Shown here piece after piece: positions 1-64,000 of a DNA stretch of 64,000 bases. This stretch comes from Alphaproteobacteria bacterium. Lineage in GTDB: Bacteria; Pseudomonadota; Alphaproteobacteria; UBA828. The stretch lies in contig CBDEUT010000009.1 in the NCBI GenBank assembly GCA_965243375.1, positions 896,401-960,400 of the forward strand. Direction: 5' to 3'. The translations under genes were made by a program, and so were the position numbers. Within the stretch, counting starts at the first letter, position 1, and the number at the start of each line of letters is the position of its first letter. The notes beneath the pieces are model-generated. The model ran no database searches and was not told where the DNA came from. It was given only the letters and a program-made list of their open reading frames with translations.

Positions 1-718
1 TTACCCACGCCGGTGGGAGAGGAGTTAGCCGGTGGGATCGCGGCCTGGCCGGATGACTACCGCGAGTTGAAAGGCTGGAACGGAGGGGACGGCGCTCCCG
101 CAGGATGCCATGGAGGAAGCCGACGACGAGAGCTGCGAAGGACCTGCTGGACGGTCGGGCGCTGGAGACCATTCCCATCATGGAGTATGTCTGGGAGAGG
201 TCCAACAGGGTCCGGGCAAATGAGCAACTGCTACGCGGGCGTGGGTGAGCGGACGGACGGCATGACGGGAAAATACTGGCGGCGCGTCCGGTGCGCTCTG
301 GACACCGCGCCTTCGAGGCCGGACGATCCACGTTATCGACCGAAGGTGTCAGACGGCGCCTGGATGTGGAAACCGGCCGGTTGCTATTCGATGACGGACG
401 TACGATGCCCCGGCGACCGACCTCGGTAAAATCGCAACGGTACCGCCGAGTTGAGGGCAGGTCCGCCGCCGGCCGGGATACCGGATCGCATATGAGGCAA
501 GAAGGTCGTGAAGAACTGGCTGGAGGTCATCTGGGCGGAAGCACGCGTAGGAAGCGAAGACCTGGCCCTGGCAGGGTTCTCGGTCGTCGGAGGAAACCCA
601 ACGTCAAAGACTTACGGCTTGGCACCGGTAGGCCGTTCGGCAACTGACCTCGCCCGCACAATTGAAACTCGTCCGGCAATGCTTGTAAGTGCAACGATGC
701 AACTCTTGGGAGGGACTG

Positions 719-922
719 ATGAAAGTCAGCATCAAAGATTTCGGCGTCGATATGGAAGTGAAGAACAGAGGGATTGAGTTTGAGATGCACTACAATGCTG
801 GTACTTTCAAGGGCAATTGTTATGTCACAAAGAGTGGCCTGATCTGGTGCGAAGGTAAAACCCAAAAGAAAAACGGCATTAGAGTTTCATGGGACGAATT
901 CATCGATTGGATGAATAGCTGA
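719..922 (+). CDS. small hypothetical protein (67 aa; MKVSIKDFGVDMEVKNRG...WDEFIDWMNS) in an AT-richer segment upstream of the TerB gene
   Basis: ORF in a locally lower-GC stretch (about 650-1250); balanced amino-acid composition; internal ATG at 719 chosen over the longer ORF start at 689; no recognisable domain. Confidence 0.35.
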   Translation: MKVSIKDFGVDMEVKNRGIEFEMHYNAGTFKGNCYVTKSGLIWCEGKTQKKNGIRVSWDEFIDWMNS

Positions 923-1245
923 ACACACTCACTCGTATTCTCCGGGATTGAATACAGCAGAATATGCCGTGTGGCCCCCCTTGATTCGGATTCCATCGCT
1001 ACAAGCGCGGTGTTCGCCGTGCGGATGTGCGATTCAATTCGCCACCACGATCTTGTGGATTTGTACAGAGCCGCGGGGTTGACGGCTGGCCTGCTACCGG
1101 TCTGGATGCTACATCGAGTATCAGGCAAGGAGGTCGTGGACACGGTGTAAATTGAACTTGGCAACAAAGCTCTTCCACGAACAGGTGACTTCCTCCGCGA
1201 ACTCGAGATTACTCCCTTACCCTCGGACTATCCGGCACGACAGAA

Positions 1246-3798
1246 ATGAACGAAGAATCCAATACGACGACTATCATCGTCGTCCTCGTAGTGCTCGGAT
1301 TGTTGGTCATCGGCACTATATTCCTCACACGATTCATCGTGCGTCGCATTTCGCGTGCGTTTTCGCGTCAGCCATCTCAGCAGCGCGCAGGCCAAAGAGA
1401 GACGAAGGAGAAAAAGGGGTCTCCCAAGGATGCTCCCGGCTCCGCTTTCAAGGAGCCCACGCTCGGACCGAAAACCTCAGCTCGTGAGCATACTGCCCCC
1501 AAGACCCAACGTCCGGAGGCGCCAGTCGCCCGCACAGCTCCTCCAAAGTCCCAGACCCCAGAATCGCCGCCGGTCGTCGGCCTGTCCTCTGGCGAGTCCC
1601 ACCCCCAGGACGCGTCGCCTCCTTCCAAGGAGCCCACGTCAAGTACAACGCGCCGAACGAGGACTAAACGGCGCGTCGGATCAGGATGGGTTCCCAAGGA
1701 CGGCAGCGCCTATGTCGGCGGCCGGGAGATTGGCGGCATGGTTTACATTGGTCGAGGGCCGCGTACCGGTAGCTTCAACGAACCGGACAACGCCTTTATC
1801 GATCCGAGCAAGAACGTCGCCACGCGCGGCGGCGACTATGAGGGCCAGGGCATGGACTTCTGGCCCAACTATTCGACCATCGATGCTCGGTCACGAGCGA
1901 CTTATCTTGACTGGCTGTCCAGCGGCCGCTCTGACACTCGCTACGACGTCGGATTTGTGTTTCTTTACTTTTATGGGCTCGAGCGACGAGTCTTTGTCGA
2001 CAGGACGGAACCGCAGGAACGTGCCGGCATCATTGCCGAAGTTCGCAGACTGCTTGAGGTGTACGGCGATGACCACTCGATACGTCGTTACCTCGGCGCC
2101 TTCCTTGATACGACGAGCCTCATGGACTCGAGCGACGATCCCCAACCCGTTTTCGAGCACGATGGATACGAGATGCCGGCGAATGTGTTGCTCGCACTCG
2201 GTCGAATGGCGGCACGCGCCGAGCCACTGACGTCGGATTGGATTCTGTCCTGGTTCCTATGCCATCCCGAGACAAGGTTGAGAACACCAGCCAAGCGCGC
2301 CTTTGCCGAGTTCAAAGCTTACTTTCGTCACATGTTCGATAAAGAGTACACGGATGGGCTGAAGATTCGCACGCCAAAGCGGCGTTTGAAACTCCAGTAT
2401 CACGCCGCATCGGGAAATTTTGCGACAGATCTGAAGGAGTACCTGGGCGATATACCCGATGTTTCGAGTCTCTCGGCGCCACTCCGTATTGCGGAAAGGA
2501 TAGCCGACACGAGTGCTGATGACCTGGACAAGTACAGTCGTTACCTCGGGCGCAATCCCGATGGGCAAGGCACCATTGAGGCCCACGCCCTCTTGCCCGA
2601 AGCCCTGTGGCTGTTGTTCCCATGTCCCGAGAAGGAGGAGCTTCAGACCTGGACGACGGAACAGATCGAGTCCGGCGGGCTCGTGCCGGTCGAAGACGTC
2701 GTCGAGCGACTGGAAGGGGCTCGGCCTGACAAGATCGGGAAGCGCCAGCTGATCGGGGTAGCCGATGCGCTTGCGAGACTCGGCGTGGGCATGGCGCCCG
2801 ATCCACGTTTCGCTCTCAGGAAGCCGCAATTCGGCGAACCCGTGGTTCTGTTCCATCTGCCGAGAGACACACGCATGATCGAGAGCCCGGGCGAAGCGTA
2901 TCGAAGCGCGATCCTCAACCTCGCGGTCGCGACGCTTGTAGCCCACGCGGATGGCCACATCGATCATGCGGAGCGGGAGCATATGGTTGGTCAGATCGAT
3001 GCCAATCGATCGGTAACCGATGCCGAGCGGGCGCGGCTGCACGCGAATCTCTCCTGGATGATCGCTGTCCCGCCCGACATCGGCATGTTGCGGACCCGGC
3101 TTCGCAACACGCCCGAAGAGCTGCGAAGCGCGCTGGGTCAATTGGCGGTCATCGCAGCGGGGGCAGATGGCGCGATCGACCCGGAGGAAATTCGCGTCAT
3201 CGAGCGACTCTATGCGGTGATGGGCTTGGAGCGCGAGCGTGTTTACAGCGATTTGCACGGGCTCACCTCTGCGCCGGAGCCGGTGACTGTGCGCCCTGCA
3301 GATCAAGGTACGCGCGAGTTTGCGATCCCTTCGCCACCACCAGAGGCGCCCGCAGATGCCGTGACCCTGGATGCGGCCCGCGTATCAGCTGTGATGGCCG
3401 ACACCGCGCGTGTCAGCCAGGTGCTCGGCGACATTTTCGCGGACGGCGATGACGAAGATGAGGAAAGTGTCGACGACAGCGTTACCGAAGCAAGCGATGA
3501 ATTCAGTGGACTCGACGCGTCACACAGGGCTGTCGTGTCGGTGCTGATCACGCGCCGCCAATGGACAGAGGACGAGGTCGCGGTGCTGACCGACGAGAAT
3601 CAACTGATGGCCGCGGGCGCACTCGAGACCATCAATGAGTGGTCCTTCGGCAAGTACGATGACTCCCTAATCGAAGAATACAATGGCTATGAGATAAACG
3701 TAAGCGCCGCGCCGTCACCCTCGTTGTTGTCTGAGATTTTCGTGGTCATCTGGACCCCGTCAACGACGGAGGTGACAGATGACAGACACATTGCATGA
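1246..3798 (+). CDS. membrane-anchored TerB-N / TerB / TerB-C domain protein (Shango SngA-like); C-terminus altered by IS66 insertion
   Basis: N-terminal TM helix (IIVVLVVLGLLVIGTIFLTRFIV) followed by a Pro/Lys/Ser-rich low-complexity linker; two ADG-x-ID-x-E TerB-type motifs (AHADGHIDHAEREHM, AAGADGAIDPEEIRVIERLY); acidic C-terminal module (DDEDEESVDD...TINEWSFGKYDDSLIEEYNGYEIN) typical of TerB-C; the last 35 codons and the stop lie inside the IS66 left end. Confidence 0.8.
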   Translation: MNEESNTTTIIVVLVVLGLLVIGTIFLTRFIVRRISRAFSRQPSQQRAGQRETKEKKGSPKDAPGSAFKEPTLGPKTSAREHTAPKTQRPEAPVARTAPPKSQTPESPPVVGLSSGESHPQDASPPSKEPTSSTTRRTRTKRRVGSGWVPKDGSAYVGGREIGGMVYIGRGPRTGSFNEPDNAFIDPSKNVATRGGDYEGQGMDFWPNYSTIDARSRATYLDWLSSGRSDTRYDVGFVFLYFYGLERRVFVDRTEPQERAGIIAEVRRLLEVYGDDHSIRRYLGAFLDTTSLMDSSDDPQPVFEHDGYEMPANVLLALGRMAARAEPLTSDWILSWFLCHPETRLRTPAKRAFAEFKAYFRHMFDKEYTDGLKIRTPKRRLKLQYHAASGNFATDLKEYLGDIPDVSSLSAPLRIAERIADTSADDLDKYSRYLGRNPDGQGTIEAHALLPEALWLLFPCPEKEELQTWTTEQIESGGLVPVEDVVERLEGARPDKIGKRQLIGVADALARLGVGMAPDPRFALRKPQFGEPVVLFHLPRDTRMIESPGEAYRSAILNLAVATLVAHADGHIDHAEREHMVGQIDANRSVTDAERARLHANLSWMIAVPPDIGMLRTRLRNTPEELRSALGQLAVIAAGADGAIDPEEIRVIERLYAVMGLERERVYSDLHGLTSAPEPVTVRPADQGTREFAIPSPPPEAPADAVTLDAARVSAVMADTARVSQVLGDIFADGDDEDEESVDDSVTEASDEFSGLDASHRAVVSVLITRRQWTEDEVAVLTDENQLMAAGALETINEWSFGKYDDSLIEEYNGYEINVSAAPSPSLLSEIFVVIWTPSTTEVTDDRHIA

Positions 3799-4204
3799 AC
3801 GAGTGACGGAGGACGCCACCGACGCTTCGGTCGCGGTCGCGACGAGCGCGCACGGCGCACGGGTCTGGCCGGAAGCGGTGAAGGCGCGGATCGTGGAGGA
3901 GACGTTCGAGGAGGGAGCGACGGTGGCGGGGGTTGCCCGGCGTCACGGCCTCTCACGGACGCAGTTGAGCGGCTGGCGGCGCATGGCTCGGGACGGGCTT
4001 CTCGGCCCGGTCGCCGGCGCGGGCGACGATCCGTTCGGCCTGGTCCCGGTGACGGTGTCGGTCGCTGCTGAGCGGAACGGCGCGGCCTCGGTGCCCGCGG
4101 ATGGTATCGCGATCGAGATCGCCGACATCCGGGTGGTGGTGCCGCCGGACTTCGACGCGGGGCACCTGTCGCGCATCCTGGTCTGCGTTCGGGCCGCGCC
4201 ATGA
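3779..4204 (+). CDS. tnpA: IS66 accessory protein TnpA (orf1)
   Basis: 141 aa with the ...ARIVEETFEEGATVAGVARRHGLSRTQLSGWRR HTH typical of IS66 TnpA; stop overlaps the tnpB start. Confidence 0.85.
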   Translation: MTDTLHERVTEDATDASVAVATSAHGARVWPEAVKARIVEETFEEGATVAGVARRHGLSRTQLSGWRRMARDGLLGPVAGAGDDPFGLVPVTVSVAAERNGAASVPADGIAIEIADIRVVVPPDFDAGHLSRILVCVRAAP

Positions 4205-4554
4205 TCCTGACCGGGGAGAAGATCCGGGTCTGGCTGGCGACCCGCCCCGTCGACTTCCGAAAGGGACATGACGGGCTGTCGGCGGTGGTGCAGACGGTGC
4301 TGGGTCACGACCCCTATAGCGGCGCGGTCTTCGCCTTCCGCTCCAAGCGAGGCGACAGAATGAAGATCCTGGTCTGGGACCGCACCGGGCTGGTCATGGT
4401 CTACAAGCGCCTGGAGGGCGGCGGCTTCCAGTGGCCGCGCCCCTCGGACGGCGTGATCGGACTGTCGCCGGCGCAGTTCTCGGCGTTGTTCGAAGGTCTC
4501 GACTGGAAGGCGGTCCGGGCCGTGCGACGGCCTCGGCCGCGCCAGGCGGCCTGA
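4201..4554 (+). CDS. tnpB: IS66 TnpB (orf2)
   Basis: 117 aa, MILTGEKIRVWLATRPVDFRKGHDGLSAVV...VFAFRSKRGDRMKILVWDRTGL, canonical IS66 Orf2. Confidence 0.9.
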   Translation: MILTGEKIRVWLATRPVDFRKGHDGLSAVVQTVLGHDPYSGAVFAFRSKRGDRMKILVWDRTGLVMVYKRLEGGGFQWPRPSDGVIGLSPAQFSALFEGLDWKAVRAVRRPRPRQAA

Positions 4555-4700
4555 CCGCGCAGCTTGCCGTTTCACCGGGGAACGGTGTCCATCCCACCGT
4601 CTCCCCGGTGTCGCCAAGACGAGCTATCCGGCCCCGTTTACGGCGGGGCCGGAAGCATGTTCACCTTGCGTTACCTCATTGATTCTGCTAGAGGAATCCC

Positions 4701-6329
4701 ATGATAACCAGCATGGGAAGCGCCGTTCCCGTGAGTGATCTGCAACGCCGTCTGGCGGCCGTCGAAGCCCAACTTGCGAAGGAGCGTGCCGAGCGCAAGG
4801 CCGCCGAGGACGCGCTGGCTGTGTCCGAGCGGGCGCGCGAACGCCTGGAGCGGATCATCGCCTCGCTGAACCATGCCGTGTGGGGCGCGCGCTCGGAGAA
4901 GCGCCATGCCGATCAGGACCGGCTGCCGCTGTTCGAGGACATCGCGGTCGCCGAGGGGATGCTGGCGGAAGCCCAGGAGAAGGCCGACGCGGCGACCGGC
5001 AGGCAGCGGCGCAAGCCACAGCCGACCAATCGCAACCTCGGCCATCTGCCCAAGCACCTCGAACGCTTCGAGAAGGTGATCGAGCCGGAGAGCGCGGAGT
5101 GCCCTTGCGGCTGCGGCGAGATGGTGAAGGTCGGCGAGGACCGCACCGAGCGGCTCGACGTCGTGCCGGCGAAGTTGAGGGTGCTGGTGACGATCCGGCC
5201 GAAATACATCTGCCGCGCCTGCGAAGGCAAACAGAGCACCCAGGCGCCGGCGCCGGAATATCTGGTGCCGCGCGGCCTGCCGACCGAGGCGCTGGTGGCG
5301 CACACGCTGGTCGCCAAGTTCGCCGATCACCAACCGTTCTACCGTCAGAGCGAGGCATACCGTCGCGAGGGGATCGACCTCGACCGCACCATGCTGGGGA
5401 ACTGGGCGGGGCGCGGGATGCAGGTGCTGGCCCCGGTGATCGACCGGATGATCGAGCACCTCAAGGCGTCGGACGGTCTGTTCATGGACGAGACCACGGT
5501 GCCGGTGATGGCGCCGGGGACCGGCAAGACGCGCCTCGACTATCTGTGGGCGATCGCCCGCGATCAGCGCGGCTATGGCGGGGCCGACCCGCCGATCGTG
5601 GTGTTCCACCACTCGCGCCATCGAAGTGCGAAGGTCGCTCTTGAGTTGATGCGGGGCTACACCGGCGGCGGCCCGCTGCACGTGGACGGCTACAGGGTGT
5701 ACGACGCGCTCGGCGATCCGAAGCAGACGGTCAGCCCATGGGTGCTTGCCTACTGCTGGGTCCACTGGCGGAGACGCTTCGTCGACTTCCAGCGCGGCAC
5801 GGCCTCGCCCGTGTGCGAGGAAATCCTCGAACGGATCGCGGCGCTGTACCGGATCGAGGCCATGGTGCGCGGCCACCCGCCGGAGCTTCGGCTGAAGGCG
5901 CGGCAGGAGTTGTCGGCACCGATCGTCGAGGCCATGCGGCCCTGGCTTGAGGCCCAGCTCGACCGTCTGTCCAGCGCGTCCGAACTCGCCAAGCACATCC
6001 GATATGCCCTCAAGCGCTGGGACGGCCTGTGCCGGTTCCTCCATGACGGGCGTATCGAGATGGACACCAACCCCATCGAGAACCTCATCCGCCCGGTGAA
6101 GCTCACAAAGAAAAACGCGCTCTTCGCCGGCAGCGACGACGGCGCCAGGACATGGGCGCGGTGTGCCAGCCTGATCGGCACCTGCAAGCTCAACGGCATC
6201 AATCCGCAGGTCTACCTGACCGACACCCTGCGCCGGATCGTCGACATGCACCCCGTGTCACGCATCGACGAGCTCATGCCCTGGAACTTCGCTCCGACAA
6301 TCCCGGGCGTCACCCGTCAACAAGGGTGA
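4701..6329 (+). CDS. tnpC: IS66-family transposase TnpC
   Basis: 542 aa; N-terminal leucine zipper/coiled coil, CPCGCG...CRAC zinc finger, DETT DDE core, C-terminal conserved region of IS66 TnpC. Confidence 0.9.
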   Translation: MITSMGSAVPVSDLQRRLAAVEAQLAKERAERKAAEDALAVSERARERLERIIASLNHAVWGARSEKRHADQDRLPLFEDIAVAEGMLAEAQEKADAATGRQRRKPQPTNRNLGHLPKHLERFEKVIEPESAECPCGCGEMVKVGEDRTERLDVVPAKLRVLVTIRPKYICRACEGKQSTQAPAPEYLVPRGLPTEALVAHTLVAKFADHQPFYRQSEAYRREGIDLDRTMLGNWAGRGMQVLAPVIDRMIEHLKASDGLFMDETTVPVMAPGTGKTRLDYLWAIARDQRGYGGADPPIVVFHHSRHRSAKVALELMRGYTGGGPLHVDGYRVYDALGDPKQTVSPWVLAYCWVHWRRRFVDFQRGTASPVCEEILERIAALYRIEAMVRGHPPELRLKARQELSAPIVEAMRPWLEAQLDRLSSASELAKHIRYALKRWDGLCRFLHDGRIEMDTNPIENLIRPVKLTKKNALFAGSDDGARTWARCASLIGTCKLNGINPQVYLTDTLRRIVDMHPVSRIDELMPWNFAPTIPGVTRQQG

Positions 6330-6394
6330 CGGCGCGGCGCTTACAGATAAACGGCGACGTCGCCCAACAGTTGATGCGTTGACGGGAGAGGAAC

Positions 6395-7717
6395 ATGAAG
6401 CGTCCCAAGATCAAGCGGCGCGAGCGCGACACGATCATCCAGGCCTTGCGTGCAGGCGTCGTCCCCAAGCTGGGCCTGCGGCACATCCAAGTCGGGCGGG
6501 CGCGAGAGACCACCGAAATGGTCCGAGATGTCGAACGGATCGGCGAAGGGGGCGCCTCCATCCGCTTCGTGATTGGAGAGTATGGATCGGGCAAGACGTT
6601 CTTCCTCAATCTCGTTCGGCTCATTGCCTTGGAGAAGGGACTGGTCGTGCTTTCGGCGGACTTGGCGCCCGACCGACGCATCCATGCCACGGGCGGGCAA
6701 GCCCGTTCGCTGTATGCGGAGCTCACGCGAAATGCCTCGACCCGCACGAAACCGGAGGGCGGCGCGCTCGCCAGCGTGGTGGAGAGGTTCGTCACCCAGG
6801 CGGTCCGCGAGGCGGACGCCTCCGAGCGAACAGCGGATGCCGTGATCCGAGACAAGCTGGACCATCTCGAGGAGCTGACGGGCGGCTACGACTTCGCCAC
6901 GGTCATCGCCAGGTATTGGGAAGGGCACGAGACGGGTGACGACGAGCTGAAGTCGAATGCGCTGCGCTGGCTCAGGGCCGAGTTCGCGACCAGGACGGAT
7001 GCGCGCAAGGCGCTCGGCGTTCGCACGATCATCGATGACTCCAGCGTCTACGATCACCTGAAGCTCCTGTCCGCATTCGTGCGCGAGGCGGGCTACGGCG
7101 GATTGCTGGTGGAGCTCGATGAACTCGTAAACCTCTACAAGCTCACCAACAGCCAGGCACGTAACGCCAACTATGAACAGATTCTCCGCATCCTGAACGA
7201 CGTTCTCCAAGGCAGTGCCGCGCATCTCGGCTTCATGCTGGGCGGCACCCCGGAGTTTCTCATGGACACGCGGCGGGGCCTCTACAGCTACGAAGCGCTC
7301 CAGTCGCGGCTCGCGGAGAACACCTTCGCACGAGACGGACTGGTCGATCTGTCCGGGCCGGTCATGCGTCTTTCCGGCCTGACGAAGGAAGATTTGTTCG
7401 TGCTGTTGGCCAACGTCAGGCGCGTGTTTCTGGGAGACGAGACGGGTGCCGCGCCGGACGATGCCCTGAAGGCGTTCATGGCGCACTGCTCGCAGCGGAT
7501 CGGCGACGTCTATTTCCGGACGCCGAGAACCACGGTCACCGCCTTCGTGAACATGCTCTCGGTCATCGAGCAGAACCCGGGGACGGCATGGCAGGACCTC
7601 GTCGACGATGTTGAGATCGTGGCGGATGGCGGCGATGACTTGAGCGACATCATCGACAACGAGGCAGCGAAGAGTGGGCAGGAGGCTGACGATGACCTCA
7701 CCAGCTTCCGCCTCTGA
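6395..7717 (+). CDS. P-loop ATPase (Shango SngB-like)
   Basis: 440 aa; Walker A GEYGSGKT near residue 60, Walker B-like LLVELDEL; RBS GGGAGAGG 5 nt upstream; 12 nt downstream of the reconstructed pre-insertion stop of the TerB gene. Confidence 0.8.
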   Translation: MKRPKIKRRERDTIIQALRAGVVPKLGLRHIQVGRARETTEMVRDVERIGEGGASIRFVIGEYGSGKTFFLNLVRLIALEKGLVVLSADLAPDRRIHATGGQARSLYAELTRNASTRTKPEGGALASVVERFVTQAVREADASERTADAVIRDKLDHLEELTGGYDFATVIARYWEGHETGDDELKSNALRWLRAEFATRTDARKALGVRTIIDDSSVYDHLKLLSAFVREAGYGGLLVELDELVNLYKLTNSQARNANYEQILRILNDVLQGSAAHLGFMLGGTPEFLMDTRRGLYSYEALQSRLAENTFARDGLVDLSGPVMRLSGLTKEDLFVLLANVRRVFLGDETGAAPDDALKAFMAHCSQRIGDVYFRTPRTTVTAFVNMLSVIEQNPGTAWQDLVDDVEIVADGGDDLSDIIDNEAAKSGQEADDDLTSFRL

Positions 7718-9944
7718 TCAGCAATCCCGAGCCTTCGATCTTCTGGCGGAGCCGATCCGACGCTGGATCTGGCAAATGAAGTGGACTGCGCTTCGAGACA
7801 TTCAGGAGCGCGCGATCCCTTACCTGATCGACGGCGATGACGACCTCATCATTGCGGCCGCGACCGCCGGGGGAAAGACGGAGGCGGCGTTCCTGCCGCT
7901 GATTTCGAGGGCCCTCACGACCGGAAGTGGCGAGGGCTTCGACCTGGTCTATGTCGGGCCCCTTCGGGCGCTCATCAACGATCAGTTCTGGCGGCTAGAA
8001 GAGCTGTGTGCGACGCTGGAGATACCGGTCCACCCCTGGCACGGCGACATCTCGCAGGCCGTGAAGGCGCGCGCCAGAAAGAACCCGCGCGGCGTCCTGC
8101 TCATCACGCCCGAATCGCTCGAAGCGATGTTCCTCCTGCGCAGCGCGGAGATACCCCGCCTCTTCGCGGACACCCAAGCCATCGTGATCGACGAGCTTCA
8201 TGCTTTGCTGGATTCCGAGCGGGGCGTTCATCTGCGCTCCCTGCTGACCCGGCTCGAACTCGCGGTCGGCCGTCGCATTCGGCGCGTCGGGTTGTCGGCG
8301 ACTCTGGGAGACATGGCGCTGGCCAATGCCTATCTGCGCCCTGAGGCGCCGGAGAAGGTGGGGCAACTGGTCAGCTCCGACGAGCAGGAGCTGCGTGTTC
8401 AGTTGCGCGCCTACATCGCCGGCCGACGCACAGAGCACCCTAGCCCAGAAGAAGCCGAGTCGAACGGTGCCGATATGCAGGATTCATCTGCGGCACGGGC
8501 CGTTGGCGAGCATATCTTCGATAAGCTTCGGGGAAGCAACAATCTTGTCTTTGCAGGGTCCCGGGGCAACGTCGAGCTCTATGCCGATCTCTTGCGCCGA
8601 ATGTGCGAGGAGAGACGTCTTCCGAACGAGTTCTTCCCTCATCACGCCAGCCTGTCTAGGGAGCATCGCGGCTTCGTGGAGAAGCGCCTCAAGGACGGCA
8701 ATCTGCCGGTCACTTCAATTTGCACGTCCACCCTGGAACTCGGGATCGACATCGGCAACGTGGTATGCGTCGGACAAATTGGCGCGCCATGGTCGGTCGC
8801 GGGACTCAAGCAAAGACTGGGGCGGTCAGGGCGGCGGGACGGCCAACCTTCCGTGCTCCGCATGTACGCCATTGAACCGGAGACCGACGCCGACTCGCAT
8901 CCCATCGACACGTTTCACCTAGGCCTGGTGCGCTCGATTGCCATGGTCGAACTGTTGGTCGAGAGTTGGTGCGAGCCGCCGAGACGGGAGGCGCTCCATC
9001 TCTCGACGTTGACACACCAGATCCTATCTGTGATCGCGGAACGGGGCGGGGCATCGGCGAAGCGGCTCTTTTCGACTCTTTGTGACCGCGGTCCGTTTCG
9101 GACAGTCGATTCAGCGCTATTTGATCGGCTCTTACGCCAGCTTGGCGACCCCGACATCGCACTAATCGAACAGGCGTCGGACGGTACGCTTCTGCTTGGC
9201 CGCGAAGGCGAGCGTGTCGTCGAGCACTACAGTTTCTACGCGGTCTTTCATACACCGCAGGAATACCGCGTCGTCCACGATACGAAGACCCTCGGAACGA
9301 TCCCCGTCGATATGCCGCTGACCCCGGACATGACAATCATATTCGTCGGTCGACGGTGGCGCGTTCTCGAGGTGCACGACAAGGAAAGAGTTATCGAAGT
9401 GACGCCCGACTATGCCGGCAAGCCGCCGCGCTTCGGAGGTGATGCAGGCGACGTACATGAGGTCGTCGTACGCCGCATGCGCGACGTGCTGCTCGCCGAT
9501 ATCGTGCCGCCCTATCTCGACAATACGGCTGCAGAAGTCCTTCGCTTTGCCAGAGCCGCCTATCGGCGGTCCGGCCTCGATGACGTACCCATTCGACCGC
9601 TCGGCGAAGATCGACATCTTCTCGCCCTATGGACTGGAACAGTCGGCACAGTTTCTTTGGCGCTTGTGCTGACGTGTCTTGGCTATCGTGTCGGCACTTA
9701 CGATGGCATTCTGGATGTGACATCACCGCGTTCGTGCACGAGAGGCCTCTCTTCACAGCTTGGGGACATCGCAACTGGAGAACTCGACTTGCCCGACCTC
9801 ATACGAGGCCGAGCAGGCGCACTGATCAACGAGCAGTTCCACCACTATCTCGGAGACGATCTATTGCTTTCAGATGCACTATCGAGGCGGTTGGACCTGA
9901 ATGCAGTACCAGGGATCGCCCAAAGATTGTGCTCACGGTTGTGA
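7692..9944 (+). CDS. DEAD/DEAH-box SF2 helicase (Shango SngC-like)
   Basis: Motif I AATAGGKTEAAF, Ia VGPLRALINDQ, II VIDELHAL, III SAT, VI QRLGRSGRR; start chosen at the ATG at 7692 with a perfect AGGAGG RBS 7 nt upstream (the ORF track starts at 7674); overlaps the upstream ATPase gene by 26 nt. Confidence 0.8.
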   Translation: MTSPASASDQQSRAFDLLAEPIRRWIWQMKWTALRDIQERAIPYLIDGDDDLIIAAATAGGKTEAAFLPLISRALTTGSGEGFDLVYVGPLRALINDQFWRLEELCATLEIPVHPWHGDISQAVKARARKNPRGVLLITPESLEAMFLLRSAEIPRLFADTQAIVIDELHALLDSERGVHLRSLLTRLELAVGRRIRRVGLSATLGDMALANAYLRPEAPEKVGQLVSSDEQELRVQLRAYIAGRRTEHPSPEEAESNGADMQDSSAARAVGEHIFDKLRGSNNLVFAGSRGNVELYADLLRRMCEERRLPNEFFPHHASLSREHRGFVEKRLKDGNLPVTSICTSTLELGIDIGNVVCVGQIGAPWSVAGLKQRLGRSGRRDGQPSVLRMYAIEPETDADSHPIDTFHLGLVRSIAMVELLVESWCEPPRREALHLSTLTHQILSVIAERGGASAKRLFSTLCDRGPFRTVDSALFDRLLRQLGDPDIALIEQASDGTLLLGREGERVVEHYSFYAVFHTPQEYRVVHDTKTLGTIPVDMPLTPDMTIIFVGRRWRVLEVHDKERVIEVTPDYAGKPPRFGGDAGDVHEVVVRRMRDVLLADIVPPYLDNTAAEVLRFARAAYRRSGLDDVPIRPLGEDRHLLALWTGTVGTVSLALVLTCLGYRVGTYDGILDVTSPRSCTRGLSSQLGDIATGELDLPDLIRGRAGALINEQFHHYLGDDLLLSDALSRRLDLNAVPGIAQRLCSRL

Positions 9945-9976
9945 TAAGTGAGCCACTTGACGATATCTGCGGTCAC

Positions 9977-10010
9977 GCACTGGTTCCAGTGCCACATTTC
10001 CTTTTTTTTA
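9977..10010 (+). terminator. candidate intrinsic terminator after the helicase gene
   Basis: Hairpin GCACTGG-TTC-CCAGTGC at 9977-9992, followed after 8 nt by a T8 run (10001-10009); spacing is atypically long. Confidence 0.35.
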
Positions 10011-10249
10011 TACTCATGGAGATGAGATTGACACAGAGACCTACAGGCTGCGAAACGACGAGGCTGTCAAAGCACTTCCTGCTTATCCGTGATTCTCATC
10101 CAGCGATGAGGGTTTTGTAGCGCATGGGGCGGTGCACGCCGCGTTTCGGCTGCTTGCGCGTCAGATCGGCGAACCAGCGATCGATCTGATTGACACTCGG
10201 TTCCGTCGAAAAGCGCAGCTATCGCCCCGCCCCAGTAATCGTATGGAAG

Positions 10250-10640
10250 CACGGAGACAAGACGGTTACCGGCGGCGCGGCGCATTTCCTTCAAGCTCGT
10301 CCCGGCGCTTCTCTGTTTGCGCAGCAAGCCGGGGCCCGGCAACCCCTGGGTGTTTCCCGGCCGCGTGCTCGGTACCCGTCTGCGCACACTGAACGCGTCG
10401 TGGCAGGTCGTTCGCAAGGAGGCCGGGCTCGAAGACGTTCGCCTGCATGACTTGCGCCACTCCTTCGCCTCGCGGGCGCTCGCCCTCGGGGAGAGTCTGC
10501 CGATGATCGGGAAACTGCTCGGTCACACGAAGGTGCAGACGACCGCGCGCTACGCACACCTTGGGAGGCACTCAGTGAAGGTCGCTGCCGTTCGGATACC
10601 CGCTTACCGAGTTGCAGCACTTACAGACTCAGCCTTTGCA
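10250..10640 (+). pseudogene. 3' fragment of a tyrosine integrase gene (remnant)
   Basis: Encodes only the C-terminal catalytic segment ...PWVFPG...LEDVRLHDLRHSFASRALALGESLPMIGKLLGHTKVQTTARYAHL, about 70% identical to the intact integrase at 12764-13945, then diverges; no N-terminal domain. Confidence 0.6.
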
Positions 10641-10874
10641 CAACGACAGCAACTGGGCAGAGTCACGCGGGCGCTCCGCCGCGGGGAGTCCCCATTCTGC
10701 ACCGAGCTGCGGAATGTTTCCTGACCGGCCACATCCATAGACTACCGGACACTCCCAACAGGAACACCACCGCAGCAATCCATCCGTTGTCACGCTTCCA
10801 CTTGGACCTAGTACCATTGACTCGATGGAATTACTATACGCGTAGAAGCCATTCAGATCAGGTACGGTTCCGCT

Positions 10875-12353
10875 ATGCCCCAGCAAGTCTATCGGATTCG
10901 CAGCGCCAAACATCTTATTGGCGAATATCATGAATTCCAAAAACAGGAAATCTACTTCGCCAAACCGGACGAACTCAACGATCCTATGGAAGGGCTTCGG
11001 AACATAGTTTGGAGAGGCGATGCGATCATGTGGGAAAACTTCTTTCGACACTACATATCGTGCCTGAATCACACTGTAGTCTTGGTCAAAGTGCTTGGAA
11101 ATAACACTATCGTACAAGCAGAACAAATCCCAATTTGCGGACTGGCAGACGAACATGAAACCCCAATGACGGCTGCAATTCTTGAGGAACTATGTTCCAG
11201 TGTTTTCGATAAATGCAAGCTCCACGCGTTGATACAAGATTTGGCAAATACGAATCACGCGGTCAGACGTGATGAACTGCTTGTCTACCTCAAACACATT
11301 CACTACATCACACTCGGAGAAATACAAAACATCCATATACGTCACAGCATGGCTTCAGGAGAAGCTCGACCCACTCCTCTTCAAGACCCGTTGGAGCTGC
11401 TTCAAGACCCGTTTGAGCTGCCCGAAAACATTCCCACATTGATTCAACGGCTCTATGAAGAGCAACCGGAAATCGCTCGGCCAGCATTGGCTGCTCTATT
11501 TTCTGTTTCGAATCTATTGTTCGATAACATGAATCTGATGCACAAGTACAGCAGTTCTCGACAGAACGATGGAAGCGAAACCCGCGCAAAGCAAAACCGC
11601 GAGTTCATTGTGCTCGATTTTCCGAGAAAATACCTTACTCGACTACCACGTATTCTATATCCTGATTGGTATGTCTCCTGCTTTCTTGAGGACTGTCGAA
11701 ATTCTTCCATATGGGGGCACTATGGAGATAATCATAAGGGGGCCTGTTTGATTTTCGATGCAAATGAAGACTCCGGACAGCTTGGACTGGAATTGAGGCG
11801 CATTACTGGTTTTTCTGGTCATCGTGACAAAAGCTTCGGCGAGATGACAACGAGATCGACATGGAATTACTCTTTGATGACGCTTTATAGTGTAGAATAT
11901 GAGGAAGAGTTGAGGGAGCTAGATTTTTTTCGTTCTATAGGTGTACTTCCCACAGGTCGACTTCTGTCCAAATGGTACACCGACCACGCGGGTAACCGCA
12001 GTATCTGCAGCGACCACATCGGGTCCGGTAACGAGGACTCGTGGCGTGAAGCGTATTGGGAGAAGTTCCATCAAGACATAGTCATAAAATCGCACGACTG
12101 GTCCTATGAGAAGGAAATGCGAATGATCCTAAGCAGTTCGATCTCGGACTTTACGGCAAAGACGTCGCGCAAGCTGACCTATCGATTTTCAAGCTTGAGA
12201 GGAGTTATTTTCGGGATCAGTATGACAGACAATGATAAGATGAAAATTATTGATATCGTGTTTGAAAAATGTCGCAACGAGAACAGGAATGATTTGAATT
12301 TTTTCAGGCATATTACAACCACGAGACGAAAGCTATCGAGAGGCATAGGTTGA
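10875..12353 (+). CDS. DUF2971-like protein (candidate standalone defence/Abi-type gene) in an AT-rich islet
   Basis: 492 aa; N-terminal motif VYRIRSAKHLIGEYHEFQKQEIYFAKPDELNDPMEG resembles the DUF2971 signature (LYKYRS...FS.P..FNDPFE) recalled from memory; gene and flanks (about 10640-12360) visibly much lower GC than surroundings. Confidence 0.65.
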   Translation: MPQQVYRIRSAKHLIGEYHEFQKQEIYFAKPDELNDPMEGLRNIVWRGDAIMWENFFRHYISCLNHTVVLVKVLGNNTIVQAEQIPICGLADEHETPMTAAILEELCSSVFDKCKLHALIQDLANTNHAVRRDELLVYLKHIHYITLGEIQNIHIRHSMASGEARPTPLQDPLELLQDPFELPENIPTLIQRLYEEQPEIARPALAALFSVSNLLFDNMNLMHKYSSSRQNDGSETRAKQNREFIVLDFPRKYLTRLPRILYPDWYVSCFLEDCRNSSIWGHYGDNHKGACLIFDANEDSGQLGLELRRITGFSGHRDKSFGEMTTRSTWNYSLMTLYSVEYEEELRELDFFRSIGVLPTGRLLSKWYTDHAGNRSICSDHIGSGNEDSWREAYWEKFHQDIVIKSHDWSYEKEMRMILSSSISDFTAKTSRKLTYRFSSLRGVIFGISMTDNDKMKIIDIVFEKCRNENRNDLNFFRHITTTRRKLSRGIG

Positions 12354-12763
12354 ACATTAAGATACCACAGGAATGACGCGGAAGTATGTTTTCGTCGAGA
12401 TCAGCTAAGGGGCTGTCAGGTGATTAGCGTCTCACTACATGTCATGCACTTTGCGAACCGCACCGCACCACACATGCCGATGCTGCACAATGCGTCGCAT
12501 GATCCAGATTGAACGCCGAACCTGTTCTCCGCTGCGCACGCTTCGATTAGGGGAGGTCTCCGGTCGGCTTGCGGTCAGCCAGGACGCCCGCTCACTCGGT
12601 CGGCCATGCGCTGGCAAACGATTTCCCGAATCCTTCCTTTGCAGAACGCGACAAGGCGGGAGAGTCTTTGCTGAATCTCATGCGGGTCGGCATTAGGATC
12701 GGGCTGCATCCCCGCCACGGCCGAACCCGGAGAGCTGTTTGTGCAGGTCGTCGACCAGGGTCC

Positions 12764-13945
12764 CTACAGGATGTCGCTGGCAATGCTGTCTGCGATCCGC
12801 TCCGCCGCCTCGTGAACCGAGTCCTGCGCAAGATGGGCGTAGCGCGCCGTCGTCTCGATATCGTGGTGTCCAAGCAGCTTGCCGATCACCGGAAGGGTCT
12901 CGCCGAGTGCGAGCGCCCGGGAGGCAAAGCTGTGTCGGAGGTCGTGCAGCCGCACGTCCTCCAGATCGGCACCGGCCCGGACAATGCGCCAGGCACGGTC
13001 GAGGCCGCCGCTGAGGCGTCCGTCGCGGTCGCCGCCCGGAAACACCCAGGGGCCGTCGTTCCGACGCGGCAGCGTCTCCAGAAGCCCCACCGCCGCCGAC
13101 GGAAGCTGGACCGTGCGGGGACCAGACTTGGCGTCGGCGAGGCGGAGCTCGCCGGCTTCGGGGTCGACGTCCGTCCAGCGCAACGTGAGGATCTCGCTCT
13201 TGCGGCAGCCGGTCAGCATCAGCAGGTGGATCGCCGTCACGGCAAGCGGCGAAACGGCGCCGCTGTCGAGGGCCTCGTGCAGCGCCTGTCCGAGGCGGTC
13301 GAACTCGGCATCGGTCAGGAAGCGCTCGCGGGAGCGCTCGGGATACTTCTCCACCGAGCGGCAGGGATTGAAGCCCTCGGGCGCCAGGCCCCAGCCCTCG
13401 GCCAGACGGTACATGTGCGACAGGACCTTGACCGCCCGGTTCGCCGTGACCGGGCGGTCCGACAGTTCGCGGTGCAGCTCGACGACGTGGCTTCGTTCCA
13501 CCGCCTCCAGGGGCAGCCTGCCGAGGGCCGGCAGGATGTGGCGGCGGAGCACACCACTGACGCTCGTCTGCGTCCTCGGTTTCAGCCTCGCCTCGACATG
13601 CTCCTCCAGGTAGCGCTCGGCAAGATCGGCCACGGTGGGCCCGCCGTTGAGCCTGGCGGCGAGCGGCAGGGGCACCGGGTCCTCGCACGCCCTGATGCGC
13701 GCGATGATGAGCGCCGCCCGCTGGCGGGCCTCCTCGGCATTGAGCACGCCGTGGCGGCCGACCGTCACCCGCTTCGGCAGCCTGTTGCCCGTCCGCTCCC
13801 TGGCCTGGGCGACGTAGACCTTGCCGCCGGACGGATAGACCCGGATCCCGAAGCCGGTCAGGTCCCGGTCCCAGAACACGGTGTCGCGGTCGACTTCCAG
13901 CGCTGCCACGGTGCGGTTGGAGAGGGTCTTCTTCTGCACTGCCAT
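12764..13945 (-). CDS. int: tyrosine recombinase / phage-type integrase (copy 1)
   Basis: 393 aa from the ATG with GAGGAGG RBS (MAVQKKTLSNRTVAALEV...); N-terminal arm-binding (DUF4102-like) region, C-terminal HDLRHSFAS...TTARYAHL with catalytic Tyr. Confidence 0.9.
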   Translation of the reverse strand: MAVQKKTLSNRTVAALEVDRDTVFWDRDLTGFGIRVYPSGGKVYVAQARERTGNRLPKRVTVGRHGVLNAEEARQRAALIIARIRACEDPVPLPLAARLNGGPTVADLAERYLEEHVEARLKPRTQTSVSGVLRRHILPALGRLPLEAVERSHVVELHRELSDRPVTANRAVKVLSHMYRLAEGWGLAPEGFNPCRSVEKYPERSRERFLTDAEFDRLGQALHEALDSGAVSPLAVTAIHLLMLTGCRKSEILTLRWTDVDPEAGELRLADAKSGPRTVQLPSAAVGLLETLPRRNDGPWVFPGGDRDGRLSGGLDRAWRIVRAGADLEDVRLHDLRHSFASRALALGETLPVIGKLLGHHDIETTARYAHLAQDSVHEAAERIADSIASDIL

Positions 13946-13956
13946 GTTGCGCCTCC

Positions 13957-15141
13957 TCACGCCGCCTCGGCACGGCCGCGCAGGACGTGGGCGGCGATGC
14001 TGTCGCCGGTCCGCGCGGCGGCGGCCTTCTCCGCGTCGCGCACCAGGTGGGCGTACTTGGCGGTGGTGCCAACCGTGACATGACCCAGCAGCCTACCGAT
14101 CACCGGCAGGCCCTCGCCAAGGGCCAGCGCCCGCGAGGCGTAGCTATGGCGCAGGTCGTGGACGCGCACATCGTGGAGTCCGGTCTCTCTCCTGATCCTC
14201 CGCCAGTACGAGGAAAGACAGGCCAGTCGGGAACCGGGCTTCGTGCCCCGCAGTACCCAGGGAACTCCCTCGGCCCGCTTGATGCCGTCCAGCACTTTCA
14301 GCACCGGCCCGGTCAGCGGCACCATGCGCGGCCCGGTCTTCGAATCGCGCAAGCGCAAGACGCGCGCCGTGCGGTCGACGTCGTCCCATTTCAGGGTGAG
14401 GATCTCGTCCGTGCGGCAGCCGGTGAGCATCAGCAGGCGGATCGCGGCGATCGCCGAGGGCACCATCGAGCCCTCGGATTCGAACATCTTCAGCGCCGTC
14501 CCCAGCCGCCGGAACTCCTCCGGAGTCAGGAAGCGCTCGCGGGACTTCCCTCGGTAATGGCGGACATGCCGGCTCGGCTTGCGGCCGGGCGGTACCATCC
14601 CCCAGCTCTCGCCCAACGACAAGATCTTCGACAGCACCCACATCGCCTGGTTGGCCGCCGCCGGCGTCGCCCGCAGCTTGTGGTGGAGCGCCGTGAGGTC
14701 TTCGGACCCGACATCCTCGAGCGCCTTCGTCCCCAGGGCCGGGAGGATATGGTTCCGGATCGACACCCGGTAGTTCCTGGCTGTGCTCGGCTTGCAGCGC
14801 GTCTCGACGTAGTTCTTGAGCACGAGTTCGGACAGGTCGGCGACGGTGGGCGGTGGCGGCGCTTTCGACGGCTTGGGGTCCTCGCCCCGCTTGATGCGGT
14901 CGATGACGACGGCGGCCTCGCGCCGGCGGTCCTCGACGGTCTTGGTGCCGACCCGTCCGAGCGTCACCCGCTTCAGGCCCGCCGGTCCCCTGGACTGAAC
15001 GATGTAGAGCTTGCGTCCGGTGGCATGCACCCGCACGCCGAAGCCGGCAAGGTCGCGGTCCCAGAAGATCGTGTCCTTGCCGCCGGCCTTGAGCCCGTCC
15101 ACAATCCGCTTGGTCAGTCTGAGGGTGCTGCGCTTCGGCAT
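13957..15141 (-). CDS. int: tyrosine recombinase / phage-type integrase (copy 2, tandem paralogue)
   Basis: 394 aa from MPKRSTLRLTKRIVDG (RBS GGGGAGAGAAACC); same domain layout, VHDLRHSYASRAL...TAKYAHL; stop 12 nt upstream of the copy-1 start. Confidence 0.9.
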   Translation of the reverse strand: MPKRSTLRLTKRIVDGLKAGGKDTIFWDRDLAGFGVRVHATGRKLYIVQSRGPAGLKRVTLGRVGTKTVEDRRREAAVVIDRIKRGEDPKPSKAPPPPTVADLSELVLKNYVETRCKPSTARNYRVSIRNHILPALGTKALEDVGSEDLTALHHKLRATPAAANQAMWVLSKILSLGESWGMVPPGRKPSRHVRHYRGKSRERFLTPEEFRRLGTALKMFESEGSMVPSAIAAIRLLMLTGCRTDEILTLKWDDVDRTARVLRLRDSKTGPRMVPLTGPVLKVLDGIKRAEGVPWVLRGTKPGSRLACLSSYWRRIRRETGLHDVRVHDLRHSYASRALALGEGLPVIGRLLGHVTVGTTAKYAHLVRDAEKAAAARTGDSIAAHVLRGRAEAA

Positions 15142-15264
15142 GGTTTCTCTCCCCGAAGGCGTTCGTCCAAAGGATGGCGAAGATGAGGAAGCCGATGGAA
15201 ACTCCGGGCTCCATCTCTCCACCCCTGGAGCCGCTGGCCTCTTCCTCCCTTTCTATCACCGCGT

Positions 15265-15420
15265 GAGAAAGCGTTCGGTCACGCAGTGATGAGAGTGGTG
15301 GATTCAACGATTGAGTGTTCGCTTCCAGTCCTTGCGGAGGGGCCGCAACCAGACGTCCTTTTTCGGCTGGGCTCGCTTCGTATGCCTGTCATAGCGTCCT
15401 CTTCCCTGGGTGGTGCCGAC
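15265..15420 (+). repeat. left 156-bp terminal inverted repeat
   Basis: GAGAAAGCGTTCGGTCACGCAGTGATGAGAGTGGTGGATTCAACG...GGTGGTGCCGAC; direct comparison with the reverse complement of 18862-19017. Confidence 0.85.
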
Positions 15421-15505
15421 GCAGTGATGGAATGGGCTGAGGTCATTTTCGGCACCCTCAACAAGACACTGGTAACGCCAACGACGATTCGATATCGTCG
15501 CGCGC

Positions 15506-18100
15506 ATGGCGATGCGCGACGAGGATTTCGGGGCGATCCCGACGCTGACCGAGGCGGACGGCGGGCTCTGGTCGCCGCCCATGGCGACGCCGGAGCCGCG
15601 CGACTGGCGGTCTCTGTACGAGCAGGCGCAGGCGCGAGCGGAGACGGAGCGGGCTCGGGCGGACGCAGCGGAAGCGCGCGTCGCAGAGTTGCTTGTGGCG
15701 GAGAGGACTGCCCGTTCCCGAGCGGGCCAACTGAACACACAACTCGACAAGAACCGGAACAAGCTCAAGGCGGCCAACGAGGAGGTGAAGGAGGTCCGGC
15801 GCGCGGCCAAGGACGCGCTGTTCCACCAGTCGGAAGCAGCGCGGCTGGAGAAGCTGCTTTCGGAATCCGGTGTCGATACGCGCAAGCGCAGCACGATCGT
15901 GTCGCTGCGCATGGAAGTCTTCGAACTTCGCGAAGCCTTGAAGACGCCGAAGCCCGGCGACGCCGCGATCGAGGAACTGCGCGGGGAAGTCGATACCCTG
16001 ACCCGGGAGAACGCCCGGCTGAACAAGGCGCTGGAGCGGTCGCAGGGGCAGAACGACGAGATCGCGGCGCTGCGCAGGAAGGTCGAGGCGCTCCGTCGCC
16101 GGTTGAAACGAGCGGCAAAGCCTTCGCCGGCTGGCAGAGCGAGCGCCCAGCTTCGCAAGGCGCTGGAACGCGCACGCAAGCAGAAGGACACGATCAGGGC
16201 GTTGCGCGGCGAAGTCGGCACGCTCAGCCGGGAGACCCGTCGGCTGAACCGGGAGGCCCGTCGGCTGCGCCGCCAGTTGGAACCGTTGCCGGACCTCAAG
16301 AAGACTGCCCGCAAGATGACCGCCGAGGTCGGTTTTTTGCGCCAGTGTCTGGCCGCCTTCTGCGACCAGAGGGACCGCATCCAGGTGCTGGAGAACCGCA
16401 TCTTCCATCTGAACGTGGCCGTGAGGACGGCGGCCATCAAGAACGAGAAGCTGGAGGCCGAGCTTGCCGAGCGTCCCCTGCTGTCCGCGATCTTCAAGGT
16501 AGTGCGCGCTCGGAACAGGACTATCGAATCGCTGCACGAGGAGATCGCCCGGCAGCGCAAGGCGAACGGCCGGCAGGACAAGAAGATCGCCCGGCTGCGC
16601 GAGACGAACGCTGCACTGGGCAAGAAGATAAAGGCGCTTCGGGCTCTGACCGCGAGCCTGGAAGGCCGGATCGTCCAACTCCGCTCGTCCAGGGCGGTCC
16701 TGTCGAAGGCCGTCTTCGGGGGCAAGAGCGAGAAGCAGGACAAGCCGCGCTCGGAGCGCAAGCGCGGCCAGCAGCGCGGCGCGCCCGGCCACGGCCGCAC
16801 CCCGCGGCCCGCGCTCAAGGAGAAGGAGGAACGGCGGGAGCCGCCGCCGGACGCGCTGATCTGCTCGTGCTGCGGCAAGCCCTATATCGCCAACGGCGAG
16901 AATGCCTCGTCGGTCATCGAGATCGCGGTCAAGGCCCATATCCGCAGGATCGTGCGCCCGCGCTACCGCCGGAGCTGCGAGTGCGCGTCCTCGGCGCTGG
17001 AGGCGATCGCGCCCCCGCCGGCTCGGCTGTTCCCCAGGACGCCCTACGGGGTCAGCGTCTGGGCGCGCATCCTCTACGAGCGCTTCGCCTGCCACAGGCC
17101 CCTGCGCCGGGTTGCGGCATGGATGGCGGACCAGGGACTGCCGATCGCGCCGGGGACGATGGCGAGCAGCGTGCGCCGCTTCCTGCCGCTGTTCGCGCCG
17201 CTCGCCGAGGCGATCCTCGCCCACCAGAACGGGATGGCGGTGCGCCACGGAGACGAGACCGGCTGGCGCATCCAGGCGCTGGGCGAGACCGGCGGTTCGC
17301 GGCGCGCGTGGTTGTGGATCTCGGTCGGCAAGGATGCCGTCTATTACCGCATCGACCCCTCGCGCAGCGCCGAGGCCGCGATGAAGCTGTTCGGTTCGGT
17401 CAAGGGCACGGTGTTCCTGGTCTGCGACCGCTACGTCGCCTACGTGAAGATGGCGCGCGAGCTCGACGGCAAGGTGATCCTGTGCTGGTGCTGGATCCAC
17501 CAGAGGCGCGACTTCATCGAGTGCGCCGCCGGCCAGGTGAAGCTGAGGCAATGGTGCGAGGGATGGATCGAGCGGTTCGCGTCGGTCTTCCGACTGAACA
17601 AGGAGCGGCTGAAGCATTACGATCCCGCTCTCGCTCTCGAACGCCAGTCACCGGCGTTCGACGCGGCACATGCCCCGCTGAAGAAGGCCGTCGAGGATCT
17701 GTTCGTACAGGGCAAAGCGGAGCTGGCCGGGCTGCCGGACAAGGCGCGCCAGGGCAAGGCGCTGCGCTCGCTGCTCAAGCATCGCGAGGGGCTGAGCGTC
17801 TTCGTCGACAATCCCCAGGTCCCCATGGACAACAACCTCCCGGAGCGCGAGTTCCGGAAGGCCGTTATCGGGCGCCGGTTATGCTTCGGTTCGGACAGCG
17901 AGGACGGCGCCGACCTCACGTCGACGATGTACTCGGTCTTCGGCACGCTCTCGATGAACGGCATCGTCGTCCTGCGCTGGCTGGAGGCGTGGCTCGAAGC
18001 CTGCGCGGAGAACGGTGGCCAGCCACCGGACGACCTGTCGCCGTGGCTGCCCTGGACGATGACCGAGGAGCGCAGGCGCGAGTTCATGACGCCGGAATGA
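15506..18100 (+). CDS. IS66-family transposase (single-ORF type) with about 430-aa N-terminal coiled coil
   Basis: 864 aa; long heptad-like repeats (LRGEVDTLTRENARLNKALER... / LRGEVGTLSRETRRLNREARRL...); CSCCGKP...RRSCECA zinc finger; GDETGWRI catalytic region alignable to DETTVPV of the IS66 TnpC at 4701-6329. Confidence 0.8.
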   Translation: MAMRDEDFGAIPTLTEADGGLWSPPMATPEPRDWRSLYEQAQARAETERARADAAEARVAELLVAERTARSRAGQLNTQLDKNRNKLKAANEEVKEVRRAAKDALFHQSEAARLEKLLSESGVDTRKRSTIVSLRMEVFELREALKTPKPGDAAIEELRGEVDTLTRENARLNKALERSQGQNDEIAALRRKVEALRRRLKRAAKPSPAGRASAQLRKALERARKQKDTIRALRGEVGTLSRETRRLNREARRLRRQLEPLPDLKKTARKMTAEVGFLRQCLAAFCDQRDRIQVLENRIFHLNVAVRTAAIKNEKLEAELAERPLLSAIFKVVRARNRTIESLHEEIARQRKANGRQDKKIARLRETNAALGKKIKALRALTASLEGRIVQLRSSRAVLSKAVFGGKSEKQDKPRSERKRGQQRGAPGHGRTPRPALKEKEERREPPPDALICSCCGKPYIANGENASSVIEIAVKAHIRRIVRPRYRRSCECASSALEAIAPPPARLFPRTPYGVSVWARILYERFACHRPLRRVAAWMADQGLPIAPGTMASSVRRFLPLFAPLAEAILAHQNGMAVRHGDETGWRIQALGETGGSRRAWLWISVGKDAVYYRIDPSRSAEAAMKLFGSVKGTVFLVCDRYVAYVKMARELDGKVILCWCWIHQRRDFIECAAGQVKLRQWCEGWIERFASVFRLNKERLKHYDPALALERQSPAFDAAHAPLKKAVEDLFVQGKAELAGLPDKARQGKALRSLLKHREGLSVFVDNPQVPMDNNLPEREFRKAVIGRRLCFGSDSEDGADLTSTMYSVFGTLSMNGIVVLRWLEAWLEACAENGGQPPDDLSPWLPWTMTEERRREFMTPE

Positions 18101-18978
18101 CCGGCGTCGTCGAGTGCCGCTATTACGGGCGCGACTTCACCGCCGACGAGATGGCGCTGCTGCGCGCCCTGATCGCCGCCGATCCGCCGCCGACCCGCGC
18201 CAACCTGGCGAGGGAGTTCTGCCGGCGTACCCGCTGGCTCAAGCCCGACGGCGGCCTCAAGGACATGATGGCCAAGGTGACCATGCTCGCCATGCACCGC
18301 GACGGCGTGATCGAGCTGCCGCCGCCGAGGGGCAAACAGGGCCGGCCCAAGCCCATCGTCTTCGGACCCGACACCGAGCCGCCGCTGTTCCCCGCGCCGA
18401 CCGCCCTCGACGAGGTTCGGCCCCTCGACTTCCGCACCGTCGTGCGCAACACCCGCGAAGGGAAGCTCTGGAACGAGTTCGTCGCCCGCTATCACTATCT
18501 CGGATACAAGCCCCTGGTCGGCGCCCAGATGCGCTACGCCGTCCATGATCGGAACGGCTGGCCGCTGGCCATGCTCGGCTTCTCCACCGCCGCCTGGAAG
18601 CTCGCCCCGCGCGACGACTTCATCGGATGGACGCCCGAGCTGCGCGAGAAGAACCTGCCGCTGGTGGTCGACAATCCGCGCTTCCTGATCCTGCCGTGGA
18701 TCGAGATCCCCAACCTCGGCTCGCACATCCTTGCCATCGTGCGTCGGCGCCTGCCCGCCGACTGGACCGAGCGCTACAACACCACGCCCGTGCTCATCGA
18801 GACCTTCGTCGAGACCCCGCGCTACACCGGCGCCGTCTACAAGGCCTCGGGCTGGACGCGGGTCGGCACCACCCAGGGAAGAGGACGCCATGACAGGCAT
18901 ACGAAGCGAGCCCAGCCGAAAAAGGACGTCTGGTTGCGGCCCCTCCGCAAGGACTGGAAGCGAACACTCAATCGTTGA
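18097..18978 (+). CDS. DUF4338-like accessory protein, translationally coupled to the transposase
   Basis: 294 aa; ATG overlaps the transposase stop (ATGA at 18097-18100); ARYHYLGYKPLVGAQMRYAVHD...NPRFLILPWIE... resembles DUF4338 (the DruA domain) from memory; C-terminus runs into the right TIR. Confidence 0.6.
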   Translation: MTGVVECRYYGRDFTADEMALLRALIAADPPPTRANLAREFCRRTRWLKPDGGLKDMMAKVTMLAMHRDGVIELPPPRGKQGRPKPIVFGPDTEPPLFPAPTALDEVRPLDFRTVVRNTREGKLWNEFVARYHYLGYKPLVGAQMRYAVHDRNGWPLAMLGFSTAAWKLAPRDDFIGWTPELREKNLPLVVDNPRFLILPWIEIPNLGSHILAIVRRRLPADWTERYNTTPVLIETFVETPRYTGAVYKASGWTRVGTTQGRGRHDRHTKRAQPKKDVWLRPLRKDWKRTLNR

Positions 18979-19017
18979 ATCCACCACTCTCATCACTGCG
19001 TGACCGAACGCTTTCTC
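18862..19017 (-). repeat. right 156-bp terminal inverted repeat (carries the last about 39 codons of the DUF4338-like gene)
   Basis: Reverse complement matches 15265-15420. Confidence 0.85.
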
Positions 19018-19199
19018 CCGTTCGACGCACCCTCCGAAAATTGCCGCGAATTCCAGTCATCAAACCGTATGCGAGCGGCATCAAATCGGGGTCGATTGAA
19101 GGCGATGTCTGGCGGCAAGTCAAGGGCCGCGAAACCGGGGAGGATGTAAAATCGTCAACGATTACAACTGTCTATCATGCTCCCGGCGTCAAACGGCGG

Positions 19200-19643
19200 A
19201 TGATGGCGGGGACTGGCAATCCTACCTTGCAGACCTGCACCAAGTGCGGTACGCCCGCCTTCGAGGGCCAGTCCTACTGCGGCCCCTGCGCCGCGATCCG
19301 CAATGCCGGCCGTTCGACGGAGCGCAAGAACGAAGCCGCGAGACGGAGATACGCCGAGCGGCGCGCCTGCGGCCTGTGCACCGATTGCGGCCAGCCGTCC
19401 CAGGGCGCCGCACGTTGCGAGCCCTGTGCGCGCCGGTCGTATGAGCGCTCGACGTATTTCCGGGGGATGCCGCTCTACCCGCCGCAATACACCGTCGTCG
19501 CGCTGGAGACCGGCGAGGACCTGGGGACCTGGGACAGTTGGGAGGACGTGGCGCTCTGCCTCGCCTTCTCCCGGCTCTCGCTCGACCAGGTCACGGTCGT
19601 CACGGACCAGTCCCCGGTCGCGACCTGGGCGGCGTGGGAGTAG
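19200..19643 (+). CDS. hypothetical Cys-rich protein with two CxxC...CxxC zinc-ribbon motifs
   Basis: 147 aa from MMAGTGNPTLQTCTKCGTPAFEGQSYCGPCAA...CGLCTDCGQPSQGAARCEPCARR; weak RBS; true start uncertain. Confidence 0.4.
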   Translation: MMAGTGNPTLQTCTKCGTPAFEGQSYCGPCAAIRNAGRSTERKNEAARRRYAERRACGLCTDCGQPSQGAARCEPCARRSYERSTYFRGMPLYPPQYTVVALETGEDLGTWDSWEDVALCLAFSRLSLDQVTVVTDQSPVATWAAWE

Positions 19644-19800
19644 CCCCTCCGCCTCGCCGCACGACCCACCGGCCGCGGAGCAGGCCTCAGACGTCTTGCC
19701 GGCCCGCGTTCCGCCGGGGGCCTCCCTCCCCGGCGGACTGCCGGCACGTGCCGCCGGCCCGCCGTACGCGAACCCGCCATCCATCCGAAGGAGCCCGCTC

Positions 19801-20064
19801 ATGAGCGCCGACACGCTGCCCGACGACCCATCCTACGTCTTCTGCCCCGAACCCGCCGTCGGCGACGACCCCTGCCGGATTCTCATCCTCGTCGAGGACA
19901 TGACCGTCGCCATTCCCACCGCCCTGGTCGCGCTCACGCGGCATGAGGGGATCCGGCTGTGCGACCGGCTGAACCACCGCCTCGGATACGACAACGCGGC
20001 CTGGACGGCGATCGCGCAGCGGTTCATGCGCCGCGCGGCCGCACACGGCCACACCGTGCACTGA
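19801..20064 (+). CDS. hypothetical protein (87 aa)
   Basis: Internal ATG of a longer ORF; MSADTLPDDPSYVFCPEPAVGDDPCRILILVEDMTVAIP...; no recognised domain. Confidence 0.35.
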   Translation: MSADTLPDDPSYVFCPEPAVGDDPCRILILVEDMTVAIPTALVALTRHEGIRLCDRLNHRLGYDNAAWTAIAQRFMRRAAAHGHTVH

Positions 20065-20297
20065 GTCCTTCGCCGGCGGCGGCGCCCTGAGGCCTGGGGG
20101 GGGCCGCCCAAGCCGGACTTCGCCGCACCCCGGCGTTCCGGCCCGTACGGCCGCTCCCCACCGCATCGCCGCGATCCCCGCAGCCGCCCGTGCCCCTGTC
20201 CCGGCTGGAGAGCCGGAGTCGAGCGAGCGCAGGGCGAGCGTTCGGCGGTGGCGAGGGAGGGGTTCCCTCGCTGCCGGACGCGGCAGAGGAGACCCCG

Positions 20298-20453
20298 ATG
20301 TTCGATTTCAGCTCGGATTACGACCCCGTGACCCCGACGGCCGGCGAGCTGCTGGCCGAGCTGGGCTTCGACACCCGCGCGGTCCGCGATGCCCTGGCCG
20401 ACGACCGGGCCCGGCGCTGCCCCGACCGGGAGGCCCCGGCGGACAGGAGCTAG
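20298..20453 (+). CDS. small hypothetical protein (51 aa)
   Basis: ATG preceded by GAGGAGACC RBS; MFDFSSDYDPVTPTAGELLAELGFDTRAV... Confidence 0.3.
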   Translation: MFDFSSDYDPVTPTAGELLAELGFDTRAVRDALADDRARRCPDREAPADRS

Positions 20454-20553
20454 AGGAGGGCCTGGAGAAGACGAGCGGGAAGGGGCTGGAGAGAGCGTTC
20501 TCCGGTCCCGCCGCTCGACCATCGTCATCAACCAGACCTGAAGGAGCATCGTG

Positions 20554-21033
20554 ATGAGCTTCGGAATGAACCGCGTCGAACTGATCGGCCGCCTCGGCGC
20601 CGACGTCACCGTCAACCACCTGATGAGCGGGGGCCGCGTCGCCAATTTGAGCATCGCGACCGACGAGAGCTACCGGAATCGCCAGACCGGCGAGATCGTG
20701 GACAAGACCGAGTGGCACCGCGCCGTCACCTTCCAGGACGGCCTGATCGACATGCTGGAGCGGCACGCGAAGAAGGGCCGCCTGGTCCACCTCGAGGGCA
20801 AGCTCCAGACCCGGCGCTGGAAGAAGGACGGCGAGGACTCGGACCGCTTCTCGACCGAGATCATCGTCGTGCCCGGCCACAAGGTGCAATTCCTCGACAA
20901 GCCTGCCGGCGCGAACGGGAACGGCGTCCAGGCCGCGGCCGAGCCCGCCCAGTCGGAGAACGGCGAGGCGATGCCGGCCGGCGGCGCTCCGGCGCAGGGC
21001 GACGACCCGGACGAGGACCCGCTTCCGTTCTGA
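20554..21033 (+). CDS. ssb: single-stranded DNA-binding protein
   Basis: MSFGMNRVELIGRLGADVTV...TEWHRAVTFQ...KGRLVHLEGKLQTRRWKKDGEDSDRFSTEIIV, OB-fold SSB with acidic tail DDPDEDPLPF; AAGGAG RBS 7 nt upstream. Confidence 0.9.
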   Translation: MSFGMNRVELIGRLGADVTVNHLMSGGRVANLSIATDESYRNRQTGEIVDKTEWHRAVTFQDGLIDMLERHAKKGRLVHLEGKLQTRRWKKDGEDSDRFSTEIIVVPGHKVQFLDKPAGANGNGVQAAAEPAQSENGEAMPAGGAPAQGDDPDEDPLPF

Positions 21034-21263
21034 TTCTTGACTGTCATCCTCCCTCCCAACTCGGGCGGCCGCTCCGGCGGCTGCCCATTTCTTTTGCAGC
21101 CGGCCCGGAGTCCGTCCCCGGCCGGGCCTCGCGCCCGCGCTTCGCGCGGCGCGTCGCCCACCAGCGCCGGCAGGAGTCCGGGGTTGGCCGGTATCGGGGC
21201 GTCGCTTTCCGGACCCGAGGAGTCTGCCATGTCGAATCCCTGCCATGCCGCCGGGGCCGCGTC

Positions 21264-22208
21264 GTGAACGCGGCCGCCGTCGCCGCCGCGCTCGCAGAGC
21301 GCGCCGAGGCCGTCTGCCGCCACTACCTCCCGCACGGCCGCCGCCAGGGGCGGTACTGGGTTGCGGGCGACCTGGACGGCGCCCGCGGGCGCTCGCTCTA
21401 TGTGCGGCTCGCACCGCCCGGCACGCCGGGCAAGTGGACGGACGCAGCCGAGGGGACGCACGGCGATCTCCTCGACATCGTCCGGCACCGCACGGGCGCG
21501 CCGACGCTGCGCGCGGCGCTCGCAGAGGCGCGCGCGTTCCTCGCCTTGCCCGCTGCGCGGGCAATGGCATCGGACGCGCCCTACGACGCGACGGAAGCGG
21601 CGCGCCGCCTGTGGCGGCGCTGCCGCGCCATCGACAGGACGCATGCGGAGCGCTACCTGCTCGCACGAGGTCTCGCGCGCTGCCGCTTCGCGGCGCTGCG
21701 CTTCCACCCCGAGCTTCGCTACCGCGAAGGCTCGTCCGTCGTTCGTCTCCCGGCGCTGGTCGCCGCCGTGACCGGCAGCGACGGCCTCATCACCGGCGTG
21801 CAGCGCACCTGGCTCGATCCCCGCTCGCCCGCCAGGGCGGGTGTCGCGTCCCCGCGCAAAGCGCTGGCGCGCGTCTACGGGCACGCCGTGCTCTTCGGCC
21901 GCCCCGCCGACGTGCTCCTCGTCGGCGAGGGCATCGAGACGGTGCTGTCGGTGGTCACCGCCATCCCCGACATCACCGCCGCCGCCGCGCTCTCCGCCGG
22001 AAGCCTCGGCGCGTTCGCGCCTCCGCCCGGCGTCGCGCGGCTGGTCATCGCACGCGACAACGACCCGGAGGGGGAGCGGGCGACGGACCGCCTCGCCCGG
22101 CGCTGCGCGCGGGCAAGCGTCGCCGCACTCGTCATCGTCCCCGAAGGCGGGGACTTCAACGACGACCTCGCTGCACTCGGCCGCGATGAGCGCGCTCTCG
22201 GTATCTGA
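21264..22208 (+). CDS. toprim-domain protein (primase-like, ICE/plasmid type)
   Basis: GTG start inferred; the longer ORF start overlaps ssb in another frame; C-terminal Toprim motifs VLLVGEGIETVLSV...ARDNDPEGERA...GGDFNDDL. Confidence 0.65.
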   Translation: MNAAAVAAALAERAEAVCRHYLPHGRRQGRYWVAGDLDGARGRSLYVRLAPPGTPGKWTDAAEGTHGDLLDIVRHRTGAPTLRAALAEARAFLALPAARAMASDAPYDATEAARRLWRRCRAIDRTHAERYLLARGLARCRFAALRFHPELRYREGSSVVRLPALVAAVTGSDGLITGVQRTWLDPRSPARAGVASPRKALARVYGHAVLFGRPADVLLVGEGIETVLSVVTAIPDITAAAALSAGSLGAFAPPPGVARLVIARDNDPEGERATDRLARRCARASVAALVIVPEGGDFNDDLAALGRDERALGI

Positions 22209-22440
22209 TGGCGCGGTGATCGGTTTGTTTGATGGGCATCGTTCGCGGCTGGTGGGGTGACCGGGGGTGTCGGACGGCCGTCGGCGGGTCAAGCCGCTAC
22301 GCGGCTCCTCCGCTTCGCTCCGGCCCTTCGGGTGACCCCCCGCCGTCCATCCGACGGAGTGCATCCATGGCCGTAAGCAAGCTTCCGGCCACGGGCCGAT
22401 CGCTCGACGCAGTGCGGCAACGGGGGCTGGCGAGGGGTGT

Positions 22441-22500
22441 TACCCGTTACCGTTACCCTGCCTCCCTAGGGGTTCGAGGCGGTAACGGTTTTCGGTAACG
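22441..22500 (+). repeat. inverted CGTTACC/GGTAACG repeat cluster between convergent genes
   Basis: CCGTTACCGTTACC...GGTAACGGTTTTCGGTAACG; could be a bidirectional terminator or protein-binding site. Confidence 0.3.
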
Positions 22501-23491
22501 CGTCGTTGCGGCCCGCGTGGTTGACGGCGGCCGGCGGCGCCGCGTTTTCGGCGGCGAGGCGGTAACCGCCCTGGGGTGCGCGTTCGACGCGCCCGGCGCG
22601 GACGAGCTTGCTCAGCGCTTCGGCGACGGTTGCGGGCCGGGTTGCCGCGCGCTCGCGGATCTGGCGCTGCGAGAGCGGTGCATCGGCGTCGGCGAGGGCT
22701 TGGAGGATGCGCCGTTCGGGTGTTTCCGGCTCCGGCGCGGCCTCGGCCGGCACCGGCCGCCGCAAGCGCAGGGCGGGTCCCTCGCCGTCATCGGCGAGTT
22801 CGATCTCGATGTCGGCGAGGCCTGGAGCGGCGCGATGCTCGACGGTCATGACGATCTGCTTGTCGCGGCGGCGCAGATAGAGGTTGCTGTCGCCCCAGGC
22901 ATGGAGCTCGGACGACCCCCTGAGCGCCTGGCCCGGCCGGCTGGCACCGCTCTTGCGGGCATGGTGGACGAGCAGGACGGCGGTCTCGAAGCGGCGCTGG
23001 AGGTCGCGCAGGAAGCCGAGTATGGGAGCGACCTCGGCGACGGTGTTTTCATCGACGCCGTGCAGGCGGACCAGGGGGTCGAGGACCACGAGGCGTGGCG
23101 CGATGCGCTGCACGGTCTCGCGCAGACGCTGCCGGTCGTTGGCATGGTCGAGGCGCAGGATGGGAGCGTCGATGACGGCGATGTCGAGCGTCTCGAAGCT
23201 GGCGCCGGCTGCCCGGGCGATGCCCTCAAGCCGGGCGCGCACGATGTGGCCGGCGTCCTCGGCCGCGAACAGCAGGACCGGTCCGGGCTGTTTGGCGGCG
23301 AAGCGGCGCAGACAGGGAACGCCGGCGGCGACGGCCACGGCGAGGTCCAGAGCCAGGAAGGATTTGCCGCACTTGGGTTCGCCGCCGACGATGCCGACGG
23401 CTTGGCGTCCCCAGAGGCCGTCGACCAGCCACTGCTGCCGGCTCGGGCGGTCCTCAAGGTCGGCCGGGCTTCGGGTCGGGAAGCCCTTCAC
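22466..23491 (-). CDS. RepA-like AAA/RecA-fold ATPase (AAA_25-type)
   Basis: 341 aa; Walker A GGEPKCGKS, LVVLDPL Walker B, C-terminal wHTH; common in ICE/plasmid backbones. Confidence 0.75.
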   Translation of the reverse strand: MKGFPTRSPADLEDRPSRQQWLVDGLWGRQAVGIVGGEPKCGKSFLALDLAVAVAAGVPCLRRFAAKQPGPVLLFAAEDAGHIVRARLEGIARAAGASFETLDIAVIDAPILRLDHANDRQRLRETVQRIAPRLVVLDPLVRLHGVDENTVAEVAPILGFLRDLQRRFETAVLLVHHARKSGASRPGQALRGSSELHAWGDSNLYLRRRDKQIVMTVEHRAAPGLADIEIELADDGEGPALRLRRPVPAEAAPEPETPERRILQALADADAPLSQRQIRERAATRPATVAEALSKLVRAGRVERAPQGGYRLAAENAAPPAAVNHAGRNDALPKTVTASNP

Positions 23492-24321
23492 CGGCGCGCT
23501 CTCCTGGTCTTGGTGGGCTCCCCCCAGGTCTCCAGGAAGAGCTTTTCGTCGAGCACTTCACGATCCTGATCGGCGCCGGCGGCGAGCAGCGCATCGGCCA
23601 TGACGGTGAGCGTCCTGGGGTTGCCGCCGGCATGGGCGACGAGGGTGTCCTTGAGGCCGGCGGTCATCAGGGCGGGGTTGCCGGCCTCCTCCAGCAGGTG
23701 GTCGAGGAGGCGCAGTAGATCCTCGTCTTCGGGACGCGTCATGAGGAGGCGCTGGCGGATGCGGGAGTCGATGGGATGCAGCTCCGGCGTGCGCAGTTTT
23801 GCGAGCAGCCGGTTGTCACCGGCCAGCACCACGCCAAGGATGGTGCGCGAGTCGAAGTCGGTCGAGGAGAGCAGGCGCATCTCGGTCAGCACCGCGTTGG
23901 GCAGCTCCTGTGCCTCGTCGACCAGCAGGAGTGGGCGCATGCGCGTGTCGTCGAGGTGGTCGAGCCAGCGCTGCCGCAGTCCCTTGATCCCATTCCAGCG
24001 ATTGTTGTGGGCCATGGTGATGGCGAAGCGGTCGGAGATCTCGTGGTAGAAGTCGGCGACGCTGGAGGACGGATGGGTGAGGACCGCGACGCTCAACCTG
24101 TCGATGCGCTCAAGGCGCTCGGCGAGCAACCGCAGCGCCACGCTCTTGCCGATGCCGGGCGGGCCGCCGATCAGGGCGAAGCCGCCCTGGCGCACCAGAT
24201 GCCGTTCGACCCTGCGGCAGAAGTTCTCGACGGCGGGTGTGGTCATCAGGCCATCGACCGGGAGGTCGGTGGAGAAGGGGTTCCACTTGAGGCCGTACAG
24301 CGTGAGCATTTCGCGGTTCAT
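23488..24321 (-). CDS. tniB: TniB/ExeA-like transposition AAA+ ATPase
   Basis: 277 aa from MNREMLTLYGLKWNPF (ExeA/TniB N-terminal signature), Walker A GGPPGIGKS, Walker B LLLVDEAQ; RBS GGGGAGACC; ATGA overlap with the upstream tniA stop. Confidence 0.8.
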   Translation of the reverse strand: MNREMLTLYGLKWNPFSTDLPVDGLMTTPAVENFCRRVERHLVRQGGFALIGGPPGIGKSVALRLLAERLERIDRLSVAVLTHPSSSVADFYHEISDRFAITMAHNNRWNGIKGLRQRWLDHLDDTRMRPLLLVDEAQELPNAVLTEMRLLSSTDFDSRTILGVVLAGDNRLLAKLRTPELHPIDSRIRQRLLMTRPEDEDLLRLLDHLLEEAGNPALMTAGLKDTLVAHAGGNPRTLTVMADALLAAGADQDREVLDEKLFLETWGEPTKTRRARR

Positions 24322-25796
24322 GAGGGGTCTCCCCGATCGTCGTCTTCGCCCGGCCCGGGGCTTTCGGCGTGAGGCAGCCAGGCCGGCGGCAGGCCCGTCG
24401 CGGCCTGGTCGTCGAGGATGCGCCTGAGCAGCGGCGCGGCTTCGCCCCCGCCGGCGCTGCCGCCGCCATCGTTGTCGCCGGGCCCGGCCGGGCGGCGCAT
24501 ACCGCCGGCATTGCCGCGCCGGTCGAGCGGGTAGAGGGTGCACAGCCGCTCGCCGCTTCGGCCGTCGACCAGATCAACGCTGGCCAGGTCCCAGCGCGCA
24601 TAGCGGATCCACAGCGTGCTCAGGTGGCGCCACGGCGCGGGAACCTGATAGCGGATGCCCTCGAGCGACACGGTTCCGTCCGAGCGCCGCAGCGTGCGCT
24701 TCACGGTGATGCGGAACGCCGCCCTGAGCTCGTCGCGGCCGAGGCAGGGCCTCGACGCATCGTCGCTGTCGAGCAGGCGCTTGAGCGGCGTGGTGCCGAG
24801 CTCGCGGTGCACCCGGCGGTGGTAGTCCTGCTCGACCCAGGCGACGGTCGCGTCGTTGAGCGTCTTCAGGGTGAGCGGCTCGACGCCTTCGAGCATGGCC
24901 ATCAGGCGGCCCTCGACCGAGGCCCACAGGACCTCCATCTTGCCATTCTGATGAGGCGCCCCCGCGAGGGTCCTGGAGTGGATGATGCCGAGCCGGTGCA
25001 GCCCCTCCTCGACCTCCCCCGCCATCATCGGCGAGCCGTTGTCGCTCATGAGCGCGCGCGGCAGGCCGCGCTTCATGAAGGCCTGGCAGAGCCCGTGGAC
25101 GAAGACCTCGGCGGTCTCCTCCAGGTACCACTGCAGGTGGCAACCCACCCGCGAGTGGTCGTCGAGGAAGCCGAGCATGATCGGCGTGCGCCAGGCGCCG
25201 GACGCGGTCAGCACCCGGCACCGGGCATGATGGAAGTCGGTGTGCCAGAGCGCATGGCTGCGCGAGACCTCGAAGCTCAGCACCTCGCGCGGCTCGACCG
25301 GCGCCCGCTCGGGTTCCCGGTCGAAGCGCCGCCGGCGGCGCTGGCGCACCAACCCGCGATTGCGCATTGCCCGGGTCAGCGTCGCGTAGGAGGGCATCGG
25401 GCCGAGCGCCGGATCGACCTCGACCAGCGCCCGCAGGTTGTCGTAATGCAGCTGCCCCGACCACGACGGATGCGCCCGGTACTGGCCGCGCAGCGCCTCG
25501 ATCAGCGCCGGCGACATCGCCCGCTCGCGGCCGGCATCGGTGCGCGGCCGGCGGCGCAGCGCCTTGACCGGATCCCGGTCCGCCGCCCGTGCCTGGTAGT
25601 ACCAGCGTTCGATCGTCGACACCGAGAAGCGCACCGGCCCCTTGCCGGACGGGTGATCCCAGTCGCGTTGCGACAGCCGCTCCAGCTCCGCCCGCAACTG
25701 CCCCGTGGGCGGCGGCGAGGCCAGCAACGGCCCGACGACCGCGAAGCGCAGCCGCGCCCACCGGTCGCGGTCGCCCCCTCCGTTGTTGCTGTCCAT
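24318..25796 (-). CDS. tniA: TniA-like DDE transposase (Mu/Tn552/Tn5053 retroviral-integrase superfamily)
   Basis: 492 aa; N-terminal RWARLRF HTH; rve core HTDFHH...SDNGS...E; Mu-transposase-like C-terminal domain. Confidence 0.8.
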   Translation of the reverse strand: MDSNNGGGDRDRWARLRFAVVGPLLASPPPTGQLRAELERLSQRDWDHPSGKGPVRFSVSTIERWYYQARAADRDPVKALRRRPRTDAGRERAMSPALIEALRGQYRAHPSWSGQLHYDNLRALVEVDPALGPMPSYATLTRAMRNRGLVRQRRRRRFDREPERAPVEPREVLSFEVSRSHALWHTDFHHARCRVLTASGAWRTPIMLGFLDDHSRVGCHLQWYLEETAEVFVHGLCQAFMKRGLPRALMSDNGSPMMAGEVEEGLHRLGIIHSRTLAGAPHQNGKMEVLWASVEGRLMAMLEGVEPLTLKTLNDATVAWVEQDYHRRVHRELGTTPLKRLLDSDDASRPCLGRDELRAAFRITVKRTLRRSDGTVSLEGIRYQVPAPWRHLSTLWIRYARWDLASVDLVDGRSGERLCTLYPLDRRGNAGGMRRPAGPGDNDGGGSAGGGEAAPLLRRILDDQAATGLPPAWLPHAESPGPGEDDDRGDPS

Positions 25797-25850
25797 GGCG
25801 GCATCTCGACTCTCCCTGGCCGTGTCGGGGAGATGCCCATGTAGAGCGCC

Positions 25851-26465
25851 CTATCCGTTCATGACAGAAACGTTTTCTGCGGGCGCCGCCGGCCCGGCGC
25901 CGAGCGCGCAAAAGCCGGTCCACGGCATCAGCCAGACCAGGCTGCGCAACAGCCGCGAGCGGAAGCCGCGGCCCCGCATGGTGCGCAGCAGCCAGCGCAG
26001 CGGCACGTCGGCGGGGGGTGCCGCCAGCGCGCCCCGCTTCGCCCCCCACTCCCGGGTCAGCGGGAAGACTTCCAGCCACCAGCGCCGCCAGCGCTTCAGC
26101 GTCGAGGCCGGAACCCCGCACCGCCGCGCGATCGTCTGCAACCGCACGCCGCCGGCCACAGCCAGCGCGCTCACCACCAGGAACAGCGCCCCGACGTAGA
26201 AGCGGCGCCCGAAGAAACGCACCGACGGCGGCTTCACGCGGCGCCGGCATGACGAACAGCACAAGCTGAAGCGCCGCGCGTCGTCCCGAAGATCCACCGC
26301 CAGACCGTAGGGCTTGCGCGGGTAGGTCGCGCTGTGAAGCGTGCCGCCGCAGCGCGGACAGCCGGCCGCTCGGCAGGCCTCCGCCTCCGCCGCATCGACG
26401 CGCTTGAGAAAAGCCCAGACCCGGGCATTCGAATGGATGGAGTGCCGGAACAGCTTGTGCGACAT
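25851..26465 (-). CDS. hypothetical Zn-ribbon protein upstream of tniA (possible TniQ-like target selector or regulator)
   Basis: 204 aa; CPRCGG...CCSSCRRR zinc ribbon, ASTLKRWRRWW HTH-like segment; co-oriented and 54 nt upstream of tniA. Confidence 0.45.
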   Translation of the reverse strand: MSHKLFRHSIHSNARVWAFLKRVDAAEAEACRAAGCPRCGGTLHSATYPRKPYGLAVDLRDDARRFSLCCSSCRRRVKPPSVRFFGRRFYVGALFLVVSALAVAGGVRLQTIARRCGVPASTLKRWRRWWLEVFPLTREWGAKRGALAAPPADVPLRWLLRTMRGRGFRSRLLRSLVWLMPWTGFCALGAGPAAPAENVSVMNG

Positions 26466-26717
26466 TGGGGCCGTCTCAGGTTGATATCACCGTCACCGAG
26501 ACAAGCCCTCCGGCGGCCTTCATGCAAGATCGCCGGGGGGCAACCACCCCAAATCCTCGATTAATTCGAGCGGATCAGCCCTGATTCCCCGCTGAAATTC
26601 TGCGCCCTCTCACGCGACGCGCTCGCCGCGCGGCTCGCGCCCCTCTTCCGCTTCGCGGGAGGGGGAGGGCAGCCCGCATGAGAGCGGGCATTCAGGGGCG
26701 AGAGAGGGAGCATCGCG

Positions 26718-26957
26718 ATGGGACGCTATCGAACCGACCTTACATTCGCGCGCGCAGCGCAGGACGAAGTGCGCATCTACCGTCACGGCGAGTACATCGG
26801 CGACATCTACAAGGACGAGGACATTCTCAACCCGGGCCGCTTCCACTATCTGATCTGGCTGGCCGAGGACTGGCGCGGCTGGAAGCGCGTGACCGAGCGC
26901 AGCCAGCTCCGGGCCGCCACGGAGCGATGGGTGGAGACTCATCCGTTCTACGGATGA
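26718..26957 (+). CDS. small hypothetical protein (79 aa)
   Basis: GAGAGGGAG RBS 9 nt upstream; MGRYRTDLTFARAAQDEVRIYRHGEYIGDIYKDEDILNPGRFHYLIWLAEDWRGWKR...; coding-like composition. Confidence 0.45.
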   Translation: MGRYRTDLTFARAAQDEVRIYRHGEYIGDIYKDEDILNPGRFHYLIWLAEDWRGWKRVTERSQLRAATERWVETHPFYG

Positions 26958-27618
26958 CACCGAAGCGTGCGCTTCGGCTCCAATCCCGTCCGGCGTATCG
27001 GCATTCAAGAAAAGGGTTGGGCGCGTCGCTTCGCGACCGGGCTACCCTGTCGAGCCCGCTGCGCGGTCTCGCCCCTTCGGGCGGGTATCCCTCGCGCCTC
27101 CGGTCGCTGCGCTCCCTCCGCGCTTCGCTTGGCAAGGAGGGCGGTGCGTGTGGAGAGAGGGCTACTCCTCCCGAGGTGTGCCCATTGTTCCACACGTGCT
27201 CGCGACAGCAACCCTGCGGGTCCTCCGGTCGCTCCGCTCCCTGCGGCCTGGCCCAAAAACCTCTAGGGCGGGCCGTGAAAGTCGCCGACCGTGAAGTTGG
27301 GCTTGCGCGAACTCTCCCACCGCCTCGCGTGTGGCGCGCCGGACCCGCGAGCGGGCCCGGCGCATCGGCCCGGCGCTCCCAGCCCTTGAGCAGGCCAACT
27401 CGAAAAGCGGCCAGCCACCGCGACCCCGCGCCGGGCCTCCCTAAGCCGCACGACGCCCAACTTCCGCACCACTCGGCGACTTTCCGCACCAACCCCGCCC
27501 AAGAGGTTCTAGGGCCAGGTGCTGTCCCTGCGCGCGCGTGAACCAACAGGCACACGTCGGGAGACGAACGCCCCGGCGGTTCCGGGCCAGACGGCTCACG
27601 CAAACAAGGAGACAGTCA

Positions 27619-28541
27619 TGTACGACATCGACAGCATCGACACGCCGAACGAGTCAGCGACCGCAGCGATCTGCGAGCAGGCGCAGCTCTTCGGCGCGAC
27701 GCCCGAGCGCGGCGAGTTCGACACCCGCGACGTCTGGGACGAGGACGACGCCACCAGCGCGCTGAGCGAAGCGTTCCGCATCGTCGCCGAGGGCGTCGCA
27801 CCGGACGGCTTCCAGCTCGCCGATGAGCGCGAGAGCCTGCTGTGGGGCTTCGTCAACTGCCTCGACGCCCAGGTGCGGCGCCTCGACCGCAGCGTCGACC
27901 GGCTGAGCCCGGAGCTGCGCGACCTCCAGCGCGAGCAGGACGGCACCGAGATCAAGTCACGCGAGCTGGAGCTGGTGACGCAGCGGGCGCAGAACCTCGG
28001 CGACCGGCGCGACGCCTTCGAGACCATGCGCGACGCGGCGGCGGAGCAGTACCGCGCCGCCACCGGCGAGACCTGGCGCCCGCGCTACGGCAGCCACACC
28101 AGCCAGACCGGCAAGCTGACCTCTGCTGCCATCGACGCGCGCGACTTCATGCGGGCGAGGAAGGACCGCGAGACGCGCGCGCACCTGCCCGAGGGAACGC
28201 TGATCGCCGTCGCGGGCGGCAAGGACGTCCGCGACCCCGCCGCCGTCATCGCGAAGCTGGACAAGGCGAAGGCGAAGTACGCCGACATCATCCTCGCCCA
28301 TGGCGGCGGCCCCGGCGTCGAGCGCATCGCGGCGCGCTGGGCCGAGCGCAACGGCGTCCACCAAGTGGTCTGCAAGCCCGACTGGAACAAGCACAAGCGG
28401 GCCGCCCCGTTCCGGCGCAACGAGGAGCTGCTGAACCTGCTGCCGAAGGGCCTCATCGCCTTCCCCGGCAACGGCATCACCGACAACCTCGTGGACCGCG
28501 CACGGCAGCTCGGCATCCCGGTCCAGCGCTGCGACGCATAG
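27619..28541 (+). CDS. DUF2493 (SLOG/DprA-like Rossmann) domain protein with N-terminal coiled-coil extension
   Basis: C-terminal LIAVAGGKDVRDPAAVIAKLD...ADIILAHGGGPGVERIAARWAERNGVHQVVCKPDW...LIAFPGNGITDNLVDRARQLGIPV matches DUF2493 as recalled; start at the ATG at 27619 (the ORF track begins at 27519). Confidence 0.65.
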
Positions 28542-29097
28542 TCCGCAGCGCATCGCGGGCCGCGTCGTCTCCGGACGGCGCGGTCCGTTTCTTTTTGGTC
28601 GGACCTCACGGCAACGCCACAGCGTCCTCCTCGCGCCGCCGCTTCGCGCGGCGCTCGTCGCGGTCCTCGCCGCACTCGCCCTGGCCGGCTGCGCCGGCTG
28701 CGGGCATCGCCCCGGCTCGTGCCCGGCGCACTTCGTGCCTCGCCGGTGCCGGCTTCGCCGCGCACCGTGCTCCGCACTGCGCCGTGCAGTGGTGCCCTCA
28801 CGAGTGCGGACAGCACCGCCAACGCCTCCGGCAGCGTGCTGCCCACCACTGCCCGCGGCTCCGGCCGCACCGTCCGCCACTCAATCGCCGTGGTGGCTCC
28901 GATCCACCGGCTTCACCGACGTCGATTTCCCGAACATTGATGCTACCGATTCGGCCGTTCCGGACCGCCCGGGGCGGCTGTTTTTCCACACCCCACGCAG
29001 CGGGCTGCAAAAGGGCGCATGCGCGCGCGGAGCGTGCCGTTTGCGTGCCTTTTCGGCGCCTTTGGGAGACTTTCGGCGTCCGCTTCTTGTTGGAGCG

Positions 29098-29240
29098 AGT
29101 CGCTTCTCTGGAGAACCGCCGTCAACCGTCTGGAATCGCGTGCTTTTTCAGAACGCGGTTCTCTGGAGAACCGCCCGGATCGCCCCGAACTTCTCCAGAG
29201 AACCGCCGATTCAGGCCCACGCTTCTCTGGAGAACCGCCC
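29098..29240 (+). repeat. four 17-bp iterons TTCTCTGGAGAACCGCC (third copy TTCTCCAGAGAACCGCC), candidate oriT/operator
   Basis: Copies at about 29101, 29160, 29190 and 29223; core TTCTC-YR-GAGAA is itself a palindrome; in a 745-bp gene-free gap just downstream of the RHH gene and traA. Confidence 0.6.
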
Positions 29241-29287
29241 GAAACGGCGGCGCATCGCCCGTTTCGGCCGACCCGGAAGACGGCCGA

Positions 29288-29740
29288 TTAGCCCGAGGTC
29301 GCCTTATCGGTGGCCACGGGGACGGTCTTCGCTTGACGGTCTTCCCCGTTCGGACCGCCGCCGATCAGCTCGTCCTGGACCCCTCGCGCGCCGGCGATCA
29401 GCGCGTCCAGCTCCTCTTCGCGGCCTTCGTCGAGCATGTCGTAGAGCAGTTTCGACACCAGGATGTGGGCGGCGCGGAAGGTCAGCTCGATCAGGGGGGC
29501 CAGCCGGTCCGCCGCCGCGCCCGCCGGCGGGCCGTCCGCCACCGCCGCCAGCGCGGCGAAGCGGACGAACTCAGGGCCGGTCAGGCCGCGTTGTTCGGCG
29601 GCGGCCTCGACCCGCTCCCACTCCGGATCGTGGAACCGGATCGAATGCGGGTTGCGTTTCTCCGTCCTGCCGGCCTCGGCCGGGGCGGTTTCGGGCTGTT
29701 TTCCGTCCATTCCGTTCCTTCCGCGCTTCCCGTTTCCCAC
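29288..29740 (-). CDS. ribbon-helix-helix (MobC/CopG-like) DNA-binding protein, putative relaxosome accessory factor
   Basis: 150 aa; HSIRFHDPEWERVEAAAEQRGLTGPEFVRFAALAAV fits a beta-strand + two-helix RHH; starts 31 nt downstream of the traA stop. Confidence 0.5.
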   Translation of the reverse strand: MGNGKRGRNGMDGKQPETAPAEAGRTEKRNPHSIRFHDPEWERVEAAAEQRGLTGPEFVRFAALAAVADGPPAGAAADRLAPLIELTFRAAHILVSKLLYDMLDEGREEELDALIAGARGVQDELIGGGPNGEDRQAKTVPVATDKATSG

Positions 29741-29770
29741 CTTCGCCGGAGGATCCGGCGGCCCGGCGCG

Positions 29771-32700
29771 CTACAGTCCGAGGTCCATGCCGCCCCTGCC
29801 GCGCCCGCGCGCGGGCGGTTCCGGCGCCTTCCCGGGCGCCTTGGCAGGGGATTTCGCGGGCGTCTCCGCCCCCTCCCGGCCCTTGCCGGGGTCCCGTTCG
29901 GCTCCGCGGTCCGGGCGCAGCGCACGGTCTTGGCCGTACTCGGCCGCCTTTTCCGGTGTCCCTCGCCGCATCTCGCCGATGCCTTCGAGCGCCGCGATGC
30001 GCTCGCCGGTGACGGCTTCGAGCTGCGCCTTCAGCTCGTCGGCGTTGTCGGTGACCAGCTCGGCCCGGTCGCGCGCCCGGCTGATCTCGACGTAGAAGCT
30101 CTTCTGCGTGGTGAGGTGCGGGTGCCTGGCCTCCATCGCGGCGATCACGTTGTCCACCGTACGGCCCTGGAAGGCGTACACGGTGGACGCCCAGGCATGG
30201 TCGAGATGGCGAAGCTGCGGGTCGCTCTTGCCCAGCTCCAGCGTCTTCCCGTCCTCCAGGCGGAACGTCACCCGGCCGTTGGCGACCTTGAGCACTTCCG
30301 CCGTGCGGCTGTTGACCAGCCCGAGACCGGCGTCGTTGCGCGTCCAGCGGATGCGGTCGCCGGCCCTGAGTCCGATTTCTTCCGCGCGGTAGACCTCGCT
30401 GCCGCCCTTGCGCCCGCCGATCTCCTGTGGCTTCCAGGCGACCGAGCCGCCCTTTCCGTCGCAGCACCGCGCGGGCCTTGTAATCGACTCCCATGACGCG
30501 CCGCTCGTCGCCCTTCTCGACGCCGATCCGCTTGTAGGGGCGGTGGAAGGCGACCACGTCGCCCGGTCCGTAGTTGCCGGCGAGCGTCTTCTCGGCATTG
30601 GTGTAGCCCATCGAGACCAGCCGTTCGGACGCCATCGCCGCCCCGTGGATGCGGCCCTCACGGGCCAGGCGCTCGCGGATGTGGCCGTTGATCGCCTGGC
30701 GCAGCTCGTGCGAGGGCGCCATCACGCCGGTGTTCTGCCGCGCTTCTTCGTCCAGCCTGAGCCAGCGGGCCGCGACCGCGCCGGCGATATTGTCGGGCTT
30801 CACCTCGGCGACGTTGCTCCCGAGCTTCTCGAAGGCGCGCTCGATGTCGCCCTTGAGGCTGGCTTCCACCGCTTCCTTCAGCACCGCGTCGCGCTGGCGC
30901 ATGATCTCGTCCATCGTCGCGGTCCGCATGCCGGCGGCCTGGAGCTGGGCGAAGGGCTTCCCGGCATCCACTGCATCCAACTGCTTCGCGTCGCCCACCA
31001 GCACCAGGCGGGGGATGCGGAGTTCGTTCGCGATCCTGAGGAGGTCCCGCGCCTGCACGGTGGAGGCGAGCGAGCCCTCGTCCACCACCAGGATCGTCTT
31101 CGCGAAGGCCGCGCGCATCTCCCGCGCGCCCTTGCGCGTGAGCCGTCCCTCCGCCACGCCGGCGTTGCGGGCGAGGAAGCGCTGGAGGGTTTCGGACTCG
31201 ATCCCGGCCTCGGAGGCGAGCGTCCGGACCGCCGACGCGGACGGCGCGAGCCCCGCCATGCGCCAGCCCTTCTTCTCCGCGAGCGCCCGCGCGCGGCTCA
31301 GCATCGTGGTCTTTCCGGTGCCGGCGTAGCCCTGCACGCCCACCGTGCGATCCTTCGCCGACAGGATCAGCTTCACCGCGTCCTTCTGCCCGGCCGTGAG
31401 CGGCCCCTTGTTGAGGTGCCCCTGGACCTGCCAGCCGCGCATCGGCGCCCGGCCGCGGCCCCGGCCGCCGCGCCACAGCGCCACCGCCTCGCGCTCCTCG
31501 CCGACGGTGCGGTCGGTGGCGAGCGAGTCCTCGGCGCCGGGGATGTTCACCGCATGCAGGGTCCCGGCCTTCTCCAGCGCCGCGACCTCGCGTTCGACCT
31601 CCCCGATCGACGCGGCGCCGGGCGCATGGGCGAGCGCGGCGGCCAGGAGATCGGTGCGGGCGAACACCGCCTCGCGCTCCGAGAGGTGCGCCATCCCCCA
31701 GGCCACCGCCTCCGCGGCGGGCGACGACGGCGCGGCTTCCACCGCCCCTTCGCGCGCCGGCGCGTGTGCCCCGGACCCTGCCGCCGCCAGCTCCACGGAC
31801 CCTGAGTCCATGCCGGCTGCGCCCGCCTCTCGTGCATCCCCGATCTCCGGCAGCGCTGTCGCCACTGGTATCCGTGCCTCGCCTGCCTCCGCGGTCGGTT
31901 CCGCCGCCGCTTCCAGACCCGGCGAAGCCGAGCGTTCGACGGCGCCGGCGACCAGCGCACCGGTATCGAGGCCGAGATCGGCCGTCTGCTTCCGCCAGAC
32001 GCCGCGCAGCTCATCGCGGTCGATGTCGCGCTTGACGGCGCGGGTCATCAGCGCCGCTCGCTCCGCCAGGCGAGGATTGTCCGCTGAGCTGCCCAGATCG
32101 CGCGCCGCCATCGCCGCCTCGATCTCCGCCCGCCGCGTCGAGAAGGCCTCGATCGCCGCGCGCGGCACGCCGGCGATCTCGAAACGGCCGTCGGCATGGG
32201 TCTTCTCGATGCCGTAGCCGAGCTTCGAGAGGCCGGCCGCGAGCTCGCTCCGGTAGAGCATCCCGATCAGCTTCTGGCGCGCATAGAGGCCCTCGTTGGC
32301 CATGGTCCGCCACTTGCCGTCGTTGCCCTGCACCATGTTGGCGAGCACGGCGTGGGTGTGGAGCTGCGGATCCAGGTTGCGCGAGGTGTCGTGCCGGAAG
32401 GTGGCGGCGACCATCTTCTGGTTGCCGACCCGCACCATCCTGCCCGTGTCCGGGTCCTTCATGCGGGTCTCGGCCGCGTTCTTCTCCACCCAGGTCAGCG
32501 TCGCGGCGACGGCGCGGTCGTGGGCGTCCACGATGCGCGCATCGCCGCCGACCAGCGCGGCGAGGGAAACGGATTTCGGGGCGGAGAAAGTGAGGTCGCG
32601 GCCGGGGCGGTGCACGATCTCCCCGTCCTTGACGCGCTTGCCGAGCCGCCGCCCCGAGCCGTCCGGCACGCGGCCTTCGAGGACCTGCCGGAACGTATCG

Positions 32701-32906
32701 GCGTCGACCGGTCCCGTCAGCCCGAGCTCTTCGGCGCCCCTGCCGGCCCAGGCGCTGGCCTCGCGGTGCTCGGGATCGTCCTTCGCGTAGTAGCCGTCGC
32801 GCTCGTAGTAGCTCGCTCCCTGGGGCCGGGAGGCGGGCGAAGGAGACAGGGCCGGGCGGAGAGTCCCTTTCCCCGTGCCGGCGGTATGATCGGAGGCCAT
32901 GACCAT
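29771..32906 (-). pseudogene. traA: MOBF-type conjugative relaxase-helicase TraA/TrwC-like, frameshifted near 30430-30480
   Basis: N-terminal relaxase (YYERDGYYAKDD, HTHAVLANM), central AAA_30 helicase (GYAGTGKTT); coding continues in another frame (ORF 29771-30661: ...RIRWTRNDAGLGLVNSRTAEVL...AFQGRTVDNVIA...); the first about 100 codons of the 1,211-aa ORF look non-coding. Confidence 0.8.
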
Positions 32907-33279
32907 GACGCGAACATTTGACGGACCTGACAATGGCCCGGCAGCGCCGAGCCGCAGCTCCCGGCCAACCGGCATCGAGCGCGCCATCGTCCTCTGCGGT
33001 TTCGTGGCCGCGGCGCTGTGGACCGCGCTGTCTGCTGCCGCCGGCACCGGCATGGAATCTGCCGGCGCTCTGTGGCTGGCGGCCATCGCCTGGGCCGTCG
33101 TCTCCTCGCTGGCGCTCGCGCTCCGGCGCGGCGTCCGCGACGGCGACTGGTCCGCTTTCCGCCGCCGCCGGTCCCGGGACAACGGCGACCTCGTGGACTG
33201 GACCACCCGGACCGGCCGCTACACGTATCTTCGGCACCGGGAGGACCGCCTCCTCCACGACGACCGCCACCTGCGCTGA
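32899..33279 (+). CDS. possible small two-TM membrane protein between traA and traG (speculative)
   Basis: 126 aa with two hydrophobic helices (IVLCGFVAAALWTALSAAAGTG, ALWLAAIAWAVVSSLALAL) filling the traA-traG gap on the opposite strand; could be a chance GC-rich ORF. Confidence 0.2.
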   Translation: MTMTRTFDGPDNGPAAPSRSSRPTGIERAIVLCGFVAAALWTALSAAAGTGMESAGALWLAAIAWAVVSSLALALRRGVRDGDWSAFRRRRSRDNGDLVDWTTRTGRYTYLRHREDRLLHDDRHLR

Positions 33280-33296
33280 CCGGCCCGCGGCCCGGC

Positions 33297-34299
33297 TCAC
33301 GGCGACGAATCCCCCCAGCCCCTCTCGTCCCGTCGCGGCGCGGCCTCTTCGGTGCCGCCGGGGACGGCATCGGGCACCGCGTTCTGCGCCGTGCCGAACA
33401 GCTTGCCGGCGAGCCAGTCGCCCACCACGGGCAGGTTCTCCGTCGCGTGCCGCTCGAACGGCTTGTCGGTCTGCGGGCAGCGCCGCCAGCAGCTCGGCCC
33501 GCGCCAGCGCGTCCGTCCGCGCGTCGGGGAAGATGCGCCTGCCGAACACGGTGCCGGCGCGGGCGATCTCGGCGTTCCACTGGCCGTTGAGCCGCCCCGC
33601 CGCATCGCGGCAGGTGACGATCTGACGGTCGATCGGCGTGGCGCCGGTGCCCGTCGCCGGCTGGCGGGTGGCGAACTCGACCATGCGCGCGGGCGAGGCC
33701 CCCGCCGACGGCGAGCCGGTCGCGGTGACCAACGCCCAGATGTCCGTCGACTCTCTGAGATCGTCCGCCGACATGTGCCCGAGCAGCAGCGCGTGGAACA
33801 CGCACTGGCGGGCGTAGTTGCGCACGTTGCGGGCGAACACTGCGTCGGTTATCTCGAGCCGGGTCGCCTTGGCCGCGAGCCTGGCCCCGAAGATCAGCCC
33901 GTGGCGCCGGTACTGGAGGTCGTTCGGCAGCGTGAACGCCTGCTCGGTGAGGCGCGTCAGCCCATCTCCGACCTGCGACGTAATCGAGGCGAACAGCGCG
34001 AGGCCTATGGGCACGTTCGCCACCACCGCCGGGGCCAGCGTGGGGTCCAGCCGGTCGACGACCCGCACCGTCGCCTTGGGCACGATCATCGCGCCCCAGA
34101 CGACCACGAACAGCAGGATCCACTTCGCGTTGTCCTTCCACGAGCCGCCGAAGGCGGTGCGGAAGAGCACCCAGGCCAGTCCGGCGACGCCGGCGAGCTG
34201 GGCAAGCGTGATGTATGCGCCACCCGAGGTGATCGCGGCGACCGCGTTCAGGAGATCGACGAGGTAGGTCCCGCCGCCGAGGGTGAAGAGCTCGTACAT
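33297..34299 (-). pseudogene. traG: TraG N-terminal-domain protein (F-type mating-pair stabilisation family), frameshifted near 33450-33500
   Basis: MYELFTLGGGTYLVDLLNAVAAITSGGAYITLAQLAGVAGLAW... is the TraG_N signature; the reading frame switches to the 33297-33605 ORF for the C-terminus (...DKPFERHATENLPVVGDWLAGKLFG...). Confidence 0.7.
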
Positions 34300-34311
34300 T
34301 ATATATGGGGG

Positions 34312-35739
34312 CTACCGCGACCCGGCCCCGGCGCCGCCGCGCGCGAACGCTACGGCCGCGCGCAGATCGGCGGACAAGGCGCCCGCCAGCTCGGTCTCGA
34401 TCAGGCGCAGCTTCTCGACCACGGCGAGCGCGGTGTTGAGCCGTTGCAGGCCCTGGTGGCGGTGGCGGGCGAGAGCCACCCGGTTGGAACGCAGGCCCTC
34501 GCGCCAGCGCTGCAACTGCTCGCCGTCGGCGATGTCGAGCGTCCCGGCGCGCTCCTCGACCGTGCGGTGAAGATCGGTGATCCAGACCTGCATGACATCG
34601 AGCGCCACCGCCTCCGCCAGCGCCTCCATCTCCTGGTCGATCACCGCACCCCGGTATGCGGCGGCCGCGTTGGCGACCCGGTAGACCGGCAGCGTGGTGA
34701 GGTTCACGAGGCCGAGGGCCTCCGCCCGAGGCGCTGTGTCCGTGCGGACGGCGTCGACCAGGTCGCGCAGGAGGCCGGCGACACGCACGCGGAATCCCCG
34801 GTTCGCGGGAATGGTGACCGTGGCCAACGTGGGGTTGAGGCAGGCGGCCGGCGTGTCGCAGCGGTAGACCGGGAGCGCGCCGCCGCCCTCCATCAGCACC
34901 TCGGTGACGCGCCGGTCGAGCGCCAGCGGCTCCAGGATGCGCACGCGCGGGCCGGAGGTATCGGAGTCGGAGACGGGTGCCGTGACGATCAGCGTGCCCG
35001 TGACCGCCATGGCGAACTCGGCAAGCTGGGTGTCTCCGGCGAGGAAGGACGACGCCCGGATTGCCTTCCAGGCATAGTTGACGTTGACCGGCACCTGGTC
35101 CGCCATGGCGCCCGAAGCGCTGGCGAGCGTCGAGTTGCGCCGCCCGTCAGCGCCGCAGCCGTGCTTGGCTGCCGCGTAGTCCGAGAAGATGCCCTGGCCG
35201 GTGCCGATCGCGGCGCAGATCGCGGACGAGGCCCGGTCGTTCTTCGACCACAGTGCGCCGACCAGCGCCTGCGCGGTCTCGCAGGAGTTGAGATTCTGCG
35301 AGTTCACCCACTGCGCCAGCGCCCGGAGCTTGGCCATGGTCTCGGCGATCACCGGCGAGATCGTCTCCAGCGCCAGCTCGAAGGCGAAGCCGGCCGCGTT
35401 CTGCGCCACCGCGCGGCCGAAGGCGATGAGCTGGTCCGAGTTGATGAAGGAGAAGGCGCCGGCGAAGGCGTCGATGCCGCCGCAGCCGGCCCGGAAGGAC
35501 GGCAGGTTGACGGTGGCGATCTGCTCGGAACGCACGGGCGCGCGGAGGTAGAGGTTGCCGAGGGTCCAGTGCCCCGAGGCCTGGCCCTGGAACGCGGTCG
35601 GGCCGGTGGTGTTGACCGCCGCGCCCTGCCAGAAGCGGTTCATCTCCGAAAGCACGTCCGCGCGGGCGGGCGATGCGGCGATGGCCAGCGTGGCGATTGC
35701 CAACGCCGCAATGGAATGCCTCTTCCATTCAATAGTCAT
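34312..35739 (-). CDS. traH: F-type conjugal transfer protein TraH
   Basis: 475 aa, signal peptide, conserved TraH regions (NLPSFRAGCGGIDAFAGAFSFINSDQL..., C-terminal coiled region). Confidence 0.85.
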   Translation of the reverse strand: MTIEWKRHSIAALAIATLAIAASPARADVLSEMNRFWQGAAVNTTGPTAFQGQASGHWTLGNLYLRAPVRSEQIATVNLPSFRAGCGGIDAFAGAFSFINSDQLIAFGRAVAQNAAGFAFELALETISPVIAETMAKLRALAQWVNSQNLNSCETAQALVGALWSKNDRASSAICAAIGTGQGIFSDYAAAKHGCGADGRRNSTLASASGAMADQVPVNVNYAWKAIRASSFLAGDTQLAEFAMAVTGTLIVTAPVSDSDTSGPRVRILEPLALDRRVTEVLMEGGGALPVYRCDTPAACLNPTLATVTIPANRGFRVRVAGLLRDLVDAVRTDTAPRAEALGLVNLTTLPVYRVANAAAAYRGAVIDQEMEALAEAVALDVMQVWITDLHRTVEERAGTLDIADGEQLQRWREGLRSNRVALARHRHQGLQRLNTALAVVEKLRLIETELAGALSADLRAAVAFARGGAGAGSR

Positions 35740-36550
35740 TGCCCGGCTCCAGTGCGGTGAGCGTGTAGATCCGCTCGGCCATCTCGTCCTCGGCCATGAC
35801 GCCGAAGCCGACCGGCAGCACCCGTTTCGTCACCGTGTCGAACAGCACGAGCGCCGGGACGGGCGCGTTCCCCAGGCCGAGCCGGGCGGCGCGGCCGTTG
35901 TCCGCCACCGCCTCGGGCCAGCCCTCCAGCGCCTCGCCGGTGAGCGACACAGCGAGCACATCGAGTCCGTGACGGGACGCGAAGGCGCGCAGCAGCGGGC
36001 CGAACACCCGGCACGCCGCGCAGCCGGCATGGCCGAGGTAGATGAGGCCGTAGCGCTCGCCGAGGTGGGCGAGGGCGGCGTCGCGGGCCTCACGCCGTTC
36101 GTCCGACCAGACCTGCTTGGCGAGCGCGCCGACCGGGCGGCGGAGCGTGTAATCCAGTTCCGGCGTCGCCCAGACCGTCCTCCGGACAGCGTCGGAGAAG
36201 GCGGCGGCCCGTTGCAGGGTTTCCTGTTGCAGGCGCAGGTAGGCGGCGACCTTGGCGGGCGTCGGGTTCAGGATGGCTTCCGCGCGCGCCTCCTCCAGCG
36301 CCTTGCGCATCGCCTCGATCCGCTCCGACGCGGATTGCGCGGGGCCGGGAGGGGGTGGCGGCGGAACAGGCTCAACACGCGGCGGCTCCTCCTCCCGTCG
36401 GTCGCAGTAGAAGTGCCAGCCCAGCGAGGCGCCGGCGTTCGGATCCCCGCACCACGAGCGCCATTCGGCGGCGGCCGCGGGCGCGCCCAGCGCCGACCAC
36501 ACGACCGTCGCGGCAAGGACACGTCTCAGGGCACCCACGGCGGCGGTCAT
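35729..36550 (-). CDS. traF: F-type TraF (thioredoxin-fold pilus-assembly protein)
   Basis: Signal peptide then ...ERYGLIYLGHAGCAACRVFGPLLRAFASRHGLDVLAVSLTG... thioredoxin-like; start placed at the MTAAVG ATG overlapping the traN stop. Confidence 0.7.
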   Translation of the reverse strand: MTAAVGALRRVLAATVVWSALGAPAAAAEWRSWCGDPNAGASLGWHFYCDRREEEPPRVEPVPPPPPPGPAQSASERIEAMRKALEEARAEAILNPTPAKVAAYLRLQQETLQRAAAFSDAVRRTVWATPELDYTLRRPVGALAKQVWSDERREARDAALAHLGERYGLIYLGHAGCAACRVFGPLLRAFASRHGLDVLAVSLTGEALEGWPEAVADNGRAARLGLGNAPVPALVLFDTVTKRVLPVGFGVMAEDEMAERIYTLTALEPGNDY

Positions 36551-36551
36551 C

Positions 36552-37667
36552 TCACTGGCCCCGGCGGTAGAAGTCGCGGATGCGCGCCCGCATGGCATCC
36601 CCGGTGTCGCCCGCGTCCGGCAGCGACACCGAGGGCTCCCTCGATCCGTCCATCAGGTCCTGGGTGAACTCGGAGAGATCGAGGCGCGGGAAGTCGATGC
36701 CCTCGATCTCGGCCACGGTGAGGCCCCGGCAGCTCGACCATCCGATGCCGAGCTGGGCTCGGCCCTGCTGCTGCAGGATGCGTCCGAGCTTGGAGCCGAA
36801 TACGCACCAGGCCCGCGAGCGGCGGATGCAGGCGCCGAAGAAGGTGCGCTTCGAGCAGTACTTGCCGAGATAGTGGGTGTTGCCGGCGTTGCGCTCCTCC
36901 GCCAGCTCGCGCTCCGAAGCCGAGCAGTTGGCGAGGCCCACGAGCACGCCGCTGTTCTTGCAGCAGTTGGCGAGCCCGAACAGCTTGATGTGGCAGGCGC
37001 GGCGCTGGCCGGTGAAGAAGCGCATGTCCTGGCGGTCGAATTCGTCCCCGCCCAGCTCCAGCGCCATGTTGAGACGGGTCGTGGCCTCGACGAAACCGGT
37101 GTTGGCCTCCGGGCGCACGGTCTCGCAGCCGGCGCCGACGCAGTACCGCACGGACCCGCAGGTCCCGCCGTCTTCCGCATCCTGAAGGTCCGCGCCGCAG
37201 TCCGCGGTGCCGCCCGAGGCAAGGCCGCCCGCGCCGTGCACCGAAGACTGCGGCGATGCGGCGATATTCTCGGAGCGGGTCACCACCGGATCGGTCGCCG
37301 GCACGCTCGCGGCGCGCCGGCTCGTCGTGCCCCGGACCACCGCGCGCCCGGCCGCACCGCCCGGATCGTCCGGATCGCCAAGCCGTGCCCGGCCTTCGTC
37401 CTCAAGCCGGCTTGCACCGATGCTGCGTTCGGGCAGGTTCGTGCCCGCGTAGCCCGGCACCTCCGCCACATTGGACGCATCCCGCGCGATCGTGCGCGCC
37501 GTCGAATTGCCCGCGTTACCGATGGCCCGCGCCGCCTCTGTGGGATCCTCGGCGTGGGCGGCCCCGCCCAAGACGATCCACAAGAGGAACCCGCAGACCG
37601 CCGCCATCAGCGTCCAGCCGAACAGCCGGGTCGCCCGGGCTCTCCGCGCGATCGCCCGCGCCGTCAT
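36552..37667 (-). CDS. traN: F-type TraN (Cys-rich outer-membrane mating-pair stabilisation protein)
   Basis: 371 aa, signal peptide, many conserved Cys (CGSVRYCVGAGCE...CCKNSG...CSKRTFFGACIRRSRAWCVFGSKLGRI). Confidence 0.8.
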   Translation of the reverse strand: MTARAIARRARATRLFGWTLMAAVCGFLLWIVLGGAAHAEDPTEAARAIGNAGNSTARTIARDASNVAEVPGYAGTNLPERSIGASRLEDEGRARLGDPDDPGGAAGRAVVRGTTSRRAASVPATDPVVTRSENIAASPQSSVHGAGGLASGGTADCGADLQDAEDGGTCGSVRYCVGAGCETVRPEANTGFVEATTRLNMALELGGDEFDRQDMRFFTGQRRACHIKLFGLANCCKNSGVLVGLANCSASERELAEERNAGNTHYLGKYCSKRTFFGACIRRSRAWCVFGSKLGRILQQQGRAQLGIGWSSCRGLTVAEIEGIDFPRLDLSEFTQDLMDGSREPSVSLPDAGDTGDAMRARIRDFYRRGQ

Positions 37668-38404
37668 GGTTCCCTGCCGAGGCGTTCGAGCCAGGCCTTC
37701 GCGACCCCGCGCCCCGCATCGCCCTCTTCGGCCACCGCCTCAAGCGCTGCGACGAGGCCGATGTTTCCCGTGACGAGGTCGTGCGGCGGCGCGGGATCGC
37801 CGGCGCAGCCCCGGCTCCGGCACGGCGGCACGCCGCCCGGCGCGACCACCACGGCGGGCACCCTCTCGATGCCGAACAGGCGGAACAGGCGCGGATCGAT
37901 GGCAACGCCTACCTCCGCGCCGCCGAGGCGTTCGCCGATCCGCGTCGCGGTCTCCGGCAGCCCGCCTTCGCCGACCCCGCGCAGCACCAGCGGCGCGCCG
38001 GCCGCTGCGGCATCGCGCGCCCATTGGCGCCAGCTCGGGGCAGGCACCGAGAGGCTGGTGAAGATCAGGAGTTCCGCCGAGCCCGAACGCGGTCCCGAGA
38101 GTTCGCCCGCGTGGCGTTCGGCCGGAAGGGGCGCGGCGGAGAGGCGGGGCGACCCAGGCAACGTCTGCCGGGCGGTCTCGCCGGCCCGTTCCAGCGCACG
38201 GTCAAGGATCGAGCGGGTCCACGCGCCAAGCGACTCCCCGTCGTTGGCACCCGCCTTGCGCAGCACGTCATCGACCAGGCGGGCCGCATCGGCTTCGGGA
38301 CCTGCCGTGCCCGTCCCGTCCGCGCCTACAGGATTGGGCGAGCCCGCCGCCAGCACCGAAGACGCCAGGAACACCGCAACTAAACCTTTCCTGACTGGCG
38401 TCAT
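37664..38404 (-). CDS. trbC: F-type TrbC-like periplasmic protein
   Basis: 246 aa from MTPVRKGLVAVFLASSVLAAG (signal peptide); gene order traU-trbC-traN-traF-traH-traG matches F-like T4SS. Confidence 0.65.
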   Translation of the reverse strand: MTPVRKGLVAVFLASSVLAAGSPNPVGADGTGTAGPEADAARLVDDVLRKAGANDGESLGAWTRSILDRALERAGETARQTLPGSPRLSAAPLPAERHAGELSGPRSGSAELLIFTSLSVPAPSWRQWARDAAAAGAPLVLRGVGEGGLPETATRIGERLGGAEVGVAIDPRLFRLFGIERVPAVVVAPGGVPPCRSRGCAGDPAPPHDLVTGNIGLVAALEAVAEEGDAGRGVAKAWLERLGREP

Positions 38405-38448
38405 CTTCCTATCCTCGACACTCGATTTGTCTTTGTGTTTCAATGGGT

Positions 38449-39450
38449 TCACAGGAGGCAACAATTGCGCTTTTTCCACAGCAGGTAGCCGAAGTTCTCT
38501 CCGGCCACCGGCAGCTCGCGGAGCGTCTCCCAGAGCACCGAGGAGCGCCCGGTCGGGTTGCAGCCGGTGAACGAGTCGACGGCCGGAACCGGCTGGATCA
38601 TCTGCCAGCGGTACTGCGACTTCTTCATGATCGGCATCGGGTAGCGGCCGCAGAGCGCGCCGGAGCCCATCGTCCCCCAGGCGAGCCCGGCGCGGTGGAG
38701 CCGGTAGAGCAGGCGCTGGGAGGCGAGCAGCGACGCCTGCACCCCGCCGACATGGGCCGCGACGTTGCCGGTCAGCGGATACATCCCGCCCTGGCATCCC
38801 GCGCACCAGAACAGCGGATCGAGCGGCAGCCCGGCCGACGAGGCCGCGCAGTCAGCGGCGCAAGCGGCCTGCGCGGGCAGGTTGGCGAACAGCGCCGCCT
38901 CGGGGTTGAGCAGGAAGGTGAGCTCGTCGTCGAGCCAGGCCGGGTCGAGCTCCGAGGCCCAGGCGATGTCGAGACCGCCGCCCTCCAGGCAGCCCAAGTC
39001 GAGCAGCACCCCGATCCAGGACAAGAGCGGATACATGTAGTAGTGCGCGTGCCAGACCGAGCCCTTGGCGCCGTCGCCGCCGGCAGCACCCGTGCGCCCG
39101 CGCCCGGCCGGCAGGCCGGGATCGATGGTGAGGCCGCCGAGGTTGGGGAAGCACCAGGGCGCCCGCGTCGCGTCGACCAGCCTCGCCGGCTCCCACACCC
39201 CGAGCGAGAGGCCGATGCGCGGAATGGGCGAGCCGCAGAGGCAGATCGGCGACCCCGGATTCGGAGTATCCAGCACGCCCGAGACGCTGCCGATGGAGAT
39301 CGGTCCGATCGAGATCGGAAAGAGGCACTCCCAGCAGACGTCCGAGATCGGATTGACGAACCGCCCGGTGCAGGACTGCGCCGAGGCCGGGGCAGACCAG
39401 AGCAGGGCGGCAAGGGCGAGCGCCGCGAGCGGGGCGAGGCGGCGGATCAT
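38449..39450 (-). CDS. traU: F-type TraU
   Basis: 334 aa from MIRRLAPLAALALAALLW (signal peptide); conserved CTGRFVNPISDVCWECLFPISIG...CLCGSP...HAHYYMYPLLSWIGVLLD... TraU signature; upstream part of the ORF is non-coding-like. Confidence 0.85.
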   Translation of the reverse strand: MIRRLAPLAALALAALLWSAPASAQSCTGRFVNPISDVCWECLFPISIGPISIGSVSGVLDTPNPGSPICLCGSPIPRIGLSLGVWEPARLVDATRAPWCFPNLGGLTIDPGLPAGRGRTGAAGGDGAKGSVWHAHYYMYPLLSWIGVLLDLGCLEGGGLDIAWASELDPAWLDDELTFLLNPEAALFANLPAQAACAADCAASSAGLPLDPLFWCAGCQGGMYPLTGNVAAHVGGVQASLLASQRLLYRLHRAGLAWGTMGSGALCGRYPMPIMKKSQYRWQMIQPVPAVDSFTGCNPTGRSSVLWETLRELPVAGENFGYLLWKKRNCCLL

Positions 39451-39854
39451 TCCGCTGCCGCCGGTCCGGCGGCGCCGCCCTCCGCGGCACCCGTCATGTC
39501 GTCCGCCGCGCGGCGTGCGCCCAGGATGTTGACCATGCCGTGCCGGCCCGAAACGACGATCTCGGTGACCGTCCGGTCGTTGCCTTCCCTGTCGGTGAAG
39601 CCGCGCGTCGCGATCCGCCCCTCGACCATCACCCGGTCGCCCTTGCGCAGCATCTTTTCGACCGCCGCGACCGTGGGTCCGTAAACGACGATCCGATGCC
39701 ATTCCGTCGCCTCGGCCGGGCGGCCGTCCCCGTCCGTCCACTTCTCGGTCGTGGCGAGCGTGAACACGGCCGCCTTGCCGCCCTTCTTCAGGTCGCGGAT
39801 CGCCGAACAGCGGGAATGCTGCGTAGCCCCAGGCCCCGTTGGACCAGCTCGCAT
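39447..39854 (-). CDS. SSB-like OB-fold protein with aberrant N-terminus (second ssb, possibly frameshifted)
   Basis: ...FTLATTEKWTDGDGRPAEATEWHRIVVYG...KGDRVMVEGRIATRGFTDREGNDRTVTEIVV... is strongly SSB-like, but the first about 25 residues do not match the SSB N-terminal strand in any frame. Confidence 0.45.
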   Translation of the reverse strand: MRAGPTGPGATQHSRCSAIRDLKKGGKAAVFTLATTEKWTDGDGRPAEATEWHRIVVYGPTVAAVEKMLRKGDRVMVEGRIATRGFTDREGNDRTVTEIVVSGRHGMVNILGARRAADDMTGAAEGGAAGPAAAE

Positions 39855-39974
39855 TGACGTGCACGCGCGAGGCCGCGGCGAGCCAGAGCGCCGCCAGCGC
39901 GATCATCACCGCCAAGCCGATATGGCGCCGACGCCTATTGCCGGCACGCAGGGCAAAGGTCCGACGCTGAGCGG

Positions 39975-40382
39975 TCACCGCCCGTCTCCCGGGGCCGGTC
40001 CGCTGCTCCCGGCCCGCCCCCGTTCGAGGAGCCCCGTGAGCGCCGCCTCGACGTCAGCCGTCAGATCCGGCGCTCCGGCGGCAACCGCGCGGGCCGGCAG
40101 CAGCACCACGCCGCGAGTTTCCGCAACCCGATCGAGCGCGGCTTCCAGCGCGGCGCCCCAGGCGCGCACATCTTTGGACGTCCGGCCTTCCGCCGCCGCG
40201 CGGGTCGTGTACGCTGCAGTCATCTCCCCGAGGCGGACCGAACCGATGCGGGGCGCCTCGGACGCGTCAAGCCGCACCGTCGCCGCCGCGACCACGGCCG
40301 CCACGGCACTCGACAGCAGCACCGCCGAGACCATGACCGGCCAGTTCGACCCGCTCCGGTCCATGTCAGCCTTGCCCGGCAT
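39975..40382 (-). CDS. trbI: small signal-anchored protein, TrbI-like by position (trbI-traU neighbourhood)
   Basis: 135 aa, single N-terminal TM (WPVMVSAVLLSSAVAAVVAAA); assignment rests mainly on gene order. Confidence 0.4.
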   Translation of the reverse strand: MPGKADMDRSGSNWPVMVSAVLLSSAVAAVVAAATVRLDASEAPRIGSVRLGEMTAAYTTRAAAEGRTSKDVRAWGAALEAALDRVAETRGVVLLPARAVAAGAPDLTADVEAALTGLLERGRAGSSGPAPGDGR

Positions 40383-41004
40383 CCGCGGCGACCGGCTTGC
40401 CCCGCTCGTCCTCCGATCCGGCCAGCGCCCGGAAGCGGGCGAACCAGGCCTCGGCCGCCTTGTCCGGCGGCATCGGGCGGATGCGCCGCTTCAGCGGCGG
40501 GAAGCCGATCCCGGCGCCGGCGGGATCATTCCCGTCCAGCAGGTCGCGGCTCTCGGCGGCAGCCGCCATGCGGGTCACGAACCGCAGCAGTTCGGCGTGT
40601 TCTTCCTCGAGCACTGCTCCCAGGCCCGCGGCCTCGCGCACCGCCGCCTCGATCCCGGAGGCGAGGCGGCCCGTCCTTTCCATCGCACGCTGCGAACCCG
40701 GAGCCGCGCCCCGGAGCCAGGCCGACGGCGCGTCCGCAACCAGCGCATGGAGCGCAAGCGTTCGCCGGTCTTCGTCCGCGAGCCCGTCGAGCGCCTCGAT
40801 CTCTTCCGACACCATGACCGCATGGGCCGCAACCGAGTGGTAGCCGCGCATGCAGCCGCCCCGGCGGCAGGTGTTGGCCAGCACATGGGCCAGCGCCTCG
40901 AAGTCGATATCGGCGGCGGTGATGTTCTCCGGGTCGCCCGGCCAGTTGAGCGGGCGCTCCGCACGCGCGCTTCGCCGGCGCGCACCGCGAGTTCTTGCCG
41001 TCAT
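40366..41004 (-). CDS. HD-domain phosphohydrolase-like protein
   Basis: 212 aa; GYHSVAAHAVMVSEEI resembles the H...HD motif region of YfbR-type HD hydrolases; weak. Confidence 0.4.
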   Translation of the reverse strand: MTARTRGARRRSARAERPLNWPGDPENITAADIDFEALAHVLANTCRRGGCMRGYHSVAAHAVMVSEEIEALDGLADEDRRTLALHALVADAPSAWLRGAAPGSQRAMERTGRLASGIEAAVREAAGLGAVLEEEHAELLRFVTRMAAAAESRDLLDGNDPAGAGIGFPPLKRRIRPMPPDKAAEAWFARFRALAGSEDERGKPVAADAGQG

Positions 41005-42362
41005 GGCGCTTCTTCCGTTTCAGTTGTTTCGGGATGTGCGGCGGCAGCGGGGGCGGTTTCCCCGGCAAGCCGGTCGATGGCCTCGACCGTCGTGAGCCCC
41101 TGCGCCTTCAGGGTCTCGACCGCCGCGAAGGCGGGGCCGCGCGAGGAGAACAGCGCGACCGACCAGGCGTCGAGCACCAGCCGCGCGACCCGCCAGCCGT
41201 CCGGGCCGTGCAGCACGATCTCCGCGTAGCGGCCGTCCGCGGTGGTCAGGCTCTTGAGCGCGCGCTCCATGCCGGGATCGCAGTGGATGCGCTTCTCCTG
41301 CTTCAGGAGCTCGACCGACTCGTCCTTCTGGGCGAGGAAGATCGTCCAGTCCGAGTTCTCCCAGGCCGCGCGCGCCGCCGGGTTGGCGTAGTAGTCGTTT
41401 ACGCTCTGAGTCCCGGTGACGAGAGCCCCGCGGTACTTGCGCGCCCGGCGCGCGGCGCCTTCGAGAAACGCCTTCGAGTCCTCGCCCGAAAGCAGGTCCC
41501 ACGCCTCGTCGATGACGATCGCCTTCGCCCGCGTGCGCGGGCCGTGATACATGCGCTGGGTGGCGAGGAAGACCACCAGCATCAGCACCACCGCCTGGAC
41601 GTCGCCCCGGCCCTTGAGCTCGGCGAGCTCGAACACGGTGAGCGCGTTCTCCAGGTCCGGGACGTTGTTGCCGGCAAAGAGGCGCCCCATCGCGCCGCCC
41701 GGACACCACGGCCCGAGAGAGGTCGCCATGTCGGCCGCGCGCCGGTCGTCGCGGGCTTCGAGGTTCTTGCGCACCGTGCCGAGATCGGCGTCGTTGCCGG
41801 CCTCGTCCCAGGGCGCTGCAATGGCCTCGGCGATGTGCGCCGCCTCGATGTCGTCGATCGAGCCCCGGCGCCGTGCCATCCGCCCGATGACGCCGGCCAG
41901 CATGGCGAAGCACTCCTCGCGGTAGTCGCCGTCGTGATTGGCGGTGCCTGAGTCGATCATGGCGAAGGGGTTGAGGCAGGCCGGGTCCTTGCCGAAGGCG
42001 ATGAACGCGCCTTCGAGGGCTTCGGCGGTGTGCTGGAAAGACCGCCCGTCGTCGATCACCACGGCCTCGCCGCCGGCGCCGATCAGCCCGGTCACCAGCT
42101 CCTGCATCAGCACCGACTTGCCGGAGCCCGACTTGCCGGTGACGGCGACGTTGTAGTTGCCCGCCTCGTTGGCGAAGGGGGACCAGCAGGCGGGCTGGCC
42201 GCGGCGCCCGATCAGGAAGAGAGCGGGCGGGTTGTCGGGATTGGCCGGCTGGCCGCGCCACTCGCCGTGCAGCGGCGCGAGGTTGACCGCGCTCGATGTC
42301 AGCAGGGTCTTCATCCGGCCCATGCGTTCGAGATCGGCGTCCAGCCCGCCGGCGGACGCCAT
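41001..42362 (-). CDS. traC: TraC/VirB4-like T4SS ATPase, C-terminal ATPase half only
   Basis: 453 aa; Walker A VTGKSGSGKS at about residue 75 (in full-length F TraC it lies near residue 480), Walker B AIVIDEAWDLL; the N-terminal about 400 aa are not encoded upstream. Confidence 0.75.
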   Translation of the reverse strand: MASAGGLDADLERMGRMKTLLTSSAVNLAPLHGEWRGQPANPDNPPALFLIGRRGQPACWSPFANEAGNYNVAVTGKSGSGKSVLMQELVTGLIGAGGEAVVIDDGRSFQHTAEALEGAFIAFGKDPACLNPFAMIDSGTANHDGDYREECFAMLAGVIGRMARRRGSIDDIEAAHIAEAIAAPWDEAGNDADLGTVRKNLEARDDRRAADMATSLGPWCPGGAMGRLFAGNNVPDLENALTVFELAELKGRGDVQAVVLMLVVFLATQRMYHGPRTRAKAIVIDEAWDLLSGEDSKAFLEGAARRARKYRGALVTGTQSVNDYYANPAARAAWENSDWTIFLAQKDESVELLKQEKRIHCDPGMERALKSLTTADGRYAEIVLHGPDGWRVARLVLDAWSVALFSSRGPAFAAVETLKAQGLTTVEAIDRLAGETAPAAAAHPETTETEEAP

Positions 42363-42657
42363 GGGCAGCCGCGGCCGGAGGGGACGGGTCCGGCCTACGC
42401 GCCGGGCCCGTCCCCGGCGCCGCGCGCCAAGTCGCGGTAGCGCCTTGCGTCCGCCCTCGCCTTCCTCAGCCAGCGCCCGATCTGCGAGTGCATCGTAAGC
42501 ATCCGGCGGGGACCGCAGACGGTGAATCGCGGAACGTGACGGGGAGTTCCAAGGTGGGCAGGCGAGTGACGCTCAGCCCCACGGTGACGCTCACGGTGGA
42601 CCGCGCAGAGACGCGGCCTCGGCCGCAGGGAAGACGGTGTCTCTGGTGAGGTCCGGC

Positions 42658-44244
42658 TTAGGCGGCCAGGGCCTGGTGCTGGGCTGTCTTCCAGTTCCAG
42701 GGCAGGAGCTGGTGCAGGTCGCTTTGCGGCAGATCGGCAATCTGTCCGAGAACATCGGCGAGCCAGGCCTGGGGATCGACATCGTTGAGCTTGGCGGTGC
42801 CGATGAGGGTGTACATCGCCGCCGCCCGCACTCCGCCGCGATCGGAGCCGCAGAACAGCCAGGATTTTCGTCCCAAAGCGATGACCCGAAGCGCCCTCTC
42901 GACAGCGTTGTTCGTGAGGCAGATCTGGCCGTCATCGAGGAAACGGGTGAAGCCGTCCCAGCGTCTGAGCATGTAATCCATCGCCTTGGCGACAGAGGCG
43001 TGGCGCGACAGCCTGGCACGCTCCGTGCGCATCCAGTCCTCGAGATCGGCGACGAGCGGCGCGCTCGCCTCCCGGCGCACGGCAAGGCGCTGATCGGCAC
43101 TCTTGCCGTTGATCTCGCGTTCGATGTCGAACAGCGCGTCGGTCCGCTTCACCGCCTCCATCGCCAGCGGCGAGATCGGCGGCGCCTGCTCGCCGCGCCT
43201 CTTGCTCGCCGCGATATCGGCAAGCTCGTAGAACTTCCTCCGACTGTGAGCCCAGCACAGGGCCTCGATCACGGCTCCCGGCGAGCGGCCCGGCACATAG
43301 AGCCGGTTGAAGCCAGCATAGGCATCGGCTTGAAGCACCCCGGCAAAGGTCTTCAGGTGCTCGACCGGGTGATTGCCCGAACGGTCGCGGGAGTATCGGA
43401 ACAGCACGGCCGGCGGATCCGGACCGCCGAACGGCCTGTCGTCACGCACATAGGCCCAAGCCCGCCCGGTGACGGTCTTGCCCTTGGCCAGCACCGGGAC
43501 GGGAGTGTCGTCGCCGTGCAAGCGCCGGGCCGCAAGCACGTGATCGGCGATCAGGTCATGCAGCGGTTTCAGCGCCACGGCGCAGGCCCCGACCTGATCG
43601 GCCAGCGTCGACAGGCTCAGGTCGACCCCCTCGCGCGCGTAGCGCTCGCGCTGCCGGTTCAACGGCTGGTGCTGGCCATATTTCTCGAACACGATCGTCG
43701 CCAGAAGGTTCGGACCCGCCCAACCTCGCGGCACCGCGTGGAACGGCGCCGGCGGCTGCGAGACCTTCTCGCAATCGCGGCAGGTGAACTTCTCGCGGAT
43801 CGTCTGGATCACCTTCCACCGGCGCGGGATCACCTCAAGCGTCTCGGTCACGTCCTCGCCGATCTTCGACAGCCGCTCCGACCCGCAGCACGCGCACGAT
43901 GTCGGTGCAGGAACCACCACCCGCTCGCGCGGCAGATGCTCGGGGAAGGGCTTGCGCGACGGCTTGCGGCGCGTGAACCCCTTGACCTGGGTGGTCTCGG
44001 CCGCGGCTTGCTCGGCCGCGAGATCGTCCTCCGTCGCGTCCGCCGTCAGCTCGTCGAGCGCAAGCTCCAGTTGGTTGAGGAGACGCACCGTGCGCTCCGA
44101 GCGCTGCCCGTAGAGCGCACGGCGCAGCTTCTCGACCATCAGCTTCAGCGAGGTGATCTGCTCCTCGGCCGCCGTTGCCCGAGCCTCCGAGGCCGCAAGC
44201 GCCGCCTCGAGAGTTTCAACGTCGCGTCGGGCCGTGACCGTCAT
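42658..44244 (-). CDS. tnpC: IS66-family transposase TnpC (copy 2)
   Basis: 528 aa; leucine zipper, CACCGSERLSKIGEDVTETLEVIPRRWKVIQTIREKFTCRDCE zinc finger, DDTPVPVL core. Confidence 0.9.
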   Translation of the reverse strand: MTVTARRDVETLEAALAASEARATAAEEQITSLKLMVEKLRRALYGQRSERTVRLLNQLELALDELTADATEDDLAAEQAAAETTQVKGFTRRKPSRKPFPEHLPRERVVVPAPTSCACCGSERLSKIGEDVTETLEVIPRRWKVIQTIREKFTCRDCEKVSQPPAPFHAVPRGWAGPNLLATIVFEKYGQHQPLNRQRERYAREGVDLSLSTLADQVGACAVALKPLHDLIADHVLAARRLHGDDTPVPVLAKGKTVTGRAWAYVRDDRPFGGPDPPAVLFRYSRDRSGNHPVEHLKTFAGVLQADAYAGFNRLYVPGRSPGAVIEALCWAHSRRKFYELADIAASKRRGEQAPPISPLAMEAVKRTDALFDIEREINGKSADQRLAVRREASAPLVADLEDWMRTERARLSRHASVAKAMDYMLRRWDGFTRFLDDGQICLTNNAVERALRVIALGRKSWLFCGSDRGGVRAAAMYTLIGTAKLNDVDPQAWLADVLGQIADLPQSDLHQLLPWNWKTAQHQALAA

Positions 44245-44311
44245 GGCCGGGAATGAATCAGATTCGCAGCCTCACGGCAATTGCCAATCGCGCAGGGTGA
44301 TTCGCCCGGCC

Positions 44312-44659
44312 TCAGCCCACCCGCGACGGGCGCCAAGTGCGAACCGGGTTGCGCCACTCGATCCCCTCAAGCAGGTAGGCGAGCTGCGCCGAGCTGATCG
44401 ACAGTGCGCCGCCCGATGCCGACGGCCAAGTGAACCGGCCCCGCTCCAGGCGCTTGGCGTAGAGCGAGAACCCGAGACCGTCATGCCACAAAATTTTGAC
44501 GAGATCGCCGCGGCGTCCGCGGAACACGTAGAGATCCCCCGCGTGGGGATCGCGGCCGAGACCCTCCTGAACCTGAAGCGCCAGCGTGTTCATGCCACGG
44601 CGCATGTCCGTCACCCCGGTCGCCAACCACACCCGCACGCTGCCCGGGACCGGGATCAT
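44312..44659 (-). CDS. tnpB: IS66 TnpB (copy 2)
   Basis: 115 aa, MIPVPGSVRVWLATGVTDMRRGMNTLALQVQ...LYVFRGRRGDLVKILWHDGLG. Confidence 0.9.
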   Translation of the reverse strand: MIPVPGSVRVWLATGVTDMRRGMNTLALQVQEGLGRDPHAGDLYVFRGRRGDLVKILWHDGLGFSLYAKRLERGRFTWPSASGGALSISSAQLAYLLEGIEWRNPVRTWRPSRVG

Positions 44660-45060
44660 CGGCGCTCCACGACCGCAAGCACCCGCGCCAGCGCAGGGGC
44701 ATCCACCGTTCCGTCAACCGTCACCCGCACGCCACCGGAAAGCGCGATCTCGATCCGCCCGGCCGCCGGCGCTGCGCCGAAGTAGCCGTCCTCCGGCGGT
44801 GCATCGCCCGACGGCGTGACAATCACCGGCACGAACCCGCCGCCCCCGGCCTCGCCATCCTCCTCGCGAAACCGACGTCGCCAATCGAACACCAGATTGG
44901 CGCGCACGTCGTTGCGCTTCGCCACCGCCGTCACCGTGGCGCCGGGCGCGTAGCTCTCCGCAACGATCCGCCGCTTGTCGGCGTCGCTCCACTTCCGGGC
45001 CCGGCGGCGTTTCCCGGCCTCGGCCTCGGCACCCAAATTCGCCTGCTGTTCATTCGACAT
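44656..45060 (-). CDS. tnpA: IS66 TnpA (copy 2)
   Basis: 134 aa, ...WSDADKRRIVAESYAPGATVTAVAKRNDVRANLVFDWRRRF. Confidence 0.85.
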   Translation of the reverse strand: MSNEQQANLGAEAEAGKRRRARKWSDADKRRIVAESYAPGATVTAVAKRNDVRANLVFDWRRRFREEDGEAGGGGFVPVIVTPSGDAPPEDGYFGAAPAAGRIEIALSGGVRVTVDGTVDAPALARVLAVVERR

Positions 45061-45170
45061 CCGCGATCGCCTCCGTCTGCTCCACGGTGGGCACCACGGT
45101 GCCCACCACCGATCGCGAACACTCGCCGATTTTCAGCTTATCGCACAGACGGTCCCCGCCGGATGCTTAC

Positions 45171-45881
45171 AGTGCATCCAGCCGCCGACGAAATATTCCT
45201 TCTCCGCCTCGGCCGGCCCCCAGATCGCCGCCGCGATCTCCCGGTACGTCCGGCCCTCCGCGCTGCCTTCCAGGGCGGCCAGCAGCTCGCGATCCCCAGC
45301 CCCCGAACCCGCCCCGGCGGAGGGGCCGGCACCCCCGACCAGAGGTCCTCGATCCGCAGCACCGTGCGCACCAGCTCCAGCCCGGCATCGTCCGGGAACG
45401 CCGCGCCGCCGGGAAGGCGGACCTGGACCGCCGCGCCGGGCCGCTCGGCCTTCAGCACCAGCGCGCCGTCCGCCAGCCGCAGGCCCGCGAGCACGGACCC
45501 GCCAGCCGCCGCAAGCGCGGCCAGCGCCGCCGCATCCCGCACCGCCCTGCCGTCCGCCATCGGGCCCCGCGCCCAGAAGGGCGAGACGGGGCCGTCCTCG
45601 TCGTAGGGGTCTTCCCAAGCAAGCAGACCCCAGCCGAGCGCGGCCAGGTCCGCCGCCGTCTGGAGCCTGACCGGAAAGGGCGCCGCCTCCGGCAGGCCGG
45701 GAGACGGCGCGCGGCGCAGCCAGGCCCTGCGGTAGCCTGCGCTCGCCCGGACGAAGCTCCAGGCGCGGACCGGGTCCCACTCGACCGGCTGCGCGCGGCG
45801 CCGTCCGCGGCGGCCCCGGCCGGACCCGGCCGGCGGGTCCCCTTCCGGGTCCTCCAGGATCATGGACTTCGCTCCCCGCAC
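45171..45881 (-). pseudogene. DUF2285-like ICE regulator gene (HTH C-terminus) with an internal frameshift, 3' end severed by IS66 copy 2
   Basis: N-terminal part in one frame (...AADLAALGWGLLAWEDPYDEDGPVSPFWARGP...), then Gly-rich linker + HTH (GDRELLAALEGSAEGRTYREIAAAIWG) in the -1 frame from about 45300; the IS is inserted after ...EYFVGGWMH; the original last 36 codons lie at 42373-42495. Confidence 0.55.
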
Positions 45882-45918
45882 CCGGACCGCGCCGCCCTTC
45901 CGCGCGTTCGCCCGACGC

Positions 45919-48900
45919 TCACCACCGGATCAGGCTGCGCAGCATCACCCCGTGCTCGGGCGGCGCATTGCCGTTGGCCGCTTCGCGGCGGGTGGCGTCG
46001 AGGTTGACCTCGAACCCCGGGTCGCCCCGCACCGCCGAGGTCAGCCGCCAGCCCATGCGGTACTCGCGCGAGGTGTCCGACATCCCGAACCCGACATTGG
46101 GCGTCCCGGTGAAGCGGTCGCCGAACAGCGCCATGCCGTAGCCCGCTTCGGCCGTTAGGCCCCGCGCCGCCTCGAACGTCCCGCCGGCCGCCCCGCCCGG
46201 CGCGAGCGCCCGCGCGTCGCGCGCACCCCACAGCCGCTCCGACGCGCTCGACGCCGCCCCGATGGTCGGTGCAAGGCTGAACGAGAGGCCCCGCCCGCGC
46301 TCGCCGGGGTCGAGCCGCGCCGTCGCGCTCATCCCCCACTCGCGGTAGTCCGAGTCCGCGTGCGCGACCAGCATTCGCCCCTTCGCCTCAATGGAGAGCC
46401 CCGAGGCCGCGTCGCTCCAGGCCACGCCGCCGCCGAGCTCGACGCCCGTGCCGGTCTCGGCGTCGCCGCCGTCGTGGCGCACCCCCAGCTCCAGAGAGGG
46501 ACGCAGCGTCGCGGTGTCGGAGAGTGCGAAGGAGCGCCCACCCTCCAGCACCAGCCGCAGCCGGCTCGCGTCCGCTGTCGTCACCGCAGAGTTGGCTGCC
46601 TTCTCCGACTCCGTCTGCACGAAGAACGCGTCCGCCTTGAGTGCGAGGTCCATGCCGCCCGCCTCGTCCTGCGTCAGCAGCGCGCCCCGCGCCCCCAGAG
46701 CGCCCATCTGCATGCTCAAATCGGTCCGTATCGGGGCCATGCCGCCGTCGTCGAACCGAATGGTCATGTCGCCCGTGCCGAAGCCCGCTAAGCCCCAGGC
46801 CGAAACCCGCTCGCTGACCTTGACCTGCGCATACGGGCTCACGGTGGTGAGCGTGCTTTCGATCTTTCCGGACTGGCCCCGGTCCACCCCGGGACTGTCG
46901 AACCTGCCCTCGCCCTCGCTCAAGCTGACCGCCACACCCGCGAGCAGGCGGCCGAAGTCCGCGTCCGCCCCGAGCACCCCGGTCACGACCTCGCCGTCCA
47001 CGCTTGTCCGGCCGGTATCGTCCGCGTGCTCGCCGTCGAAGCTGCCATGCGCCACCCGGCCCCATGCGGCGAGCCCGGGACCCGAGCCCTCGCGCGCCGG
47101 GGCCACGTGGAACGCGCTGCCCAGCAGCAGATCGCGACCCGTCATCGAGTGCGCGGCAGCGGTCGTTGAAGGCTCATTCCAGATATCGGACGGGCCGTGG
47201 CGCGCGAACGGGTCGTCGTCGTTCGCAGCTGGCGCGCCCGGCGCGCCGAACGCGTGTGCAAGCCCCGCCAGCGCGTCCGCCAGCGCCTGGCCGTCGTCGG
47301 TCCGCGACAGGTCGAGGGGCTGGCCCGCGAGCGTTGCATGCGCCCCCGGCGCGAGACCGGCGCCGAGCCGGCCGGAGATCGCGTCCGTCACCTGGCTCCC
47401 CACCGTGCGCCCGAAGCGCGAGAGCCACATCGCTTGCAGATGGTCGTCGTTGCGGATGAGACCCTGCGTCTCGCGGTGCCTGGCCTCCAGGCGCCCGCCC
47501 TGCGGGTTCGAGAACCGCAGCAGGAAGTACTCCGTCCCCTCGTCGACGGCATCGTCGAGAATGGGAACCGACACGAACTTGAACCGCTCGCCCGCCGCGA
47601 AGGTCAGCCGGCCCGAGACCGCGGTGTAGTCCGCGCCCGCCTGCGCTGGCGGCGTCCCCGCCCACGCGCGCGCGCCGTCCGCCGTCGCATAGTCCACCGT
47701 CACCGTCTCCCGGGCCGCGCGACTGAGGCGAACCGTGAACACGACCGCATCGTCGCTTCCCTCCCTGGCGACGCTCCGCTTCGTCACGATCCCCGGGCCG
47801 GGCTCGTCGTTGTCGGCGACCGCCACCGTGGCCGTGCCCTGCGAAGACGACACCGTGTAGCCTGTGCCGGCAGCGAGCGCCGCCGTCACCGACCCGTCCG
47901 GCTCGTCCGCGCTATCATCCGCTGTCGCCACCGTGAAAGTCGCAGTTCCGCCGGTCGGAACCGTCACCGTCCGCGAGCCGGTCGCACCCGAGGCGGCGTA
48001 GTCGCCGCTCTGGCTCACCGTCACAGCGACCGTGAGCGCCGCCGCAGGCGCCGGGTTGGCCGTGAGAGTGAACGTGGCGCCGCTGCCCTCGGTCACCCCC
48101 GCGCCAGCGGAAATCGAGACCTCTGGGATTGCCGGGGCCGGATCGTCGTTATCGGAAACCGCCACCGTGGCCGTGCCCTGCGAAGACGAGACCGTGTAGC
48201 CGGTGCCAGCGGCGAGTGCCGCCGTCAACGAGCCGTCCGCCTCGTCCGTACTGTCATCCACCGTCGCCACCGTGAAGCTCTCCGTGCCGCCGGTCGGAAC
48301 CGTCACCGTCCGCGAGCCGGTCGCGCCGGAGGCCGCGTAGTCGCCGCTCTGGCTCACCGTCACAGCGACCGTGAGCGCCGCCGCAGGCGCCGGGTTGGCC
48401 GTAAGGGTGAACGTGGCGCTGCCGCCCTCGGTCACGCCCGCGCCGGCCGCGATGACGAGCTCCGGGGTCGTGCTCCCGCCGCCGTTCTCGATCTCCCGCA
48501 GCGCCGCCGCGACCTCCACCCAAGGCGTCCAGCCCCGGTCGGCGAACGCCTGGGCTTCGGCCGCCGTCATCGGCGTCAGCGACGGATCGGCCACCGTCTC
48601 CCCGAACGCGAGCAGCGCCCGGTCCCAGCGGTCCGTGTGCGCCTTGTTGGAACTCCACTGCGGGTTGTCGTTGCGCCACCCGTACATCTTCGCGATCAGC
48701 GCCGCATACGGAGTGGCTTGCGGCGCCTCGTCATTGTCGGTCACCGCCACCGTGGCCGCGCCCTGCGAGGACGAGACCGTGTAGCCGGCGCCCGCGGCGA
48801 GCGTTGCCGTCACCGAGCCGTCCGCCTCGTCCGCGGCGTCATCGACCGTCGCCACCGTGAAGGTCGCCGTCCCGCCGGTCGGGACCGTCACCGTCCGTGA

Positions 48901-51717
48901 GCCGGTCGCGCCCGGAGCGGCGTAGTCGCCGCTCTGGCTTACCGTCACCGCGACCGTGAGCGCCGCCGCGGGCGCCGGGTCGGCGGTGAGGGTGAACGTC
49001 GCACTGGCGCCCTCGGTCACGCCAGCGCCGGCGGCGATGACGAGCTCCGGTGTCGTGGTCCCACCGCCGTTCTCAATCTCCCGCAGCGCCGCCGCGACCT
49101 CCACCCAGGGCGTCCAGCCCCGGTCGGCGAACGCCTGGGCTTCGGCCGCCGTCATCGGCGTCAGCGAGTCGTCGGCCACCGACTCCCCGAATGCGAGCAG
49201 CGCCCGGTCCCAGCGGTCCGTGTGCTCCTTGTTCGAACTCCACACCGGGTTGTCGTTGCGCCACCCGTACATCTTCGCAATCAGCGCCGTGTACGGAGTG
49301 GCCAACGGTGCGTCGTCGTCGTCCGCCACCGCCACCGTGGCCGTGCCCTGCGAGGACGAGACCGTGTAGCCGGTGCCGCCGGCGAGCGTCGCCGTCACCG
49401 AGCCGTCCGCCTCGTCCGCACCGTCGTCCACCGTCGCCACCGTGAAGGTCGCCGTGCCGCCGGTCGGCACCGTCACCGTCCGCGAGCCGGTCGCGCCCGG
49501 GGCGGCGTAGTCGCCGCTCTGGCTCACCGTCACATCGACCGTGAGCGCCGCCAAAGGCGCCGGACTCGCCGTGAGGGTGAACGTGGCGCTACCGCCTTCG
49601 GTCACCCCCGCGCCAGCGGAAATCGAAACCTCCGGCGTGGCCGGCGTCTCGTGGTTCTGGATGGTCACCGTGTGTTCGCTGTTAGCGCCCACCGTGTAGC
49701 CGGGCGTGTAGCCAGTGCCTGCGGTGAGTATCAGGACGATGGTCTCACCGCTGTCGTCCACGTCGTCGTCGATGATCGTCACCGGGATGGTCGCGGTCGT
49801 CGCACCCGACGGCACCGATACCGAGCCGGACGTGAGACGATAGTCAAGACGGAAGGTCGCCGTGCCGCTCCCCAACGTGTAGTTCACGTTAATTGGATAA
49901 GTTGTGGCCGACGACAGGTTTATCGTCACGTTATGCGTGCCCGAATCCTCCTGCGCGCTCGATGCCTGCGACGCGAACGACGCCACAGGTGGATCGTCAT
50001 TGTCGAGGATACTGGCAGTTACGTGTCTGTAGTCATAAAGACTAGACCGCGCCGTGCGAAGCGCGGCATTCGTCGGATTCGACAGTCTTAGGTAGAAATA
50101 CTCCGTGCCCTCATAGTCACTGTCATCCGTCGTCGACACGCTTACGGTCTTTTCGGTTTGCTGCGGCGCGAACGTCAGAGTTCCCGATGTCGCAACGTAG
50201 TCGACGCCGCTTGTCGCCGGGCCGCCTCCAGCTTGGTATTGGACCGTCACCGTTTGATCGCTTGGGGCTGACAGGCCCACGGTAATCGTGACGGGGTTGC
50301 CTTCAACGGCGTCCGTCGATGCCTTCACCGCCACGTACGGCGAGCCGTCGACATCGGTGTCGGCGTCAGTGATTATGCCGGTCGCCGTCGCGTCGACCAG
50401 CGTCGCGTGTAACGGGTTCGACAACGTCACCGTGAACGTTTTGTTTCCCTCATCCGAACGGTCGCGCTGCGTCGTCGGCACGTACAAATACTCAAGCGTT
50501 TCACCCGGCGGAAACACCAGCAAACCCGACGAAGGCGTAAAGTCCGCCCCACTCTGCGCGGTCCCGCTCGATGTCCTGTATTGAACCGAAACCTGCCGGT
50601 CACTGGGCTTCGACAGCGACACATGAAACCTCATCCGATCACCCGCGGCGACATTCGAACCAATATTCGAACCCGGCCCCAGCAAGAATCCGACTGTCGG
50701 CAAGTCATTCGGCGGAGGCGGTTGAACTGTCCCGTCGTCGTCAATGATGGTTCCCGTCGCCGTTGCGTCGCCCAGCGTCGCGTTTATCGGGTTCGACAAC
50801 CTCACGGTAAACGTCTCATCCTCCTCGTCGATGTCGTCATCCGCTGTGACTACGCGCAATTTGAACGAGGCGGGCGTCGACCCCGAGCCGCCGCCGAACC
50901 AGACCCGCACCGCCTCCGGTATCTTGAAGTCGAAGAGCGGCGTTGCCGTGTCACCGGGTCCCACCTCCAGTCTGAAATCCACCCAAACCGGCCGGCTGGT
51001 GGGCACAGACAGGGAAATCTTGAATTCGACCTTACCTCCCTCGGTCGCACTCCCATCGGATATGCTCACCGTCGGCGGAGGGTCGTCGTCGACGATTGTG
51101 CCCGTTGCCCTCTTATAGCCCCGCGACGAATTCAACCACGCATTCGTCGGGTTCGACAGGCGCAAATGGAATATCTCGTTGAATTCGTACGCCGAGTCAC
51201 TCGTCGTCGATACACGCACCGTCTTCCTGGTCTCTCCTGGGGCGAACCTCAGCGTACCGGACGCTGCGGTGAAGTCGCTCCCGCTCTGCGCGTTGTAATG
51301 ACCCCGATAGTGCGCACCACTCTCGGTTGCGTATTGAACTGTCACCGGTCGATCGGTCGATTTCGACAGCAATACCTCGAAGACAATTTCGCCACCCTCC
51401 GTCACGCTCTTATCGAACGTGCTTACGCGGGGCATTTGAGCTGCCGCGGTGTTCCCAAGCCCAACCATCGTGATGCCAACTAGGGCAATAACCCAGACGC
51501 CAATTCTCGGACTTGCGCGCCAAGTGCCGACCCGCACCAGCTCACGGATGAACGCGCCGTTCGTTCCGCCAGTGCAGCAGAGGCGCAGCAGGCGGCACAG
51601 CGCGGATTGACCGTGCTTCCGCCGCAGGTCGGACCAGCAACGAGGCTGTCGGGGAAAGAAAGATTCCGGTGGCGCAGAAGGCGACGACCGGCGGAGCGGG
51701 GGGAGTGCCCCGAGCAA
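45919..51717 (-). CDS. giant Calx-beta-repeat autotransporter (adhesin-like) with C-terminal beta-barrel
   Basis: Roughly 1,900 aa; signal-peptide-like RIGVWVIALVGITMVGLGNTAAAQ; multiple Calx-beta units (TIVDDDPPPTVSISDGSATEGG...); C-terminal approximately 300-aa domain ending ...VMLRSLIRW typical of autotransporter barrels; exact start uncertain (51717 or an internal GTG/ATG). Confidence 0.75.
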   Translation of the reverse strand: MLGALPPLRRSSPSAPPESFFPRQPRCWSDLRRKHGQSALCRLLRLCCTGGTNGAFIRELVRVGTWRASPRIGVWVIALVGITMVGLGNTAAAQMPRVSTFDKSVTEGGEIVFEVLLSKSTDRPVTVQYATESGAHYRGHYNAQSGSDFTAASGTLRFAPGETRKTVRVSTTSDSAYEFNEIFHLRLSNPTNAWLNSSRGYKRATGTIVDDDPPPTVSISDGSATEGGKVEFKISLSVPTSRPVWVDFRLEVGPGDTATPLFDFKIPEAVRVWFGGGSGSTPASFKLRVVTADDDIDEEDETFTVRLSNPINATLGDATATGTIIDDDGTVQPPPPNDLPTVGFLLGPGSNIGSNVAAGDRMRFHVSLSKPSDRQVSVQYRTSSGTAQSGADFTPSSGLLVFPPGETLEYLYVPTTQRDRSDEGNKTFTVTLSNPLHATLVDATATGIITDADTDVDGSPYVAVKASTDAVEGNPVTITVGLSAPSDQTVTVQYQAGGGPATSGVDYVATSGTLTFAPQQTEKTVSVSTTDDSDYEGTEYFYLRLSNPTNAALRTARSSLYDYRHVTASILDNDDPPVASFASQASSAQEDSGTHNVTINLSSATTYPINVNYTLGSGTATFRLDYRLTSGSVSVPSGATTATIPVTIIDDDVDDSGETIVLILTAGTGYTPGYTVGANSEHTVTIQNHETPATPEVSISAGAGVTEGGSATFTLTASPAPLAALTVDVTVSQSGDYAAPGATGSRTVTVPTGGTATFTVATVDDGADEADGSVTATLAGGTGYTVSSSQGTATVAVADDDDAPLATPYTALIAKMYGWRNDNPVWSSNKEHTDRWDRALLAFGESVADDSLTPMTAAEAQAFADRGWTPWVEVAAALREIENGGGTTTPELVIAAGAGVTEGASATFTLTADPAPAAALTVAVTVSQSGDYAAPGATGSRTVTVPTGGTATFTVATVDDAADEADGSVTATLAAGAGYTVSSSQGAATVAVTDNDEAPQATPYAALIAKMYGWRNDNPQWSSNKAHTDRWDRALLAFGETVADPSLTPMTAAEAQAFADRGWTPWVEVAAALREIENGGGSTTPELVIAAGAGVTEGGSATFTLTANPAPAAALTVAVTVSQSGDYAASGATGSRTVTVPTGGTESFTVATVDDSTDEADGSLTAALAAGTGYTVSSSQGTATVAVSDNDDPAPAIPEVSISAGAGVTEGSGATFTLTANPAPAAALTVAVTVSQSGDYAASGATGSRTVTVPTGGTATFTVATADDSADEPDGSVTAALAAGTGYTVSSSQGTATVAVADNDEPGPGIVTKRSVAREGSDDAVVFTVRLSRAARETVTVDYATADGARAWAGTPPAQAGADYTAVSGRLTFAAGERFKFVSVPILDDAVDEGTEYFLLRFSNPQGGRLEARHRETQGLIRNDDHLQAMWLSRFGRTVGSQVTDAISGRLGAGLAPGAHATLAGQPLDLSRTDDGQALADALAGLAHAFGAPGAPAANDDDPFARHGPSDIWNEPSTTAAAHSMTGRDLLLGSAFHVAPAREGSGPGLAAWGRVAHGSFDGEHADDTGRTSVDGEVVTGVLGADADFGRLLAGVAVSLSEGEGRFDSPGVDRGQSGKIESTLTTVSPYAQVKVSERVSAWGLAGFGTGDMTIRFDDGGMAPIRTDLSMQMGALGARGALLTQDEAGGMDLALKADAFFVQTESEKAANSAVTTADASRLRLVLEGGRSFALSDTATLRPSLELGVRHDGGDAETGTGVELGGGVAWSDAASGLSIEAKGRMLVAHADSDYREWGMSATARLDPGERGRGLSFSLAPTIGAASSASERLWGARDARALAPGGAAGGTFEAARGLTAEAGYGMALFGDRFTGTPNVGFGMSDTSREYRMGWRLTSAVRGDPGFEVNLDATRREAANGNAPPEHGVMLRSLIRW
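47790..49640 (-). repeat. intragenic near-identical tandem repeats (585-bp unit = Calx-beta module + Trp-rich module, about 2 copies, plus flanking Calx-beta units)
   Basis: Six-frame ORFs 48371-48784 and 48956-49369 translate to near-identical peptides, giving a 585-bp period; protein shows repeated blocks ISAGAGVTEG...YTALIAKMYGWRNDNP.WSSNK.HTDRWDRALLAFGE... Confidence 0.85.
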
Positions 51718-52103
51718 CAGCGCGAGGGTGGGGAGAAGGGAGAAACTGGCGCGGCGGTGCCCTGAGCGCGGGTCAGAACCTGACGGGGAGCCTAGCCGGG
51801 AATGCCGCGCGCAATTCTGGCCGCTGGGCCGCTGGGCTTAATTGTACACACCGCGCCGCGGGCGCGTGTCAAGCCCCGATGGCATCGTCCCGGCACTCGC
51901 CAGCGCCGCCGTCTCGAAAAGCCGCCGCCGGCAAGCGTCAGGTTCGGTCTCTGGAACTGCATGCGTTTACCCACAAACCGGTGATGTTGATCCGACGGGC
52001 GGAGCAACCCAGTGCGAAAGTAACGACATGACAGTGAGATAATTGTGTATGATAACGCCCAAAATAGTGAGGATTTCGGAGATATTGCGATGCGGCAGGC
52101 CCC

Positions 52104-54452
52104 TTGAAGAGCCCCGACGAGCTCGCGCGGGAGATCGAGGTCCTGGAAGAACGCATCTCTGCCCTGAGCGCGGCGGTGCTCCGCCTCGGCTCGAGTCTCG
52201 ACCTCGCCACCGTGCTGCAGGAGGCCGCCGACAGCGCCCGCGCGCTCACGGGCACGCGCTACTGCCTCATCGTCACCGTGGACGAGGCGGGCGAGGCGCG
52301 CGAGTTCGTCAGCTCGGGCCTCACCCCCGACGAGCACCGCGAGTTAGCCGAGTGGCCGGACGGACGCCGGCTGTTCGCCCATCTCCGCGACCTGCCGGGA
52401 CCGTTCCGGCTCGACGATCTCTCCGGGCATATCCGCGCGCTCGGCTTCTCCGACGAGCTGGTGCGCACGAAGACGATGCACGGCACGGCCATGCGCCATC
52501 GCGGGGTGCAGGTGGGCAACTTCTTCCTCGCCGGCAAGGAGGACGCGGACGGGTTCGGCGCCGCGGACGAGGAGATGCTGGAGCTGTTCGCCTCGCAGGC
52601 GGCGGCGGCGATCGTCAACGCGCAGACCCACCGGCAGGAGCAGCGCGCACGGGCCGACCTCGAGGCCTTTATCGAGACCACGCCGGTCGGCGTGATGGTC
52701 CTCGACGCCGGCACCGGCCTCCCGGTGTCGTCGAACCGGGAGGCGCGCCGGCTCATCGAGCCCCTGCGCGCGCCGGACCGCCCCGACGAGGCGCTGCCGG
52801 AGATCGTGACTTGCCGGTTGGGCGACGGGCGCGAGATCGCCCTCGACGAACTCATTCTGTCGGACGAGATAAGGAACGCCGGGACGGTGCGCGCCGAGGA
52901 GATCCTGCTCTCGGCGCCCGACGGTCGCAGCGTCTCGATCCTGGTCAACGCCACGCCGATCTACGGCGAGGACGGCGAAGTGGCTGCCGTGGTCGTCACC
53001 ATGCAGGACCTCGCGCCGCTGGAGGAGCTGGACCGCCTGCGCACGGAGTTCCTCGGCATGGTGAGCCACGAGCTGCGCACGCCGCTCGCCGCCATCAAGG
53101 GCTCGACCGCCACGGTGCTCGGCGCCTCGCCGGCGCTCGACCCGGTCGAGCTGCACCAGTTCTTCCGGGTCGTCGACGAGCAGGCCGACCAGATGCGGGG
53201 TCTGATCGGTGACCTCCTGGACGCGGGCCGCATCGACACGGGCACGCTGTCGGTCTCGCCGGTGCCGACCGAGGTGCAGTCGCTGGTGGAGCAGGCCAGG
53301 AACGCGCTCCAGAACGGCGGCGCCACGCACACGGTCCTCGTCGACCTGCCGGAAGACCTGCCCCTCGTGCTGGCCGACGGCCCGCGCATCGTGCAGGTGC
53401 TGAACAACCTGCTCGCCAACGCCGCGCGGCACTCGCCCGGCTCTTCGCCCATCCGGGTCGCCGCGTCGCTCGACGGCCCGCATGTGGCGGTCGCGGTTTC
53501 GGACGACGGACCCGGGATTCCGGCGGAGCAGCTGCCGCGCCTGTTCCGGAAGTATGCCGCCCCCGGCGACGACGACGCGAAACGCGGTCTCCGGGGATCC
53601 GGCCTCGGGCTCGCCATCTGCAAGGGCCTGGTCGAGGCGCATGGCGGGCGCATCCGGGCCGAGAGCGGCGGGCCGGGCCGGGGCGCCCGCTTCACCTTCA
53701 CCATCCCGGCGGCCGAAGACTCCGCCCACGCGCCAGGAGCGGCCCGCGACCGCGCCCTGCCGGCCGGACGGAACGGCGTGCCGCCGGTCCTGGTGGTGGA
53801 CGACGACCCGCGCACGCTGCGCTTCGTGCGCGACGCGCTCGCCCAGGCCGGCTACGCGCCGCTCGCGACCGGCAACCCGGACGAACTTTCGCAAATCATC
53901 AGGTCTCAGCGTCCCTGCCTGGTCCTGCTCGACCTGATGCTGCCCGGCGCCGACGGCATCGAGCTCATGGAAACCGTACCCGAGCTGGCCGACCTGCCGG
54001 TCATCTTCATCTCCGCCTACGGGCGGGACGAGACCGTCGCCAGGGCGCTGGAGAAGGGCGCCGCCGACTACCTGGTCAAGCCCTTCTCGGCCACGGAGCT
54101 GACGGCGCGGATCCGGGCCGCCCTGCGCAGGTGGGCCGGACCGGAGACCTTCATCCTCGGCGATCTCGCCGTCGACTACGAGGAGCGGCGGGTCACCGTG
54201 GGCGGCCATCCGGTGGGCCTGACCGCCACCGAGTACGAGCTCCTGCGTCTGCTCACGCTGAACGCGGGACGGGTCTCGACCTACGAATCTCTGATCCGAC
54301 AGCTCTGGAACGGGCCGGACCCGGGCGACCCGGACCGGGTGCGCACCTTCATCAAGCAGCTGCGCCGCAAGCTCGGCGACGACCCGGCCCGGCCGGCCTG
54401 GATCCTGAACGAGCGCGGCGTCGGCTACCGCGTGCCGAGGCCGGAAGAGTAG
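52104..54452 (+). CDS. single-chain two-component system: GAF-PAS-HisKA-HATPase_c-REC-OmpR-type wHTH
   Basis: 782 aa; H-box GMVSHELRTPLAAIKGS, G2 box GSGLGLAICKGLVEAHGG, receiver VLVVDDDP...LLDLMLPGADG, C-terminal LTATEYELLRLLTLNAGRVSTYESLIRQLW trans_reg_C; TTG start inferred. Confidence 0.8.
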   Translation: MKSPDELAREIEVLEERISALSAAVLRLGSSLDLATVLQEAADSARALTGTRYCLIVTVDEAGEAREFVSSGLTPDEHRELAEWPDGRRLFAHLRDLPGPFRLDDLSGHIRALGFSDELVRTKTMHGTAMRHRGVQVGNFFLAGKEDADGFGAADEEMLELFASQAAAAIVNAQTHRQEQRARADLEAFIETTPVGVMVLDAGTGLPVSSNREARRLIEPLRAPDRPDEALPEIVTCRLGDGREIALDELILSDEIRNAGTVRAEEILLSAPDGRSVSILVNATPIYGEDGEVAAVVVTMQDLAPLEELDRLRTEFLGMVSHELRTPLAAIKGSTATVLGASPALDPVELHQFFRVVDEQADQMRGLIGDLLDAGRIDTGTLSVSPVPTEVQSLVEQARNALQNGGATHTVLVDLPEDLPLVLADGPRIVQVLNNLLANAARHSPGSSPIRVAASLDGPHVAVAVSDDGPGIPAEQLPRLFRKYAAPGDDDAKRGLRGSGLGLAICKGLVEAHGGRIRAESGGPGRGARFTFTIPAAEDSAHAPGAARDRALPAGRNGVPPVLVVDDDPRTLRFVRDALAQAGYAPLATGNPDELSQIIRSQRPCLVLLDLMLPGADGIELMETVPELADLPVIFISAYGRDETVARALEKGAADYLVKPFSATELTARIRAALRRWAGPETFILGDLAVDYEERRVTVGGHPVGLTATEYELLRLLTLNAGRVSTYESLIRQLWNGPDPGDPDRVRTFIKQLRRKLGDDPARPAWILNERGVGYRVPRPEE

Positions 54453-54596
54453 CGCGGGTCCTTCGAAGCCGACTCCGCGCCGGAGCCGTTTCCGAGGGTT
54501 CCCTGTGCCGGCCGTCGTCAGCGGCCCGATCTGACCGGCCCCGGCGATCGCGGCCCGGTGCGTCCCGCGGCTGACGCCGGTCCCGCTCCGCCCGCT

Positions 54597-55340
54597 TCAC
54601 TCTCCTTCGGCGCCCGGCAGCGCGACCGTCGCGCGCAATCCGCCTTCGGCGCGGTTCGCGAGCACGATGTCGCCGCCGTGGCCGCGCACGATGCCGCGCG
54701 CGATGGCGAGCCCGAGCCCGCTGCCCCCGGTGTCGCGGCTGCGCGACGCTTCGAGCCGCACGAAGGGCTCGAACACCCGCTCCAGGTCGGCGTCCCGGAT
54801 GCCCGGGCCCTCGTCCTCCACCACGACCCGGAGCTCGGCATCGCCCGGCTCGATCCGCACCGCCGCCCGCCCTCCGTAGGCGGCCGCGTTCTCCAGCAGG
54901 TTGCGCAGCGCCCGGCGCAGCGCCGCGGGCCGGCAGGCCACGAGCACCCGGCCGGAGTCCGCGACCGCGATGTCATGCCCGAGCTCGGCGAGATCGGCGG
55001 CGACGCTGTCCACGAGCGCATGCAGGTCGACGGTCCGCGTCTCTTCCCGTTGCATGTCCTCGCGGATGAACGCGAGCGCGTCCTCGGTCATCCGCTGCAT
55101 CTCGTCGAGAGCGGCGAGGATCTTGGCCCGCGTCTCCGGGTCTTCGACGAACTCGGCATGCAGCCGCAGGCTGGTGATCGGAGTCCGAAAATCGTGGGAG
55201 ACCGCCGCCAGCATGGCCGTACGGTCCCGCACGTAGCGGTCCAGCCGTGCGCGCATGAGGTTGAACGCGCGCACCGTCTCGCGGGTCCCCGCCATGGCCT
55301 GCCACAATTCCGCCGGTTCGCCGGCAAGGTTCTGCGACAA
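54597..55340 (-). CDS. histidine kinase lacking sensor/TM region (HAMP-tail + HisKA + HATPase_c only)
   Basis: 247 aa; AAVSHDFRTPITSL H-box, NLLENAAAYGG N-box, GGSGLGLAIARGIV G2-box; begins within a HAMP-like helix, so either a soluble kinase or a 5'-truncated remnant. Confidence 0.65.
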   Translation of the reverse strand: MSQNLAGEPAELWQAMAGTRETVRAFNLMRARLDRYVRDRTAMLAAVSHDFRTPITSLRLHAEFVEDPETRAKILAALDEMQRMTEDALAFIREDMQREETRTVDLHALVDSVAADLAELGHDIAVADSGRVLVACRPAALRRALRNLLENAAAYGGRAAVRIEPGDAELRVVVEDEGPGIRDADLERVFEPFVRLEASRSRDTGGSGLGLAIARGIVRGHGGDIVLANRAEGGLRATVALPGAEGE

Positions 55341-55403
55341 CCGGCGCCCATATTCCCGTCAGCCATCGACACCCGATGGGCGAACCGAAGCAGGAGATCA
55401 CCG

Positions 55404-55892
55404 ATGAGAACCAAGACGAAGACACTGACCGCCCTCGCCGTCGCCGCCGCCCTCGGCGGAACCGCACTGGCGGGAACGAGCTACGCCGGCCACCGCGACG
55501 GCGGCCACGGCATGGGCTTTCTCGACGAGGGGCCGCTCGCGGTCTCTGCGATGGAGATGTTCGACGCTGCCGACGCCGACGGCGACGGCAGGCTCACCCA
55601 GGGCGAGATCGACAAGCTGCGCAACGACCTGCACGCGGCGCACGACGCCGACGGCGACGGCAACCTCGACCTCGAGGAGTTCGAGGGGCTCTGGCACGAG
55701 ACCACGCGCCCGCTCACGGTGCGCGCCTTCCAGACGCTCGACACCGACGGCGACGCGGTGGTCACACGCGCCGAGTACGACCGGCCGCTCGCCGGCATCG
55801 TCGAGCAGCTCGACCGCGATCGCGACGGCAGCCTCTCCATGAAGGACCGCTGGCACGACGACGATGACGGAGGGTGGTGGGACGACGACTAG
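55404..55892 (+). CDS. secreted EF-hand calcium-binding protein
   Basis: 162 aa; signal peptide MRTKTKTLTALAVAAALGGTALA; three DxDGDG EF-hand loops (DADGDGRLTQGE, DADGDGNLDLEE, DTDGDAVVTRAE); AGGAGA RBS. Confidence 0.75.
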   Translation: MRTKTKTLTALAVAAALGGTALAGTSYAGHRDGGHGMGFLDEGPLAVSAMEMFDAADADGDGRLTQGEIDKLRNDLHAAHDADGDGNLDLEEFEGLWHETTRPLTVRAFQTLDTDGDAVVTRAEYDRPLAGIVEQLDRDRDGSLSMKDRWHDDDDGGWWDDD

Positions 55893-56089
55893 CACCGCTC
55901 ATGAATCCCCCGCGCCGTCCGGCGGGGAGCGACCTGCCGCCGGGCGGCGCGCGGAGAACCGGATCCGATCTCGAACCCCGGACACCTGTGACCCGCGCCC
56001 GCGCCCCGGTCTCGCAAGCCATGGTCCGGTGCCGTCCGGACCGGGACGGCCGAGTCCCGGTATCGCAGCCCTTCCGGAGGACCCCGTCG

Positions 56090-56632
56090 ATGACCGACGA
56101 GAGATACCACCTCACCGCCCGTCTCATTCACTGGATCATGGCGCTGGGCTTCGTCTTCATGTGGGGCTCCGGCTTCGCAATGACGAAGCTCGTGGAGGAC
56201 GACTCTTCGCTCGAGGAGCTGCTGTTCGGCCTGCACATTTCGGTGGGGGTAACGCTGCTCGCCCTGCTTGTCCTGCGCATCGCGATCCGCCTGGCCCACC
56301 AGCCGCCGCCGCTGCCGGCGACGATCCGGAGGGTCGAACGCACCGCCGCACATCTCGGCCATGCCGCGCTCTACGCGCTTCCCGTGCTGGTGATCGCAGC
56401 CGGCTGGGCGGAGACCAACTTCGGCGGCCATGCCGTGCAATGGTTCGGTGTCGAGTTGCCCCGAATCTTCCCCGAGACCGGGGAGGACCTCCAGGACCTG
56501 TCCGAGGACGTTCACATGTGGCTCGCCTACGGCATGCTGGCGGTCGCCGCCGGCCATGTCGCGGCGGCCCTCAAGCATCGCTGGTTCGACGGACACGACG
56601 TCATCCGCCGCATGACCTTCGGCGGCAGATAA
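56090..56632 (+). CDS. cytochrome b561 family protein (copy 1)
   Basis: 180 aa; ARLIHWIMALGFVFMW...HISVGVTLLALLVLRIAIRL...HLGHAALYALPVLVIAAGW...HMWLAYGMLAVAAGHVAAALKHRW, four-helix di-haem b561 pattern with conserved His. Confidence 0.8.
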   Translation: MTDERYHLTARLIHWIMALGFVFMWGSGFAMTKLVEDDSSLEELLFGLHISVGVTLLALLVLRIAIRLAHQPPPLPATIRRVERTAAHLGHAALYALPVLVIAAGWAETNFGGHAVQWFGVELPRIFPETGEDLQDLSEDVHMWLAYGMLAVAAGHVAAALKHRWFDGHDVIRRMTFGGR

Positions 56633-56799
56633 GGGGACGTCATTTCTGCGCCGGGAAGGCGACGGGCCATGCCATCACCGGAGCGCGTCGCCCTTGGACA
56701 GCGTCTCTCGCCCGAAGCGCTCGACCGCCTCCATTGTCTCGCGCACGTCGTCCCATGTCGTGGGGTGGTTGACGATGCACATCCTGAGCGCGAACGTGC

Positions 56800-57066
56800 C
56801 GGGATGAACCCAAAGGAGCAGGGATGATCGTTGCACAACGTGAACGGCAGAACCTCGCGCGAAGCCCTTACGATCACTTCCGCGGCCGGCCGTCCGGCCT
56901 CGGGCGGATCCTCCAGCAGCTGCTCTTCCAGGACCTGCTGGAACTCGCCGCCCTCCCAGGCATATTCCATGGGCAGTCGCTCAAACCGCTCCACCAAGAG
57001 TTCGAGCGCCTTTTGCCCGAGGTCGAGCATCCGTTCGCGTGATATCAGAAGATCGCTGTTGGGCAT
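56800..57066 (-). pseudogene. 5' fragment of a PLP-dependent (group II decarboxylase-like) gene
   Basis: First about 80 codons (...QQVLEEQLLEDPPEAGRPAAEVIVRASREVLPFTLCNDHP.SFGFIPA) resemble the N-terminus of pyridoxal-dependent decarboxylases; reading frame then degenerates and overlaps the cyt b561 gene. Confidence 0.35.
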
Positions 57067-57148
57067 GGTCTTCCTCCTTCATGGCGATCCCAGGCGCACA
57101 CAGCCGGGCGAATAAATCTGCTCCGTTCCTACGCCCAGGGAGAGCCGA

Positions 57149-57439
57149 TTAGTCGGTGGCACCTTGATAGCGCAGGCTGGCCTCGAGGGTGGTGATCCTG
57201 TTGTCGAGCTCGATGAGTGCGCCCCAGAGATTGATCACGTCCTCGTAGGCCGGCCAGCCGTCCTCGGTCGGGAAGGCGCCGCACTCCTCGGCGCTCTTCG
57301 GGGCAAAAAGCGCATCGTTCAACAGGGCCTGGGCTTGTTCGAGTTCGGTACGATACTTCGAGGCCACGGCGCGCAGATTCTCGCGCTTCCGGCGCAAGAC
57401 GGCCAGCTCCAGTTCATCGGTCAGGACACCATCGTCCAT
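57149..57439 (-). CDS. hypothetical protein (96 aa)
   Basis: Coding-like composition (MDDGVLTDELELAVLRRKRENLRAVASKYRTELEQAQALLNDALFAPKSAEECG...); no domain recognised. Confidence 0.4.
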   Translation of the reverse strand: MDDGVLTDELELAVLRRKRENLRAVASKYRTELEQAQALLNDALFAPKSAEECGAFPTEDGWPAYEDVINLWGALIELDNRITTLEASLRYQGATD

Positions 57440-57444
57440 ACTGC

Positions 57445-57840
57445 TCAGTCCGAAGGCCAGATCGCGCAGCCCATCCGGATGCAGTGGTGCGCGACGAGCA
57501 TCTCCACGGGCTCCTCGCGCAGTTCCGGGGCTCTCAGGTGCTGCGACTTATCCACCCGGTACGCGCGCAGTAGGCGCATCGCTTCCTGCTTGCTGAATCC
57601 GCCGCCCGGATCATGTGTGAGCGCGCCGCCGGCGAGCGGAGTGAGGGCTGCTGCGAGGGCGATCGGCCGCGCGAGGGCTTCGGGCCGTTCGCCCTGCGTC
57701 GCGGCCGACACCGGGCCGGCGTCAGGTTGCCGGACGTCGCGCCTCTGCTTCATGGCGCTACTTCGGTCGTTGTCCTGCTTCACCTCCTCGAGCCGGTTCT
57801 CCTCGACCGGCCGGAACGAAAACCGGTTCCCCAGGTCCAT
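57445..57840 (-). CDS. hypothetical protein (about 131 aa), immediately upstream of 57149-57439
   Basis: Internal ATG (MDLGNRFSFRPVEENRLEEVKQDNDRS...) of a longer GC-rich ORF; weak. Confidence 0.3.
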   Translation of the reverse strand: MDLGNRFSFRPVEENRLEEVKQDNDRSSAMKQRRDVRQPDAGPVSAATQGERPEALARPIALAAALTPLAGGALTHDPGGGFSKQEAMRLLRAYRVDKSQHLRAPELREEPVEMLVAHHCIRMGCAIWPSD

Positions 57841-58997
57841 CGCCTGGCGCCCATGCGACGCCCGGCCTGGCGCAGCGCGCATGCGCGTCCTTGCAGCCCA
57901 CATGCGCTGATTCGGCAGAAACTCAGGCCGGACTGTGCCCGAAGCGATGCAATCCCGGGCGCAGGAACAACGGTTTCTCATCCTTGCGTGGACCGGGCGG
58001 TACTTCGTCGGGCGCCGCCGGAGGCATGCCGCAAACAGCCACTGCCGACACTGCTGCACTCGCGAGCGCTCCGTTCGGTCTCCGGAATGGCATCCACGAG
58101 CTCGCAATCACGAATTCTCACTGTGACAGGCGTCCTTGCCGATCGCACCTTAGGCGTGTGTCCGTGAGATTTTTGTGAGTAAATTGACAGATATTATGCG
58201 GGTTACGGGGAATTCGGTGAGACGACTCGAGGTGTCCACCGCGCCCACCCCTGCCGCATTGCCCCTCGGGTCCGGGTGGGGGAGCAGTTCACTGACCTCT
58301 CCGTCGCGGCAGGTGCGACCGAAGGCACCGTGATACAGATGCCCGGTCCGGGCACCGGCAGGATGGCGGTGCAAACGGGCGGATCCACCTTGGACATCAT
58401 GACATCGTGGCGGCGCCCCCGAAACGCACACTATTTTGGCCATTTTACACACAATATACTCACATCTCTGCTGCTAACTAGCAGCCGTGGGAACACTCGA
58501 CATCCTGATCGACACCACCCGAATTCGAGGCAGCCCATGCGGCTCCAGAAACCGAACGTGGCGCACGTGAACACGGCCTTACCGGTAGCGCTTCCTCGAA
58601 ACGGCGCCATCAGCGAGAGCTGTGCCGGCCCGCTGCCGGCGGCGTCGCCGGCCAGGCGGTTGAGGACTTACCGCCCCGCCCATCGCGGCCCTTTGGTTCC
58701 TGTCCTCGGGGCCGCCGCGCCGACGGGAGACTGATCCTCGTGAGCTCCGTCGGCGTGCATCGGGGCCGGGTCGTCGAACGCGTCCTGCTTTCGACGGCCC
58801 GGCCGCTTTCATGGACAGACCGTGATGGGCGGCGGACACGACTGCGCCAGCAAAGCCGATCCGGCCCCATCCGCCACCAAGGCGAATATGGGCCCGCCTG
58901 AGTTGCGACTCGTGCGCGAGACGAGCGCCCAAGACCGCCGGCCGATCGGAGCTCTCGCGGCCGTGGCCGGTATCGCCGCCACCGTCTCGCACCGTCC

Positions 58998-59531
58998 GTG
59001 AAATACGCACTCCCCGCTCGCCTGATTCACTGGCTGATGGCGCTCGGCTTCCTGTTCATGTGGGTCTCAGGCTTCGCCTTGAACCAGGTCGTCGAGGACG
59101 AGACGCCCGTGGAGGATTTCTTCCGGGGCACCCACATCTCGATGGGAGTGGTCATGGCGGCGCTGCTGGTGATCCGGATCGCCATCAGGCTCACGCATCG
59201 CGCGCCGCCGCTCCCGGCCGAAATTCGCGGTCTCGAGCGCCGCACGGCCCACTGGGGCCATGCCGCGCTCTACGCGCTGCCGATCGTGGTGATTTGCATC
59301 GGGTGGGCTCAGGTGAAGATCGGCGACCACTCGGTGCAGTGGTTCGGCAGCGAACTACCCAGGGTGTTCCCGACGGCCGAGGCTTGGGAGGACTTCGCCG
59401 AGGGCGCGCACATGTGGCTGGCCTACGCGATGCTCGCCTTCGCCTTGGGGCATGTCCTCGCGGCGCTCAAGCACCGCTACCTCGACGGCCACGACGTAAT
59501 CCAACGCATGACATTCGGGAGAAGGCCATGA
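58998..59531 (+). CDS. cytochrome b561 family protein (copy 2, paralogue of 56090-56632)
   Basis: 177 aa; ARLIHWLMALGFLFMW...HISMGVVMAALLVIRIAIRLTHRAPPLP...HWGHAALYALPIVVICIGW...HMWLAYAMLAFALGHVLAALKHRY; about 60% identical to copy 1 by eye. Confidence 0.85.
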   Translation: MKYALPARLIHWLMALGFLFMWVSGFALNQVVEDETPVEDFFRGTHISMGVVMAALLVIRIAIRLTHRAPPLPAEIRGLERRTAHWGHAALYALPIVVICIGWAQVKIGDHSVQWFGSELPRVFPTAEAWEDFAEGAHMWLAYAMLAFALGHVLAALKHRYLDGHDVIQRMTFGRRP

Positions 59532-59746
59532 AGCGCACGATATTGGCCGCAGCGTTCATCCTCGTGGCGTCCGGCGCGGGCGCGGCGGGTGCCGAGTGGT
59601 TCACTTGTTCGGACGGCACGCTGTGTGCCGAGTTTCGCCTCAACGACCCGAAGTATAGGTGGCAGCTTGAGGAGCAATTCGCGAAATGCGAGCCGGGCCG
59701 AACATGTCCGAATGTACTCGCTTGCTGGGGCGAGATTGTAATGTAG
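59528..59746 (+). CDS. small secreted Cys-containing protein (72 aa), translationally coupled to cyt b561 copy 2
   Basis: ATGA overlap at 59528-59531; signal peptide MKRTILAAAFILVASGAGAAGA; four Cys. Confidence 0.5.
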   Translation: MKRTILAAAFILVASGAGAAGAEWFTCSDGTLCAEFRLNDPKYRWQLEEQFAKCEPGRTCPNVLACWGEIVM

Positions 59747-59889
59747 TGGTTCGAAGGAGAGAGGGCGGGTGAGTCGGAGATAATAGGGGAGGCAGTCTCG
59801 ACGGGTGATATCGTTGACGAAGGCGCATTCCGGCGCCAGTGCACCGACCTCGGCGGAACAATCGTCGAGCCGAATTAGGGGAGAGAACC

Positions 59890-60267
59890 ATGAAACGCAT
59901 CATCATCGCGGCTGCTCTTGCCGCCCTCATCGCCCTGCCCGGCATCGCCGCCGCCGAGCATCGCAGCGGCATCTTGGAAAACGTGATCTGGCCCTGCGTC
60001 GATCATGAGGTGCAGGAGCTGGATCTGCAGGAGCACCACGCGGCGCCGGCCGCGACCATCATGTTCGAGCTTGACCGCGACTACTACGAGGAAGTCATCG
60101 ACGCGGTGGAAGAGGCCTTCCGCGAGCATCCCACCGTCATCGCCGCGACCATCTACGAGGCTGGGCTCGCGGCCTGCGTCCAGAATCAAGGCTCGTGGGA
60201 GGTTGAGGTTGAACCGGAAGAGCCCATCAAGTGCGATGTGGGAAGCGATGTTGAGGGCTGTAACTGA
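59890..60267 (+). CDS. small secreted protein (125 aa)
   Basis: GGGGAGAGAACC RBS then ATG; signal peptide MKRIIIAAALAALIALPGIAAA; acidic mature part with four Cys. Confidence 0.5.
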   Translation: MKRIIIAAALAALIALPGIAAAEHRSGILENVIWPCVDHEVQELDLQEHHAAPAATIMFELDRDYYEEVIDAVEEAFREHPTVIAATIYEAGLAACVQNQGSWEVEVEPEEPIKCDVGSDVEGCN

Positions 60268-61524
60268 CGACTGGGGCTTCGCCTCGGTCCGCCGGGCCGC
60301 TTGGGCGGGCGAGCTTGAATGAACCACGTGCAAGCCTTCGTCTGTTTCCTGATAGGCTTGGCGCTTCTGACGGGCGGCATCGCGAGCGTGCTGCAGATGT
60401 TCGCGGGCAACGGATGACCGGATCGGGAGAGCTTGTGCTGCAGCGGGCCTCCCGGAGTCGCCCCGGTCCGTTCCCTGTTATAGGACCGGGGCGGCGTTCG
60501 ATCGGAGGAAAAGAGGAACTACGCTGAGGTGCTTGGCCTCAACATCGTCGGCCACATTCCTTCGAGTGCCGTGCAGGCGAGACTGCGCTTCACGATAGAG
60601 AATACTCCCGATGACGAGGTAGCGCTGGTCATGATGCTGTCGCCTGAGCTGGCGAGCGCCCTCGCGGAAGACTTCACGGCGCTGCGACGGCTACGGCCCG
60701 CGAAGGGGCTCGATGCGTGATTGGGCCGACCTGATCTGCGTGGCCGAGGTCGCCACGGCTGTCGCGATCATCGTCAGAATCGTGGCGTTGTAAGGGAGGA
60801 GAGAAACGTGACCCGGGAGGAGGCCCGGCCCCTTGATGTACCTGCGGTCGACGACAAAGCGGACATCGAGCCGCTGATCGATCAGCGGATGCGACCGCAC
60901 ATTTGCTCCGGGAAGTTGGGGTCGATTTTCCACGCTTTACAACACGCTGGTGCACCTCGGAATGCAAGTTCGGACCGACCGAACGGGAGCTGCGCGGCTA
61001 TCTCAAGGCCCCTCCGCGCTTCGGCGGCCGGCTCGTCAGCGCCATGGGCAATGAGCGCGCGTAGGAAAGCCCGGCACGCGCAAGGAAGGCGAGAACGCGA
61101 TCATGGTCGTGGTCGGCCTGCACATCGTCGGCGCGCTCAACAGGCACTTCGTCGCCCGGGCGGACGTGTTGCGCCGGATACTCAGGACGGAACGATGAGT
61201 TGGATCCTTGTGGTGCGTGCCGCCTCGGTCGCCGTCATCATCGCGCCGCGCGGTCCCGGGCTGCATGGCCCGGATCGTGGATCGTACCACCCGGCCGATC
61301 GCTGTCGGGATCCGGGCCGTCGGCGAGCGCGGTTGAGCATGCGCTGGCTCATGCTGCCGACCGTCTCCTGGCTGAGCACGCCGAATAGCAGCGCCAGCGC
61401 TGGGAGGAGATCTGAGAAGTGGGCGCGGCAGCCTGGATGCCGTGCCCGAACCCGCTCGGCACCATCGAGAACAGGCCAAAGTCCACTTCACGGCAGAGAG
61501 TAACGACACAAAGGATCTCACGAC

Positions 61525-62643
61525 ATGACTAGAGCATCGTCTCGACGCACCGACGGCAGGTCTTGCGGGAACCTGAGCCGGCGCGCGTTTCTGGGCCGGA
61601 CCGCGGCGCTCGGCGCCGCCGCGGCAGCCGCCGCTGCACTGCCCGGCCGCGCGGCGGCGGCCGGCACGGACGAGGACCTGTTCCTGCTCGGCCTGGAAGA
61701 GCATTTCGCGACGCCGGAGCTGATGCGGCTCAACGGCATCCGGTCCCTGAAAGGCGCGATCGGGGCCGACATCAACGACGTCGGCGCCGGGCGCATCGCC
61801 GAAATGGACGCGGCGGGCATCGACATCCAGGTCCTCTCGGCCCTCACGCCCGGGGCCCAGAACCTGCCCGGGGCCGAAGGCGTCGCCTACGCCCGCAGGC
61901 TCAACAGCTGGGTCGCCCGCGAGGTCATTTCGGCCCATCCGGATCGCTTCCGCGCCTTCGCCGCGCTGCCGCTGAGCGAGCCGCAGGCGGCCGCGGACGA
62001 ACTCGAATACGCGGTTCGCGAGCTCGGCTTCGTGGGCTGCATGACCTACGGGGCCGTCCACGGCAAGTTCCTCGATCGCGCCGACTTCGCGCCGGTGCTC
62101 GCCCGCGCCGAGACGCTCGGCGTGCCGATCTACATCCACCCGAACCGGGCGTCCCCCGAAGCGATGGAGGTCTACTACAACGGCCTGGGCGACAGGTTGG
62201 TGAGCTTCGCCCTCAGCGGCCCGGGCTACGGCTGGCACCAGGAGGTCGCGCTGCAATGCCTGCGGATGATCGTCAGCGGCGTCTTCGACCGGCATCCGAA
62301 GCTGCAGATCGTCGTCGGGCACATGGGCGAGGGCCTGCCGTTCTTCTACTGGCGCTTCGGCGGCGACCTGGCGCGGGTCACCGCGGACCGGCTGCAGAAA
62401 CCCGTTCAGCAGTATTTCCACGACAATTTCTGGATCACCACCAGCGCGTTCTTCCGTGACGAGCTGTTGCGGCTGGTGCTGTCGGTGATGGGCGAGGACC
62501 GGGTGATGTTCGCGGTGGACTATCCGTTCGTGAGCAACAGGGAGGGCGCGGACTGGCTGCGTGCGGCCGATCTGCCCCGGTCCGTCAAGGAGAAGATCGC
62601 CCACAAGAACGCGGAGAGACTGCTCGGGATCGGCCCCTTCTGA
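61525..62643 (+). CDS. amidohydrolase-2 (ACMSD-like metal-dependent hydrolase/decarboxylase) with Tat signal
   Basis: 372 aa; twin-arginine motif SRRAFLGRTAALGAAAAA; EEHF...H metal-binding start, ...HMGEGLPFFYWRF..., DYPF C-terminal motif of PF04909. Confidence 0.8.
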   Translation: MTRASSRRTDGRSCGNLSRRAFLGRTAALGAAAAAAAALPGRAAAAGTDEDLFLLGLEEHFATPELMRLNGIRSLKGAIGADINDVGAGRIAEMDAAGIDIQVLSALTPGAQNLPGAEGVAYARRLNSWVAREVISAHPDRFRAFAALPLSEPQAAADELEYAVRELGFVGCMTYGAVHGKFLDRADFAPVLARAETLGVPIYIHPNRASPEAMEVYYNGLGDRLVSFALSGPGYGWHQEVALQCLRMIVSGVFDRHPKLQIVVGHMGEGLPFFYWRFGGDLARVTADRLQKPVQQYFHDNFWITTSAFFRDELLRLVLSVMGEDRVMFAVDYPFVSNREGADWLRAADLPRSVKEKIAHKNAERLLGIGPF

Positions 62644-64000
62644 GGGCGGACGAACGTCGCCTTGAGACGTCGCGCAGACGCCCCGATCCCGCATCGAGTT
62701 GCCGGCGCGGGGTCATGTGCCGTCGAACGCACGCCGCGCCGACCTCCTCGCGGCGGATCGGGGCGTCCCCGTGGGTGTCGGGCCTTGCCGGTCTCGCGCC
62801 CACGGCCGTGCCGAGCCCACACTGCGACAGGTTTCCGGGGACCGTCTCGCCGCCGGACCCGGGCACAGGGGGCGCCGCGATCGGCGTACGCTCGAACCGC
62901 CCCGCGCCGGCTCCCGCATCGGCCGCAGCCGCGGCCCGTCTCCCGGTCACATAAGGCGAAGCTATCCGATCGACTTGAAAACCCTCTTGGACACCGCCGC
63001 CGGGCGTCCGCATGTGCGAAGTAGGCGCACACGAGAGAGTTGCGGAGAGAGCCTAACGGACGGCGTACGGAACCAGCCATCCCTGGCCGCAATCCTCGAC
63101 GAGCTGCGTGGGCGGACCGGCCGGCCGGTGCGCGCCGTGGCCTGCTCGACCGGCTGCCCGGAACGCCCCTCCGGGCCCTGCCGCTCGCCTTCGGCCGCCG
63201 CCGCTACCGCGCCGGCTTCGTCGGCCGGCGCTCGGCCAAGGACCTGATGCCGTTCCGCGCCCTCGAACATGCTGTGCGCGACGCCGCGCTCGGGCGCCCC
63301 GGCTGACCGCGCCGCCCGTCGGCGGGCGCGCAGGCGCCACGGCAGGCCGCTCGGACAAACCTCCCCACGCCCCGACCTCGATTCGAACTATTACTCTTCC
63401 TGCCGGCTTCCGGCGCTGCCAATGCGCTCTGGCAGGTCCGCCCGCGGAGCGGCCGGGATGTCATCGATCACGCCGCAGGGTGACGAAGCGCCGGAGCGGG
63501 CCGGGCTGCCGGACCCGCAGAGGCGGGGTCAGTGGGTTTGGCGCAATTCGCTATTGGCCGGATACCCCTTCACTGAGTTACCGCCCGCGGCGGTCCGGAC
63601 GTTGTTCCCGCGGGCCAAAACCGTGTTTCGGCGCCAAGTGCCGCCCGATCCGGTCCCGATATTGAAAAATCCCTCGTTCGATTTGATTACGCGGGCAGCG
63701 TTCATCGCTCAGGTGCCCGCTGAACCGAAGCAATCCACGACCCGTCGAGACGCGCGAAGAATCGGGCATTTCGTCGGGCCGTTACGATCCGCCGTGAGAC
63801 CTCGGACGACGACCGCCCCGGCTTTGCGGCCGGGCCACAAACTGAGGGCGGTCCGGTGCGCCGCGCCTGGCCGTTGCCAGACTGAGAAACGGGAGCGTCG
63901 GAGCCGTTGCCGACGGCCCGGCTGTCGGATCTTCCGCCCCACCCAACGCCCCGCTACCACGGCACCTCCGGCAGCCATATCGTTCAATCACGACCCTTCT

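Follow-up and report, generated by a model that had tools for sequence, protein, structure and literature searches.

A candidate origin of transfer with phased dyad repeats behind the MOBF relaxase gene of an integrated conjugative element

The gap between the relaxase operon and the leading region

The window, i.e. the whole stretch of 64,000 nucleotides of alphaproteobacterial DNA analysed here, contains F-type mating genes (TraU, TraN, TraF, TraH and TraG_N), a decayed MOBF (TrwC/TraI-type) relaxase-helicase gene at 29771..32834 on the minus strand and, behind it on the same strand, a gene for a 140-aa NikA-like RHH protein (29288..29710), which has lost its usual stop codon and is 15 aa longer. 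A set of repeats had been described beside this RHH gene, itself said to follow traA; the relaxase gene does adjoin, but it is of the TrwC/TraI-type MOBF class and not of the Ti TraA type, its ORF (33206..29571) matching the TrwC domain with E = 3.4e-87 and NF041492 MobF with E = 1.3e-88. The first ~7 codons of the relaxase are gone, a frameshift lies near 30414-30466, and the coupling-protein gene has been deleted. Having no coupling protein and no intact relaxase, the window copy is perhaps a fossil, and for mobilisation its putative origin of transfer (oriT) would at best depend on an intact sibling element acting in trans.

The gap behind the RHH gene had been described as gene-free, and we found it to be so: the plus-strand YAcAr (SLOG-type) gene at 27519..28541 ends at 28541 and the minus-strand RHH gene at 29288, and no ORF in the gap has the coding-like GC1/GC2/GC3 pattern. 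A lipoprotein-like frame at 28640-28700 with a signal-peptide-like LALAGC was considered and rejected, as no start codon stands before 28735 and its composition is not coding-like. Both flanking genes are convergent on the gap, which corrects the preliminary description. The statement that no feature other than the repeats explains the gap holds only in part, as a nick region, a post-nick inverted repeat, a structured block and a terminator of the YAcAr gene also lie inside.

Next to the YAcAr-domain gene stands a terminator-like hairpin with a T-run on the plus strand (28555..28597), followed by a conserved GC-rich structured block (28700..28945) on the minus strand, the predicted transferred strand, at what would be the start of the leading region. 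The single-strand DNA fold of 28600-28990 gave z = -2.25 and -2.12 on the two strands, which is not decisive. The post-nick inverted repeat is at 28952..28980; nearly all related loci have one here, with differing sequence, and on the plus strand it is followed by TTTTT and resembles an intrinsic terminator. The YAcAr gene, first of the leading region, is transcribed towards the putative oriT, and its template would be the transferred strand. The leading-region genes of the relatives (YAcAr, DUF4326, Toprim/DUF7146 and SSB) have the same orientation, and a uniform orientation of leading-region genes has been reported (PMC11541004).

The dyad array and the predicted nick region

Four repeats of the form TTCTC-YR-GAGAACCGCC had been noted, and they are indeed present, starting at 29104, 29159, 29191 and 29223 with start-to-start spacings of 55, 32 and 32 bp. 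Three of them are copies of TTCTCTGGAGAACCGCC, namely site 1 (29104-29120, TTCTC-TG-GAGAACCGCC), the nearest to the predicted nick, site 2 (29159-29175) and site 4 (29223-29239), the farthest from the nick and adjoining the 3' end of the RHH gene; site 3 (29191-29207) reads TTCTCCAGAGAACCGCC, with the central dinucleotide inverted (CA). The array begins 48 bp past the RHH gene, i.e. the gene after the relaxase. The core had also been recognised as a dyad. In copy 2 the palindrome is complete over 20 bp, GCGGTTCTCTGGAGAACCGC (29155-29174), in a site GCGGTTCTC-TG-GAGAACCGC(C) at 29155..29175 whose position (182 in our script's measure) is conserved; in copies 1, 3 and 4 the long arm (GAGAACCGCC) lies on one and the same side. 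The central dinucleotide is unconstrained across loci, where CA, TG, TC, CG and GA occur. Since a spacing of 32 bp is about three helical turns, sites 2-4 would lie on one face of the DNA. An Rfam scan of the gap gave microRNA-precursor hits, all sub-threshold, which we rejected as artefacts of the perfect 16-nt inverted repeat between dyads 2 and 3.

Within the 55-bp gap that separates sites 1 and 2, the minus strand has an A-tract (29148-29144) and, after 8 nt, the IHF-like core TTCCAGACGGTTG (29135-29123), a combination (29123..29148) that is kept in 25 loci. WATCARNNNNTTR is the IHF consensus. The core in the window matches 7/9 consensus positions, and in the class 2a loci the sequence here is TATCAGCGCCTTG, which agrees completely with the consensus. 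We consider 29123..29148 a candidate bend or a candidate IHF-type site where a host factor may bind. Directly 3' of site 1 on the minus strand, the one predicted to be nicked, lies the conserved block GCGACTCnnTCMAACAAGAA (29084..29103), and a conserved GC-rich palindrome, GCGCGCGCATGCGCC (29014..29028), stands 5 nt 5' of the nick-proximal hairpin.

The preliminary description proposed looking for a nick-like sequence nearby, and one was found; it lies on the strand by which the relaxase gene would be sent last, and 116 bp separate it from the closest dyad. The minus strand from 29008 to 28986 reads GCAGC-CC-GCTGC-GTGGGGTGT|GG, i.e. a hairpin (28997..29008) and then a nick core, GTGGGGTGT|GG (28986..28996), identical to that of F/R1; the identity to F/R1 GCGTGGGGTGT|GG covers 13 nt, counting the GC before the core. 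The minus-strand sequence of 28999-28986, TGCGTGGGGTGTGG, is found a single time in the window, where 0.05 occurrences were expected, and the relaxase gene lies 5' of the core on this strand. We predict the nick between 28988 and 28987 of the minus strand; TTGCAGCCCGCTGCGTGGGGTGTGGAAAAAC, with a predicted cut after GTGT, would be a candidate relaxase substrate oligonucleotide. T28988, the base before the predicted nick, is 116 bp from T29104, the first base of site 1 (127 nt in the script's measure), and 18 loci have a dyad at this distance from the nick motif.

The hairpin arms change in a compensatory manner among the loci, with four perfectly complementary variants (GCAGC/GCTGC, GCATC/GATGC, GCACC/GGTGC and ACAGC/GCTGT), and the 5-bp stem is perfect in 34 of 37 sequences. 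Positions -5 to +1 around the nick are invariant in the 37 sequences. The conservation is nearly 2 bits per position from -14 to +1 and collapses at +2.

The whole module of ~330 bp, consisting of 4-6 phased dyads, the A-tract with the IHF-like core, the GC palindrome, the hairpin and the nick core, is kept downstream of the MOBF relaxase and NikA-like RHH genes in ~35 related chromosomal loci. The canonical nick core is found downstream of the RHH gene, and on its strand, in 29 loci, and variant cores (GCGTCGGGTGT, GCGTCCGGTGT or GCGTTCCGGTGT) take the same place in ~10 more. The array keeps its distance to the nick motif and not to any gene, staying by the nick where cargo has been inserted. 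The family elements sit in chromosomes of 1-9 Mb, with several copies per genome. A megablast search against plasmids gave a single irrelevant match of 57 bp, so we see no close plasmid relative.

The repeats could also have been a generic element scattered over the genome, a possibility raised earlier that can now be ruled out. With up to 3 mismatches allowed, the window has no dyad match outside the array (3 additional minus-strand matches are the array dyads themselves, read in reverse); shuffled sequence gives 0.54 matches on average, and none of 100 shuffles reaches 7. In 839 kb, 103 of the 112 exact occurrences of TTCTCnnGAGAA lie up to 400 bp 5' of a nick motif, at fixed distances. A lone dyad can arise by chance: the metagenome matches listed for GGTTCTCNNGAGAACC are mostly single, on contigs without the nick motif, and are probably chance matches, one of those listed (L113) being a possible family member.

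The RHH protein and other possible explanations

The RHH protein is predicted to have a beta strand (HSIRF), helices at 29-40 and 45-58 and a C-terminal helical hairpin at 63-116. Its earlier labelling as RHH is backed by profile matches to NikA-like proteins, but all the matches are sub-threshold: PF21983 (Pfam NikA-like) is matched by 36 of 36 aligned family members with a best E of 6.6e-6, the window protein scoring 16.2 bits against the curated cut-off of 27, and the best PDB match of the family is the R64 relaxosome protein NikA (2ba3) with E = 0.014. The AlphaFold monomer model is poor, with a pLDDT of 63.7, no strand predicted and low confidence in the N-terminal part, and a Foldseek search of this model against the PDB gave no informative match. 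RHH domains fold only as dimers. No homology to F TraM or F TraY was detected by hhalign with the family profile (probability 0.1%, E ~0.45). The protein is encoded at 52 of 52 genome loci. In the window, as in the examined relatives L001 and L004, its gene is the next one behind the relaxase gene; the two are 82 bp apart in L004, a relative with an intact relaxase (2872-5919). None of the 120 homologues listed, out of 246 in the RHH family, has a functional name, and our analysis would give this unannotated family a probable role.

The beta strand of the protein goes together with the type of dyad. All 31 loci with a PHSIRF strand, a set including proteins from other phyla that are 42-55% identical to the window's, have TTCTC..GAGAA sites and none has TGCTC..GAGCA, and all 7 loci with PR(T/S)IRF have TGCTC..GAGCA sites, this covariation resting on two lineages, not on many independent events. 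The second dyad type is GTATGCTC..GAGCATAC, the counterpart of GGTTCTC..GAGAACC. Near P0116, a PRTIRF protein, no dyad array lies within the 800 bp available. Between L024 and L020, the C-terminal half of the RHH protein is ~97% and the 110 bp beside the nick ~95% identical; the N-terminal half is ~60% identical (by eye) and the array 33-57% per 30-nt window. Judging from this alignment, the predicted DNA-binding half of the RHH protein and the dyad array are replaced together. The two types would offer a natural specificity swap for studies of RHH-DNA recognition, with GGTTCTC vs GTATGCTC sites and HS vs RS/RT beta strands.

The oriT may be real and the dyads bound by a protein other than the adjacent RHH-like one, the candidates being the relaxase, the coupling protein, an unannotated 114-aa product encoded beside the relatives' coupling-protein gene, or a host factor. 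The sub-threshold RHH assignment, which neither the structure model nor the fold search backs, speaks for such a binder, and so do the genes that intervene between the RHH gene and the array in L001, L004 and L024, which mean that adjacency of the two is not obligatory. A one-to-one code is also blurred by the class 2a loci, in which both dyad types are mixed, and by several PHSIRF loci with a hybrid nick-proximal site (TTCTC..GAGCA). We nevertheless consider another binder unlikely, because in the L024/L020 pair the replacement is confined to the N-terminal half of the RHH protein and the array, with the DNA between and beside them 95-97% identical, the strand type matches the dyad type in all 31 and all 7 loci, a dyad with a free central NN fits a symmetric dimer, and the auxiliary proteins known from relaxosomes are mostly of the RHH kind (PMC12857230).

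The preliminary description also offered the repeats as an operator. In this reading the RHH protein would act through them to repress a promoter, and they would play no part in transfer. Many RHH proteins do act as repressors, and TrwA and TraY regulate transfer genes too. We found no support for this half of the proposal and regard it as very improbable: the array comes after the 3' end of the operon's last gene, with a convergent gene on its other side, 0 promoter-like sites were found in 28300-29800 by a scan for the sigma-70 consensus only, no ORF of coding-like composition begins beside the array, and the distance of the array is fixed to the nick motif, not to genes. Replication-origin iterons or a partition centromere would likewise appear as several 17-20-bp repeats with helical spacing in a non-coding gap, but the sites are dyads and not asymmetric direct repeats, and the flanking genes scanned have no Rep, ParA or ParB domain. 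As the elements are moreover chromosomal, with several copies per genome, and the array is tied to a relaxase nick motif, we give this last reading hardly any credence.

The proposed transfer origin and known systems

Our analysis suggests that the four repeats very probably serve as docking sites for protein within the oriT of an integrated conjugative element. The earlier proposal of a candidate oriT is supported by the nick core, the module in ~35 loci, the non-generic repeats and the dyads tracking the DNA-binding half of the RHH protein. We think it likely that 28950-29290 as a whole is this oriT, with the element having an F-type mating apparatus, a MOBF relaxase and RHH-bound dyads; the reading is based on sequence, conservation, covariation and geometry, from which we infer binding, bending, nicking and transfer. 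An oriT is a well-known kind of feature, here in an undescribed family. The prediction would provide a base-precise oriT (nick, hairpin and auxiliary sites) for integrated conjugative elements annotated only as hypothetical proteins, and it holds a lesson for annotation: behind a relaxase operon, a gap that is convergent and gene-free is a possible place for the transfer origin.

By analogy with the F and R388 relaxosomes, the RHH protein, with its N-terminal RHH and C-terminal helical oligomerisation domains, would sit as dimers or tetramers on the four GGTTCTC-NN-GAGAACC dyads. Its binding and the bending of the DNA could deliver the relaxase to the nick region ~120 bp off, or activate it there. 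The relaxase would recognise the hairpin GCAGC-CC-GCTGC and the single-stranded GTGGGGTGT|G, and cut the minus strand at 28988/28987. The minus strand would exit with its 5' end first, so that the YAcAr side would enter the recipient first and the transfer genes last.

The F/R1 oriT (GCAAAAACTTGTTTTTGCGTGGGGTGT|GGTGC) shares with the module the 13-nt nick core, an inverted repeat whose final GC adjoins the core on its 5' side, and an array of auxiliary sites, putative ones here, that lies up to ~300 bp 5' of the nick, in the part transferred last; both systems have a MOBF relaxase with a helicase part and F-type mating genes. As in F, whose leading region has psiB, ssb and an antirestriction gene, the genes of the leading region occupy the opposite strand, ssb being present here in the relatives. 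The F-plasmid nick core appears to be in use far outside enterobacterial plasmids. Unlike in F/R1, a single auxiliary gene is seen; it closes the operon at its 3' end, behind the relaxase gene, and no similarity of its product to TraM or TraY could be detected. The element is also chromosomal and comes from uncultivated marine-type bacteria. There are 4-6 regular dyads with 32/55/21-bp spacing where F/R1 have sbyA and sbmA-C, and the tra operon runs towards the oriT whereas that of F runs away from it.

R388 likewise combines a coupling protein and a MOBF relaxase with a single small auxiliary protein, in which an RHH at the N-terminus is joined to an oligomerisation part at the C-terminus (both predicted here); its TrwA is an RHH tetramer and a relaxosome auxiliary protein (cf. 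PMC12857230). A hairpin lies 5' of the nick in both, and the arm covariation found here is as expected for recognition of a folded single strand. However, the nick core is F-like and not R388-like, and the gene order is coupling protein, relaxase, auxiliary protein and oriT instead of oriT, trwA, trwB and trwC. NikA of R64 is a relaxosome RHH protein whose binding site is an oriT repeat (PMC12857230). Among profile matches of the window family it ranks first, over the strand-helix-helix part and with matches below the curated threshold, but it goes with a MOBP relaxase and one repeat beside the nick, whereas here the relaxase is MOBF and the array lies 120-250 bp off.

Identity reaches 90% or more 5' of the nick, but no more than 50% 3' of it, in 35 locus pairs, and 6 pairs have the reverse pattern, with the 3' side conserved and the 5' side not; a junction made at the nick would produce such a break. 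Together with the drop in conservation at +2, the 35 pairs speak indirectly for cleavage at the predicted position. TrwC catalyses oriT-oriT recombination, and the homology breakpoints at the nick recall this R388 reaction. We speculate, with rather more doubt than confidence, that the nick site may be a natural recombination joint: in multi-copy genomes, transfer or relaxase strand exchange between two oriTs would swap leading regions at GTGT|G, and orphan oriTs, that of the decayed window copy among them, would be usable in trans by intact siblings. If this is true, adjacent chromosomal DNA would be mobilised, Hfr-like, among uncultivated bacteria of several phyla. The elements are common, and multi-copy, in MAGs labelled Alphaproteobacteria, Thermodesulfobacteriota, Acidobacteriota, Binatia and Gammaproteobacteria.

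Dyad array and predicted nick site

Our analysis suggests that the gene-free gap at 28542-29287 is, judged by its sequence features, an F-like MOBF oriT. The gap is bounded by a gene with a YAcAr/SLOG domain on the plus strand, ending at 28541, and by a 150-codon ORF on the minus strand, ending at 29288, so the flanking genes converge on it. Real genes in this DNA (68% G+C) show GC1 > GC2 << GC3, and none of the ORFs within the gap does so. The repeat sequence given in the preliminary description is indeed present in four copies, TTCTCTGGAGAACCGCC starting at 29104, 29159 and 29223 and TTCTCCAGAGAACCGCC at 29191, with start-to-start spacings of 55, 32 and 32 bp. Copy 2 (29155-29174) is a complete 20-bp palindrome, and the long arm GAGAACCGCC of the other three copies is always on one side. 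The dyad has no further match in the 64-kb window at up to three mismatches; 7 matches were observed against a mean of 0.54 in shuffles, and 0 of 100 shuffles reached 7. Sub-threshold Rfam matches to microRNA precursors at 29154-29207, on both strands, were rejected as an artefact, which arises because dyads 2 and 3 form a perfect 16-nt inverted repeat.

A nic-site-like sequence, which had been proposed as something to search for near the array, was found. The minus strand from 29028 to 28961 reads GCGCGCGCATGCGCC-CTTTT-GCAGC-CC-GCTGC-GTGGGGTGT-GGAAAAACA-GCCGCCCCGGGCGGTCCG. The F/R1 oriT oligonucleotides, GCAAAAACTTGTTTTTGCGTGGGGTGT/GGTGCTTTT (the slash marks the nick), include 27 nt 5' of the nick with its inverted repeat (Ilangovan et al., PMC5422253), and the comparison therefore gives GCGTGGGGTGT/GG as common to the window and F. 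As in F, an inverted repeat ending in GC directly precedes the nick core. A single copy of the 14-mer TGCGTGGGGTGTGG is present in the window, with 0.05 expected, and we predict that the minus strand is cut between 28988 and 28987.

We gathered 56 related loci through the RHH protein, 4 from contig look-ups and 52 from a genome scan. All of them are chromosomal, in metagenome-assembled genomes that often have several; contig CBDDOM010000002.1 has six copies and OY763326.1 three loci, two of the latter being partial matches. The genomes are labelled Alphaproteobacteria, Thermodesulfobacteriota, Acidobacteriota, Binatia, Bryobacterales and Gammaproteobacteria, a range that points to cross-phylum spread or binning errors. 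The canonical nick motif is found in 29 loci as a single copy on the RHH-gene strand, downstream of the RHH gene, and about 10 more loci have the variants GCGTCGGGTGT/G, GCGTCCGGTGT/G or GCGTTCCGGTGT/G. The hairpin has a perfect 5-bp stem in 34 of the 37 sequences aligned (the window and 36 loci), with arms GCAGC/GCTGC, GCATC/GATGC, GCACC/GGTGC or ACAGC/GCTGT and a free loop sequence.

The 330 bp 5' of the nick form a single conserved module among the loci, with 4-6 dyads GGTTCTC-NN-GAGAACC at fixed spacing. The central NN varies (CA, TG, TC, CG, GA), as expected of a spacer that is not read by a symmetric protein. One 55-bp gap in the module holds an A-tract, followed 8 nt on by (A)TTCCAGnnnnTTG or TTCAAnnnnATAG; in the class 2a loci, a subset with TGCTC..GAGCA sites, it holds TATCAGCGCCTTG, which agrees at every position with the IHF consensus WATCARNNNNTTR. 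Repeats scattered through the genome would, according to the preliminary description, be a generic element. However, 103 of the 112 exact copies of TTCTCnnGAGAA in 839 kb lie within 400 bp 5' of a nick motif, at distances of 127, 148, 182/203, 214/235, 246/267 and 299, and the remaining nine belong to loci with variant nick motifs or with a module split by insertions. The dyads are therefore not such a repeat.

Other features of the gap are an inverted repeat at 28952-28980, terminator-like on the plus strand and matched in position, but not in sequence, by an inverted repeat in nearly all loci, and the putative plus-strand terminator of the YAcAr-domain gene (28555-28597). Just 3' of the nick, a conserved GC-rich block (28700-28945) is a possible single-strand promoter or priming site. 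Some relatives have two or three copies of it in their leading regions (L021 1499-1831, 4063-4253; L033 8900-9220, 10058-10189; L034 11707-11888, 12326-12470). The block shows modest covariation in one hairpin only and an unremarkable folding z-score.

The small protein and its probable reading of the dyads

At default settings Pfam gives no match for the small ORF that follows the relaxase. Its product has 246 homologues with a typical length of 125 aa; among the 120 listed, a functional name is given to none. Among solved structures, a profile of 36 homologues matched R64 NikA, an RHH relaxosome protein, best (E = 0.014), and the Pfam NikA-like family was matched by all 36 members below its curated threshold (best E 6.6e-6); the matched segment is ...PHSIRF-DPEWERVEAAAEQRGLTGPEFVRFAAL. 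In the structure model, residues 29-40 and 45-58 are helical, and residues 63-116 form a helical hairpin modelled with confidence. No strand was seen in the monomer model, Foldseek found nothing, and similarity to F TraM and F TraY is absent. The small protein is probably an RHH protein.

The RHH domain may well be what reads the dyads, as comparison among loci gives good evidence, with the limit that the association comes from two lineages only. All 31 loci whose protein has a PHSIRF strand have TTCTC..GAGAA sites and 0 of 31 has a TGCTC..GAGCA site, whereas all seven loci with a PRTIRF or PRSIRF strand have TGCTC..GAGCA sites (GCGATGCTCnnGAGCATCGC in class 2a, GTATGCTCnnGAGCATAC in L023 and L024). 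The PHSIRF set includes proteins just 42-55% identical to that of the window, from genomes labelled Gammaproteobacteria, Thermodesulfobacteriota and Binatia, in whose loci the remainder of the oriT has diverged. Both site types are mixed in class 2a loci, and several PHSIRF loci have a hybrid nick-proximal site. Between L024 and L020, the 3' half of the RHH gene is ~97% identical in DNA and the 110 bp adjoining the nick ~95%, whereas the 5' half, coding for the DNA-binding part, has diverged much further (about 60% identity, judged by eye) and the arrays are unrelated (33-57% per 30-nt window), although their sites, A-tract and spacing are arranged alike. Two separate segments, the RHH 5' half and the array, were thus replaced together.

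Cargo genes lie between the RHH gene and the array in L001 (6413-7030), L004 (6439-7648) and L024 (8400-9050), including a 205-aa gene common to the first two and a small CopG-like ORF in the third. Despite these insertions the array always stays with the nick region.

Predicted transfer geometry and possible exchange at the nick

With the nick on the minus strand, the 5' end would lead towards lower coordinates, the YAcAr-gene side being the leading region and the relaxase being transferred last. In relatives this side carries YAcAr, DUF4326, Toprim/DUF7146 and SSB genes, all encoded by the strand that is not nicked. F has the same arrangement: 3' of its nick, the opposite strand carries DUF932, hok, psiB, ParB-like, ssb and antirestriction genes. 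Samuel et al. (PMC11541004) report that leading-region genes share one orientation. Such an arrangement accounts for the convergence of genes on the gap. Unlike in F, where traM, traJ and traY point away from oriT, transcription of the window's transfer operon runs towards oriT and ends with the relaxase and auxiliary genes.

In the nick-anchored alignment of 37 sequences, positions -14 to +1 are almost invariant and +2 is not. In 35 locus pairs, identity is at least 90% over the 35 nt 5' of the nick and at most 50% over the 30 nt 3' of it; the pattern is reversed in six pairs, and homology between loci ends exactly after GTGTG. On the 3' (leading) side, a few alternative sequences are paired with differing 5' sides, even among copies of one genome (L013, L014, L015, L025 and L030). 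Joining of a strand begun at one oriT to another oriT is an activity of MOBF relaxases, and such switching of partners is expected if strands begun at one oriT end at another. The pattern looks like exchange at the nick site. It supports placing the nick to within one base and suggests, by inference, that the site is in natural use.

Judging from these features, the region would work like the transfer origins of F and R388, with a MOBF relaxase, a hairpin and single-stranded nick core, and, on the 5' side of the nick, a probable RHH auxiliary protein and a probable host bending factor (for TraY, TraM, IHF, TrwA and NikA see PMC12857230). The auxiliary protein is not a homologue of F TraM or TraY and is weakly like R64 NikA. 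We found no paper in the literature containing the dyad sequence or describing the element family. The region gains a little in interest because an exact F-type nick core occurs in distant uncultivated lineages, because specificity has apparently been swapped naturally, and because breakpoints fall at the nick.

Neighbouring genes and decay of the window's copy

The product of the minus-strand ORF 33206..29571 is a MOBF relaxase-helicase; it contains TrwC and AAA_30 domains and matches NCBIfam MobF. Compared with intact relatives it has lost the first ~7 residues and changes frame near 30414-30466, and the conserved end DLGL-TAG lies at 29771-29773, so that the frameshift accounts for the long ORF running on to 29571 as an artefact. 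In the RHH gene, the TAG stop usual in relatives has become CAA, adding 15 residues (29288-29335). The NCBI protein P0049 (84 aa) is the window's RHH protein from an internal GTG, and the source annotation therefore seems to leave out its DNA-binding half. The coupling-protein (TrwB/TraD-type) gene, found between the TraG_N and relaxase genes in relatives, is cleanly deleted (junction near 32824-32827), and tblastn did not find it anywhere in the window. The oriT agrees with the family consensus and, if functional, would be usable in trans only.

F-type mating genes (TraG_N, TraH, TraF, TraN, TraU and a TraC fragment) follow farther along the minus strand. The cluster is split by an IS66 transposase gene (42658-44244) adjoining the truncated TraC-like gene (41001-42362), and two more IS66-family transposase genes lie at 4701-6329 and 15506-18100. 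Left of the gap are two tyrosine integrases and a transposon. The leading region is interrupted by a transposon-like block (22466-25796) encoding an rve integrase, AAA_22 and AAA_25/HTH proteins, and the DNA flanking this block (from 27144 upwards and from 22181 downwards) is collinear with L005 and L007. A minus-strand ORF of 1932 aa with five Calx-beta domains (45919-51717) adjoins the transfer genes.

Follow-up and report, generated by a model that had tools for sequence, protein, structure and literature searches.

A block of F-type transfer genes on the minus strand of a 64,000-nucleotide stretch of alphaproteobacterial DNA (the window) is most probably the non-functional relic of a conjugative element belonging to an MPF-F, MOBF family, a reading to which we assign a probability of about 0.88. 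Six lesions were found in this copy: four deletions, a 5-nt deletion in the relaxase gene, and an IS66 insertion in a regulator gene. It has no candidate pilin, no core for the inner and outer membranes (TraL, TraE, TraK, TraB and TraV), no TraW, no coupling protein and no upstream region of the operon, and TraC, TraG, SSB, the S26 peptidase, the relaxase and the FseA-like activator are truncated or split. Of the features expected in a functional MPF-F system, the full-length TraC, the full-length TraG, and the core and pilus genes with traW are all missing; the type IV coupling protein (TraD/TrwB) expected of a self-transmissible element was deleted at junction C, described below. Judged from gene content and F-system genetics, these losses and truncations would leave the element unable to build a pilus or channel, to couple DNA or to process oriT itself. 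An earlier, sequence-only reading of this DNA had proposed an eroding, non-functional transfer module, and both the missing genes and the breakpoints relative to the 25 best of 80 loci strongly support that view.

Pfam and NCBIfam searches confirmed every gene named in that reading and their F-type order on the minus strand: traC (C-terminal half), trbI, ssb, traU, trbC, traN, traF, traH, traG_N and the MOBF relaxase gene. Five of them are present at full length, with whole-model matches for all but TraN. These are traU (38449..39450 (−), 333 aa; PF06834 E=1.3e-113), which is intact and 94-96% identical to its closest relatives, and the apparently intact trbC (37664..38404 (−), 246 aa; TIGR02742 1-129/130, 96.5 bits, cutoff 66), traN (36552..37667 (−); PF06986 E=6.7e-40), thioredoxin-fold traF (35729..36598 (−); PF13728 1-224/224, E=2.6e-63) and traH (34312..35739 (−), 475 aa; PF06122 E=3.5e-102 over the whole model), whose product is 91% identical to TraH of the relative L003. 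For TraN the match is confined to the C-terminal portion of the PF06986 model, as expected for the short form usual in this family, and its region is collinear with relatives by blastn with no large gap. The F-type trbI (39975..40382 (−), 135 aa; PF09677 E=8e-9) also appears intact, and equals the gene of L083 in length. Between traC and trbI lies a conserved 212-aa ORF (40366..41004 (−)) that is represented in L083 by a 207-aa gene at the equivalent position and found no match in Pfam and PADLOC searches. A conserved 126-aa ORF on the plus strand (32899..33279), situated between traG and traD in relatives, appears to be retained: it shows the GC3 frame pattern and has equivalents of 120-121 aa in L003 and L011, with no match in a Pfam search. 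In agreement with the earlier reading, tblastn found no match anywhere in the window for traL, traE, traK, traB, traV, pilin, traW, traD or the N-terminal half of traC, nor any further tra fragments elsewhere in it.

Between 33473 and 39800, 6.3 kb are collinear with relatives, and the five genes from traU to traH within this span are open and free of lesions. That these genes and a few small ORFs are still open most likely reflects recent decay, in which deletions would not yet have hit them. Such a run of five adjacent lesion-free genes could hint at a retained use; chance is an adequate explanation.

Breakpoints were mapped by blastn and pairwise alignment, with over 80 relatives of the element in uncultured Alphaproteobacteria for comparison. 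This comparison with orthologous elements, which the sequence-only reading had recommended, located the deletions in the window copy, and the same four breakpoints appear in collinear blastn alignments to all 25 of the best-matching relatives among 80 loci searched. Because most of the 80 relatives keep a full T4SS gene set, the missing pieces are taken as losses from the window copy; the nearest relative has ~83% DNA identity, and there is therefore no sister copy by which to date or polarise the deletions. They measure ~5.8, 1.18, 1.92 and 2.1 kb, together about 11 kb, and carry 3-8 bp of microhomology, at which illegitimate deletion would have occurred.

At junction D (42385..42396 (−)), ~5.8 kb are absent relative to L004 and L083, comprising HTH_17, a 110-aa pilin-sized ORF, traL, traE, traK, traB, traV and traC codons 1-447. 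In L004, positions 3-72 align to window 42460-42391 and the homology to traC picks up again at ~5879. What is left of traC (41001..42384 (−)) encodes the C-terminal ATPase half only, as had been recognised (TIGR02746 370-798/800). It corresponds to residues ~448-901 of the 902-codon TraC frame of L003 (95.6% identity, tblastn), and an internal ATG at 42362 is its sole available start; TraC of the relatives combines PF11130 (TraC_F_IV) with the ATPase, and PF11130 is absent from the window. Junction A (between 39801 and 39800 (−)), read from alignments to L003, L007, L011 and L059, lacks 1178 bp relative to L003, with CGA microhomology at the join. Lost here are the start of ssb, the whole of traW and the remainder of the S26 signal-peptidase gene, whose N-terminal ~59 codons survive (39801..39978 (−)); in L003 Peptidase_S26 occupies 8133-8930 and TraW_N 8900-9598. 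The ssb remnant (39447..39800 (−)) has no start codon and lacks the first ~17-18 codons. Within an SSB frame open at 39447-39854 it matches PF00436 positions 16-99 only, and relatives carry a complete 133-aa SSB immediately upstream of traU. The abnormal N-terminus of the ssb-like gene had been noticed before, and the missing model positions 1-15 fall at this junction; the small indel suspected at 39780-39860 is instead the 1178-bp deletion.

Junction B (between 33473 and 33472 (−)) marks a 1916-bp deletion inside traG relative to L008. The 5′ remnant (33473..34299 (−)) holds codons 1 to ~276 and matches PF07916 (TraG_N) at 1-255/462 only. The 3′ remnant (33297..33472 (−)), aligned to L008 16934-17109 and to TraG residues 921-975 by tblastn, comprises the last ~58 codons, out of frame with the 5′ part, and recovers the native stop at 33297 in the new frame; TraG of relatives is 973-977 aa long. 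At junction C (32824..32830 (−)), defined by blastn and pairwise alignments to L003, L007, L008 and L059, about 2.1-2.26 kb were lost at CCGGCCC-type microhomology. The complete traD (T4CP) and the relaxase start with its first 12 codons are gone, and the absent segment corresponds to L003 18590-20635 (TrwB_AAD_bind, E=8e-142). Both this deletion and the one that cut traC had escaped the sequence-only reading.

The MOBF (TrwC/TraI-type) relaxase-helicase pseudogene (29771..32822 (−); PF08751, NF041492) still has its N-terminal relaxase domain (PF08751 TrwC 3-285/286, E=3e-87) and scores 297 bits with the NF041492 MobF model (cutoff 100). The protein begins MVASIGAVAAPAQGASYYE in relatives, and in the window foreign sequence is fused to QGASYYE. 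DNA alignment with L081 and L082 further reveals a 5-nt deletion between 30462 and 30461 (context GTGCTG^CGACGG, no homopolymer above 3), which shifts the last ~230 codons (the UvrD_C_2 region, 29771-30461) into another frame. A query stitched from the two frames retrieved 120 homologues (71-92% identity, mostly at 100% query coverage), and these proteins read through across the lesion; the window has no uninterrupted ORF from the native start to the SF1B helicase C-terminal motifs. GC3 analysis places frame switches at ~30480 and ~33480, and those suspected at 30430-30480 in the relaxase gene (then called traA) and at 33450-33500 in traG are real. The first is due to the 5-nt deletion rather than a homopolymer indel, and the second is the junction of the 1916-bp deletion rather than a simple frameshift.

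An IS66-family insertion sequence of 2676 bp (42495..45170 (−)) encodes tnpA, tnpB and tnpC (PF05717, PF01527 and IS66 transposase), and has terminal inverted repeats GTAAGCATCCGGCGGGGACCG; its 8-bp target, AGTGCATC, is perfectly duplicated on either side (42487-42494 and 45171-45178). In its three tnp ORFs, GTAAGC termini, length (~2.7 kb) and target-site duplication it resembles the rest of the family, with nothing notably different, and it has about 76% DNA identity to IS66 copies of Azospirillum. It represents a clean insertion within the FseA-like (DUF2285) regulator gene that lies upstream. As the cause of the traC truncation IS66 was rejected, since the ~5.8 kb deletion at 42385-42396 cut that gene. 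The insertion splits the 3′ end of the DUF6499/DUF2285 regulator (42397..42494 (−), TAG stop at 42397-42399) from its 5′ part (45171..45863 (−)), and removing it in silico restores an uninterrupted frame in which GGWMH is followed by SQIGRWLRKARADARRYRDLARGAGDGPGA and the stop. The N-terminal DUF6499-like motifs RAWSFVRAS and GWGLLAWEDP are present, PF10074 is matched (E=2.9e-6; 28.3 bits for the stitched protein, cutoff 26.4), and the protein is collinear with P0174, a homologue encoded in a single frame (E=1e-43), and, weakly, with RovC (6xz5).

The 5′ part of this gene carries a −1 frame change at ~45310, where CTG GGG ATC is read as GGG GAT, in a G-rich linker just before DUF2285. The region 45295-45340 had been counted among the lesions, but the change is common to all nine homologous DNA loci examined, in independent assemblies, and is under purifying selection. 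It is probably programmed. For the more specific proposal, that synthesis of the FseA-like master activator depends on a conserved −1 programmed ribosomal frameshift in this linker, the odds are about even. The slip site would be CGG GGG NNG GGG AUS, in its simplest form a GGG-to-GGG slip and then GAU, and the frameshift would join the DNA-binding domain, DUF2285, to DUF6499 and the middle domains. The window copy of the gene has also been inactivated by IS66. FseA of ICEMlSymR7A has the same domain pair, DUF6499-DUF2285, in two reading frames, and likewise heads an ICE transfer region and adjoins an HTH_17 (RdfS-like) gene. That activator is produced via +1 programmed frameshifting (PMC10359603, PMC4755241), at a UUUC beside the WGL motif, after DUF6499 (PMC4755241). 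In the window family, by contrast, WGL is read in frame, with no +1 shift beside it, and the −1 change lies ~110 codons further downstream, in the linker before DUF2285.

Upstream of the regulator lies a gene for a giant Calx-beta repeat protein (45919..51717 (−), 1932 aa; PF03160 in 5 stretches, E=2.6e-83). A Calx-beta gene stands directly upstream of the FseA-like gene in L083, L088, L089 and L090 as well, and L083 4911-10693 aligns by blastn to window 51793-45171; this synteny suggests that the gene is likely a conserved cargo of the element. In L083 an integrase follows beyond the Calx-beta gene, and none was found at the equivalent position in the window. The window contains tandem integrases at 12764-15252 and no tRNA genes. 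These integrases and the defence genes had been regarded as parts of the same element; no link to it emerged, and the integrase of the intact relative lies at the opposite end, beyond Calx-beta.

Sequencing or assembly artefacts, such as homopolymer indels and collapsed repeats in an element that is truly intact, are a most improbable source of the lesions. At ~72% G+C, the DNA contains many short G/C runs, and a family with multiple copies per genome may confuse assemblers. However, assemblers do not join reads on an overlap of 3-8 bp, and the four deletions of 1.2-5.8 kb join non-homologous points that share just this much. The small indel is of 5 nt at GTGCTG^CGACGG, among homopolymers of 3 or fewer, the IS66 target-site duplication is perfect, and the sole G-run site (~45310) is conserved across independent assemblies. 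G/C homopolymer errors, offered earlier as an alternative, were thereby rejected at all four suspected sites.

A streamlined mobilisable element, still transferring on machinery borrowed from intact sisters within its cell, is highly unlikely, even though related genomes hold 2 to at least 8 copies each, mostly with complete T4SS gene sets, and other copies in its genome could in principle complement it in trans; for RAGE in Orientia, trans-assembly from dispersed genes has been proposed (PMC10732058). The window element's own relaxase is without its native N-terminus and split by a frameshift, its activator is interrupted, no integrase occupies the L083-equivalent position, and the mere 78-95% DNA identity of sister copies in related genomes makes relaxase-oriT cross-recognition uncertain. 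The least probable alternative is that selection keeps traU-trbC-traN-traF-traH for a non-conjugative role, for example in the envelope or in adhesion. The five genes are indeed lesion-free and collinear amid ~11 kb of surrounding deletion, but the operon has lost its promoter-proximal part and its activator, and one block surviving four random deletions is unremarkable. To our knowledge, the periplasmic assembly proteins of the F system have no function without the core complex and pilin, which also counts against such a role.

The decayed element thus belongs to a family whose intact members begin with the Calx-beta giant protein, the FseA-like regulator, HTH_17, a pilin-sized ORF, traL-E-K-B-V-C, orf207 and trbI, continue with the S26 peptidase, traW, ssb, traU, trbC, traN, traF, traH and traG, and end with a reverse-strand ORF, traD, the MOBF relaxase, a small ORF and YAcAr. 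Gene families are shared with F-plasmid-type MPF-F and MOBF systems (the F tra operon and the R388 TrwC-type relaxase), and the order nearly so: traL-E-K-B-V-C, trbI, traW, traU, trbC, traN, traF, traH, traG, traD and relaxase-helicase. Unlike F, the family adds the S26 peptidase, ssb between traW and traU, the FseA-like regulator and the Calx-beta giant protein, has a short TraN, and resides on contigs of megabase size, some of them labelled as chromosomes; more than half of the essential genes are also missing from the window copy. Another parallel is found in RAGE of Orientia and Rickettsia, an F-type ICE with many copies per alphaproteobacterial genome, many of them truncated, fused or interrupted by transposases (PMC10732058). 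Similarly damaged copies occur in the window's family (L082, P0029 and P0106). RAGE differs in its Ti-type TraA/TraD, where the window family has a MOBF relaxase, and in its obligate intracellular Rickettsiales hosts, in which most copies are degraded. Hosts of the window family have large (4-6 Mb), high-GC genomes, whose sampled copies mostly hold complete T4SS sets and are 78-95% identical in DNA within a genome.

Remnants of this kind are ordinary, as is the main finding. It provides a record, junction by junction, of the death of a conjugative element, and demonstrates that apparent frameshifts in high-GC sequence can be kilobase deletion scars, at which a gene caller would give misleading fusion ORFs (open frames for a 762-aa "TraG" and a 1211-aa "relaxase"). 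It also brings to light a large and so far undescribed family of F-type elements, of which genomes of uncultured Alphaproteobacteria hold multiple, diverged copies. These elements carry giant Calx-beta proteins, and an FseA-like activator whose frame change is of a new kind appears to control them. That frame change counts as a modest novelty. Programmed frameshifting there, if true, would give the FseA class a second recoding site of independent origin, opposite in direction and different in position from that of ICEMlSymR7A, and if confirmed would broaden the view that recoding keeps ICE activation in check.

Relatives of the F-type conjugation region on the window minus strand, which runs from the relaxase gene at 29771 to traC at 42384, were collected by a TraU scan of genome contigs. 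The scan found 255 relatives, of which 80 loci (L001-L080) were fetched. All come from uncultured bacteria, labelled mostly Alphaproteobacteria, Thalassobaculaceae, Defluviicoccus or Rhodospirillales, and their TraU proteins are 83-96% identical to that of the window. Many of the metagenome-assembled genomes carry several of these elements, from two to at least eight copies, the highest count being at least eight on a single 5.3-Mb contig, CBDDOM010000002.1. Copies in the same related genome share 78-95% DNA identity, pointing to many diverged elements and not a single recent burst.

According to a tblastn census, the T4SS gene set is complete in most of the 80 loci. The intact gene order was derived by annotating L003 and L004, together with the upstream continuation of the latter, L083. 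It begins with an integrase on the reverse strand, a giant Calx-beta protein, an FseA-like regulator, HTH_17 and a 110-aa pilin-sized ORF. These are followed by traL, traE, traK, traB, traV, traC (866-902 aa), orf207, trbI, an S26 peptidase, traW, ssb, traU, trbC, traN, traF, traH and traG (~975 aa), and the order ends with an oppositely oriented ~120-aa ORF, traD (681 aa) and the relaxase. Relatives and window alike have a ~130-aa ORF plus a YAcAr gene downstream of the relaxase. The ssb and S26 signal-peptidase genes sit inside the F-type operon of this family, between trbI/traW and traU (L003 9603-10004; L083 20266 onward; window 39447-39800).

The region has a G+C content of ~72%, so raw ORF lists are full of spurious frames; genes were called from third-position GC by frame, then with Pfam and NCBIfam. 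All genes listed by the sequence-only reading were found on the minus strand. The window copy encodes TraC (41001-42362), of which, as that reading held, only the C-terminal half is present (TIGR02746 positions 370-798 of 800), a 212-aa ORF without assigned function (40366-41004), TrbI_Ftype (39975-40382), an SSB without its domain start (39447-39854), TraU, TrbC, TraN, TraF, TraH, TraG_N (model positions 1-255 of 462) and a TrwC/MobF relaxase-helicase. Third-position GC switches frame near 30480 and 33480. A second ssb, complete and unrelated to that of the operon, lies at 20542-21033. An Rfam scan of the whole window at gathering thresholds gave no matches, and a tRNA scan of the window found none, leaving no obvious tRNA integration site. 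Megablast of window 29000-46000 against plasmids returned IS66 matches only and no related tra region.

Compared by blastn with the 25 best matches listed among these loci, the window copy shows the same four discontinuities every time, with bounds set by base-level alignments. At junction D (42385-42396), no more than ~10 nt separate the regulator stop codon TAG (42397-42399) from traC codon ~443-448. The two ends lie ~5.8 kb apart in L004/L083, and HTH_17, the pilin-sized ORF, traL/E/K/B/V and the TraC_F_IV domain are missing. At junction A (39801|39800), 1178 bp present in L003 are absent at a CGA microhomology, removing the S26 peptidase past codon ~59, all of traW and ssb codons 1 to 17-18. 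This loss explains the non-SSB N-terminus of the ssb-like gene, which is real but is a deletion fusion; divergence is rejected as its source. Junction B (33473|33472) lacks 1916 bp within traG, and the downstream frame (class 0) stops at 33297, the native traG stop. The frame switch noticed at 33450-33500 therefore exists, but it results from this deletion, the length of which is not divisible by three, and not from a frameshift. Junction C (~32824-32830), overlooked in the sequence-only reading, lacks ~2.1-2.26 kb at a CCGGCCC-type microhomology, including all of traD and relaxase codons 1-12; relaxases of relatives begin MVASIGAVAAPAQGASYYE. Together the four deletions remove ~11 kb, and D, A and C account for the previously reported absence of traL/E/K/B/V, a pilin candidate, traW and traD. 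The microhomologies at the junctions point to illegitimate recombination or replication slippage.

The relaxase carries a smaller lesion. A query stitched from its two frames matched 120 proteins at 71-92% identity, most along the full query length. DNA alignment to two related loci, L081 and L082, places a 5-nt gap in the window between 30462 and 30461, where L082 reads GTGCTG[CTGGA]CGACGG, the bracketed nucleotides being those absent. The C-terminal ~230 codons, UvrD_C_2 among them, are out of frame. The suspected frame switch at 30430-30480 is thus confirmed but not its homopolymer origin, since the gap is 5 nt and no run at the site exceeds 3. Among the 120 best homologues (P0001-P0120), none is full length (~1020 aa expected), the longest having 870 aa, and many begin at an internal Met or with out-of-frame leaders. 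P0029 and P0106 are TraG_N::helicase deletion fusions and P0120 is a TraN::helicase fusion, while L082 holds a Hydantoinase_B::TraH fusion and a TraG interrupted by an IS. In this element family, decayed or mis-called relaxases seem to be common.

The regulator gene is split by an IS66 element (42495-45170) with 21-bp terminal inverted repeats starting GTAAGC, flanked on both sides by the perfect 8-bp duplication AGTGCATC. Removing the IS and one duplicate in silico regains a continuous frame that includes the DUF2285/RovC_DNA-bd domain (PF10074) and ends ...GGWMHSQIGRWLRKARADARRYRDLARGAGDGPGA*. The perfect duplication and exact reconstitution identify a simple insertion 31 codons upstream of the regulator stop. 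On the same grounds an IS66-mediated adjacent deletion into traC is rejected and, as judged from these insertion ends, the traC truncation is not caused by IS66.

The regulator (window 45171-45863 + 42397-42494, minus strand) also changes frame at ~45310. Its DUF6499-like N-terminal part, containing the motifs RAWSFVRAS and GWGLLAWEDP, stays in a single frame until ...WSGVPAPPPGRVRGLG, and the DUF2285 part follows in the −1 frame. The G4-G5 runs in the region made an error plausible at first. However, this two-frame arrangement recurs, along with a conserved G-rich linker, in all eight homologous DNA loci fetched (L083, at 10001-10800, and L084-L090), which comprise six distinct sequences, L084-L086 being identical. 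L083 lies on the same contig as L004, where the T4SS gene set is complete. PF10074 is absent from the ~47 nearest protein homologues, which are 54-98% identical (the one at 98%, P0121, corresponds to the ORF of the window itself, read from its ATG), and an out-of-frame Arg-rich tail is common to 7/7 close homologues whose sequences were read. Single-frame homologues with PF10074 are distant ones only (42-43% identity). A scan of metagenome contigs for the FseA-like gene found only three loci, identical over the 950 nt compared.

Across five closer relatives, variable sites after the shift number 14, 13 and 32 by codon position of the −1 frame (chi-square p=0.003), and 23/43 variable codons are synonymous-only in that frame vs 5/42 and 5/43 in the others. 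When the two frames are joined through a −1 step at GGG|GAU, the resulting product aligns with the single-frame homologue P0174 without a gap at the junction (VRGTGDRELLAAL vs VRGTGDGDLLKAV; 44% identity, E=1e-43), and its alignment to RovC 6xz5 is collinear but weak. Decay and sequencing error are thus rejected as causes, and the indel suspected at 45295-45340 is no lesion: going by its conservation and the purifying selection on the −1 frame, the change is a selected family feature. A programmed −1 frameshift probably makes the regulator, although the DUF2285 part may instead be translated independently, without recoding. The known FseA frameshift is a +1 event at UUUC adjoining WGL (PMC4755241, PMC10359603). 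That site is rejected as the cause because WGL is read in frame in the window regulator, where the change is −1 and lies elsewhere. In some relatives a small ORF of 69-129 aa lies just upstream of the FseA-like gene (L089 2795-3004; L088 2735-3004; L090 2615-3004). The L089 ORF has a weak PF10074 match and may be a QseM-like lone-DUF2285 antiactivator; window 45881-45919 leaves too little space for such an ORF.

A giant Calx-beta/SWM-repeat gene (727 to >4000 aa) always lies directly upstream of the FseA-like gene (window 45919-51717; L083 5149-9948; upstream genes in L088, L089 and L090), and from this constant position it looks like conserved cargo of the family. Within the window gene, at 47793-49644, are tandem repeats of ~585 bp that are 86-90% identical. 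Window 63442-63903 matches, at 74% DNA identity, a 485-aa gene at L083 1992-2452, which lies past the integrase and ~2.5 kb before the Calx-beta region starts. The matching window segment lies ~11.6 kb away from the Calx-beta gene, and genes for a histidine kinase, an EF-hand protein, cytochrome b561 and an amidohydrolase occupy the interval; this suggests that something has inserted there or that the element ends differently.

At the other side, homology to the family stops at ~27188, just past which lies a Tn7- or Mu-like transposition module (HTH_23 25851-26486; rve integrase core 24318-25850; AAA_22 ATPase 23488-24573), with an AAA_25/RepA-like gene carrying a wHTH at 22466-23557. A large IS66-like unit (15262-19020) is bounded by 159-bp inverted repeats (15262-15420/18862-19020, 98.7%) and contains a 249-aa ORF and an 874-aa transposase whose N-terminus is a coiled coil. 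A unit 69-79% identical to it, with a DruA-annotated gene, is inserted into the decayed tra region of L082 (6468-9745). Tandem tyrosine-integrase genes (12764-14092 and 13957-15252) share ~66-70% DNA identity, an integrase fragment lies at 10239-10724, and G+C falls to 0.52 at 10001-12000. Window 3776-7717 holds a second, unrelated IS66 copy (tnpA 3776-4204, transposase 4692-6329) and, next to it, a gene that matches SngB from the Shango defence system (PADLOC E=2e-174; Pfam BrxC_BrxD), the sole PADLOC match among flanking ORFs.

In the F system, pilus and channel assembly and DNA transfer need pilin, TraL/E/K/B/V/C/W/U/F/H/G and TrbC; TraN and TraG are needed for mating-pair stabilisation, and TraD and the relaxase are also required. 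The window copy has at least 12 of these functions missing or broken, its operon no longer has the promoter-proximal part, and its activator is interrupted. From this gene content we infer a dead remnant, in agreement with the eroding, non-functional module proposed before. The kind of junctions seen makes assembly or sequencing errors a very unlikely source of the lesions, and the homopolymer alternative raised earlier is contradicted by kb-scale deletions, a 5-nt gap without a long run and a conserved −1 change. Sister copies could conceivably mobilise the remnant in trans, as has been proposed in a similar way for the Rickettsiales amplified genetic element, RAGE (PMC10732058), but its broken relaxase, the lack of an integrase at the expected end and the divergence of copies in related genomes (78-95% DNA identity) speak against this. 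Retention of the traU-traH block through co-option is highly improbable; most likely the block is whole simply because no deletion has yet fallen there.

RAGE is the extreme case of decay by deletion and IS insertion, and the window element decays by such means too. This route is well known for MPF-F/MOBF-type conjugative elements, of which the window element is a decayed family member, an ordinary instance precisely described. What is modestly novel is the multi-copy family itself, with its Calx-beta cargo and embedded ssb and S26 peptidase, and, to a similarly modest degree, the way its FseA-like regulator is laid out with a −1 frame change.
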